Positions 1 through 64,000 of a stretch of DNA of 64,000 nt are shown here, one piece after another. The stretch is from assembly GCF_026571515.1 (NCBI RefSeq), contig NW_026864013.1, forward strand, positions 1-64,000. Direction: 5' to 3'. The position numbers were made by a program, and so were the translations under genes. Below the pieces are notes generated by a model, which had not been told where the DNA came from, searched no databases, and saw nothing but the letters and a program-made list of their open reading frames with translations. Numbering within the stretch: the stretch's first letter is position 1; each line of letters opens with the position of its first letter. Origin of the DNA: Ruditapes philippinarum. Taxonomy: Eukaryota.

Positions 1-162
1 AACTACGATCCGCGCAGTCTGATCAGGATCCATGTTGTTCGCTTACAAACCCTATTACAAGTAGAGAAACTGATAGCGAACAACAGGGATGCGGATGCGC
101 AGGCTGGTCTTGATCCAAGCTGGTCGCAAACCCATTATGTTGGTTTTGTCATGGCACGGCTC
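1..162. mobile_element. Sola-like foldback MITE, partial copy
   Basis: Matches the full copy at 35378-35612; ends in GGCTC followed by ATAT. Confidence 0.75.
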
Positions 163-682
163 ATATGTATTACGAAGTATGTAAGTTATGTTTAAAATTC
201 TTCACACTATAGCTGGTCACAATATGATTACATAGTGTCGTAAAAAACTGGAATTTTTCTAGAGAAAAAACTAAACTTTACTTCATCTGTAATAAGGAAT
301 GCAGCTTCCCATATACAGTTTATTCATTCTTTAATTCAAATAAGACGTATTCGGTAAGAATTTCAATGATTTCAAAACATTTCTGTGAATTAAGACTCAA
401 GGGTGAGCATGCTTAATATATCTTAAATTTAGACCCAAGACATTACGATAAATCATTACGATCGTGTCGGCACTGTCTATATACTCGTAATTATATATTC
501 CAAAACAATATACAAAATGAAAAGATATATATTGTCACATCTGAGGGTTCATTTTTTGTTATTTTTATGGAATTATTTTCTATCTATTTTTGTATACATG
601 AAACGTCCAACATGGAAATTAATATTATCTATAGGAGGTATTCATTGAACGTTTTTATTAAACACCGCTGCTTATATATGAC

Positions 683-1282
683 TGTCATCGCGTGGAATGG
701 GTATATTTTGCTAATTTCATGTCTGTTGACAACCTTAAACTTTCATGTTCGTCTTTGTTGCGCATGCGTTTATTTAATCTCGGTCATAGTTTAATAGTCG
801 GATTTGTATTATTATACGGATCGTATTATATATAGGCTCTTTTATTTACACTGCACATGAGCACCGGCTCGGACGCGGTGACTGCACATGCGCGCTATCG
901 GCTCGGAACGCCGAGCAGTCGCCTTCTAGATTTTCTTCTGAGCACAGGCATTGTCTCATTTCTCTTATTAAATTATCTTAAATAATTAAATTTCTGAATT
1001 TGAGGTAAAGTTAATCAAATTATATCACATTTCAATAGTTTAGATCTTTACGTAAATTTTATGTCCAGCTTTATTTGGGACATTTATTCCAAAATATTCA
1101 ACTTTTTAACTCTGTTTTTATTTCGAGGTCTGACAGTCCGCGTAGTAGTCAAACTTTAAATATTATTGATCAATTGTTGCACCTTTTTAATTCTTAATAT
1201 AATTGTTACTTAAATAAATTATTTTAACTGTTTATCGACAGTGTTATTATTGTGTTAAACTACGACTCTCCAGCCGGTGACA
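683..1282. mobile_element. Possible solo LTR
   Basis: 600-bp segment bounded by TGTCAtcgcgTGGA and TCCAgccggTGACA (imperfect TG...CA inverted ends), with an internal GC-rich patch and AATAAA near 1213. No TSD or PBS seen. Confidence 0.35.
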
Positions 1283-1994
1283 TTTATTTTAGTCACTGTC
1301 ATCAACCATAGAAAGACAAGACTTTGTGTCTTCTTCTGAATTTCAACATCAATAATCATCACTCGAGATCATAGAACAACACAGAGAACAACATAAATAT
1401 CATCCTTGATTAGAATAAGTCCGCTACCATTTAGAGAGATTTTCCACGCCCATTTTGATAGGCCGTCTGATGACGGCCGACGCGAGTACAACATTGAAAT
1501 TAAATAAACAAAAAACCCTAAAACAATATTATAAATTCAACAAACCAAGTAAGAAGTAGAATCTAACGAACATACGAACGAGCACTGTGCTCGCGTCGCA
1601 ATATATTAGTTTACAAATGTAAAATGTAAAACACCAAGTAATTTTTAATAAGTTGTTTTTACCAATTTTGCGTTATTTCTCAGAGGTTTAGGGCTTTTAC
1701 AAAGGTATACAGGTAGAACGAAATTTTAATTGCATCCTAGTAAAACCTTAATTGGAGTTTTGATACCGACTCAAAATAATTTTGTATATAGTGAACTAGG
1801 CAGATCTAAATTATGTTCAATAAATTAGATATTGGTTGATATCGTGTATGTCAGAACTGAACTGACTTACTTGCTATTAAAAGCAGATTTTTAAAATAAT
1901 AGTAGGAAAGTAAATTTGGCTTCGAAAATACGATCGTTATTGGTAAAACAGAGGTGTTCCGCATATAAAATTTCTTTATGTATTTAGCCAGTTT

Positions 1995-2118
1995 ATCAGT
2001 TTCTCTATTTGTTATAGAGTCTGTAAGCGAATAGCATGGATTCTGATCAGACTGCGCAGATGGTCTGGATCCATGCTGGTCGCAAACACATTATGTTGGT
2101 TTTGTCGTAACGCGGCTC
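1995..2118. mobile_element. Sola-like MITE, partial copy
   Basis: Right half of the 35378-35612 family; ends GCGGCTC followed by AAAT. Confidence 0.75.
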
Positions 2119-5064
2119 AAATAAAACTTAACTCTTTACATTCCGTATCTTGTGTTTCTATCATCATATAAGAAGCACGATTTATGCAGCAACAATATAT
2201 TATCATTATCTACTTACTGTTTAAACGAGACTAATATGTAAGTCTTGTGGGTAAATAACAATTTCCTGATGAAATCTGGTAAAAAGACGGTCTTTAGGTT
2301 TTATGGTTTTAAGGCAAAAAATTTCCGTGCAAGTATAACTTAAAATAATAACGTATGAATGCGGTTTTGGAAGGTTTTTTTTTGTTTTACTTTGATATTA
2401 TCAGATTATAGCTAAAACTATCTTTTAATGGTCTCAATTTTCGCAGTTCGGATACTGAGCTAGATATGTAGAAATAGGTAGTCAGATAACCATAATTTTT
2501 TAAACTATCTTCTGGCGGAATGTCCTGCTAGCTTGCGCTTTCAGATGAGCATTCAAGCAGAGCAAGAATCCTACAGTTCATTACTGAATGTCCCGCTATA
2601 TTGCTCTTCCTGTGTGATTTCAGTGCAATCCAGCAACACATTGATTTGACACTTTATTTGTACTGTCAGCTGAGCAATTCTGCAGTACATTAGTTTAAAA
2701 CTGTATTTCGGAAAGCTATATTGCTCTGCCACCTCAACAGCTCATTATCAAACAGAAGGTTGATTTTGCATTCTTTTTTCCGGAATGCCCTTCTACATTG
2801 TCCTAAAAGCTGAGCATTTTAGAGAGAAAATATTTGCGAATGCTCCGCTTGTTTTTCTCCACCAGCTAAGCATTTTAGCAACGCATTGATTTACAAGATA
2901 TCCTAATTCCCTCTTGGTTGCTCTGTCAGAAAAAAAAAATTTCAACGGATAACTAATTTTTCACTATATTTTGTAATGACCTCCTCGTTTCACTCTGCCA
3001 GATAAACATTTTATTTCCTTTTATTTAAATTTTGATCTAAGTCAGTGTTAACTTCTTATGTAATATAACAATCTTATCATAGGTTTTATACAGTATACTT
3101 GTATTTATTGCTTCTTCATAATTATACTTAGGTGTTGATCAATCAAATTATCTTTCCACTATGTACGTTTCTACGGTTTTATATTATTATTTTGGTTACT
3201 TTTAAGTGTAAAAAAGCTATATTTTAAGCTGGAAACATTAATGTTTGATCTTGAAAAAGATATGCTTCCAAAATGTTTGTATGAAAGAAATGTGGAAGTA
3301 AATTGTCTTAAAATGGAATTGTGGATGCACAAAATTATTGATAAACGAATAAGACCCTACTTAGAATGGCAGCATGTTATTGTGATCCGAAAGATTTTAT
3401 CTGTTTTCGTACAATATTCATGTGAGTAAAATAAAGACACATTCTATATTACAATACCCTTTTATTTTTAAGTCCAATTATTTAAGTCACTGGTAATGTG
3501 GCCGTTTGTATAAAAATGTGACGCTACAGATCGTTGTACTTGGGTCAAATAATAAACAATTTCAAAATGCCAAGTCATTAAATGTTACACCTTCTATACT
3601 ATTACTGTTTGCAAAATAATCATGCAAATCATTCAAATATTAAAAGAAAAGAAAGCAACGGGGATAGATTAGCAATAAAGTTATGTAAATAAGAGATTTC
3701 TCGCTAATTGCGACATATCGTTGCTTAGCAACATAATAACAACACAACGAGCGTGTCATACAATGCTAATCATTTGTATTTGAATCATTACCATGCTCAA
3801 TATCTTCAATCTGGACAAACCATTCATCATCTTTACTGGGTTTTTTTTTCAAAATATGTACTGACTGAAAAGCAGTTATTGCAGACAACGATCAGAAGGC
3901 ACAGGTGGGTTGGTGGGTTTTTGTATGCACTGGTCGTATAGGTTGAATCATCCAGCAGACAAATTGTTAAACATATACCCAATACAAAAAAAGAAACGAA
4001 CAATAGCATATTAGTCTACGTATTTTAACGTTTAATGTCTTTAGGACTATGAAACATAATAAATAAATAGTTAATTTCAAAATTCTACGTTTACTTTTTT
4101 ATTCTTTAGAACATAACAGTGCAGAAAATTGTAAAACAATTCAATAGGGCCGTATGATGAAAATAGAAACAAGTAGTTTGAAATATGTTTATGCACTAAA
4201 CTGTTATAACAGTGTACTAAAATCACTGATGATAAGACTGATTGCCTTGACTTACAAACGCTCGCACGCTTCGCAACAAATATCTATTGCGCTTTTTTGA
4301 CACCTCAGGCGTAATAACACATGTACGGACACCTGAATTAAACTGGAATCCTGGTGACTTCGATACTTGAATCAACTGTTTCTCTCTTCCGGGTGTTATT
4401 CTGGCCATCGCCGCATCCAGTGTACCTGACTGGAACCGAATTGTACCTCACTGGAACCGAATGCTTGAATTTTCTACCAAAAGAAAACGATAAATATCCG
4501 TAATGACACTTGTTACAAACTTATTTCTTAAAATGCCTCTATACATCAACAATATTAAATATTATTTTATGTACATTTAGAAATATTTTAGTCAAAAGAA
4601 AGGAACAACTTGGACAGCTTCGTAAATATGGTCACGTGACTGAATTTCACATACTGTTACTGTCAGTTTGTAAAATTATAAAAAATTAAGACCATCCTAA
4701 CCTAAAAATTTAATTTAATTATAAAAAGAATGATATAGATTTTATCTAATGTTGAAATCTTATACTAGATTTGGCTTAAATATACTCTTTAAGGACGATC
4801 ACCCTGAATACGTTCTAATAATACGGTATGGACATTTTTGACTTCATGTTATTATAAAAATGTAAGTAAAGTAAATTAGAGTTACTGGTAAGCGATTTAT
4901 AGAATTAATAAATTCTTACACTGTCATGTATAAGATATAAGCAACTCCGACTTTAAAGTTAGGTACTATTACGAACCGTTTGACCATTATATCATTGTAA
5001 ATGGTTTGCTTTAAAAATACCAGTGTCTCGACAAGGCAGGAATCTAATTAACTTGATTCTGGAA

Positions 5065-6021
5065 TAATAATATCTGTCATATGTTGCGGTTCGGACCGGA
5101 ATATCCGTCCCGAGGGGACCCGCCCATTGGGCGGTAACGAGGCTTGCCGAGTTACCGCCCATGGGCGGGTTCCCGAGGGACGGATATTCCGATCCGAACC
5201 GCAAACATATGTTAGATATTTTTTCTTGCATATTCTGCCATATTATTTCATATCTAAAATGGTTTACCTCAATATGATATATGTTCATGGAAATTAAAGT
5301 CATTTCATCCCTAACTATTTCCTTAAAATAGCGTATGAACTTACAACTTTAATAACAACGGCGAAATGACGTCATCCTAAGCACATATTTCCCTTCTAAA
5401 ACGACGTCATTTACCGCGGTTCATTCATAAAGTGCGCTAAAATGACGTTGTTGTTTGGCACGCGACTCATCTGGCACCCCCCATGCCAGATGAAATTTCC
5501 GGCATGGGTAAAACTCACGGAAACACCAGTCTGCTATGCAAGAATGTCTATTCTTGCATAGCAGATTGGCGTTTCCGTGAGTTTTACCCATACCGGAAAT
5601 TTCATCTGTGCCAGATGAGTCGCGTGCCAAACAACAACGTCATTTTAGCGCGCTTTATGAATGAACCGCGTTAAAATGACGTCGTTTTAGAAGGAAAATA
5701 TGTGCTAAGGATGACGTCATTTCGCCGTTGTTATTTAAGTTGTAAGTTCATACGCTATTGTAAGAAAATAGTTATGGATGAAATGACTTTAAATTCCATG
5801 AACATATATCATATTGAGGTAAATTATTTCAAATATGAAATAATATGGCAGAATATGCAAGAAAAAATATCTGACATATGTTTTCGGTTCGGATCGGAAT
5901 ATCCGTCCCTCGGGAACCCGCCCATGGGCGGTAACTCGGCAAGCCTTGTTACCGCCCAATGGGCGGGTCCCCTCGGGACGGATATTCCGGTCCGAACCGC
6001 AACATATGACAGATATTATTA
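5065..6021. mobile_element. Head-to-head dimer of a ~480-bp non-autonomous hairpin element (Crypton-like?) forming a ~957-bp palindrome
   Basis: 5065-~5554 is the reverse complement of ~5559-6021, with axis AAGAAT-gtct-ATTCTT. Each unit ends in a ~150-bp hairpin with loop CTCGGCAAGCCT. Same family as 31556-32663. Confidence 0.8.
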
Positions 6022-6280
6022 GTCTAACATCGACAGCACAGCGTCAGGTCGGCTTGTCCCATTCCAATCTGGACCTATCGTTTGACCTTCTTCATTCAGG
6101 AAGTTCAGTTGTTGTGGGATGTCATCCAGTCTGGATTTTACACAGGGTTTTAAAGTATAATGGGCCCATCTGGCGTGAACAAAAGCGGCAGACTGACGTT
6201 CTGACTGAAGGGACAAACTTTTCTTCAGTACCACGTGTGGCAACACTACGCCGTATACCCTCATTACCTATGAAATAACA

Positions 6281-7239
6281 AAAAGGTAAGGTTAGACTCT
6301 TTGCAGATGACACTGTTGTCTACCTAACCATCAGATCTAAACAAGATGCCCAAACCCTCCAAAATGACCTTCATGCTTTAGACAAATGGGGAAAAAACTG
6401 GTCCATGGAGTTCAACCTTGACAAATGTGAAGTTCTCAGGATAACAAGAAAAGGAAACCCTGTAATATTTCCTTATACCCTCCATTACATCCAACTAAAC
6501 TCAACTCAAGAAGCGAAATACTTAGGAGTCACTATTAGTCAAGACCTTTCATGGACCAAACATATAAACAACATCACATCTAAAGCAAATAACTCCCTCA
6601 GATTCAGTAGAAGAAATGTTAAAACATCAAATAAAAAGATAAAAGAAACTGCATATAAGACCTATGTTAGACCCCAGGTTGAATATTGCGCCATAGTTTG
6701 GCATCCTTGGCAGAAATTCTTAATTTATAAGATAGAGCAAATACAAAGATCAGCTGCTAGATACATTTTTTATAATTACGACTATACAAGTAGTGTCTCA
6801 AAAATGATTAATGATTGGCAAAACCTTGAGCAGCGTCGAAACACCAGTGTTGTAACCTACTTGTATAAAATCCCAAACAACATTGTTTTTGTTGACCACC
6901 AACACCTTTCTCAAACAAGAAATCTGAAGTACCTGATACCATACTCGAGGACACAATATCATCAAAATTCTTTCTTTCCTAGGAACAAACGTCTTTGGAA
7001 TAGCCTTACCCTAACCGTTCAGTCTAGCCCCAGTTTAAACATCTTTACTGAGAGGCTTGACCCATTCTATAAATTCTAAACTGCACACTATGTCTTTTAA
7101 ATTAATAATCTTGTAGAACGTTTATTTCTTTAACTTTTTAATTTGCATATAAATAATTTCTTTTACTTATAGTTCCCTGACAACGCGCCTGCTAGTCATA
7201 ATCAAAATTGATTGTTAATCAGTATAATGTAGATGTAGA
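6281..7239 (+). mobile_element. 5'-truncated non-LTR retrotransposon (CR1/L2-like), 3' end of RT ORF
   Basis: Reads [28 protein letters not shown], continuing into ORF 6405-7079 (KYLGVTIS.DLSW, YKTYVRPQVEY, SFFPR..RLWNSL). The 3' UTR ends in a (GTAGAT)n tail. Confidence 0.9.
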
Positions 7240-8039
7240 TTAAAGAAATCCATAGTTAAACATAAATTAAAGTGACATTATACCTTTCTAAGTATAAATG
7301 GTTGGTGAAAAGGTCAAAGTCAAAACAACTTGAGATTTTTCTATAATAGTTTTTAATTTATAATATAGATAATAGTCCATGCGAATAATCAATAACCCAC
7401 ATAAATCACAAAAAAATCTCTATCTATATATATCCTTTTCTGAATATGTCGTTAATGCTCGGTTCACAAAATATAGGGATAGGCCTTTTTGTTTCAAGGG
7501 TATTTAACATATTTTATCTAAATCGATAATTGTTCACTGGTCATTATAATAGTCAATCTTATCTAAAGATATGATAGTTGCAAATCAAACTCAACTAGAC
7601 AGATTGAGCATCATGTAACTTAATACAGCCTATTTAAAGCAACGATCTTTATAATGACGGTGAAAAATCACTTTATCACCAGAATAAGAAACACATGGTA
7701 CTAGTTAATCTTTTTTAATACCCTCAATCTACTAAGTTATTTTCAACAAATAAAAACACAGCTCAGTCTTACTTTCAATTTCAAATTGTAATTTGTAACC
7801 GAAGCACTTGGGTTACCGATGAAAAAAAAGAATGGGAAAAAGTAACTGTAATATCATTATTAAAATGATAATAATAACCAAAAATTTAAACAAAAAAGAG
7901 AATGATAGAATGTGACCAAAATTGATTTCAATAAACAATATCAATCATGATACATGTATATTTATTCAAATATAACACACATATTGCATCAAGTCAAACG
8001 TTATTGAAGATTTCTGTCTATCAATATTCACAGTCCTAA

Positions 8040-10045
8040 AGATAAACATACAGATAAACCCTCATTCAAATCGTCTTTTACATATCCATCATTTGCACTG
8101 TTGCTAAGCCAGCGACCATGCCGTTTAAATAACATGTTTTTTAATCCTTTATTAGAGGCGACAGTGACCTTAAAGAATCTTGACGTCTTTAACATGTGGC
8201 TTTAAAGCCCTGAGAAAGTCTTCACGTAACGTCTTGTATGACATAGCCTTGTTAACTTTTCTCACAGAATACCAATTTTTTGAACAATTCAAATTATAAA
8301 ATACAAAATCATCACTTTTAAGAGACGACCATGACGAAAACTAGGCATAAACAAGTTCCTGTATCCAAGACCCGTCTCTACATTTATTATTCTTACTGCT
8401 TTCTATAGAAATTGACATGTATGTTTGAAAGAAAACAATATCAGACACTTTAATACTTAACAATTCAGAAATTCTCAAAATCCAGAAAAGGATAGAAGAC
8501 ACGCACAAATGATTCTCTGATTTTTTTTTTGATTTTTTTTTTGAAAAATACAAATGATAATAAATTTTTGATAATATGTCCCTTGTTAAATGTTCTTTTT
8601 TAACTGTTGGTTTGCCCAGTAATCTTTTAGATGATTTTAAACTAACTTTGAATCAGATTTAAAGTCAAATAAATCATGAAACCATTAAACTGCATAAAAA
8701 GCAGAAATCACAGGACTTGGTGTATTTGCTGTCAGTATCAATGAAACCAAATAAATTGTGAAAGGATAAGCCTTAGCAGGAAAGATATCCCCACTCCCTA
8801 ACCTATTATACTTTGCCAAATTCTCCCAGCGAGAAAACTGTTCTCATTTCCGAATTGTGCTATCAGCCTCGACTTGCATAAAAGATCCGGTTGTCCGGGA
8901 GTAGGTCCACCTTTTCTGCCAAAACTTAGGGTAATGCATCAATTTTTTTTATGCGTCTGTGAATATAAACGTATAATAAAAAAAAATATAAGTAAGTATG
9001 CTTGAAATGTAAATTTACAAATAATCACAATAAACACAATTTGACTGTACATTTTATCAATCAATTATGTATTGTAACTGATAAATTCCTTTTATCATAT
9101 CTGACAAATGTGTCTATCCCCGGCAATATTGCCTTTCCACTAACAACTCTGTCTATTCCTGGCAAAACTGCCTTTTTACTGACAATTCTGTCTATTGCTG
9201 ACAATGGTGCCTTTTTACTGACAATAATTATGTCTTTTACTTATTATAAGGGGGACAACTCTAAAGTAAAATACTGATATAAGTAATACGATTAATCTCC
9301 AATTGAAAAATCATTCAATAAAGCTATCACTCGGAATTTTAAATTATGTATAGTCGAAAATACCTTTCCCGTACTTTCATCGAGTATAAAAGTCTCTATT
9401 CGTAGGCAAATCTGTCCAATCCTTAACGCTAGACATAAAATTTCTGTTTTGATAGAGAATAGGCCAAAATACAGCTGATTCCAGCAAGGCTTGTGCTTTA
9501 TCAAATTTCATCTTTGACAATACTCCATGAATTATTGATATGGGTGGGACAAAATACCCGAAATCATTGCCCCTAAACTCTGTGAATGTGTCTATCCCTT
9601 CAGAAGAAAGATTCCAATGTCTGGAATAAAAACGATCATTTTTCGCATTATTTTCGGAAGCAAACCAGTCTCGAATTGACCAAAACGTTTTTGCAATAAA
9701 TCGAAAGTCTGAGAAGCAAGTCCCAAATCGTCAAATCTACAATTTTTTATATACTTTTTTAATAATCAGCTTTGATCATTCTTCGAACGAGGGATCCATT
9801 CTCACTCAAGAAAAATTGAATTTGGCAAGCAAAAATGTAAAATCTTATGAGATATATCCTGTAAGTCTTTTTTCATAGAACCTTTTTTCACTAATGTAGC
9901 AACCGCTTGATTATCCGACAACCATTTAACTCTTTCATGAGCTAAAATATGAGCCAAGGACTGTAAAACCCTATACACAGCTTCAAGCTCTCTCCAAGTG
10001 GAAGAATAACTTGATTCTTTAAAATTCCAAACACCATGGGAAACC
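8040..10045 (-). mobile_element. Decayed DIRS-type tyrosine-recombinase retrotransposon (RNase H, MT-like and YR remnants)
   Basis: Minus strand reads SSTWRELEAVYRVL..VKWLSDNQAV..VKKGSMKKDLQ (RNase H, ~9850-10040), DWFASENN..RFYSRHWN (~9600-9670), LRISELLSIKVSDIVF..MSISIESSK (8380-8480) and LFKRHGRWLSNSANDGYVKD (~8075-8135). Many stops and frameshifts. Confidence 0.85.
9065..9230. repeat. ~39-bp tandem minisatellite, ~4 units, inside the DIRS remnant
   Basis: Recurring CTGACAA..TGTCTAT..CTGGCAA..TGCCTTTTTA. Confidence 0.7.
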
Positions 10046-10851
10046 CCCTTTATAGCCCTTTCCCGTAACTAGGTTATTAATAATTGAATTGCTACCCCCA
10101 AGCTCACACTTACATGTCAAATGTTGAAAGTCTATATTTCGTGTCTGTTGTTATGTTTTTCAGATAACTTGGCAGAAATGATCACCATTATGATACCATT
10201 GGAAAAATGCAATGATCAAGTCACAACCCTGAAGGTCAGGGTCACACTCAAAGGTCTTATGTAAAACATATATTTTTCATACGTTCATTTAAAAACAAGT
10301 CAACATTACGTCGTTTGCTTTAATATTGAAACGAGTTTTATCTCACCTTGAAATAAACTACGTGGTCTCTTACACTACTTTCTGTAGTAAAATGATAGCA
10401 GACTATGCTGGATGTAATAAAACATATGGACTAGAGAAAGGAGGAAGCAAAAATGACATTTATTTTAAAGTTGTATTTAAATGACTTGATGATTTTCATA
10501 CTTCGACAAAACAAACTTTTTCGGACAAGATATTCTGAAATGTTCAACTGACCTTGGCCGTTAAATGACCTTTGTGGTCAAGGTCAACGTATTGAATTTT
10601 GATTAACTTTTCATGATTTTGCTACATATGTACGGATTCGATTCATCCTTGGAAAGACGAAACAGAAATGTTGAATAATTTAGATGTGACCTTGACCATC
10701 AAATTATTGAATTTTGATTATATTTTCTTAACATTGTCATTTATTTATGGAAAAGATTCATACTTTGATAAAACTAGTGTGACTAAACTGACCAATTAAA
10801 AATTAAAAAAGGAAAACTTAACACTGTTTCTTTCAAGATTAGTTTCAACCG

Positions 10852-11930
10852 TTTATTATATGCCCGAAAGAATTTCGGGCATATCATGTTATACCCCCTT
10901 GCGTCAATCCGTCCGTCCGATAGCAATTTGGCTTCCGGAGCTTAACTTAAGTTCCATTTGGCCCACAATATTCAAACTTCATAGGATGATTGTATTGATT
11001 TTGGGATCACAAGGTCAAAGGTCAAGGTCACTATTACCTTAAAATTGAAAACAGTTTCTGGAGCATAACTTAAGTTTCATTTGGCCCTCAGTGTTCAGAC
11101 TTCATAGGATGATTGTCCATATCAAGTAGAAGACCTCTATTGATTTTGGTGTAACAAGTTCAAAGGACAAGTTCACTATTACCTTAGAACTGAAAACAGT
11201 TTCCGGAGCATAACGTAAGTTCCATTTTGCCCACAGTGTTCATACGGCATTGAATGATTGTCCATATCAAGTAAAATACTCCTATTTATTTTGGGGTCAC
11301 AAAGTGAAAAGCCAAGGTCACTATTACTTTTTAACTGAAAACAGTTTCCGGAGCATAACTTAAGTTCCTTTTGGCCAACAATATTCAAATGTCAAAGGAT
11401 AATTGTCCATATTGTCCATATTGGGTAGAAAATCCCCATTGATTTTGAAGTCACAAGGTCCAAGGTCAAGGTCACTATTACCTTGAAACTGAAAACAGTT
11501 TTCGGAGCATAACTAAAGTTCCATTTGGCCCACAGTGTTCAAACTTCATAAGATGATTGTCATTATCAAATAGAAGACCCCTAATGATTTTGGGGTCACA
11601 AGATCGAAGGTCAATGTCACTATTTCTTTTTAACTGAAAACAGTTTCCGGAACATAATTTAAGTTCCATTTTGCCCACAGTGTTCAAACTTCATAGGATG
11701 ATTGTCCATATAAGGTTGAACACCCCTATAGATGTTTTGAGTCACATGATCAAAGGTCAAGTTCACTATTACCTTAAAACCGGAGCACAACTTAAGTCCA
11801 TTTTGCTCACAATATTTTAACTTCAGAGGAGGATTGCTTTATTTGAAGGAGGTAACACTTAATTAATTCCCATGTCTTACAAATGCTTCAATCTTACTAA
11901 AAAAAGAAACACTTTCGGGCATATTCTTGT
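10852..11930 (+). mobile_element. HINE/Helentron-type non-autonomous element with ~145-155-bp tandem array
   Basis: 5' ATATGCCCGAAA-gaa-TTTCGGGCATAT inverted repeat, (CCGT)n, ~6 units containing ACAGTTTCCGGAGCATAACT, 3' TTCGGGCATATTCTTGTT. Confidence 0.8.
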
Positions 11931-12295
11931 TTGTTTGTTTTTAGAAAGAGTCGAGTGTTGTCCCCGCCCGGCGGTGGCTCTAGCTTATTCAAGCTGCCGA
12001 CTCGTTTTGATTTTTGGTTGTGAAAACTATTGGGAAATATGACATTTCACACACTCCATCATAGTATCGGCGTAAAGTGAATTAAAAATAAAATGCATCT
12101 TACTTCGCGAAAATATATTCATTTATTGATTTCGAAGGAGCAGTAAAATATCAAAGTTAACAAGCGTGCTTCCTTGGGTGAATGTCAACTTCACACAAAC
12201 TTAAAGGGTAGCTCTAAAAAATCATTAACCTTACCAGCATATGGTTTTTAGTGAAGATCATTGAACAAAAATAAAGCATCATGTTTCGCCGTTAT

Positions 12296-14200
12296 TGTCC
12301 CATGCCTTTTTAGAGAAACAAAGGGGGTGTAGAAATAGGATCCGTCCTTCTTTCAGCCCGTTTGTCCGTCCGTGACATTTTTGTGTCCAGTCAAAAACAA
12401 TGTCATTTATCTTAAAGGAGCGTTCGTTGTAATTAGACAATGTGTCATGCGCAACATCCGGACCCCTACCTCCAAGGTAAAGGCCACACTTGGTGATAAA
12501 AGGTCATCATTGTTAATTTGAGGGTATATGTCGTGTCCGGTAAATAACTTTCCTATCCATGAAGAGATGTTGGAAGTACTGGCATAAACATTCACAATAA
12601 TGAGACAATTTGTCATGCACAATACCAGTTGCCTACCTCTAAAAATAGATAAATACAGAGTCCCTAAAGAAAGCCCAACACGGCAAAATTGAAAATGTTG
12701 CAGGCTCGTTTTGATTGAGCCTGTTCGTGGACGGTACTGGAAAGTGCAAGTTACCGTCCACGCCCTCAGCACCGGCTTAAGCAGAATTCAACATTTAACG
12801 TGAAATAGTAAAATTTTGAATTTCGAAACATCCGCAGATGTGTTCATACGGCGGTTATCATGGAACCTTCAATGTGACACTTCCGTGCCATTACATGAAA
12901 AGCGGCGTATGGTCCCCAAGTAATAAAAAGCGTGTGCCCTAAACGAGAAAACAATAGGCGGAACTAAATAAAATGGAATTTTGAAAGGGGATCAGAGGTT
13001 ATGAAGCCTGCGTATCACAGATAAGACGTCAAAAGACAAATTTAAAAGGCAAGCAAGATGTCCTAAGGGTGATTCAACATTATTCAAGTAGGAACCACCC
13101 AACAAGAAAATTCCGAAAAGTTGAAACTAAAAATACCACAAGTACAACAATAATGTAGTGCTGAACGATCTTCTTGGATCGAAAATATAACATCATTGAT
13201 TAAATGTACGGGGAGACTTTTAACAGCCGCCACACGGCACAAATAACACGGATGTGATCGTAAAATAGATAAATACAGAATCCCTAAAGAAAGCCCAACA
13301 CGGCAAAATTGAAAATGTTGCAGATTTACATAATCTGTTACATGGTATATTTTTTATCCGGTCCATAACTTTTACATATATCGAGGGAAATTTAAAATTA
13401 TGTAGCACAAATGTTCACAATAATTAGACGATGTGTCTTGTGCAAAACCAGTCGCCCACCTCAAAGGTCAAGGTCACAGTTGGAGGTCAAAAATTGTTAT
13501 ATAGATTTTTTTGTTTCCAGTTCATAACTTTCTCATCTATCAAGGGATTATGAAAATACTTAGCAAAGAAGATGATGTGTCTTGCGCAACATCCAGACGC
13601 CTACCTTAAAGATCAAGGTTACACTCGTTGATAAAAGGTCAACATCGTCTGTTCGAGGGTATTTGTGGTGTCCGGTTCATAACTTTTTCATTGATCAAAG
13701 GGTTTGAAATTACTTGCACAGATGTTGACAATAGTAAGACGATGTCTCATGCAAACACCCGGACCCTTATCTCCAAGGTCAAGGCCACACTTATAGGTCA
13801 AAGATTACCATGTTTTATAGGGTTAATTTTGTGAACATTCAATATTTTTATTGTTCAAGGGATTTTGAAATTACTTGGCAAAAATGTCAACAATAATTGG
13901 ACTTTGTGTCAAGGTCACACTTAAGTGCCAGAGCTAAACATGGTCTGTTCTTGTGTATATTTTGTTTGCGGAATATAATTTTTTCATCTATCAAGGGATT
14001 TTAAAATAACATGGTACAAATGTTAACAGTAATAAGACGACATAAATCATGCGCAACACCTAGACCACTACATCAAACGTCAAGGTCACACGTGAAGATC
14101 AAAGCTTAAAATAGTCTGTTACAATATATGATGCCACGTAAGCCTATGCAAAAAAAAATGTCATTGGTGAATTGCCGACATACCTTGATTAAGGAATTGA
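12296..14200 (+). mobile_element. Degenerate HINE-type element with ~155-bp units, interrupted at 12640-13323
   Basis: 5' box plus (GTCC)n, then recurring AAGGTCAAGGTCACAC and CATAACTTT motifs. Confidence 0.6.
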
Positions 14201-15271
14201 CACGAAATTTACTCTGTAACAGAGCATATCCTGCATTGATTTTGTGTTTGTCGCAATTTGTGGGTTTGAAATAGTGGTAACAATTATACAAATGCATTTC
14301 TGTTGACACATACACAGGAATTATTTCATTATATTTTTCAAATGAATTTACTGCTATTTGCATGTGCAGATCTAGCATTGATCAAACTTTTGCACTGAAA
14401 GTCCAGATTCATACCTCAGTCTTTTGAAATAGCATATTTTTGTGCTCCATGTAATTCTTCCGTTAGGAGGGGGGCGTTGGTAATTATGTAACAAGTTTTT
14501 GTGATGACTGTTTTAAGAAAATCCATCCCAACCATATATAATAATTTTCATTTAATTTAATCTTAAGAATATATATACACACTTATTTTTGCCTTATCTC
14601 CTTTGTCACAAAATAGCTCATTAAAGGACACACTCGGTGATTTTTTACGTAAGTCGACTGTCTGTCGTTTGATTGAAGAACAGTCAAAATAAAACGGGAT
14701 ATAAACGTTGCAAACATCAATACAAAATTTAATCATGAGCTCTTAAATATTATCTGCATATCAAAACAATTCGAATAATTTTGTTGTTTTCATTGAACAA
14801 GTTTTAGGAATTCCGTTTTCACATTAAAGGCGTGAGAGTCATTTGTTTACTCATTTTAATTTTCAATTGTTAAACTTCCGCAATTGAAAAATGTAAAACA
14901 CTCTGTTTAGTTTAATTTGTAGTATGCAAAGAGAAAATTAAAGTACACTATATATGTATATTAACGTCCGGCTTCATAATCGTGATATATAGAGCATTCG
15001 CCGACATGCATCACTTGCATCTTACAAATGTGAGGGGAGTTGAGCAGATAGATAAAATTGATGTCTGATTTTTTTTAATAAAAAAAAAATATATATTTTA
15101 TAATTTGTCGATTTAAATTTCACTTATACACTGGTAGAAAATAAGAATTAGAGACAGTATCGTTACACATTTTATTTGGGCATGACTTCTAAATGGTAAA
15201 CGCATTTACTTAAATGCGGGACAGTTGTATAATCTGATAGTGGATTTTTTTCTCTCATAACGCATTGAAAG

Positions 15272-16492
15272 ATGTATGATACAGAAGAAAACGCGAAACT
15301 TTTAGAGGAGTTAAATGGACAAAAAATACGAGAATATGCTCCAGCTATTGCGTATTCAGCGTTCGTGATGTTAGTTGGCATTTCTGGAAATTTGTTCTCA
15401 ATTGCGTACTATGGATTTAAAACTCAGAAAACTACTACAAATAGCTTAATAACAGCACTTGCAGTTACAGATTTGATAACATGTGTTGTGTTCTGCGATG
15501 AAATAATTGAATTATGTTTTACAATCACTTTTGAGAACGTCATTGGCTGCAAGATTATGTATTTCACAAACCATACCTTAGTGATTGGATCAGCTTTCAT
15601 TTTGATTTTGATCTGTGTTGACAGATTTAGAAAAATCTGTCGTCGGCAATCGTGGCAGCTGACGTTAAAATCAGCAAGGATTGGCGTAGCTTTACTGCTA
15701 TTTCTAGCTGTTATTTTATCAGTGCGGGATTTCGCTATTTTAGATGTTGTTCAAGTGAATCTTACTCACACAAAGGAAAATAAAACGATACGAGGCTTTT
15801 ACTGTACTCATACAAGAGACGTACACATGAAAACGGTCGTCACTGTATTCCAATTGATTGATTTGGCAACGTTTATAATTGTTATATCTACAACGGCTAT
15901 CTTATATACCTTTGTTGCAAGAGAAATTTGGATACAAAGAAAACTTAAGGAAAGTCACACTTACTTATCCGACGTAAAATGTAGTATGTCTGAATCTGAA
16001 TCTACTGGCATAAGACGCGTTTATAATAGTTCGATGGCCGAAACTGCTTCTTCCACAATCCAAGAGGACACTGATGACGTCAACATTTCTACGTCTACTC
16101 CAAACAATGACCCAGAGAAGAAAGTGCAATTTTTCACGGTAGAGGGTGACCGCGACACCACACATTCCCCTAACAAAGCAAACAATGTTGGTAAAGAGCA
16201 CGACGCTCATACTAAGCGAAAACACGCCGATGCGATTGAAAGAAAGATAGCGATTATGATGATTGTATTGACAGTGGCGAGTATTCTTTGCTTTGTGCCA
16301 TACTTCATCGTGAACTTAGCTGTTAAAAGAAATTCAAATACACCCGAACAAGAATTCAGTGTTGGTATACAAATAGCATTACGGTCGTTCATGCTTAATA
16401 ACGCAGTCAACCCATACATTTTGTGTTATTTTAACACGCAATTTAAAAAGTTTGTCAAGGACAGTATTTGCAAATGTCGGTTACGAATGTAG
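15272..16492 (+). CDS. Intronless rhodopsin-class (class A) GPCR, peptide-receptor-like orphan, 406 aa
   Basis: Seven hydrophobic segments with GN (TM1), LAVTD (TM2), CK..VDRFRKIC (TM3), long ICL3, CFVPY (TM6) and NNAVNPYI (TM7). Confidence 0.93.
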   Translation: MYDTEENAKLLEELNGQKIREYAPAIAYSAFVMLVGISGNLFSIAYYGFKTQKTTTNSLITALAVTDLITCVVFCDEIIELCFTITFENVIGCKIMYFTNHTLVIGSAFILILICVDRFRKICRRQSWQLTLKSARIGVALLLFLAVILSVRDFAILDVVQVNLTHTKENKTIRGFYCTHTRDVHMKTVVTVFQLIDLATFIIVISTTAILYTFVAREIWIQRKLKESHTYLSDVKCSMSESESTGIRRVYNSSMAETASSTIQEDTDDVNISTSTPNNDPEKKVQFFTVEGDRDTTHSPNKANNVGKEHDAHTKRKHADAIERKIAIMMIVLTVASILCFVPYFIVNLAVKRNSNTPEQEFSVGIQIALRSFMLNNAVNPYILCYFNTQFKKFVKDSICKCRLRM

Positions 16493-17799
16493 CTTTGCTA
16501 TATATTGTTTATCAGACGATCAGGAAGTGTTTCATAGTTTATTTTATTTGCATATCTGGAAATGTTGTTTATGATATCGTACCGATATTTTGATAAAAAA
16601 AATCTGTTTTCAAAATCGACGTGTTTGAATTTATCAAAAGCTTCAGACAAGTAGACAGTCAGTAAAAACTGTCATAACATATAAATTATACATAATTATA
16701 ATATATATGCATGTAATATTTTTTTTATAATAATAAAAATGTTAAAGCAGCTTAAACTGAAACGAATCTTGTTTATATCAAAAGTATCTGATTTACTATC
16801 TCCCATCCGTGTACGGGTAGTGTTACTACTATCCTGTGTATCTGCGCGCTCTTGTTAAAGTTGTTTGTTCTTGTGAACGTGCGTGTGCGATCGTTTTCAA
16901 ATGTTTGTCGATCTGTTCTAACATCTTTGTTTTACAGGTTAGTCACATCACTCTTTTATTTGTCTGCATGTGACTATTTGTATGTTGTAAACATCAATGA
17001 TTTAGATGTTTGTGGCGTCATATACTATTTTTATACATGTGTTTTGTTTACATAATTGGTTAAAATGTTGTTTACATCATTCTTATTTTATTTATAATTC
17101 ACACATTTACATAATAAATACATAAAATAAAAATTAACGGATTGAGTTGGAAGCTTGTAAAGCTTTTTTTAAAAAAAAAAAAACTCTCTCCGTATCATTC
17201 GCACATCATTCTTTTATATGCTGCTTACATCATTCATCATTGGTCATGTCATTTATCAATAAGTTGTTTAGATCAATGTTTGATATGCTGGTCACGTCAT
17301 TGTTTTATATGATGTTTACATCATTTTTTGTGTCACCTTTACAGATCGAGTAGTGGCGACATATAAGTATCACTTCTCGTCGTCTGTTCGTCGGGGATAC
17401 AAGTGCAATTTCATCTTTTTTACAGGAATGATCAGTACCAAGTCTAGATGTGCATATCGTCGGCATTTTCCGGTTCAATGATATTTTTAGAGTTACGCCC
17501 TTTAATTAATTTATTTTTGATGTTTGTCTGACTCCTCTTATAACACTTATTAATGCAATTTCGTTGAAACTTTACAGGATTGAATGGTAGCTCAAGTACT
17601 TTATATAATTTACAGATTTTCAAGGATTGAATGATTTAGGCTGACATATGGTCCTTGAATAACAAGGTGTGTTTTTTTTCGTGTTGCCAGCTACAAAGAC
17701 GGTTGTCACTTTCATAAAAACTTAACAGGAATTACCAATGCCATGTCTAGTTGTGCATTTGATTTCATTTTTTTTTCAAAGTTATGGCCCTTTTTTATT

Positions 17800-20503
17800 C
17801 AGGGCTGGGAATCAAAACTGCGTCGTATCCTACAAAATGTAAACAAACGCCGCCATCTTGGAACGAAAAAGGTATGTTTTTGTTTATAACTCTTTTTGTT
17901 GGAAATGACTGAAAACCAAATATATGTATTAACACGCTCCACTATTTTCCGCTTCGTCCGGTATATGATGTTTGTACAATTATTTTGTATAACAAAAATT
18001 ATAGCGAACTTGCAACTCGAAGCGGAGCAGAATTTTTATGAAGTTTTGTGTATACGACGCAGTTCATATTGCTTTATCTATCGTTTTTTCCTTCAAATCA
18101 ATTATTTACTCATTTCAGAATTCACCATAAACTTCAAAATATAATTTTGCATCATGTACTAAGATTTTATTAAAAAGAAATGTTTATTTTCCAAGAAAAC
18201 AATAATTTATACGAAATGATACGACGCAGTTGAAAATAAAATATGATACGACGCAGTTGTATTTTCATTGCAGGCTGCATATTAGTTCAAGTATGCTAGT
18301 AAAGTCCAACAACATTTCTTGTTTGCAAATTTTTGATCATTATGAATGCGCACAAGTGACCTATATAACTTAAGTCGAGAGCAGAAGTCACTCATTGGTA
18401 CCACTAAAATGGAAAATTCTATTAAGGCCTCATTTTTTCGGTCGCATTTTTAGCACCTGTCATAAGCATCTACAAATTCCGAAAAATGTTTATCAAATAC
18501 ATTGAAACCCGTGATCGCACACCCATATTGCAACGTACGTGTTTAAGTGCTGCCTTAGCATGCCTATAAACTTGTTCCCATGAGTTCGAAACTAATGGGG
18601 GGGGGGGGTTACATTTTTCATATGCGCAAATTAGATGGCTTCCTTTGTATAATTTACAACAATTTGCGACAAGTCCGATATTACTTATAATGTCTTTTAC
18701 ACGCCGATTTTATTGAATTAATTTTCTTAATAATCAGTGAGAAAAGATGAGCTTTATTATTAGAAACTTAAATCGGTATTTGAAATAAAGTATTATTCCT
18801 CTTTTAATACATGATCAGGAAAAATGGTCATTTATTCTGAACAATATTTTTTTTTAAATTATATGATAAATGGTTAAGCTACGATATATTTTTGCAAGTA
18901 CTGCATAAGTTTCGTTCAATCATTTTTATGTTCAGCGCCGTGGAACTTTACCGCTGATTTTGTCGTATTGCATTTCTTAATCGACGATGAGAACAGGTTT
19001 ACGGAATGTATTTTCTGGATTCGCACCATAGTGTCATTAATAAACTTTAAATTTTCAAATTCGGGTCACAAAAGATAAAACAAAAAACTATTTTGTAAAG
19101 TAGGTGTCCGTTTTGCAAAGGTATTTTACGCTTTGCACCGATAAATTTGATACAGATATATGCACGACATGATGTTTCAATAGTATATTGAAGATGTTTT
19201 ACTATATTAGATTAAAGCCAGGATGAGAAAACTTAGGTCAGATTATCGCATTGAATTTTCCACAGACTAAAGAGAAGGCATCTTAACATATCTTTATACT
19301 AAAGTGTGATTTTTATTTGATAATGAATTGACTGACACATAAAACATTTTTTTTCTTCAGAAAATGTCTTCAAAGAGGATTACCCCCTGTTTACATTGAA
19401 AAATAATTATATGCTATTCAAGCCACTGACATATCCTTTTTTAAACGAAATATCAAAGTAAAAAGTAATCTTAAACAGTAGGGAAATATTTTATTTTAAC
19501 AAAAATTTAAATGTTATTCACTTTATAATTAATTTAAATACTTGTAATCTTCAAACTTCATGCCAGAGGTTTATTAAAAAACTGCTTACTTGTACGGCTG
19601 ACATTTAAGACGATGGTTAACAAATTTGTGGGAAAAAATCAGAGAGGTGTGTCCGACTTAACTGCTGTGAATTTGAAAACCACTAGGGACTTCTGATTCT
19701 TTCGTAAGCTAATGGTTCTCTGCAGGTGTAACATTTTGCCTGAAATAATGCACAAAGGCGCACCTGAGGTCCTTAACCCTAGTAAAACTAAAGTGTAGAG
19801 TGAAAGTTTGAAATAAAACCACAAAAAGCAGTCATCGCATAGAACATGCAGACCCACAGTTTACTAAGAGCGTAGCTAGCCAAAATGAATTTTGTGATTC
19901 AAGTTCATAGACTTCTATATTTTTGCCAACAAAAAATACGGATAAAAGTGAACATATAGGAAAATATAAGAAATTATTTCAGATATTATATGAGAAATTA
20001 AGTAACATGTTCATGTTTAACTGAAAAGTAGCTTCTGCAATCTAAATTGGACATGACACAATGCTTTCTAAAAGAACATTGCTATAAACTGCGAATGATC
20101 TTAGATTTTTTATCTAGCACAAGTGATTATCCGGTGAAATAGACATATATAGCCAAAATTATCCATGTTGAAAAGAATACCAAAACTACAACTGCGTCGT
20201 ATCATATTTTATTTTCAACTGCGTCGTATCATTTCGTACATATTATTATTTCTCGGAAAATAAATATTTCTTTTTAATGAAATTTTAGTACATGATGCAA
20301 AATTATATTTTGAAGTTTATGGTAAACTCTAAAAATTAGTATATAATTGATTTGATGGAAAAACGATGGATAAAGCAATATGAACTGCGTCGTATCCACA
20401 AAATTTCATAACAATTCTAGCCCGCTTCGAGTTGCAAGTTCGCTATAACTTTTGTTTTACAAAATAATTGTGAAAACAACATATACCGAACGAAGCGGAA
20501 AAT
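17800..20503. mobile_element. Long-TIR non-autonomous DNA transposon; right TIR cut by the IS3EU insertion
   Basis: ~17944-18262 is the inverted copy of ~20190-20503, with repeated AACTGCGTCGTATC motif. The left end starts CAGGGCTGGGAAT. Confidence 0.7.
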
Positions 20504-20518
20504 TACGGAAGCCCATTG

Positions 20519-23500
20519 TACGGAAGCCCATTGAGGCCATTTTGAGTTAGAAGTTAGAACTTAGATGTTAGATCTTAGAACTTAGATCTTAGAACTTAGG
20601 TCTTAGCTCTTAGAACTTATAGGTTCCGTAAAGGCGGGAAAACGCCATATTGACTGCAAGATAGACATGAAGATGTATGTGAGGTAAACTTGTAATTATA
20701 TTACTTTAATTATATTTTTTGTTTTTAAGAATTGCAGCGCGATATAGCTATTACGTTAAAAGATTAGGTGATTTTATATGTATAATTTTAAAAAAGGGTG
20801 TAAAAAACAATAAATTTCAAAAAGGAGGCAAAGGAGGCTTCTTAGCCCCATTGTAGCTATTTATACCAGAACATTTGCAACAAATAACACTACGACGAGG
20901 GACACAAGCGTCAAAACTGATAATATATTGCCTGTCTTAGAGTGTAATTCCCCACCTTTTGACAGAATTTAAAAATTGTGTAACTGTCAGTTTTGTTGGT
21001 TTCGTAATTGTGTACAAAATAATTTGAATTATTATTTCCTATTGCAGAATCTTCTTTATTCCTTTCAAGGACAACGAAAATGGTGTCTACATGGGCATGG
21101 ATGTTTGGCATTGGGGCTGTTTATACACCAGTATCTAGTGTTTGTGATCATGGATTTAGCTGTCATTCTCAGGGGCACACTTAAAACAATTTTGAGAACT
21201 GATTACAAATTACTTATTCATAGTTTATTTTACAAGGCTAACAATCTTGTCTGACGCAAAACACGTACACCTATAAGGACGAAGTAAGGGACCCAATTAT
21301 TGAAGGAATCCTGAGGAGTGTCAAGTGTTTAGGTTTCGATCGATGTTGCACAAATTAGAGCCTGACTACCAGTTGCAATGTCTATGGATTCTGTAATGAG
21401 GCTAATGCCACAAATCGATCCCGAAGGAACTAATGAACACAAAGCCACAAATCATCTCGGCGAAGATATGTGTCATCTAAATTGTTACGAAAAGTTAAAG
21501 CCATATGGATTCTGCATCCAGGGAGCGATCGACGGGTACAGTCGACCCATTTTATGTCTCGAAGTATCAAACAGTAACAACTCCCCGCAATGATAGCGTC
21601 ATACTTCATTGAAACATTAAACAAAGGCATTTTACAGAAATGTTTATCAAAGTTCTTAGTTCATCGTTCTGGTTTAATTTTCAAGTTCATGTGCATGTAT
21701 GTTTTGTATATAACTGAAGGATTAAGAAACGCTATATTTTTCAAATCTTTTAACAAAACTTTTAGAAATAAGTATTTTGTTTTATTTCATCTGAACCATG
21801 CTTACAAGAACAACCATCGTACACTTAACAGCTTGGTTTGGAGTCTCTTCAATATAAGAGAAATTTGGTGGAACTAGATTTTATTGGATTTTACCTTAAC
21901 TTTAGCATTTCTTGACATTTTGTCTCATGGTATCCCTGAGATCAAAGGAACATCTTTTTCCTATGAATAGTTGTTGTAGACCTACAGATATCATTGATCT
22001 TTACCATAAATATTATTGTAAAAGAGCTGAAGTATTAACTATTTCTTGAGTGTGCACGCACTGCACCGGTGTATGCCATTGACAAGTTCTTGTGATATTC
22101 TTGTTGGTGATAAGATTGTGGATATTCTTTTTTGTAATTAATGAGATAAGTGTCTTGTATCATGTTTTGCAGTTTACTGTAACTTGAATAAAGTTTAATG
22201 TTTGAGAACGGAGTTATCTTTCCTTCTTTTAGCTTTTTCAAAACCGATTTTTTAAGTTATAATAACTAAGTTCTAATGTATAAGTTCTAATGTATAAGTT
22301 TTAATCACTAAGTTCTAATCACTAAGTTCTAATCACTAAGTTCTAATGTTTATGTTCTAATGTCTAAGTTCTAATGTCTAAGTTCTAATGTCTAAGTTCT
22401 AAGAACTAAGTTCTAATGCCTAAGTTCTAATATCTAAGTTCTAAGATATTTGGACCACGTTAAGGCCACTTTGGAGGTCCTTCACTGACACGGCCCTTTG
22501 TACTTTGATTTTGTCTGACCGCATTGGCCCGCACATTTAAACATACGTGGTAACAAGTGCAAGTGCAGATGAATCGCGTGACATCAGTTGATATGGTTCT
22601 TCTGATGCTGATGCTTATTTGATAAAAAGGCCGACACAAAGAAAATCCACCCACCCCCCCCCAAAAAAAAAAAAAACAAAAAAAAAACAATCATAAATTG
22701 TACTGCATATTAAACAAAAATACTTTTTGCAATCTGTAATTTGCCTTGTTGTCACTGAAATTTAAGGGAATATGCAACTATAGCCACAATAATGGCATGA
22801 CGTTTTTTTTTTAAAAAATCGCTTTTAGTTCTTTCATAATCATTTGCACGCTTTACATCTAGTATTATAACTAGTTATGCAACAATTGCTTGATAAGCCA
22901 TCATTCAGTACCCTGCCAATATGACGACCATATTCTTTCTTTGTAAAATTATATTGTGCCTATTCAGTAATGCGATTCCTTTTGAATATAATTATGGCTC
23001 CAATTTGTAGTCAAGAGCAGGTCACACCATCGATCATTTGTGCAGAACACCTTAGGAAATTATATCAAATGGCATTTTTTCAATACTATATATTAAGACA
23101 AATCCTTGTATTTTAATATACTTATATATCATGGTAACCCCAATCAGTATCAAACCGCTGATGATTTCATCAAATATTAAAACAGAAGTGCACTTCGTTA
23201 AAATTAAGGCAATGGTTAACTTTAATTTAAGTGGTCATTGTGATCTTGACCTTGTAGAAATGGATACACGGAAGCATTGACCGCTGATGCAAAGTGTACA
23301 TACTTGTAATTTTAAATGTAGAATAAACACACAATTTGATAGGACCATTTATTGAAGCTTTGACTTCACCAGACGTAACCATCCTCATTAACAGTTATCT
23401 TGAAACAGTTCAATAGGTTTTTCAACAACATTCCTGGCATCATTTAGCACAAAGTACATGTATATTATTAGGACAGACTGAAATCACATAAATCTGATGT

Positions 23501-24965
23501 TAAAATTACAATAAATCATTAACAATATAATCAAAATAATAATCAAAAAATAATATAATCTATAATTAATAATTATGAATGCCAACACGAAACCCAATTG
23601 CATGTTCATTGTAAGTCATTGTAAAAATGTTCCACAATCATCTGTAAAAATTCAAGGTACGTTTAATGGCTATCAAAAACTTTCCGTTATTCGGCGACAA
23701 CACTCGAACAAGTTTCTCGGTTTTAATGAGGCCCTTTAGTAAAAAGTTTTGGCATATCTTTATGTCTTCTTGATCAACACGATGATCACAGTTATGCCCA
23801 CCATAGATTCCAGGTACAAAATACATTCCGTAAAGTATTTCAATATTCTTTTGGATTTCGCTTGTCATGTAGAGTTCTGCTTGGATCAAGTCCATAATAA
23901 GACATTCCATATGTACACGATTTGTTATGTCGAAACTTTGAAATCAATAAGATACTTGAAAAATGATATCCGCCAGTGCAACCTTGTTTACGAAGTAATC
24001 CTTGCCAGGATTCTAAACGCTGATTTGCTACACTCTTTCCATGCATAAAACTGTTCAACCTTGCTACTCGTTATGTGCCGTTAAAGCTGGAATATGGGTT
24101 GAAGCAATGCTAGCGTTGAATTATTTTCAATTCATATGCGTATTATGACGCTATCACTGCCGGCGAGTTGTCGCTATTTGATCATATGATGGGTGGAATG
24201 TACAGATCGCTCCGAGGATGCACAATCAACATGGCTTTAACTTGTCGTTACAATTTACATGCCACACAAAGTTAATCAGTTCTAGCCCTTCTGAGAATGA
24301 CAGCTAAATCTTTTATTACAACACTTGTTAGTGGTGTAAAAACAAACAGCCAAAGTCCAAACCTCCACGCTAATTTAGAGTCCATTTTAATAATCAGGAA
24401 AAGGGATAAAGAAGATTCTGCAATAGAAAAAATAATCAAATTATTTTAATAAACATAAGAAAATCAACAGTTTTTAATTATTATAAAACTGTTAGTTACA
24501 CATTTTTAAATACTTTTTCAAATATGATAATTTGGGTTACAGACAACAGATATATCAGTTTTAAAGCTTGTGTCCCTCATCGAAGATTTTTTTGTTAGCC
24601 AGGTTCGGCACTGGCTAAAATAGCTACTTACGGAGTCAATTTGTCCCAGCTTGTTGAAGATAGCTTGGTCGACCTTTGTCTCCTATTGAAATTGGTTGTT
24701 TTTACCTGGTCCTTATATATAAGATATAATCACCTAATCTTTTAACGTTCTAGCTATATCTCTGCAATTCTTTGAATAAAAAAATAGAAAAATAAAGAAA
24801 TATATCAAAAAGTTTATCTCACATCTTCTTATCTATATTGCAGTTAATATGGCGTTTTCATGCCTATACGGAACATCTAAGTTCTAAGGGCTAAGACCTA
24901 AGGTTCTAAGATCTAACATCTAAGTTCTAACTTCTAACTCAAAACGGCCTCAATGGGCTTCCGTA
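20519..24965. mobile_element. IS3EU-type DNA transposon (defective composite), 6-bp TSD CCATTG
   Basis: TIRs TACGGAAGCCCATTGAGGCC...GGCCTCAATGGGCTTCCGTA, flanked by CCATTG at 20513-18 and 24966-71. Subterminal 7/14-bp TTAGAAC arrays. Transposase remnants KLKPYGFCIQGAIDGYSR..LEV..SNN.P (+, 21470-21600) and GKSVANQRLESW..LRKQ (-, 23985-24045). Confidence 0.85.
22262..22446. repeat. 14-bp tandem array (AAGTTCTAATGTCT)n
   Basis: ~13 units; reverse-complement relative of the IS3EU subterminal arrays, so probably the right subterminal region of the first element copy. Confidence 0.8.
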
Positions 24966-24971
24966 CCATTG

Positions 24972-25500
24972 AGGCCGTTTTGAGATAGAAGTTAGAAGTT
25001 AGATCTTAGATCTTAGATCTTAGAACATAGATCTTAGAACTTAGGTCTTAGCTCTTAGAACTTAGAGGTTCCATATTGGCGGGAACACGCCATATTTACT
25101 GCAAGATAGACAAGAAGATGTAAGTGAGATAAGCTTTTTATTACATGTATATTTCTTTAATTTTATTTTTTAATTTAAAGAATTGCAGAGATATAACTTA
25201 AAAGATTAAGTGATTATATATTATAAATAAGAACCCGGTAAAAAGCAACCAATTTCAATGAGAGGCAAAGGTCGACAAAGCTATCTTCAACAGGCTGGTA
25301 CAAACTCCATAAGTGGATATTTTAGCCAGTTCTAGCTATTTTAGCCGAACCTGGCTACCAAAAATCTACGATGAGGGCACAAGCGATGAACCTGTTGCCT
25401 ATATTTTTGTAATTATCAATTATCAGCTTTAAAACAGTATTTAAAATTGTGTATCTGTTAGTTTTATGATAATTAAAAAATGTCGGTTGTCTAATGTGTA
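24972..25500 (+). mobile_element. Older IS3EU left-end copy (its first 15 bp lie at 20504-20518), 3'-truncated
   Basis: TACGGAAGC-CCATTG at 20504 resumes after the TSD as AGGCCGTTTTGAG..TTAGAAC arrays; homologous to 20519-21000. Confidence 0.8.
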
Positions 25501-26448
25501 TTAAAATGTGCTTTTCCGGAGCTAAACACATTCTCACAGTTGTTCGTTTTTTGGTAACAGTGCTTGCACATCGTCTCAATTTGTGTCATGAACGTTATCC
25601 ACTTCTGTTATTTATTACAAACCTGATCAATTTTACTAGCTTAATGTGATCTTTCCATATAATGATAAAACAAGGGACATGAAAACGGTATGCTCTATTG
25701 TCTTGATGAATTTAGTTTAATCTTTTATTTGTTATCATTGTACGATTCATTATATCAATACATAAAATTTATACATATACATTGCACATAGCCATTCTAA
25801 AATATAATTGTAAGAAACTACTTAGCGTTATTGAAGAACTTTTATAACATTTCCACACAAACTCCTTTAAATAAAAGTAAGACATTCCTTGTTAATCTGT
25901 TAATCCTGCAGCCGCTTTATTACATTACAAGGTTGAATGATATTAGTTGTTGCACTTGGGTAAAAAATGAGTGAAAATCAAATCATTTGTTCCTCTATTT
26001 GGTCACAGATGTTATCAATACAAGTATTATTTTACACAGTATTTTAGGAATAAGATTACTATAATTCTGTGTTTTCTGGCAGACGTTCAGCTTTTAAATG
26101 TTTTCGTGGTTAAATACAATATGTTATCTTTTTGGCGTCAATGAAACATGGTAGTTATCAATGCTTGTACAAGTTTTATGATAAAAACTTATAATTGCAA
26201 TTTTCATGGAAAATTATTTGTAAAACCAAAAACAAAACTCAGTAAATACATAAATAACTTTAACATGATTTTGTGCTGTTATTCAATGTGAAGAGATGAG
26301 TCAGTGGTCGTTCAGCCAGTTACAGTGTCGATTAAGTCTTACCGATAATTTCCTCTCTATTAATAAGTTGTTTGTAGCGTAAACTTCATTAATAATATAT
26401 TATTTAAAGCAGAGTGTAATTACAATAATTCATATCCCATATTTGCAG

Positions 26449-29400
26449 GCATGTCTGTTGGTATAGTAGCATACATTACGGCCTTGTCGTCACTACCGTT
26501 CCCGCAGATCTGGACTGTATGTTTTCTGGCAGCTATAATTCTAACAGGAATTGATGGACAGGTAAACCATAGTTTCATGTGGGCCAGAGACCACTTAGTA
26601 TTCCAATAGAAGTATCTTTTATGCATAGAGGACATAGTGACCTGGTTAAGACTTCATATATAAACCCTACATTATTAATGAATCAATCTTTTATAAATAA
26701 TTATTTATTTTAAATCATAAATTCTACGAAGAAGTATTCAATTTATAAAAAAAAAATATTGATGAATATCGTCTTGAAAAAAAACTCACGTAGATTTTGA
26801 CACTAAAAGGTATCAATAACTCGGACAATTCACCGATTCTAAAACTATCTTATCAGTATTTTTTACACTTTACGTTACCCCGGTGCTCAGGAAATTCTCC
26901 TAAGATGATATGTACACAGCTGGATAAATTTACATATGCATTTCAACGGGTCAACATACATTTGCTCCCACTCTAAAATGCACCATTCGATATTTGCCGC
27001 CATTAACAGTGACCGTGTTTTACATTAAACAAAAGCCACATCAGCGTCCTATTATAAGAAGATGTGTTTTAATCAGAAAAGGACACTAATGAACAATCAG
27101 TTGATATTTTTATACATGTATATCTTTGATTGAACTGTATATGCGTTCATATTCATGCATAGTAAAAGCGATATTATGCCATCACTTATTTTTGAAAAAA
27201 AGTTTATATTCTGGAGATATGAAGCTTTAATTCCTTTCATGATTTCAGCTGGTTCCTATGGACATGTTAATGCAGCTGATAGGAGATGTTTTCCCGAGGG
27301 TACGGCGTGGTTTCAGGATCCATGCACTTGTTGTTACAGGAGTTATATTCTTTCTTTGTTCATTGCCCACGTGTACTGGGGTAAATATGGTTTTTGGTTA
27401 TAGATATTTCATAGCACATTTCATAGCACACTTTTTAAACGTCCTATTAAACACGGAGACCAGCCTTATATTGATTGCCAACATAAACGTGTTCCGGTTA
27501 AAGCTATTTCCCACTCATAATGTGCATTTTTCGAAGATACCAAAAGATACAATTACACATACGTAGCTGTACATAAATGATTTGTTGTATTGGTTGACAA
27601 TGTTAAAGAAAATCTTATACATGTTTATTTACATTTTACAGGCAGGTGCTTATATTTTCCTATGGACGGATTGGTACAATGGTGCAATGATTGTTCCCAT
27701 ACTTGCTTTTATTCAACTTGTGGTCGTTGCCTGGGTGTATGGTTTGTATATTTGATTTTGTTTTATTTGATTACATTCCTATAGTTATATTTTCAAATAT
27801 TAGAATTACTTTTCGTTCAAGATGTACTAGCTAACGCAATTCTTTACTTCATCGTGAAACTGAACAAAGTGCGTGTATATGTGAAGTTATTAATATCAAC
27901 GGTAGCTAAATAAACCGAGGGGATATATGATTAACCGTTGCTAGCTCGTGTGGCAACTCTTGGCATTTGACATAGCCAGTTATCATTTTGAAAGCAGTGA
28001 GATAACACGAGATGATTCATTTCTATAAACGGAGAATGCTTTTGGAATATTGCATATCTTAAACTAAAGAATTCCAATGCTCTTATAATTGCACTATATA
28101 TATAGTACATTTTATTTGATATTGTCTTCCACTTTAAAATACCGGGGTATTTTTTCTAGGTATGGACAGATTTAGTGACGACGTACACATGATGATAGGC
28201 AGGCCTATACCTGGACTTCTTAGATTCCTTACAGCATTTATAACACCTTTAATTGTTCTGGTCAGGATTCATTAATATATATGATAGTCATCTAAAGAAT
28301 TTGAATTATGAAGACTTGTATTTGAATATCTTTTAAAGGTCTAAGTCATACATTTTTCTTGCGTTTGCTACGTTGTCAATTCTTCTAATAACTTGCATTT
28401 TTTATTGAGACTAGATGTAAATTTTCAAATATGACATAGTTCTTTTCAGAACTATATCATATCAAAATATCTTGTGGCAGTGCACCATTTTTGTCTTGAT
28501 GCCAGAGCAACTCTTTTCTAGAATCAAAGTTTTGATTTTTAACTTTTCATGTAATAGGAGTAAACGTATCAAAAATCTAACGATATTTAATTGTGTTTAT
28601 ATATGCCGGTGCTTGAAGTAGTTGACTTGTTGTGGGAAGAGGCTGCTTTCCCTTGTTAATTTTAAATGTAACATTTGTCATTTTTTTTAAATTCCAGGAA
28701 ATTACCGCTCCATTTACTTTATCAAAAACAATTTTAAAAGCTCATTTTGCCTCAAAATGCTAATACTTTATCTTTAAAAATAGTATATATTTTTGGTGTC
28801 TTGTTACAGTTTCGGGGAAGTTATTCATTGCTTGTACACTTATAGTAATTTCTTATTTTGTGTGAATATCTGTATACCACTTTTTACATTTGCTCTCTTT
28901 ATGAAGCATAAATTCACAGTCAGCGCGATCACACATGTTCTATGTGTATTATAACAATATTATAACATGTTTGCCCTTGAACGAAAAAAACAAACTATTC
29001 CTTTCTGAATCTTAGTATGTCTAATTTCATACATTTATAATTGATATTTAATGTGGAAATATAAAGACTATTTCCCCTCAGTTTGCTCTAATAGAAAACA
29101 ACCTTAACATAAAACAATATTTTCTTTCAGATTATATTTTTGGTAAGTTGTGTGGAATATGTACCGCCGTCATACGGGAATTATACCTACCCTTCAACAG
29201 CCAGAGTTATGGGCTGGCTCAGCGTTGCTATAGTAATGAGCCCAATGTTAGTTCAAGGACTTTACACAGTTAATACTTCAAAAGAGGCTTCGTATTGGCA
29301 GGTATTAGATTAGTTGAACATATTTTAAGAAACATAAGTTTTGCGTTTTAAATCAATCACTCAACTTAGGTCTTAAATTTTTGCATACTGTACGTATTCC

Positions 29401-29745
29401 ATGAGTTAGGAATATAATTATGTACGAGTATATAGTGATCCTTATGTGCAGGAGACTTAGATGTCTGACTTCCATATGTATTTAATTATGAAGCGGAGTT
29501 CTAGTGCTCTTACATATTTTAGGCCTTTTTATTATTTTCAGAAATTGATGCAACATCTTCAGCCCGTAGAAAGCTGGAGACCAAGTGAGGAAGAATTTCA
29601 AGGACAATTCCATATCAACAAAGCTAAATATAGAAACAGGTCGTGGAAGGATCTTGTGTATTACAATATGTTTGGCAACTACCCGCTGCCAAGTTCCATA
29701 TCTACAAACAAAAACCAGGAGCTGAACTGCTTAAATAAAACTTGA
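26449..29745 (+). CDS. SLC6 (sodium/chloride-dependent neurotransmitter/amino-acid transporter) family, 3' six exons
   Basis: In-phase GT-AG exons 26449-26561, 27249-27380, 27642-27741, 28160-28260, 29131-29301, 29542-29745. They encode AY..ALSSLPFPQIW..GIDGQ, GAYIF..DWY, AWVYGMDRFSDDVHMMIG, FITP, PPSYGNYTYP..MGW and PVESWRP (TM8-TM12 region of SLC6). 5' exons not found in the window. Confidence 0.88.
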
Positions 29746-29889
29746 CGTAGACTTTAATACATTATGTAATAGTATTCTGTTTAATTGTTGAAAGCTACTC
29801 ATCAAACAAATTTTTTTAATGACATGGACACTTTTTTAATCGAACAAAATCTCATAGTTCAGTACCTATGCAGGTTGATTTTTATGTGT

Positions 29890-30123
29890 ACTAATTAAGT
29901 ACTGTATAATTTATTTAGACAGCATATTTAATTATTAAGTGCTGTATTTTTTAGTTAGACAACATATTTAATTAACTACTACTGTATTATTTAGTTAGAC
30001 AACATATCAAAATAACTACTGTATTATTTAGTTAGACAACATATTTAATTAACTAAGTACTGTATTATTTAGTTACACAACATATTTAATTAACTATTGT
30101 ATTATTTAGTTAGACAACATATT
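29890..30123. repeat. ~36-40-bp tandem minisatellite, ~6 units
   Basis: (ACTGTATTATTTAGTTAGACAACATATTTAATTAACT)n. Confidence 0.8.
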
Positions 30124-30487
30124 TGTAAGTGCGCTAAATGAATCTGTACAGTTTCACTATCAGGTATATGTATTCCGTAAAGGAAAGGGGTCGTCTCACA
30201 ATAACAAAGAAAATGAACTGCAGTTGCGTATTTATCTTATTATTTTATTATCAGTCGACATTCATAGAATTAATCCGATAGCAAATCGTTACAACACGTG
30301 GTAAAACTTTGCGACGATGTCTCCATATCGTTCCGACTGACTTGTGACTCTTAATTTCAGCAATGGCACTGCATATATATCTTGGTAAAATAAATATTGG
30401 ACACAAGTTTTTCGTTCAATGTTCGTACATTACACTAATTTTTTACGCTACGTGTTAAAAGAATTATATATCTTTGAGAAAAAAATA

Positions 30488-31652
30488 ATGGATAGCAACA
30501 AAGGAGGTAAGTGGATTTAAATAAAATTCGATGTACTAAAATGCTTACCTTTCAGTGTGCTTGATTATATTATTCTTTCTTTATCTCGCTTTACTGTGTT
30601 TTGTTAGCACTGCCTTTAAATGTGTCCATTTCACAGGCTAATGAATTAAATTGTTTGGTTTTGGTCTTCCCATACAATTATATAATACACTAGTTAAGCA
30701 AGCAAGATAAAATATTTGACTTATTTAAAACATTTAACTTATTATTATTTCAGGTACTTTGCTTCAGAGACGAAGGAAATATGTCAAGATAAGTAAAGAG
30801 GAGACGTTGCTTATCTTAAGAGCGTATGTGAACCATCCCAAGAGCTGGCAAGAAATCATGGAGGAAGTAAAAGAAAATCTTGATATTTTTCTTCCTAGCG
30901 CCAGGGAAGTTTATACTACGGGGAGCCTTAGACAGCTGAGAGACCGGATGTCCGTAAAACTCAGCTCGTTGATCAAGAAAAGGCCAGAGGACATTAAAGA
31001 CGCGGATGTTAATTATGTACGTTGCTTCTGTAACCATGCTAACTTGAACCTTTGCTTTGAATGGTTGACTTATAAATTACTGTATATTAGCTAATTGGCA
31101 GCCAGCCATTCTCAAATTATTTTTATTTGTTTTCGAAGCGAATTTCTGATTAATATAGAAAGGTGTTAAGTATGCTAGGCCAGGCCAAAACCCAAGGTGG
31201 TATACGTCTTAAGCGAACAACAAAGTGCAAGACATGTTTTTGTTTAATACTTTCAAACGTAGGTAAAAATTTGCGCTATCAACAGACTGATGTTTTGCGT
31301 AGTTAATATGTTGAACATGTTGACTATTTTTCAAATGCATTTTTTTTTTTTGGTTTTATTTCAGAAGTGCTGTAGAAGATATCAGAAGACAAAAAATGAG
31401 CGATGGCTCATTCCAGAACCTGAACCAGCACAAGCATCCGAATCATTGGATCAAGAGGAGCAGGTAGAAGAAGCTGAACCAGCTCGGTCGCAACCAGATT
31501 TTAGGACAGTAATGGCTGCTGCTGTGTCGACTGACGCCAGTGATGGGGAGCAGCATTTCTTGCATATCAGACAGGATTTTCTTGCATATCAGACAGGATT
31601 ATCTACCGTTTACACCGGTGCTAGAAAACTCTGTCTTACACCCCCCATGTAA
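30488..31652 (+). CDS. Small Myb/SANT-like domain protein (possibly a transposon accessory gene), C-terminus replaced by an inserted element
   Basis: In-phase exons 30488-30506, 30754-31016, 31365-31652. Encodes ISKEETLLILRAYVNHPKSWQEI...SLRQLRDRM (Myb/SANT-like spacing) and an acidic tail; the last ~30 codons lie inside the hairpin element. Confidence 0.5.
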
Positions 31653-32663
31653 GACAAGTCGCGTGCTTTAAATGACGTCATTGCCGCGCGCCTTTTATGA
31701 ATGAATTGCGTTCTTAGGATGACGTCATTTTACCGTTATGAATGAAGTTGTAAGTTCATACGCTACTATAAGAAAAAAGTGCGTAATGAGAATATCAGTT
31801 TTCGTAATTTCTGTTCTGAAAATAATTGATATGTAATATGCAAGAAAAAGAATCAAACACCGGCTGTCGGTACAGACGGGAATATCTAGCTCTCGGGTAA
31901 CTGTTTAGCGGAAACTCGGCAGAGCCTCGTTACCGCCGTAAACAGTTACCCTCGAGCTAGATATTCCGGTCTGTACCGGCAGCCAGTGTAAGATTCTTAT
32001 AATCTACCGTTTACACCGGTCCTAGAAAACCCCATCTTACACCCCCATGTAAGACAAGTCGCGTGCTTTTTAAAAATGACGTCATTGCTGCGCGCCTTTT
32101 ATGAATGAATTGAATTGCGTTGTTAGGATGACGTCACTTAACCGTTATGAATGAAGTTGTACGTTCATACGCTACTATAAGAAAAAAGTGCGTAATGAGA
32201 ATATAGGTTTTCGTAATTTCTGTTCTGAAAATAATTGATATGCAAGAAAAAGAATCAAACACTGGCTGTCGGTACAGACGGGAATTATAAGAATCTTACA
32301 CCGGCTGCCGGTACAGACCGGAATATCTAGCTCGAGGGTAACTGTTTACGGCGGTAACGAGGCTCTGCCGAGTTTCCGCTAAACAGTTACCCGAGAGCTA
32401 GATATTCCCGTCTGTACCAACAACTGGTGTTTGATTCTTTTTCTTGCATATTACATATCAATTATTTTCGGAACAGAAATTATGAAAATTGATATTCTCA
32501 TTACGCACTTTTTTCTTATAGTAGCGTATGAACATACAAATTCATTCATAACGGAAAAATGACGTCATCCTAAGAACGCGATTCATTCATAAAAGGCGCG
32601 CGTCAATGACGTCATTTAAAGCACGCGACTTGTCTTACATGGGGGGTTTAAGACAGAGTTTTC
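31556..32663. mobile_element. Cluster of three hairpin-element units (+, partial +, -), same family as 5065-6021
   Basis: Units 31556-32001 (+), 32002-32285 (+, truncated) and 32286-32663 (-). Shared TTCTTGCATA/TATGCAAGAA ends, AAGTTGTAAGTTCATACGCTA core and terminal hairpin. Confidence 0.85.
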
Positions 32664-32687
32664 GCGTTCTTAAGATGATAAGATAAG

Positions 32688-33170
32688 TGTGACTAGATTT
32701 TTTGCCGACGACAGTTCGTTGGCAGTCTCATCTAAAGATGTCTTGTATAAGGAAGAAATTCTAAATAAAGACCTTATCACAATTACATCATGGTCTAAAC
32801 AATGGCTTGTAAATTTCAGTCCAGCAAAAACTAGTCGTGTTCTTTTCATTTTGTAATCGAAATAAACCGAATCTTTTTTATATGATATACAGCTTAAGTA
32901 TGTTTTTTTAGGTTAAGCGATTTCTTTTTACCAGTTAAAATACATGAAACTAATCTCGCTTATAATATAAATATCTAATAATTTCTAAAAATCACAGTTA
33001 CTATATTATCATTAAGCCAACAAGATAAGCCTTTAGGGGAGGACCCTAGGTAATGTTTGTATAACTTTTGGTCTTACACTTTTGATGAACATTGTATGTA
33101 TGCTTAAGATAATGATGTTAGATCGTGTGAATTTATCATGTACAAAATATACAATAAAATATTATTAAAT
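32688..33170 (+). mobile_element. Short LINE RT remnant with 3' UTR-like tail
   Basis: FADDSSLAVSS..ILNKDL..ITSWSKQWLVNFSPAKT; AATAAA near 33153. Confidence 0.7.
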
Positions 33171-33171
33171 T

Positions 33172-33390
33172 AAACCAACATAGTGCGTTTGCGACCAGCA
33201 TTGATCCAGACCAGCCTGCACATCCGTGCTGTCTGATCAGGATCCATAATTTTAGCTATTAGTTTCTCTACTTGCCATAGGGTTTGTAAGCGAACAGCAT
33301 GGATCCTGATCAGACTGCGCGGATGCGCATGCTGGTCTGGATCCATGTTGGTCACAAACGCACTATGTTGGTTTTGTCATGACGCGGCTC
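33172..33390. mobile_element. Sola-like MITE copy
   Basis: Palindromic; ends GCGGCTC followed by AAAT; left tip missing. Confidence 0.8.
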
Positions 33391-33563
33391 AAATGAAAGC
33401 TGAAATCGGTTGATTTGGTAGAACATATTTTAGCCCTAACCATCATAGATTCAAGTAAATATATGTTCAAGGTTACCTGGTTTTATTTTATATTGGTAAC
33501 AAAAGCCAGTCACTACATTTACTTGCTATCAAATGGTTAGAAGAGGCGAAGTAAAGTTGATAG

Positions 33564-34394
33564 AACTAGAAATGTGTCCATAGGACACTGATGCCCCCAC
33601 ACGCCACTGTTCTGTCAATCTTATGACTCTAGGTCAAATATTTTTTGGACTACATGTGCCACAAGTTGAAAACTAAAAATCAACAAAGGGCCATAATTCT
33701 GTTAAATTTGGTCGCAGCAAAAAATCCTTCCTTTACTACGATCTACACATTAAGGTTGTTAATCCCTGGAAGTTTAGGCAAAATCTGCCATCCGGTTTAA
33801 GAGGAGTTGCATTCACAAAATTTCTACATAGTATATAGTGAAAAAATCAACAAAGGGCCATAATTCTGTAAAATTTGGCCGCAGCGAAAATTCCTTCCTT
33901 TACTGCCATCTACACCTTAAGGTTGTTCATCCCTGTAAGTTTAGGCAAAATCTGCCATCCGGTTTAAGAGGAGTTGCGTTCACAAAATTTCTACATAGTA
34001 TAGTGAAAAAATCAACAAAGGGCCATAATTCTGTTAAATTTGGTCCCAGCAAAAATTCCTTCCTTTACTACCATCTACACATTAAGGTTGTTCATCCCTG
34101 GAAGTTTAAGCAAAATCTGTCATCCGGTTTAAGAGGAGTTGCGTTCACAAAATTTCTACATAGTATATAGTGAAAAAATCAACAAAGGGCCATAATTCTG
34201 TAAAATTTGGTCGCAGCGAAAATTCCTTCCTTTACTACCATCTACACATTAAGGTTGTTCATCCCTGTAAGTTTAAGCAAAATCTGCCATCCGGTTTAAG
34301 AGGAGTTGCGTTCACAAGATTTCGGGATGTACGGACGGACTGACGGACGGACAAGTGCAACGCTATATGCTCCCACATTGTGGGGGCATAAAAA
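33564..34394 (-). mobile_element. HINE-type element with ~4 x ~166-bp units
   Basis: AAATCAACAAAGGGCCATAATTCTG recurs near 33677, 33844, 34008 and 34176; (CGGA)n; terminal ATGCTCCCACATTGTGGGGGCATAAAAA; GTGTCC-ATA-GGACAC hairpin at the other end. Confidence 0.85.
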
Positions 34395-35229
34395 CGTCAC
34401 AAGGTTTGGTAAAAGTTAACTAAGAATACTGATGAAAACGATGGATGTGGTTTGCTTTGACAAAATGAAAATAGGGACTTGGGATAAGTTAACGTACAAT
34501 GTATGAAAATCTACTCGAATTAACATTAATCTAAAGAGCCAAAATATCATTTCCGTGGATAATATAGGTGCTATGGGAAACGCCAAAATATTAATTCAGA
34601 TGTAAGGACAAACTTTGTAGGATTCATAAATGTTTGAGTCCAGGTTTTACGAAAATTTTAATGCATTAATTTTTTGGTCATATCTTGTAGTTAGCCAATC
34701 TTACCGACTTTCCTGGTTAACTAACTGGCAAATATCAATTTTTCAGCAACTGAATCATCATTTGAATGAATAGACTCTAGTAAAAAAAAAATTTCAGATA
34801 TATATACAAAGGTATAATAATATGGAGGGCGCACATACATGTACATTACATGAATTAACTTACATGTCTTAAAAGAAACCAACAATAACTTAGTCTAATG
34901 GATGTACAGACAACAAAACAACACAATTTATATAACAATATTTTCATTTACAAGTTACATCATAGAAAAATTAAATAATTTTTTTATTAGCAAACTCCAA
35001 CAGATGTTTATAACTGAATTAGTTCTTGTAAAATAAAGTTCTTTCGTTTTAGTAGAAATTTTATCCCTGTGCAAAATCTTTATGACGGAAAACTTTACTT
35101 CAAATCTGAATGCGCTGTGCATTGAATAGTTTCCAATGGGTAATGCAATAAATGTAGATCTCAGTTTCATATTCATGTTATAAAAAAACACACACAAAAA
35201 AATCCTTCTTCAATCTATTACAGTATAAT

Positions 35230-38200
35230 TTATTTAGTAGAGACCCTAGTTTTCTTATTCCAACTGAAATTTGCTCCGTAAGATTTGTGTTTAAATGTTG
35301 TCTTCTGAGGTTTGTCTACATAACACTCCAAACCTGAAAACATAAAAAACAAATGACATTTTAACAACAAAACAAATGAGCCACGTCACGACAAAACCAA
35401 CATAGTGCGTTTGCGACCAGCATGGATCCAGACCAGCCAGCGCATCCGCGCAGACTGATCAGGATCCATGCTGTTCGCTATCAGTTTCTCTACTTGTGAT
35501 AGAGTTGGTAAGCGAACAGCATGGATCCTGATCAGACTGCGCTGATGCGCTGGCTGGTCTGGATCCATGCTGGTCACAAACGCACTATGTTGGTTTTATC
35601 GTGATGCGGCTCAAATATGAGGCTAATATATATATACACTGTAAACAAATAGATACACAGTAAATTCTGCTTATAACGATATAGCCGAATTTATATTGTT
35701 ATATCCATATCATTATATCCAAGAGGCAACCAATTTGAAAACAAGAGCCGGGACCAATGCGCAGACAGCTTCATTATAAGCAGTACATCGCTATTAGTGA
35801 TGTCTTTTAAGGTAGAACACCACTAATGGGGACTATAAGGAACTGTAAAATTGACAACATAGGACAGTTACATGTCTTCAAGGTCACCTGTATTCAAAAT
35901 TTACTGTGTGGTTTACGAGTTACGGACATTTTTTCTGAACTAAAGCTTTGCAATTAGAAGGGCTTTTTCAGAAATGAGGAAACTCTTAAATTATCTATAA
36001 TAAATTATCATCATTATGAAAAATGTTTTCCTATTGCTCATTGTTAAGAAACACATTATGACATTCAGGTAACAAATTAAACAAGCAGAATGATTGCTTC
36101 TAAATGAAATGTTTTAATATGTATAACAAGAGCTGTCGGTAGGACAGCAACGCTCGACTATTCTTAGTGCTTGATAGTAAAAAAAATGCTTGATACAGTT
36201 ACCTCCTCCTGTTTACAGGTTGGGGTCATGATGGTGAACAAGTGTGCAAAGTTTCAAAGCCATATGTCAATGGACTTTGAAAATATTTGAACTATTACAA
36301 AAACTTTAACGTAAATTCTAAGTCGAAAAAGGGGCATAATTCTGTCAAAATGCTTGATAGAGTTACCTCCTCCTGTCTACAGGTTGGGGTCATGATGGTG
36401 AACAAGTGTGCAAAGTTTCAAAGCCATATGTCAATGGACTTTGAAAATATTTGAACTATTACAAAAACTTTAACGTAAATTCTAAGTCGAAAAAGGGGCA
36501 TAATTCTGTCAAAATGCTTGATAGAGTTACCTCCTCCTGTCTACAGGTTGGGGTCATGATGGTGAACAAGTGTGCAAAGTTTCAAAGCCATATGTCAATG
36601 GACTTTGAAAATATTTGAACTATTACAAAAACTTTAACGTAAATTCTAAGTCGAAAAAGGGGCTTTATTCTGTCAAAATGCTTGATAGAGTTACCTCCTC
36701 CTGTCTACAGGTTGGGGTCATGATGGTGAACAAGTGTGCAAAGTTTCAAAGCCATATGTCAATGGACTTTGAAAATATTTGAACTATTACAAAAACTTTA
36801 ACGTAAATTCTAAGTCGAAAAAGGGGCATAATTCTGTCAAAATGCTTGATAGAGTTACCTCCTCCTGTCTACAGGTTGGGGTCATGATGATGAACAAGTG
36901 TGCAAAGTTTCAAAGCCATATGTCAATGGACTTTGAAAATATTTGAACTATTACAAAAACTTTAACATAAGTGGTTACGCCGACGCCGACGCTCGGGTGA
37001 CTGCAATAGCTCTACTTATTCTTATCGAATAGTCGAGCTAAAAATGTAACCCTACCCCACCCAATTTAAACAATTATTTGACCATTTCCTTATGTAAAAA
37101 ACCTTATTTAAAATAGCCCTAAAATTTCCACAATGAGGGGCTGTTTTCAAAGTTTGCCTAAATTTTCTTAAATGTATACTGGTTGGTCTTGCAAAGTATA
37201 AAATACTTTTACAGTATAGTTTTTATTTTATTAAACTTTGAAAATATCTGGTATCATATTTTCTATCAAATTTGGCATTATTTAGCAAATAAATACCTAC
37301 AATAATTATATAATTAAAATGAAACATTTTTTTCTTCCATTAGGGATCTGAAAGATTCATAAAAAATGTTTAAAAGAAAAAAAAGAAAGAAAAAAAAGTT
37401 GCCCCTTCTCGGGTTTGAACCCACGCCCCTCAGTTTCAATATTACACTTGACAGTGATTCTAGCCTATTTGGGTACTCTTCAATGTGGAGTGCATTAGAG
37501 GTGTACTACCTTAAGTTGAGTTTACTTATTTGTAAAATTACGTATCTAATATTAGCAAACAGTCATCTATAGTTAATAAGTTGTTCTAATGTAATCACAG
37601 AATATAAGCAAGTAACAAGTAAGAGAGCAATAGCTTTGATTACATAGAACTTATTGACCATCAAGAAAACTTACCCTTATAGTATGAAAAATTCCCCCAA
37701 AAAAGAAAATCATCACTTTGATAAAAAATATTTTCATTTACCTTTTTGAAAAAGTTTTCCATTTTAATGATGACTAAGCAGCTTTGAGTAAATATTTCAT
37801 ATATCTATGATGATTTTAGTGAAATGGAAAAAGAACCACTGAAATGCACTTATGTCTTATGGATTATCTGCTTTTTCAAAATGGGTTTCTATATTGATAC
37901 TGAACAAGTATTACAAGTTGAATATCCTTGATGGTTCATGGGAATGGACCTCAATAAAAGTATTAACCAAGGAAAAGCTATTGTCATGACATTCTACATT
38001 TGTATCTTCAAAAAGTGGAGTATTATGTTTTACCTTAAGATGTCAAAGCAGGTAATTAAAGATTCTTACCATTTTTTTCACAAAATTCAACTGCAGCTTC
38101 ACTGCTTGCAAACTCCAAATGTACATTGGATAATGGATCACCCCTGCAAGATATATGGATATACAGACCTTTTATTAACATTCCATAATTTTCTGATGAA

Positions 38201-41200
38201 AATAACATCATTACATTATAAGATATAAGTATTTTAAGTATTCCATGCTTATCAAAAGTGTGATGATTTTCGGGGACATTTTTGTGGTTTTAATGTCACT
38301 GAAATTGTAAAACTCCTGTCAGCTTTCAAACTTTACTGACCAATTGAGGAGGGCCCAAGGTACCCCTTGATGCGTTATCTATCTCACAAGTCACCACAGT
38401 AGAACCACTGACTCTGTAAAATGTAGAAATACATTACTGCAACACTATGTTTTTACAGTAGATTACTATAAAGCTTTTAACAAAGTTATACATAAAATTA
38501 CCGAAAAGTTATTCTATTCTGCTCACAATCAAAAGTTCATAGTATGAAGTTAAAAAACTGCATTGCAACAACATATCATTCAGATGTTAAGGGTGAAAAA
38601 AGTCATGTATTGACCAGCAGTAAACAGTGTTCGAAATTAGCAGTAGTCCGATAGCCCCTGACTACTTAATTTCTCCTTGGGCCACCAACTTTTCACAATA
38701 ACAAGCCCGACCAGACTACTGTATTTTCAGAGGCAATATAAACAACTGTTTTGAACAAATGAATCGTGCAAGTGAAATGTCTTTTGGGCTAGTGAATATT
38801 CCAAACTGATAGTCCGACCAGCCTAGTTGATTCAAATCCTAATTTCTTACACTGAGTAAAGTCATGTATTGACCACTGGCCAGCATAAGTGTATAATTTT
38901 GACACACTTCAAACCAAATGCATTTCGTCGTTTAACAGACTGAGCAATCAAATTCATTATTACAGTCTAATGCACACCTTATAATTAAGACATACTGTAT
39001 GATTCCAGTTGTAGCATTAAAAAGTCAAATAACAACCTGATAATTCTCTGCTAAATATAGTTCTACATATTTCTGATAACTCTTTTTGTATAAGGATAAT
39101 AGAATAGAAGTAATTATCAATCTTTCTTGCATTATAGTTCAATAATACATTGGGGTACAGTTAATTCAAATGCTTTGTAATCAATCACTCTGTAAGTCAG
39201 TCAGGCCTACAAGTTTTCATGACTATATTATATCACTGCATAAGTGAACAGGAACCGTGAATACTTCTACAAAAAACCAATCAAATTAACATTTTTTTTC
39301 AAAGTATACCCTTTTTTTCCAGAATTTTTTTTTAACTTACGTAGATTGCCAGCCCATTAAAGGGTTTTCCCAGCGTTCTCTAGTATCATAGTCCATTCTC
39401 CATTTATTAAGACCAAAAGTTCCACTCTGCATAGCATTTCTTGCTGGCATGTAGATTCGTACCCTCCTTGTCTTGACATGCTCCTCTGGCATACCATTGA
39501 GCAGTGACATGTCTTCCTGTAATATATCAAAATGTTATTCATACCAAACTTTATTAAAAAAAAACTAACCAATTTAAGTGGTGATGAATCATTATAAACT
39601 ATTATGAAAATATTATTAAATAAATTGATGGTAGCCTGTCAGTGAACATTTATTTATAAAATCTGAATATAGTTCATTTAACTTTTTAGCTTACTACTTT
39701 TGTCTCTGTACACACAACTAGGCAGTAGCTGGAATTATTGAATACCCATTATCTCTTAATAGTTATACTTTTCTATTGCATTGGGTAATTAGAAAGTCAC
39801 TCACTTATGATGCAACTAAACTGGAAACCAACCAATCTTTATAACTATAAGAGTAAAGCACTTTTGACGGCCTACATGAGATTGGTCTCATGTCACAGTA
39901 TTAATCCAACTCATATTTAACTCTGCAGATTCTTTTGTTTTAATTTAAAACAAATGACAATTGTTGGAAGTTACAGCCTATACTAACTAAGTATGGTATT
40001 CATGTTTGGAAATTTCAAAATATCACACTACACTTACAACACTGGGGACAATAATTGTGTCACGCTCAGTGTGTTTTGGAGCAACTTCTCCCATAGCAGC
40101 AGATACGCTCTCAGCTCCTGTGACCTTTACACTACTGTCATCTGCCAGAGTTCTGAAATATAAAGCATTTATTAAAGATATATCTAAATTGCCTATATTT
40201 TTCACTTTAAACAACAAAGTTTCTGTCTAAAAAATTGAAATCATACGATTTGCCATGTAAAAGAAAAATACATGTAGTCTAAAAAAATTTTTGGTAACAA
40301 ATAAACCTATAAGTAATAACAGATAAGTGATCATTTTGCTTAGCCCACAGAAGCTCAAAAACAAGTTCAGATTAAAGAGCAAAATGTGCGTTCCCAAGTA
40401 TGTTCAAGGAAAATTATCAGAACAATAGTTTTAAACTATGAATTTGATTAGATGCAAACTTTACTGGTAGTCAGACTATTCTCTCCCTTACCAGTTCCTC
40501 CCTGGCGGTTCTCTCCCTATTTTGGGGGAGAACTGTCTGCATATTTGCAAATAAGCAGCCAGTTCCTCCCAGTTTTCATTTTTAACACATTATTATAATA
40601 TTTAAGTATTTAGATGTTAAATAAATGGGTAAGTTTATTATTAATTGATAAAGTTAGAATTTTTTACATACTTTTGTAAAATGAAGACAGGAGTTCAATG
40701 CACACACAATGAAGGTGTTGATAGGATTAAAATACCTGGAAAAGGTGTTTAATTTACAGGCACTTTTCAGCTGATCAACATAAAACATAATATAAAATAT
40801 AACTTAATATCAAACACATTCTTCATTTAGATTAAGAAAAAACTAAAATGATCTTATAAAAAAAATTGGGGGAGATTTTACTGTCTGCATATTTCAAATT
40901 TGGGAGAGAACCGTCAGGGGAGGAAATGGTTTGGGAGAGAATCGTCAGGGAGAGGAACTTGTAAGACAGAGAATAGTCTGTCATTCACTTTACTGAGGAT
41001 GATAAATCATGCACACGACTATACTGCTTGAACCAACTACCAACCCCACCCTCACCTGTTTTTATTGTATTTTTGGGACTTTTGAAAATGTCAATTTCTT
41101 GACCAACTTGTAGGCTCGTGCCTACATAGCCTAATAGTAGCTACGCCGATGGTTAGGGTTTTAGAACATGGATTTTGTTAATATACGTACCTGGTAAACA

Positions 41201-44200
41201 CATTTATGTGAATAGGAATATTAAAGCTTCGAATTTTCTTCATAAAAATGCTATATTTTGTATGAAATAAATGTGAAAAACACTTGCATACAAAAGAATT
41301 TTTTTTATGTAAGCATAATTTGTAATATCTGGACATTTCCCGTACAAAGTTCATCCCGGTATAAAGTACTTTGAGGCTGAGTGTAAATTAATTTAACTGT
41401 TAATTTAGCATAATATGTCTGACCATTTTACAGGTGGGGGGAAAATCCCGGGATCACCTATAGAAAAGCCGGGACCCGGGATCGCATTAAACATATAGTA
41501 ATCCCGGGAATTGACCACCTACTCTTGGTGTATTATTATTATTATCATCATTTGAATGTTTTTGTAGAGATTTCTGAATAAGTTTGATTTGTAGTAGTAA
41601 TAAAAAATCTTTAATAATAACGTATTTTTTAACGATTTCAAGATCGTATTAAAAAATATAGGGATCCCGGAAATTGACCAGTCTAAGAAGATATTTTTCA
41701 GATAAGCCGGGATCGTATTAAAACTTATAGGGATCCCGGAAATTGGCCAGTTCAAGAATATAGTTTTCAGAAAAGCCGGGATCGTATTAAAACATATAGG
41801 GATCCCAGGAATTGACCAGTTCAAGAATATAGTCTTTAATTCTTCCAATTAATTATAGGCATATATGTGATTTCCGCATTTTAAGTTTGTTAATAAATAG
41901 CTCTAAATATATTTATATCCTAAGTTAAATTAATTTAACATTCATTACAGACAATAAAAATAAAAACTTAACGTTTAATCGCCTTTCATTACGACAATAA
42001 TCAACACAAATATAGGTTATTAGTTTTCCCTCTATATCTAATACGATCCCGGATCCCAGGCGTCCCGGGATTTTCCCCCCACCCATTTTACATACGATTT
42101 ATACAGTGAGATACGCAACTGGTTATCTTTACTCGAAAAACTACTGATAAGAATAATAAGACCCGTGCAAACGTATGCCCTGTCTACAAAAAAGGTGATA
42201 CAAGTGATCCAGCAAACTATCGCCCAATTTCCCTTACATGCATCCTCTGTAAAACACTCGAACACATAGTTGCCTCTCAACTATCCTCTCACTTTACCAC
42301 CCACAACATACTCTTTGATCTTCAGCATGGATTCAGAGAAAGACGATCATGTGAGACACAACTCATTGACCTTACTGATTACCTTGTGAACAACCTTTCA
42401 AATGGCAAACAAACAGATCTATCTCATACTTCTTGACTTCTCCAAAGCTTTTGATAAAGTAAACCATCTTAAACTCTTAGATACCCTTCAAGAACATGGT
42501 GTTTGTCCTCAAATTCTAAACTGGATACAGTCCTTCCTTATTGGCCGTAGACAGACTGTAGTTGTGGATAGTGACTGCTCATCTGAAGTCCCAGTTACCT
42601 CTGGAGTGCCCTAAGGCTCTGTCCTAGGGCCGCTCTGTTTCCTTCTATATATCAACAAGTTACCATCTTCTGTCCTCAAATCCCAAGTCAGATTATTTGC
42701 AGACGACACTGCTGTATACCTAACCATCAATTCCTCCTCAGACCCCCCCAACTCTCCAACATGATCTAGACAATATGGTTCTGTGGGAGAAGCAGTGGGA
42801 CATGGAGTTTAACCCTTCAAAATGCCAAGTCATCCATATCACCAAAAATAAAACCATAATTAAACACAAATATAATTATGCTCCATGGCCAAGTCCTAGA
42901 GTCTGTTACAAATGCTAAATATCTCGGACTAGATCTATCTGCTGACCTTAAATTCAATACACATATATCTCGAATAACTTCCAATGCAAACAGATCCCTT
43001 GGCTTTATTAAAAGAAATGTCATTACTAAAAATGAGAAAGCAAAAGAACTAGCATACAAGTCCCTGGTCCGCCCACAGGTTGAATATGCCTCAACTATTT
43101 GGTTTCCTTACACTAAAACCAATATTGACAAAGTTGAGATGATCCAGAGATGTGCAATAAGATGGGTTAAAAGGGATTACTCCCCTCACTCTAGTGTCAC
43201 AGCCATGCAGGAAGAACTGGGCTGGCGATCCCTTGAACATCGCAGACTGGACTGTAGACTGATAATGTTTTATAAGATATACCATAACCTAGTTGCAATT
43301 AATCTCCCAACTTATGTTGAAACCCCACATAGATTAACCAGACATATGCATCCCTTATCCCTACGCCAAATACAGGTATCCTCCGACTACCATAACAGTG
43401 TAAGAAATTAGGATTTGAATCCACTAGGCTGGTCGGACTACCAGATTGGAATATTCACTAGCCCAAAAGACATTTCACTAGCATTATTCATTTGTTCAAA
43501 ACAGTTGTTTATATTGCCTCTGAAAATGCAGTAGCCTGGTCGGGCTTGTTACTGTGAAAAGTTGGTAGCCCGAGGAGAAATTTAGTAGTCTGGGACTATA
43601 GGACTACTGCTAATTTTGAACACTGCCATAAGTACTCTTTCTTCCCTCATAGCATTATACTATGGAATAAACTTCCTAGTAACATTGCCACCCTGCCCAA
43701 CCTGAGTCAGTTCAAACAGGCAGTGGTGGGTTTGCAGTACTAGTCTTACTCCCAGTATTTTTAAACTATTTTATCTCTTATCATCTTGTTTCACTATTAA
43801 CATTTTAACCATGACTAGAATACATTTTCAGTCTCACCTTCCAAGCATGTCAATGTTTGGACTTTTCTTTTTTAGCTTCTCTCTTCACCTTTTACTAACA
43901 ATCCGACGTGCACTAAATTCCTGCCTTTAACACTCGTAAGAGGGGTTGGCAGTATCCAGAGATAGATAGAATAGCCTGTCGTCTGCTAGTTGTGAAAGTG
44001 TTTAAGGGTGTATTGTCTGTGCCAAAGAAATTATGACTGGGTGGGGTACTTTTATATCTCGGTTCGCCCTTGGGATTTTGCTTGCAAGTTCATTAAAAAC
44101 ATGGGTTATAATAAAATTTTAGCACCTTCGAATAATTGGAATATAATATAGCTACCACACTAGAAAAATAAATGTCAAATTAACCAACCTGAATAATTGT

Positions 44201-44250
44201 CTAGCTAAAAAAACATTGCGGCTGCTCAAGAATCTCATCTTGGCAGCCAT
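35230..44250 (-). CDS. NDUFS4: NADH dehydrogenase [ubiquinone] iron-sulfur protein 4 (complex I accessory subunit)
   Basis: In-phase exons 44250-44189, 40152-40038, 39516-39341, 38143-38070, 35333-35230. Protein: [21 protein letters not shown]...[52 protein letters not shown]...[27 protein letters not shown]. Confidence 0.96.
35378..35612. mobile_element. Full-length 235-bp foldback MITE, GAG...CTC termini, 4-bp TSD AAAT (Sola-like)
   Basis: ~100-bp TIRs; AAAT at 35374-77 and 35613-16; lies in the last NDUFS4 intron. Confidence 0.85.
35811..37510. mobile_element. Kolobok-like non-autonomous DNA transposon, TTAA TSD
   Basis: TTAA|GGTAGAACACCACTAATG ... CATTAGAGGTGTACTACC|TTAA (16/18 TIR match); hosts a HINE element. 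Confidence 0.75.
36125..37044 (-). mobile_element. HINE-type element with ~4.8 x 164-bp near-identical units
   Basis: AAAATGCTTGATAGAGTTACC recurs every 164 bp; ends AACAAGAGCTGTCGG.AGGACAG..GCTCGACTATTC and GAATAGTCGAGCTAAAAA; (CGCCGA)n. Confidence 0.9.
38625..38854. mobile_element. 230-bp MITE, CAGTG...CACTG ends, 6-bp TSD AGTAAA
   Basis: TSD at 38619-24 and 38855-60; inverted copy of 43396-43625. Confidence 0.85.
40466..40986. mobile_element. MITE with 8-9-bp TSD ACTTTACT(G) (MULE/Merlin-like)
   Basis: TIR CAGACTATTCTCT/AGAGAATAGTCTG; subterminal GGGAGAGAA.CGTCA repeats. Confidence 0.75.
41433..42083. mobile_element. MULE-like MITE, 21-bp TIR, 9-bp TSD CATTTTACA, internal ~69-bp repeats
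   Basis: GGTGGGGGGAAAATCCCGGGA...TCCCGGGATTTTCCCCCCACC; TSD at 41424-32 and 42084-92. Confidence 0.85.
42155..43970 (+). mobile_element. 5'-truncated, frameshifted LINE (CR1/L2-like RT), antisense in NDUFS4 intron 1
   Basis: [73 protein letters not shown]; interrupted by the MITE at 43396-43625. Confidence 0.92.
43396..43625. mobile_element. 230-bp CAGTG...CACTG MITE, 6-bp TSD CCATAA, inserted in the LINE
   Basis: TSD at 43390-95 and 43626-31; the LINE sequence resumes after it. Confidence 0.88.
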
Positions 44251-44406
44251 TTTGAAGGTTGAACAGCACTAAATATGGCACAGGCTAAAACGCAGACGCT
44301 TATGCAGGCAATATAGGATATATAGTTAAACGCAGACAATATAGATATAGGAAAAGAAGTATATGCTCGCCCGTATGGTTCATTCCGGTGGCGAGGGTAA
44401 ACAAAC

Positions 44407-44409
<3 letters not shown>

Positions 44410-44457
<48 letters not shown>
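44410..44457. repeat. (CA)n microsatellite
   Basis: ~24 CA units. Confidence 0.95.
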
Positions 44458-44460
<3 letters not shown>

Positions 44461-44874
44461 ATATAGAGTGTTTTCACAAAACGCGGACAATATAGAACAA
44501 GAAGGTGTAAATTACACCCTGCAAAGCTGTTTTTAGATTTGTATTTCAAGATAAAAATTTAAAGATATTAGAGATTTATAGGTATTAATATTAAAATAAT
44601 AAATTAGAATTTTAAGGAATAGAAATATTTTTATAATTATATTTTAGTAATAATAATAATAACAGGCAAGTATATTAACGTTAATATACGTACCTGATAA
44701 TAATAATAATTTTATTAATAATTATGATTTTTATACTCAGTCCATTTACAAAGTAATCATCAAATAGTTAATAAAACAATGTTATAAAGCATTTATAATT
44801 ATTAAAAAAAAAACAATATGTTGTAAAAATATAAATATAATTATCATTAAAAAAATGTGTTTATCATATCAAAT

Positions 44875-45662
44875 CACTATATATATCTACATTGTCTGCG
44901 CGTTTCTTGCGAGTACTATATACACTATATCGTCTGCATTTTACTATATGTTCTATACTGTTAATAAAAGAAATACATGTCTGTAAAATTTATTTTCACT
45001 TTATATCTATATTGTCTGCGTTTCTCGTGCAAGTACTATAATACTCTACATCGTCTGCATTTTATTATATGTTCTATACTGTTAATAAAAGAAAAACATG
45101 TCTGTAAAATTCATTTTCACTATATATCTATATTGTCTGCGTTTCTCGTGCAAGTACTATATACTCTATATCGTCTGCATTTTACTATATGTTCTATACT
45201 GTTAATAAAAGAAATACATGTCTGCAAAATTCATTTTCACTATATATCTATATTGTCTGCGTTTCTCGCAAGTACTACACACTCTATATCGTCTGCATTT
45301 TACTATATTTTCTATACTGTTAATAAAAGAAATACATGTCTGCAACATTCATTTTCACTATATATCTATATTGTCTGCGTTTCTTGCAAGTACTATATAC
45401 TCTATATTTCGTCTGCATTTTACTATATGTTCTATACTGTTAATAAAAGAAATGCATGTCTGCAAAATTCATTTTCACTATATATCTACATGTATATTGT
45501 CTGCGTTTCTCGCAAGTACTATATACTCTATATCGTCTACATTTTACTACATATCTATATTGTCTGCGTTTCTCGCAAGTACTATATACTCTGCAAAACT
45601 CATTTTCATTATACATGTATATCTCTATTGTCTGCGTTTCTTGCAAGTACTATATACTCTAT
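44875..45662. repeat. ~118-bp tandem array (~6 units) between NDUFS4 and CIAO2A
   Basis: Recurring TATATCTATATTGTCTGCGTTTCTCG..AAGTACTA..CGTCTGCATTTTACTATATG; inverted copies of the core motif at 44327-44350 and 44479-44495. Confidence 0.85.
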
Positions 45663-47021
45663 AATTAACCCTTCTCACAAAAATTAAACATGTCTCGGTT
45701 TTAACTAAGAGTGATTATCATGTGTGTGTTGTAATATCAAGGCACAACATAATATATTTGTGTGCTATACTGATAGATGTCATGTTAGCTAGTGATTTGT
45801 TGTGTGATTTATTTGTTTGGACAATAAGTCACATAAAACAAAGGGCAAACATGCCAAAATTATTATGTGGAGGGTTGTCATTCTTATCAACTGTATGTTT
45901 TTCTTCTTACTGTGATCTATTCTCCCACGAAGTTTCGAATTAATATCTAATAATTAAAGCCTTTTGAGTTATGTTCTGGACAAAATATTATACAAGAAAA
46001 GAAATAAAGGACAGTACATCAAGACAAAGAAGTAAAGTATCATCAAACTTGTGCACTGCGTTGCTCCTCATTGAGATATATCCGTTTATAAGTTTTAATC
46101 TAATATACTAAAAACTGTTATGTTCTGGACAAATTTAAAGCATGAAAAGTAAAAAAAATTACTAAATTTCTGAAAAGAAGAGTCATCATTATTGTGCAAT
46201 GCACCCCTCCTTAACAAAGTATAACCACCTATGAAGTTTCAAGTTAGCATTTTGAATAATTAATACATAAATACTCTTTCAAAGGCACAATGCCATAACC
46301 CTTAAGGCAAAAAGTAATAATTTGGATAATCTAAGGCAACCAATAATTTCAAAGTAAACTTGCATATAAAGGGACATAATTAACTCTATCTGAATTCTGA
46401 AGTAAACTGATTGCAAAGAAAATCTAATTTCACCTGTGCCCATAATTAGAAAAAATATTTTTGATCATTGACCTGATTCTAAATAAAAGTATTTTTTGTT
46501 GTTGTTGTTGACATAGAATACCTGCGTGCCAGATGACAATTTAATCATTTTTATTCATTAATAGTACATATTTTGCGGAACCAATAATTTCACAGAAAAC
46601 TTGCTTAAAATGGGACATAACTTGATGCGAAAACAGAATTAAAAACTGTGTTTTGATATATCATACATGTATGCCAAATATAAACACAGTCAGCCCAGAA
46701 AATTTGCTTATAAGGGGGCATAACTCTTATCAACTGAAGAACCCAATGATTTCATGTAAAAATAAATGCTTATAAATGATATTAAAGTGGTATTATTTTG
46801 ACAGAAATGTCATAAAGATTCCCGCGTCTGTACATGTGACTTACTGAAACAAATCATGCAATGTCTATCTAAGCTTGTTCAAGCTGCATCGAAATATGGA
46901 AAACATTTAGCGGTGTTCATTCGACCGACGATACTCTTCAAAAAAGTTGTCCAGTTCACTGATGTCCCATTAAGAGATTGAAGTAACAATTAGTATTTAG
47001 GATTTATAAATAAGGTGACTT

Positions 47022-50000
47022 ATGCAGTCAATAAATAATTTATTTTCAAAGCTAACTTTCCGTTCAAATGATACTGAAGTTAAACAACAGATAGATGTTG
47101 GGACATCAGTTGATTCCGTCACAGTGTCAGCTGAGGTGAAGGGAGACAACCAGGAGACCACCAAAGTCATGACTGCAGAGATGGTGATGATGAGGGAGAC
47201 TGTCTATGGTAAACTGTTTGAGGTGTAAAGATTGTGTTTGATTTGAGAATTAAGTGAAAACAAACACCGGATGTCATATCAGTCTGTCCGAAAAATGTCT
47301 GTCTCCGGTCGGTCTATTTACCCCAAGACACCCCAAGACTACCATAGATTATCCAAAGACTACCTTAAGATACCCCAAGACACCACAATACCACCCCAAG
47401 ACACTTTTACTGACATATATTTTTTATACGGTCTTAATTTTACTTTGTTTACGGGAGGTAACTATGTGATTTCACATGTACACATTGAATTATCTCCATT
47501 CATTTATTTCCCTATATTTTTTTAATGTAAAATTAATTATATTCTTTTTTGGGGCAAAATAGTTTACAACAATGAAATAACTCCAAGATTGCGAGGTTTT
47601 GGTGTAGTGCAAGTTTAAGTCTGCGACAATGTCTTTTTATGTCAGTGGCATATTTTTGATGCCCGATTATTTAATCGATCATATTCTGTTTTATAATATT
47701 TTTTTTTATTTCACCTGCCCCACATTTCCTTAGATTAACAAAGTCTTATTGTTTCAGTAAAATTTATTTAAATCACAATATTTTTTTCTATAAAAAGAAT
47801 ATATTTTATGTAAAAAGCCCATACATAATTGACAATATTTGATGTTTTGAATTTGAACAGTAACAAGACCATGATGACAGGTAAATAATCAGTTATAAAA
47901 CTTAATTGGGTTAGTCCTAGGACTAACAATGACGAATGTGTATATTTCTGTCCCAGATTAGTCTTGGGGTGTCTTGGGGTAAATAGACCGACCCCTCTGA
48001 CTCTGTTCCACCTTTGTGTCAGACCAATTTCCAGGATATTTTGATTGAAATTGTTACGCCTCAGAACTGTTAATAAGGTTTTTTTCCATATTTTGGCTGT
48101 GCAACCTGTTTTAATCCCAGAAATCATCAAAACATTTTTTCTGATTCAGGAAAAAAATCTTTTTGACCAATTTCCTGGATAGAAGTCTAAAAATATTACC
48201 TCTTGAGTGTTAAGTAGACAAGGTCTTTTTACCATATTTGGGCTGTTGTGCAGATATACACGCCTTTTAACACCTCCCCCCCCCCCTTTTTGTTGTCTCA
48301 AATGGTGAAAAAATGCCTTATTTAGGCCCACAACATTTGTTTTTGTTTGAGAAATGTGTTTTAAAAAAGAGGCTACTTTTTCGGCGCCGCCCCCATCCAA
48401 AAGATACATCAGGGGGTTGCCAGAAGGGGGATGTGCCCCGGGCCCTTCTGTTTGGGGGTTTGAAGGGGGCAGTAGTCCCCCTTATCACCAAAATTTTTTT
48501 TGATTTCTGAGACGCTAAAAATGATCCCAGGTCGATCATAAGGTAATGTGTAACCAACTTTGAAAAGCCTTTGACTTTATCTCAATCCATTCAGAAGTTG
48601 CAGCACTTTGAAATCAATTTTGATGAAAAAAAATTTACGCAAAATAGTGATTTTTGGCAATTTTGATATTTCCCTTTGTTGACATGGAAACAGGACCAGT
48701 CAACATTTGTGCCAAGTTTGATTAGTATTGAAGCAGTTTTTTATAGTTTTATAGCAATTTGAACTTGTAACGGGAGACTTTTCAATGAAAACAGCAATTT
48801 TTCACAAAATGTTCATGCAGAAATGGGTTAAGGTGACCCATAATGGTATTCAAACTAGAGCTAGAAATCACTTAAACAACCTTTTTGACAAATTTTCAGA
48901 ATATTTGGGCTGAAAATGTTATATACACATGTATATATTATAATATAAATGAATAAACTAGTGAGATTGATTATATCTTATATGAAGTAACTATTTGTTT
49001 AAACAATATTTATTTCATATTCCATATTTTCAAACAAAATTTCAATGCATATATTACATCCAGGATTGAGTAGAAAGTTTAAAGCTTAAATGAAACTCTC
49101 TTCTAGTTAAGGCCCCCAATTGGTTACACGTTTAAACGGAAATGTTTCGATTTTCATTCGTAAACGTTTACAATATTTTTACCGTTTACAAGAAATGACC
49201 ATATTGTCTTACAAAATATCTTAATCATTGCCTGTAATCATGGATTTTATCAATTCTAATTCAAATTGGTTTATTCCAAAGTAAAAAAAACAACAAAAAA
49301 ACGGAAAATGGGTGTTTACAACCCTCCACACAGCATTCGCTCATGACATAATACATTTTTTGTAATGTTGATTTTCCTTTGATCTTTAAAAAAAAGAGCA
49401 AAATGGGGAAACAAATTCAATGCAGAAAATGTATGCCGATTCAATCATGATGAGCCTTAAACATTATTTATTTGTACATGTATCAAAAATAGAAAGTAAG
49501 TCATCATATGGCGACTCGAATACATGGTGTAAGATAGTACATAGATGTACCACTGTTTAAACAGTATCGTTTTGGTTCTTAACAATCGTGTAAACGTTTA
49601 CAAAAAACTGTGAACGTTGGAGCCTTACTTCTAGTAGAAGTAACTATTATTATGCAGCATTTTATTTTTTTCTCCAGATCTTATCAAAGATATAAGGGAT
49701 CCAGAAAAACCTCAGACGCTGGAAGAATTAAATGTTGTATCTGAAGATAATATATCTGTGGAGGAATTTTCTGATGATAAATTATATGTGAAAATAGTAT
49801 TTGTTCCTACAGTGCCACATTGCTCATTAGCTTCTTTAATAGGTAAGTTAAGTTTTACCATTAAAATTTCTGTAAAAGCCACATTTTCTATGAAGATAAG
49901 TTACTTGATAAATTATATGTGAAAATAGTATTTGTTCCAACAGTGCCACATTGCTCATTAGCTTCTTTAATAGGTAAGTTAAGTCATATACCATTAAAAT

Positions 50001-51936
50001 TTCTGTTAGAGCCACATTTTCTATGAAGATAAGTTACTTAATTTAAAGCAACATGTATGTAACTCATCTATAAATAAAGTTGACCAATATAATCATTAAT
50101 TTTAATAATGGATTTACATTGTAATATGTTTCTCAATTATCAGTATGATTAGCAGTTTGTTTATATTGATGTACTAGTATTAAATTTGATTGGAAAAAAA
50201 GGTTAAAGCTGCAAGCTTTCAGATGAGCCAAAATATTTCAAGAAAATTACTAAGACTTGAGAAAAATATACTGAAATTTAAGAAAAGAGAAAAAGATTCA
50301 AGATTCAATTAATAATTTACATGTTATTTGCGATTAACACTGATTTTGCAGTACTTATCACCATATTCTGACCTACTGTGTGATTTTGCATACCGGTATT
50401 TTTACCTCTTGTTGGTAATTTACATGGATTGTAAGTGCCACTGGCAATGTGTTGATTACTTTCTTTGTTCACGTCACAATTTATTTCTTTTAAATACATT
50501 TTCAAAATTTTCATAAGATATGTGAATCAAGTTTTCTTCTGCAGTTGATACATAAAAAAATGTTAAATATTAATAATTTATTAAATAACAGTATTTTACT
50601 TACAGAATTGATTTTTTGACTGTTACATGAAACACAAAAAAATGTTTATTGCAGGGTTATGCTTAAGAAGGAAGTTGATAACCTGTTTTCCCGAAAAACA
50701 TAAGGTGAGATTTTTTAAAGAATATCTTGTTTATTGTATTCGAAATTAATCAATATCAAAGATATCAGCAGCATCAATGATTTACTAAGTAAAACAGTTT
50801 CCACACCTGGTAACTACAATGTATTTGGTAATTAGGGTTTTTAAATATTTTAGCAAAACTGCTATAGTTTCATCTTTTCCACTTAATTATAATGTTTTTA
50901 ATTATACCAAAGTAAGTACTTATTTGAACAGAAAATGTAGAAAAAAACTGCGACAGTATCAAGTAACTTCAAGTTATATAACTGTCTGTTTCTCAATAAC
51001 TGCAGTAACATATAGGTAAATAATTATGTTCACACTTTCTTTATTTTCAGCTTGATATTTTTGGTGAAGGAAGGAAGTCATGACACTGCTGATGAAAGTA
51101 CGAAAGTTTATAATCCCAATAATTACCGAAAAACACATAAAAACTTGCATACTTTATATTAAAGTATAAAAAATTTGAGAAATTTTACAGAATTATTTTT
51201 CAACATGAACATTATACAGTCAAGGTTTGATGACATCATGAAGAATAGCACATAATTTTACTTTGCAAAAAGTCATTTAAGATTTATTAACATCATAAGA
51301 TAAGCATTGGAATAAAATTGAAAATTTGTTTTGCTTTACAAGTATAATCAAGTTCTATTTCTTTGTAAACACTTCTATTTTTACATGTGGCTGCACCTGA
51401 CTCTTGAAATGCATGTATCAATTTTGATAAAGAAAATGAGTGTATTTGGGTTATCATGATACAATTTGACATAAGCTAATGTTAAACGATTCATTAGGGT
51501 TCGTAATCCATAGAGTCTGTATTTTCATACACTTGGAATAATTACATAGATATTACATTTACAGTATTGACTATGATAATTATTCTGATTATACACTTTA
51601 CCTGGAGAGATTTATACTTACTGTTACAGTCATACAAGCAATTAACATCTAATTAGTAATTTCATATATGAATTATATATTGTGATATAGAAAGTTATTT
51701 ATGTACTTATTAATCATAACTGAAAAGGAAATTCCTCAAGTTTGCACAACTCTGCAACCTAATATAAATTGAAAATGTAACATTTAATAAGTTTGAAATG
51801 AGCACTTAATTTTTAACTTTTTTTTTCAGTTAATAAACAAATCAATGACAAGGAGAGAATAGCAGCAGCAATGGAGAACCCAAATCTACGAGATCTTGTG
51901 GAAAAATGTATAAATGACGAGGGAGGTTATGGATAA
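47022..51936 (+). CDS. CIAO2A: Cytosolic iron-sulfur assembly component 2A (FAM96A/MIP18 family)
   Basis: Exons 47022-47208, 49678-49842, 50655-50704, 51051-51097, 51830-51936. Protein: [82 protein letters not shown]. Exon 4 carries one extra base as given. Confidence 0.93.
47306..47994. mobile_element. MULE-like MITE in CIAO2A intron 1
   Basis: 34-bp TIR GGTCGGTCTATTTACCCCAAGACACCCCAAGACT; imperfect 9-bp flanks GTCTGTCTC/CTCTGACTC. Confidence 0.75.
49108..49627. mobile_element. hAT/P-like MITE, 8-bp TSD CTTCTAGT
   Basis: TAAGGCCCCCAA...TTGGAGCCTTA; TSD at 49100-07 and 49628-35; ends 50 bp before CIAO2A exon 2. Confidence 0.8.
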
Positions 51937-52594
51937 ACTATTAAATTAGATAATGTAAAAACAATATTCTAACAACTACAAATGGATCCTGATTCCTGTG
52001 CCAAATTATCTCAAACTTCCAAACATAATTATATTATAAAACATCAACAATAACAACAATCAGAGTATCAGTTATTGTCTAATAATGGTGGAGACAATAT
52101 ACTTAGGCCAAGGAGCATTTGTGTGTAATAATAATACGTATTAAAATGTGCAATTAATGACATGGTTTAGTGCAAATGGAGAATTATATCCATATACAAT
52201 GAATTTAGTGAAGTTTAGGCTCTTCTATTAAGCTTCACAGACATGGTTTACATTGTACAACAACTTTGTTCATCCAAAAAGATTGCTTGATTTTTGCTAT
52301 CATTGGCTATAACTTTGTTATGTATGAATGGTTGTCTTCATACTTGAACGCAACAATCGTTTGGACACGACCTTCAACTAGACCAAATTGATTATGACCT
52401 TAGCTCATCGGTGACCTTGACCTTGAAGGTCAAATAAATGAATATTGCTTGATTTTTGCTACAATTGGCTATAATTTAGTTATTTTTTGAATAGATTGTC
52501 GTCATACTTAAACACAACTACCACAAGGACAATGTCTTAAATTTGACCTTGATCTTTAAATGACCTTGAACATGAAGTTATTGTTATTTTTCAG

Positions 52595-54225
52595 TTTTTA
52601 GCTCGACTATTCGTAGAATAATCGAGCTAATGCAGTCACCCATTTGTCGGCGTCGGCGTCGGCGTCCCTGTGGTTAAGTTTTTGTATGTAAGCTGGTATC
52701 TCCATAACTACTGAAGGGAATGGATTGAAACTTCACACACTTGTTTTCTGTGATTATTTAAGATGATTGGCACAAGTCCCATGACTCTGATTTGCTTTTT
52801 TACATAATTATGCCCCTTTTTCGACTTAGAAATTCTTGGTTAAGTTTTTGTATGTAAGCTGGTATCTCCATAACTACTGAAGGGAATGGATTGAAACTTC
52901 ACACACTTGTTCTCTGTGATTATCTTAGATGATTGGCACAAGTCCCATAACTCTTACTTGCTTTTTTACATAATTATGCCCCTTTTTCGACTAAGAAATT
53001 CTTGGTTAAGTTTTTGTATGTAAGCTGGTATCTCCATAACTACCGAAGGGAATGGATTGAAACTTCAAACACTTGTTCTCTGTGATTATCTAAGATGATT
53101 GGCACAAGTCCCATAACTCTGATTTGCTTTTTTTACATAATTATGCCCTTTTTCGACTTAGAAATTCTTGGTTAAGTTTTTTGTGTGTAAGCTGGTATCT
53201 CCATAACTACTGAAGGGAATGGATTGAAACTTCACACACTTGTTCTCTGTGATTATCTTAGATGATTGGCACAAGTCCCATAACTCTGATTTGCTTTTTT
53301 ACATAATTATGCCCCTTTTTTCGACTTAGAAATTCTTGGTTAAGTTTTTGCGTGTAAGCTGGTATCTCCATAACTACTGAAGGGAATGGATTGAAACTTC
53401 ACACACTTGTTCTCTTGCGATTATCTTAGATGATTGGCACAAGTCCCATAACTCTGATTTGCTTTTTTACATAATAATGCCCCTTTTTCGACTTAGAAAT
53501 TCTTGGTTAAGTTTTGTATGTAAGCTGGTATCTCCATAACTACTGAAGGGAATGGATTGAAACTTCATACACTTGTTCTCTGTGATTATCTAAGATGATT
53601 GGCACAAGTCCCATAACTCTGATTTGCTTTTTTACATAATTATGCCCCTTGTTCGACTTAGAAATTCTTGGTTAAGTTTTTGCGTGTAAGCTGGTATCTC
53701 CATAACTACTGAAGGGAGTGGATTGAAACTTCACACACTTGTTCTCTGTGATTATCTAAGATGATTGGCACAAGTCCCATAACTCTGATTTGCTTTTTTG
53801 CATAATTATGCCCCTTTTTTATCTTAGAAAATCTTGGTTAAGTTTTTGCGTGTAAGCTGGTATCTCCATAACTACTGAAGGAAATGGATTGAAACTTCAC
53901 ACACTTGGTCTCTGTGATTTTTTAAGATGATTGGCACAAGTCCCATAACTCTGATTTACTTTTTCGCATAATTTTTCCCCTTTTTTTCGATTCATAAATT
54001 CGTGGTTAAGTTTTTGTGTGTAAGCTGGTATCTCCATAACTACTGAAGGGAATGGATTGAAACTTCACACACTTGTTCTCTGTGATTGTATTGAAACTTG
54101 AAGGGTTTGTACCTTTTCGTACAATTTTATGTATTCATATAGGTAAGCATTATTATACTCAATGAAACACCCTTGTGACAAATTTTCGAATAGTCGAGCG
54201 TTACTGTCCTCCGACAGTTCTTGTT
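52595..54225 (+). mobile_element. HINE-type element with ~8.5 x ~166-bp units
   Basis: 5' TTTTTAGCTCGACTATTCG, (CGGCGT)n, GGTTAAGTTTTTG every 165-168 bp, 3' GAATAGTCGAGCG..CTGTCCTCCGACAG.TCTTGTT. Nested in an older element (~52230-55010). Confidence 0.92.
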
Positions 54226-56754
54226 TTGTTATAATTGGCTATAACTTTATAATTAATGAATATATTGTCTTCGAGATTGTGCAAAATGTTAAAGAAAATT
54301 TAATTGAACTTGACTTTCATTGACCATGACACTTGAAGTCAAATTTGTGAATTTTGATGCGTAAGTTTGCAAAATTTGTTATTTATTTATGGATTTGATT
54401 TATACTTGGACAAAAGAACCGATATGACAAAACCCGTATGATGAATAATTCTTTTTTGACCTTGACCATCAAGGTCAAATTATTGAAATTTGCATAAATT
54501 GTCAAAACTTTGTTATTTATTTATAGATTTGATTCATTTTTTGACAGAAGAATTGATATGACAAAACTGACATGTTTAAATTATCTGATATGACCAGATA
54601 TAGACAAATAAAATTTTTTAAAGAATGCTCAAATAGAGACAAATTGAAAATGTGGCAGGCTCGCTTTGATTGAGCTTGTTCATTGACTACAGACATAGTG
54701 GTAATTGCAAGCTACTGCCCATGCCCCCATGCACCGGCTTAAGTAGAATTCAACATTTAAACATGATAATTGTGAGAACTTGAATTTGAAAACATCCACA
54801 GATGTGTTTATATGGCAGTATTCATCGAACCTGACAAAACTGACATAAGAGTAATTCAAATTTGACCTCGATTTTTAAATGACCTTGACTGTCAAATTTG
54901 TTGCATAAAAAATTGTTTGTAGGAAATCTATAATATTCTACCTCTGATGTGTTTGACTTTAGAAATAAGAAAAAGCTGGGACTGGCACCCGCTGGGTCCT
55001 GGCTCTTGTTATATTGATAATAGTTTCAATATAGTATGGTATAAATGATGTACAAACATGTCTTGATTCTTAACTTGAACAGCACCTTTCAAACTACATG
55101 TTAAAATGTTTTGACATTTTCTCTGTAAGTCATAATAATTATTTACTATTTAAAGATTGATTTAGCTCTAATTATGCTCAATTCAAGACAATTGCTTTTG
55201 TATTTTTCAAGCTTTTCAAAGGTAATAGGGCTGTTTAGCTCACTTCAAAATTAATAATTTTGTCTTTTAAGGTATGTCATTCTATCTGTGATATGAAAAT
55301 TTATAATATAATGTATGATATAATAAACTTTAATTATTGTAGCATGATTTGTATTTTTTGTAATAACCAGAATTATCATGTTTATATAGATGTAAACACT
55401 AGTATTGTTCATAAACTAGTATTGAAATGAATGCATGGTTTTGATTGGTTAAAATAGTTCTCTTGATAAAAGATTGCAAAATTCCATTAAAGGCATAAGA
55501 AACAAATAAAGTTTTCATCTTTAGAAAAGGGCAAACATGGTTTTAGAGAATGTTAGATGCTCATTTAAAAAGTAGTGATAAATGTGAAATAAATTATCAT
55601 CAGAGTAGCTAAATGTAAACAAAATACTATTTTGACTTCCATATAAAATACTATTTCACTATAACTGTACTTATAATTGCCAAAAACCAACAAATAAAAA
55701 GAAGGTTAAGGATAATGGTTAATGAGTTACTTTTTGGATAGTATAAAAGAACACCAAAATGAAAAAGCTGTTGAGAAAATAAAAGCATTTCTGAGTTATA
55801 ATGAGCCTTGAAGACTTTCAGAATACTTCAGTTTATTAATTTTGTTGTTTCATTAATTTTGTAAACCACTGATTATCAGCATGAAAGATATAAAGTACCA
55901 CTACATGAGACTAAGAGTTTTATACCATCACATAAAAAGACAGAGTATATAGGGATGCGCGGGGTGCGTGGATGGTTCATACATACACATGCCACCTGAT
56001 GGTTGTCAAATCACTATCTTGATAAAAAAAAGCCCTGGTTTATGCAACTTGGTAGGAACCTGCCCCATATTGATTTTCAGGTCAAAGGCACAAGAGCAAA
56101 ATATTGACCTTCAAAGAGCAATTACTATTGTAATGGTCCTAAAAATGTTTGTCTAGAAAAAAATGTATTTCTGGGAACAATTTTAGCTTGATAATTGGTC
56201 AACACACTTGTAACATCAAGCTCAGTAAATGTATTATAAATTATACACAGACCTGAACATCTGGTTCCAGATACATGTTGCTGTTTACTGTAGTGTTAGC
56301 AAGGCTTTTTGTGTTTAAATGTTGAATTCTGCTTAAGCCATTGCTAGGAAGCATGGACAGTACTTTGCTTTTCCAGTACTGTACATGTACAGACTCAATC
56401 AAACAATATTTACAATTTTGTCATTTTGGGCGTTTTTTAGGGATTATGTTTTTCTTTATATGAACACAGAAGAAAAAATAACACTAAAACTATCAAAATA
56501 ATTACCTGTGTAGTTCTCTGCCAAGAGCTATAGGTTTTCAAACGTTTGCATTCACAACCTTGGGTGTTCCAGTAAAACAAAGAATTGGTTGTTCCAAAAA
56601 ATTATTGAATAGCTAAATATTCAAGGGCTTCCTTCTTTAACCTCTTCAGTCCAAAATGGTCAGCATCCATTTTCTAGCCAGTGTTTCAAATCAAAAGAAA
56701 CCTTTGCGCTCTTATACTGTGGTAGATCAACTGTTGGTTTCAGATCATTCCTGA

Positions 56755-58040
56755 ATTATATAAATTAAAAATTAAATTAAAATTGAAATTAAAATTAAAT
56801 TGAAATTATATTAAAACTATATTAAAACTATATAAAATTAAATTAAAAGAAGGTAATGTAACAGTAATAGAAATGAAACTGAAAATTTAACAACAAAAAC
56901 ATAAACAGAACAGTAACTATAACCAGAACAATAATAGGAACAGTAACTATAACCAGAACAATAACAGGAACAGTAACTATAACCAGAACAATAACAGGAA
57001 CAGAAACTATAACTGGAACAGTAACTATAACCAGAACAATAACAGGAACAGTAACTATAACCAGAAAAATAACAGGAACAGTAACTATAACCAGAACAGG
57101 AACTATAACCAGAACAATAACAGGACCAGTAACTATAACCGGAACAGTAACTATAACCAGAACAGGAACAGTAACTATAACCAGAACAATAACAGGAAAA
57201 GTAACTATAACCTGAACAATAATGGGAACTATAACCAGAACAATAACGGGAACAGTAGCTTCAACTGGAACAGTAACTATAACTGGAACAATAACAGGAA
57301 CATTTACTATAACGGGAACAATAACAGGAACAGTAACTATAACCAGAACAATAACAGGAACAGTAACTATAACCAGAACAATAACAAGAACAGTAAACCA
57401 GAACAATAACTGGAACAGTAACAATAACTTGAACAATAACATGGCAGTAACAAATAACAGGGAAATGACAGAACAGTAACAGTAAAGTAACTATAAAAAT
57501 AACTGGAACAGTAACAGAATAGTAACAGGAACAATACTAGGAACAGTAACAATAACTTGAATAGTAACAGAACAGTATAACAGTAAACTAATTATAACAG
57601 GAACAGTAACAATAACAGGAACAGTAACAATAACTTGAACAGTAACTAAACAGTAACAGTAAACTAATTATAACAGGAACAGTAACAATAACAGGAACAG
57701 TAAATTAATTATAACAGTTAGTAACAGAAACAGTAATAGTTAATTATAAGTAACAGGAACAATAACAGAACAGTAACTATAACTGGAATAATAACAGGAA
57801 CAGTAACAATAACCAGAACAGTAAAAATAACTTAAACAATAACAGAACAGTAACAGTAAAGTAACTATAACAGGAACAGTAAAGTAACTGTAACATTTAG
57901 TAACAGAAACAGTAACAATAACAGAACAATAAAGTAACAATAACAGTATAGTAACAGGAAAAATAACAGAACTGTAAAGTAACTATAACAGTAAAATAAC
58001 TGAAACAATAACAGAACAGTAACAGTAAAGTAAAAATAAA
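56755..58040. repeat. Low-complexity satellite: (AAATT)n then AACAGTAACTATAACCAGAACAATAACAGG-type repeats
   Basis: Built from 6-bp subunits (AACAGT/AACTAT/AACCAG/AACAAT/AACAGG). Confidence 0.9.
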
Positions 58041-59656
58041 ATATGTAACAGTATATTCATTTAATATAAAATATGAAACTTACTTTGTATTGAGGATTTG
58101 GGTCCTAATCATACATTTCTGGGATGTTTCATTTTCTAGCAAAGAGTTGTTGACACTTCCCATACACTTATAGCTAGATTAGGTAATAACAGAACATCTG
58201 ATTTACTTGAGCATTTTTATGTATGTGCTCCCTAAGACAAGCACTTCTTCCAGCTAAAGACTGTCTTATATTCTTTGCGTGTCACTATCTTTTTAAAACT
58301 CTCTTCAACAACATTAAAATTCGAAACAGGGTTTCTATTTTTCAGTTCTACATAAGTTGCTGACTGAATGTAACTGTACTTGATGACTGATATACAAACT
58401 TATAAATTAGCCAACTGTGAAATCAACTTTAGTGATTGAAAATTTAGATAAAGCAGTAAATGCACAAATAATACCATTTAGTACTACAGCATAAATTTAA
58501 AGGGCCTTCCCCAAAAGGGGTGAAATTAATCTCTACTCTTCCAACTCGTATTCACCCCAAAGTATACCCTTATTGGCAAGTGGTCATCAAATTGATTGTT
58601 TATAAAACATTTTCCAGGAAAGTCCTGGCTAACATTGACCCTGTGAGGGGCATGATTAACATCAATTTTGCAGAGGTTCACATGCTAAATATCTTAGCTC
58701 TATTAGCATTTATTTGTACATGTAGATTCGCAAAATAAGACCGAAATGTGTTTTCTCATACAAGACTAATTCAATTAAGTGACCTCAGCAGGCAAGCCAA
58801 TATTGACCCAAGGGGCATGATATTTAAAGTATCAGTTTTGTAAAGCCCAAAAAGGCAATACTCAACATGCATGTGTCAAATTTCTAAACTCTATGCATTG
58901 TAGTTTCACCAAAATAAGACTATACAAAACCATATTAACTTATTGATCCATAGGGTGAGGCAATAGTGAGACATTTAGGGGCATGATTAATACCAGTTAT
59001 TATGTGGTCTACAAAGTGATGTTACATGCCAAATATCTAAGCTGTGGACATCATAGTTTCACACAAAAATTCTCAGATGTCTTTTTCCTAAATAAGTTTA
59101 TATAAATCAAGTCAAACCTATTTAACAAAGGGGCATAATTCATATTAGTTATGTAAAGATCAATTAGGCAATACTGCATGCTGAATATCTATGCTCTAAA
59201 CATTGTAGTTTCACACAATGAAATTGTAAATCCTGGGGCATAGCCAATTTTGATCTTTAAAGGTAGCTCTAACCTTATTTCTGCACATCGTCTCATTATA
59301 AGTAGTTTTTCTGGCAAAAAGTTTAATTTAGCTCTATCGGTTCAAAAGATAAAGAGTGGACACAAAATTTTGAAACTGATACAAAATGTCACTTAGTGTG
59401 ACCTTTAAATAAGGGGGTCAAAATGCCTCAAAGGGAGAATCCCCTTTATTATATGCCCTATAATTTTAGTAGAGGGGCCCCAAACAATGCTTTTTCATAA
59501 CATTAAAATTCAGCCACACTAAAATTTAAAAGTGTTTTTTTGTACACCTATGTAAAGTTAGTGACCCCTAAAGAGAAGAAAAATTTTGACCCCACAGAAA
59601 TGATTAAAAAAAAAATATTTGAAGACGACTGCAAAGCAAATGCTACATGCCAATTT

Positions 59657-59877
59657 ACCGCCTCCGTGGTCGAGGGGTTAGAGTCGATGACTTCTAATCC
59701 AATTACCTCTCTGGCGTGGGTTCGATCCCTGGGAGATGCTTTGGTAGTTTAGCGCGGAGGAAGGTAGTTTAGTACTGGTGTAACTCTCCAGGAACGATGG
59801 TTAGGAAACTACCCGCCTATATGACTGAAAAACTGTTGGAAAAAGGCATAAAATGAAACAAACAAACAAATAAACAA
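59657..59877 (+). mobile_element. tRNA-derived SINE, 12-bp TSD ACATGCCAATTT
   Basis: A box GTGGTCGAGGGG, B box GGTTCGATCCC, (AAAC)n tail; TSD at 59645-56 and 59878-89. Confidence 0.88.
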
Positions 59878-60724
59878 ACATGCCAATTTTCTCTGGACAT
59901 TTTAGTTTCTGAATAGAAAATTTTTCATTCATTTGCTTTTAACTTGTCAAAATGGGTATTTCTTACTAATTTTCCAATAACAACTGACAACTGTTTTTGA
60001 CAATCTCTAACCTGACTAGTGTTTTTGAAATATTTCATGAATAACTCACGTTTATGGGACACAGACTATCGTAAATTGGAATCAAATTGTAAAAGTCAAT
60101 TTTGAAATTATTCTTATACATGTTTATCAATACATAAGTATCAGAGGCTTGTGAAATATGGCTTTCTTCAACTTGTTTGGTAGGTTTAGTGTTGAATAAT
60201 ATCCTCTACGTAAAAATTTGTATATGATCACAACTCTTAAATTATAAAATAATGTATATTTAATTTATCAAATGAACCAAATGAAAAAGATAACAAACCA
60301 GTTTTATTGGAGTGAATGATTTACTGAGACATATAGACATATACAATATACATTAGAAATCCTTACATTTAAAGCAATTTATTTCTCAAAAATATATCAA
60401 TCTTCTTACATTCAAGGAAGGTTACTACCATATTCAACTTGTTGGTATTACATACTTTGCACTAAAGTATGTTACACAATCATGTCTATGTATTAAATCA
60501 TATCATTGTCTGTGAGATACAATTTGTGATTTAAATTTTCTTTTTGAAACGGTATAAAGCTATATCTTAATATGAAATATTTTTTATAAAATATATCAAC
60601 AGTAAAATTATATTGATAGATCCCTACTCTGACCTTTTATTTAAATAACAACAGATTTAACAACAAACTTTTGTTATCAAATATGTTGTGGTGAAATTCT
60701 TACTGCATCCACTAATCTGATAAT

Positions 60725-60908
60725 TAGTTGCGGCATGGTTAAGTGGTTAACACTTCGGACTAGTAATCTAATAAGGATTGCTGACCGTGGTTCAAACCCT
60801 GTCAGGGGCAAGCCGTTGTTTCCTTGAGCAAGAAACTTTACTTTCAGTAAAGTGTTTCAATAAGCTTATATCTTCCTACATAATCCAACTAAAATAAATT
60901 AAGTATAA
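60725..60908 (+). mobile_element. tRNA-derived CORE-like SINE, 14-bp TSD ACTAATCTGATAAT
   Basis: A box TGGTTAAGTGG, B box GGTTCAAACCC, CORE-like TCCTTGAGCAAGAAACTT; TSD at 60711-24 and 60909-22. Confidence 0.85.
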
Positions 60909-62414
60909 ACTAATCTGATAATCAGAATTAGAGAAGTCAGCGATGTATGCATTGATTTCATAATCATATGGTTGATTCTTGAGTTGTAACATACAATGTC
61001 TCTGTTAGTTAACACACATGAATATTGTACGCAAATAGAATAAAATGTTCTGGAACAAAATATCATTCTGGTATTTTAGGTAGGGTTTCATTTGTTTAGC
61101 AGTGATCTTGTGCATGCGCCGGCAATAATCACTACAATATATTTATTTCATACAAGCATTTTGGGAGAATTCGGTTTTTTTTAAAATTCAAACAAATTTT
61201 TTTCAGTAGATATATAGCTTTATACACTTTAACAATATGTCAGTATTGTAAAAACCTTAAGATATTCATGAATATGTGCAATATAATCAGCAAAACTTCT
61301 GTATATATTATGGCAAAACATACTTATAAAATTAAATCATAACAAAATATAACAGAACATAGTAGTAACTATGTATACATGTATTAGTAACTATGAAAAT
61401 AATGTATACACTGTTACACATATAAATAATATTGATTCAAAACAGAGACTACATAAACATGTGTATTAACAAATTTATCAACAGTCACACATGGCATTTA
61501 TGAGTGTAGGACAAAAGCCCCCCCCCCCCATTTATATTTCTATGAGGAAAATATTTTCAACACCTGGTTTAGCAATAACCATTAAACAAATCTTACAGAA
61601 ATTATTTGTTTTAAAGGTACTTCACAACATAAAATTTAAAAATTCTAAAAAGATTGACTGGGCCACTTAAACAGAGAAATATGAAAAAATATAACAATAA
61701 TACTCATAACTAAATTGGAAATCAATATCAAGTGTGATTTTTAGCTTGATTCCAGTTAAAAGTTAAAATTTTCATTTTCAGCTCATTTTACACAGTTAAA
61801 TTGATTTTTCCGGAAAAAGAAGTGATCAACTGATCTGAAATTTTGCACACAGGTTTTTGGTATAGACCAAGAAAATCAAGTTCATTGTTAAATCTGGTCC
61901 AATACAACTTTACTACCAAAAATGTACAATGAGATTTAAAGTCTGAACATTATAAATGTTATACACATGGTACTGATCAGTTACGAAAATCTTAATTATG
62001 ACATAATAGGGAAATAGCCAGAAAATGACACAGATGACATGATTGAGTGTCAAAAGATATAAAATGATGAAAGCAAACAACCAATAACATGTCAAGGCTA
62101 GTAAGGATTAGATGTCTCAGGCCACATAATTAAAAGATTATGTGCTAAAACAAGTTGGTGGTTTCATAGATGATAGTAAAAATGGGAAAAATAACCGAAA
62201 TGAAATGTAGATAAGCACTAAGCAGCTCCTATATACTCCATTGAAATAATATCTATGCATATCAAAATGTGAAAAATAAGGCATTTTGTAGCAATTACTA
62301 GTAAAACTTAATGGATGAAAATTTGATCCTTTAATTGTATACACCATTTGATCTATTGCTGCATGTTAAAATATTGATAACTTTAATTGATGCCTTTCAC
62401 TTAAAAAGGTGTTA

Positions 62415-62575
62415 AGTCTGATCAGGATCCATTCTGTTCGCTATCAGTTTCTCTACTTGTAATAGAGTTGGTAAGCGAACAGCATGGATCCTGATCAGAC
62501 TGCGCGGATGCGCAGGCTGGTCTGGATCCATGCTGGTCGCAAACACACTATGTTGGTTTTGTCGTGACACGGCTC
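62415..62575. mobile_element. Sola-like MITE, partial copy just downstream of the C3orf38-like stop codon
   Basis: Same family as 35378-35612; ends CGGCTC followed by AAAT. Confidence 0.8.
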
Positions 62576-62626
62576 AAATTAATTAAACTACGATAAATAC
62601 AATATGTACATTGTACATTATCCGAC

Positions 62627-63514
62627 TTATACAGCCACTAGGGCCATTATTTGGCTGTCAAGATTACCTTCAAGTTTAGGCATGCCTGTTGGTTTTGATG
62701 TTTTAACATCAAGTTTAATCATTTTAATTTTCCAATTATTATCAAAACGAGGGTCTTTAACAATACCAAACACTTGTTGGAATATGCCTAAACATTCATT
62801 GTGTCGATGTAGAGTTCCACATACAAGAATCATCACAAGCCCATGTTGGTTTGATTTCACATAAATTCCTTCACGAGTTAAATTCGGGTTAAATAAAACT
62901 TGCTCTTCTTTTGAGAATGCTAGAAATCTTTGAGATACTAGAATAGGTCCTTCAAACTTCTCCACGTTAGGTTCCGGTGTACAGGAGTTCAGTAAAAGAT
63001 ACGCATCATCCCAGAAATGATGTGGTCCAAAGTCTTCTGGCGCTTTTTGCATACTAGGACAATTTGAATTCAAAGTGTTGAAAAACCATTCAGCAAATTT
63101 TTCACCTAAAGTTTGAAATTCTGAGCTAACTACTTGTGATGATAATTTATCTACATTATTTGAATTAACAATACCTGGAACACTGCTACCTGGATGGATA
63201 CAGTGTTGATTATTCAAGTCGAGTAAAGCACTTTGACCTTGTGCTGTTTGAGATGTGTTCTGTGGAGAGCTGGTTCCCGCATGAACATTTGTAACATTAA
63301 CAGACGGATTAACTTGAAAATTATAGTGAATATGCTGGTTCCCTTGACCCTGAGCTCCTCCTGGCTGTGACTGGTTCCTTGAATTGAGTGGCTGATTAAT
63401 ATCTTCTAAATCTAATGACTGGTGCCCAGCATCCTGAAGGGTTTGAGCAGAGGTTGAAGTCTGGTTCCTAGCTTTTGTATTTGTTGGTTTGTCTTCATCA
63501 AGATCTATGTCCAT
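62627..63514 (-). CDS. C3orf38: C3orf38-like (DUF4518) protein, terminal exon
   Basis: LGEKFAEWFF..LNS..FGPHHFWDDA..NPNL..G..GLV..VCGTLH..CLGIFQQVFGIVKDP..NNWKIK. A TTTATAG acceptor lies directly before 63514, so upstream exons are probably outside the window. Confidence 0.8.
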   Translation of the reverse strand: MDIDLDEDKPTNTKARNQTSTSAQTLQDAGHQSLDLEDINQPLNSRNQSQPGGAQGQGNQHIHYNFQVNPSVNVTNVHAGTSSPQNTSQTAQGQSALLDLNNQHCIHPGSSVPGIVNSNNVDKLSSQVVSSEFQTLGEKFAEWFFNTLNSNCPSMQKAPEDFGPHHFWDDAYLLLNSCTPEPNVEKFEGPILVSQRFLAFSKEEQVLFNPNLTREGIYVKSNQHGLVMILVCGTLHRHNECLGIFQQVFGIVKDPRFDNNWKIKMIKLDVKTSKPTGMPKLEGNLDSQIMALVAV

Positions 63515-64000
63515 CTATAAACAAAACAATGAACTTAAAACAATAGCTGTAATAACAATCTTTCACATGGTTCATACTTTTTACTATTTAAAAAAAGAAT
63601 AAATGCTTGAATGCATATTCCGATATTGGTTAGCAGAAAGAACAAATATAATTTTCGTACATGTATGACATTAGACTGAGTGAAATCAAGAATACTGTAT
63701 TCAAACATATAATTCTCTTTAATTTGTTTATTTGTATAATGTGCAAATGGAAATGAATACTAATTTCTAGTCCATTTTTGTTAGAAATTGAAGATTGTTG
63801 TTCACATGCATTTTTACAGTTGTCATGACTAAATACATATCTAAACTTAGTTCTTGGCCATACATTACAAGAGCACCATAAAGGCAGGACAATATACATG
63901 CTTGAGTAATCAATTATAATCCTTCAATTAAAGAAGCGATCCATTCATGACATTGGTCGAATGCATGTTTTATCTTCTCTTATAATAACAAGTGTGCTGG

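Follow-up and report, generated by a model that had tools for sequence, protein, structure and literature searches.

The question raised by this locus is what kind of element ends in a hairpin of about 150 bp that is kept as a fold while its stem sequence changes. The window (the whole stretch of 64,000 nucleotides that was analyzed) is contig C12500 of a 1.41-Gb genome and has a GC content of ∼33%. A first-pass annotation had picked out two hairpins that differ in stem sequence yet pair; both do pair, and all four pairs of stem segments that it quoted lie where it placed them. The hairpin at 5866-6017 is the 3′ end of a gene-less element of ∼480 bp (family A), and the one at 31848-31998 closes a gene-less relative of ∼423 bp (family B), the two families being 67% alike over 300 bp. 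Family A is a small, very abundant jumping element without a gene, and the hairpin is one of its ends. A rough estimate from read depth suggests ∼400 family A-like copies in the genome. The ∼150-bp terminal hairpin is real but caps one end of the monomer only; the window looks palindromic because two family A copies lie head to head, 6 bp apart. The second hairpin site is a nest of three family B copies (Table 1).

Table 1. Positions of the family A and family B features in the window.
Feature	Position	Strand	Remarks
Right copy of family A (non-autonomous), 471 bp	5551-6021	+	From 5′ end through hairpin
Left copy of family A, 480 bp	5065-5544	-	Head to head with right copy
6-bp host spacer between the two A 5′ ends	5545-5550	.	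Inferred overlap region, one target site
Target boxes flanking the A pair	5061-5063 and 6023-6025		
5′ terminal 10 bp, right A copy	5551-5560	+	Complementary to subterminal repeat
Subterminal inverted copy of A 5′ end	5854-5863	+	Directly 5′ of hairpin
Family A 3′ hairpin	5866-6017	+	Stem ∼65 bp
Two TC/TC mismatch blocks, family A (GA/GA on other strand)	5909-5975	+	CTCG words at 5909, 5935, 5945 and 5972; 5909 faces 5972; 5935 faces 5945, which is CTTG in the window copy
Predicted boxes of the folded junction	5860-5862 and 5870-5872 (one arm); 6011-6013 and 6023-6025 (other arm)		By eye
3′ hairpin, left family A copy	5069-5222	-	
Family B element, 423 bp	31579-32001	+	Without TSD, inserted 22 bp inside another B copy
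Family B 3′ hairpin	31848-31998	+	CTCG at 31892, 31915, 31926 and 31951
Outer family B copy	31557-32285	+	31557-31578 plus 32002-32285; interrupted twice
Third family B copy, 5′-truncated	32286-32663	-	Opposite-strand insertion in outer copy's hairpin

The window also holds other repeats. An abundant palindromic family of ∼220 bp, with a hairpin that lacks CTCG blocks, is present at 8-172, 33172-33400, 35377-35622 and 62357-62585, and also in many other loci of this study. Tandem arrays of 164-167-bp units lie at 33675-34473, 36183-36974 and 52514-54092. Long inverted-repeat pairs, possibly other transposons, were seen at 17944-18265 with 20183-20503, at 24443-25507, and at 38625-38854 with 43396-43625. 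To the right of the A dimer, at ∼6300-7000, is what we take, by eye, to be a decayed non-LTR reverse-transcriptase-like stretch.

Folded as DNA, positions 5866-6017 gave −71 kcal/mol (z −16.0) and positions 31843-31995 gave −58.8 kcal/mol (z −14.2), and in each case none of 200 shuffles was as good. Exact matches to the loop pattern CGAGGC-N2-3-GCCGAG number 2691 genome-wide, versus 4 to a reversed control. TC/TC mismatches number two per hairpin, the second sitting inside what had first been read as the loop. The distance between the two blocks is 14-23 nt in some families but 50-70 nt in others. On the other strand each block is CGAG facing CGAG, usually twice per hairpin. In NMR structures, CGAG opposite CGAG adopts sheared G.A pairs (PMC10085684), so the two strands of the hairpin would fold differently.

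For comparison across families, 28 hairpin representatives, related by descent, were chosen by eye and partly by their apical motif; the arms of 27 were aligned (L176 was dropped because it gave no match to its pattern). Tandem mismatches in these 27 were TC/TC in 42 of 61 cases and TC/TT (CpG-decayed) in a further 8, or 50/61, a figure to be read with the partly circular choice of motifs and the shared descent of the families. In 15 representatives the two blocks are 14-23 nt apart; of their 525 stem cells 490 pair, against a mean of 200 and a maximum of 235 in shuffles, and mean stem identity is 34%. This bears out the compensatory turnover claimed in the first-pass annotation. A motif identity of 94% was rejected as evidence because both motifs had been required. 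Circularity is less of a concern in a search by the loop alone, which recovered five kinds of family; the second block was seen by eye in each.

The annotation had also held the loop and mismatch to be conserved. This is borne out between families; inside family A or family B, the motifs show no clear advantage over the stems in conservation. Differences were found at 6 of 400 non-CpG motif cells versus 133 of 5000 stem cells in family A, and at 7 of 344 versus 120 of 4429 in family B; the copies are too young for this comparison to have power. No truly flipped hairpin was present among 50 A and 43 B hits, and the single GA hit, an apparent flipped B hairpin, was rejected as the nested B copy of the window. 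Hairpins in L099, L105, L107, L240 and L280 have a mismatch block corrected to perfect pairing, in either direction, or an inverted apex. These are signs of template switching from arm to arm, and quasi-palindrome correction is a known process. Because single copies carry an erased or inverted block, the arms exchange information without selection. Stem covariation by itself is weak evidence, since correction between arms can produce paired changes (L099, L105/L107); the informative point is that the mismatches survive correction that could yield the paired stem changes.

Both ends were read for seven families (A, B, C, D2, YR-1, YR-2 and YR-3). All seven start with TT, have their first 10-20 bases inversely repeated just before the hairpin, and finish in TA or AT immediately beyond the hairpin. 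In head-to-tail copies these ends are joined exactly, and tandems with such exact junctions occur in both A and B (L018, L026, L030, L037, L048 and L051). Because the 5′ end is inversely repeated before the hairpin, a circular or tandem junction would fold to a site like that of a tyrosine recombinase (YR). In this predicted layout, read by eye from the printed ends, the junction would lengthen the hairpin and place two three-base boxes on either side of a spacer of 7 nt in one arm and 9 nt in the other, and the predicted crossover would fall one base before the outer box. Elsewhere (L096, L102, L105, L218, L312 and L322), different hairpin families are stacked end to end or mutually inserted at their ends, in the manner of cassette arrays.

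The target was read at 58 A and B sites, some of which repeat a single target by nesting. Its pattern is R-(G/A/T)-A-N7 to the left of the insertion point and N-T-(C/A)-T to the right (in summary form, R-G-A-N7 and N-T-C-T), a quasi-palindrome with an 8-bp spacer. R was present at −10 in 52 sites, A at −8 in 41, T at +2 in 55 and T at +4 in 47; position +1 was T in 14/58. In four runs, hundreds of reads and contigs have loose ends that give AGA at −10 to −8, the same upstream box. Identity between the target spacer and the element's own end was 157/406, versus 153 when shuffled. In all copies listed, the element's spacer stays on the 3′ side and no flank is carried over. Eleven insertions with a paralogous empty site showed a gap of 0, with neither duplication nor loss; runs of negative gaps in this comparison come from how the sequences were sliced and were disregarded. 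Ordinary TIRs and TSDs are absent, with two 5-bp coincidences among 65 elements. A 40-bp “TSD” in L020 was rejected because gap-0 matches are found there too, as a tandem repeat would give. Note that the absence of an empty-allele joint among 15 of the ∼400 joints listed for L010 reads carries no weight as evidence.

Given the symmetry of the target, the opposite strand would have a second cut point at a distance of 6 bp, so head-to-head pairs are predicted to lie 6 bp apart. Gaps at the first 50 of 65 head-to-head sites (control, 12) were 6 bp in 17, 7 bp in 7, and spread over 17 other lengths in the remaining 26. Excluding the window, the 6-bp gap occurs at 16 of 49 listed sites (P ∼2e-11 under a flat null). 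All three of the 6-bp loci inspected are family A ends; two other loci inspected are unrelated sequence. The model has no explanation for the second peak at 7 bp or for an 11-bp gap (L026).

The first-pass annotation suggested a Crypton link and called for long copies with the same ends and a YR/DUF3504 gene. PF12012 (DUF3504) has at least 149 matches in this genome, 150 of ∼395 candidates having been scored in this as in each YR search. Multi-copy YR-gene elements, of 2.2 kb (L093-L100) and ∼4 kb (L105-L107, L155) where both ends were read, end in hairpins of the same design: loop, mismatch blocks and layout of the ends all agree. The loop of YR-1 is that of family B; hairpins D1-D3 were found both on short elements and at the ends of YR genes, D1 and D2 having the loop of A and D3 that of B. 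The catalytic residues R-K-H-R-H-Y are present in all four aligned full-length hairpin-linked YRs. Because sister hairpins end YR elements with intact catalytic residues, the Crypton link holds by way of these sister families. No YR copy with exact A or B ends was found among 67 plus 40 YR loci, so the enzyme that mobilizes A and B is one we infer. BLAST of A and B against the YR loci returned only separate degraded copies nearby, and a parent search by subterminal repeat and loop pattern (one base off) only A/B variants and one nested insertion. A YR-bearing hairpin in L318 has the base and loop closest, by eye, to family B and is a lead for the mobilizing clade.

In the 1.5 kb downstream, a hairpin of TC polarity is present at 19 of the 67 unique YR loci and one of opposite polarity at 3; 8 have a mirror-polarity hairpin upstream, 12 another hairpin, and 28 none by scan. 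The background of 10 hairpins in 149 kb gives ∼3 expected for 67 loci. Hairpins were also present at 17 of 40 further YR loci, many of which are copies of few families, and at 10 of the 27 metagenome YR loci (80 in all) that have at least 1 kb downstream. In L101/L102 and L108/L110 the hairpin is upstream of the YR gene in mirror polarity: the end is of the same kind, but the gene points the other way with respect to it. Divergence of the YR goes along with divergence of the hairpin (Mantel rho 0.57, p 0.001) across 9 representatives, two of which are one family split by a frameshift. Named YR homologues are from molluscs, cnidarians and one metagenome bin, and a PDB sequence search with the YR returned QRICH1 only. 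The modeled YR (pLDDT 86.5) matches Cre with Z 18.9 (rmsd 3.3 over 284) and the integron integrase 2A3V with Z 13.3 (rmsd 4.2 over 255); as modeled, the protein would fold like Cre and not specially like IntI. In the model of the YR at L096:1448-2872 (minus strand), residues 11-54 form a confident small beta-rich N-terminal domain outside the range of the fold match.

Families A and B share their build with the DUF3504 YR (CryptonA-type) transposons of this genome. What the analysis shows is their ends, hairpin layout, target pattern and lack of a TSD, together with a YR in sister families. With moderate confidence, we consider such an enzyme their likely mover, and predict that it exchanges one folded strand of a circular copy with a double-stranded target, by analogy with integron integrase acting on attC. 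The 3′ end of the element would be joined to its 5′ end in a circle or tandem junction. One strand, probably the CGAG strand, would fold, and pairing of the 5′ end with the subterminal repeat would create two binding boxes around the asymmetric 7/9-nt spacer. The YR would exchange the folded strand only, after 5′-AA, at either of two cut points that lie 6 bp from each other in the quasi-palindromic target; replication would resolve the junction, and the CGAG blocks would mark the strand.

The staggered palindromic target points to a YR. Classical YRs follow a spacer-homology rule, and coupling sequences are known from Tn916; a one-sided exchange with neither homology nor coupling sequence, at a site formed only by folding, points to the integron route. 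In that route a single-stranded attC meets a duplex partner, cleavage is within AAC and replication resolves the product, as described in PMC5027507. The folded strand as substrate, already proposed in the first-pass annotation, is supported by independent footprints (split site, 7/9 spacer, no spacer homology and 6-bp stagger), of which it is still an interpretation. Points against this route are the Cre-like fold, blocks that are not extrahelical bases, the lack of a YR with A or B ends, and the 28 of 67 YR loci without a hairpin. At little better than even confidence, we extend the proposal to animal CryptonA as self-mobile integron-like cassettes, in which a eukaryotic YR would read a folded single strand chosen by sheared G.A blocks and would insert by one strand exchange and replication at degenerate palindromic targets genome-wide.

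The same YR elements might instead move as a double-stranded circle recombined by two strand exchanges that tolerate mismatched spacers, as in the published, Tn916-like model of Crypton movement, which we judge possible though rather unlikely here. The CTCG words would then be direct-repeat binding sites in duplex DNA, with template switching keeping the stems palindromic. A circle model for Crypton movement is cited in PMC3212892, and the Cre-like fold and the symmetric target with its 6-bp stagger suit it; the visible correction between arms does too, but such correction would erase the mismatches, which persist. Against this route stand a duplex-junction spacer of 9 bp versus 8 in the targets, an element spacer that stayed on the 3′ side without carried-over flank in every listed copy, and a subterminal inverted repeat, kept in every family with ends read, that would have no role.

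A role for the hairpin in replication, as a nick site, origin or terminator for single-strand or rolling-circle copies, with integration at a site that has no need of the long hairpin, is improbable. A long stem with spaced blocks far from the crossover would fit such a signal, but flip/flop hairpins are absent and no Rep gene was seen in the 2.2-kb sister elements, where the YR frame fills most of the length. The exact-junction head-to-tail tandems of A and B would fit as well; they would, however, arise just as well when an element inserts into its own junction, and stacks of mixed families are present (L096, L105). Very improbable is a Helentron/DINE-1-type rolling-circle element moved by Rep/helicase with the YR genes as passengers: the 5′ TT, asymmetric inverted repeat, 3′ stem-loop, lack of TSD and tandems match HINE/DINE-1 as described in PMC4067079, but T^T is possible at most in 14/58 sites, stems measure 50-90 bp instead of 5-10 bp, the target has a 6-bp stagger and is quasi-palindromic, and YR and hairpin diverge together. 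A DDE MITE was rejected for want of a TIR at both ends or a fixed TSD. Neither outcome that the first-pass annotation had named as refuting its interpretation was observed, no DDE partner having been seen. ATon, which has TIRs and an AT target (PMC3422177), was set aside.

The reading we prefer, transfer of one folded strand by a CryptonA-type YR, concerns a real feature. The elements are of this type and have structured ends that are now defined; since a target consensus and intact enzymes are also available, the proposed integron-like mechanism can be tested with oligonucleotides. Crypton movement has so far been proposed by analogy only, and animal Crypton ends have been reported as featureless. 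In the literature searched, neither folded Crypton ends nor an integron-like route is described; Repbase, Dfam, subscription journals and bioRxiv supplements were outside its scope and may describe the hairpins. The part of PMC5027507 (2016) that deals with YRs taking single-stranded sites names only IntI and XerC/D. If the proposal is true, it would add a third and eukaryotic case, which would be notable. It would also provide a tool for recombination without homology, and many hairpin repeats that are now unclassified could be annotated by rule.

The loop of these hairpins may be shared with Eulor5/6. Eulor5/6 have been classed as non-autonomous Crypton by similarity of termini (PMC5753468). 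The DUF3504 YR with catalytic residues that marks CryptonA is present in the sister families of the same end design, A and B being gene-less. Animal CryptonA and their derivatives (PMC3212892) and the fungal Glomhopper CryptonA (PMC13465315) likewise have, as described there, a DUF3504 YR as the sole gene seen and no ordinary TIR or TSD. Sizes are also alike, with parents of ∼2 kb and derivatives of ∼0.5 kb here and there (CryptonA-1_OL, 2073 bp, and its derivative 1N1_OL, 554 bp, in PMC3212892). The 4-6-bp terminal direct repeats of CryptonF and CryptonS were not found, identity between left flank and 3′ end reflecting composition only; animal CryptonA is also reported without them in PMC3212892. 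In the CryptonA papers terminal repeats are absent or unresolved, and the word “hairpin” occurs 0 times in the main text of PMC3212892 or PMC13465315, whereas for the elements here the ends are defined, the inverted repeat is asymmetric, the 3′ hairpin is structured and the target has a consensus.

Helentron, HINE and DINE-1 elements, as described in PMC4067079, resemble them in a subterminal inverted repeat, a 3′ stem-loop and an unmodified target. The long structured hairpin (a stem about ten times the length described there), a target that is not T^T, and the YR in sister families set the present elements apart. The likeness to integron attC/IntI (PMC5027507) lies in a site split on integration and rebuilt by folding, an asymmetric two-box spacer (here by eye and predicted), crossover after 5′-AA on one strand (here predicted), low stem conservation and stacking in arrays. 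The first-pass analogy to the extrahelical bases of attC is loose: instead of two or three such bases beside the inner box, the marks kept here are symmetric 2×2 mismatches farther out, tens of bases from the crossover, which would form tandem sheared G.A blocks on the other strand. The modeled match is to a common YR fold in which Cre scores above 2A3V. Unlike integron cassettes, the elements described here carry or borrow their own YR and use degenerate sites genome-wide, not attI.
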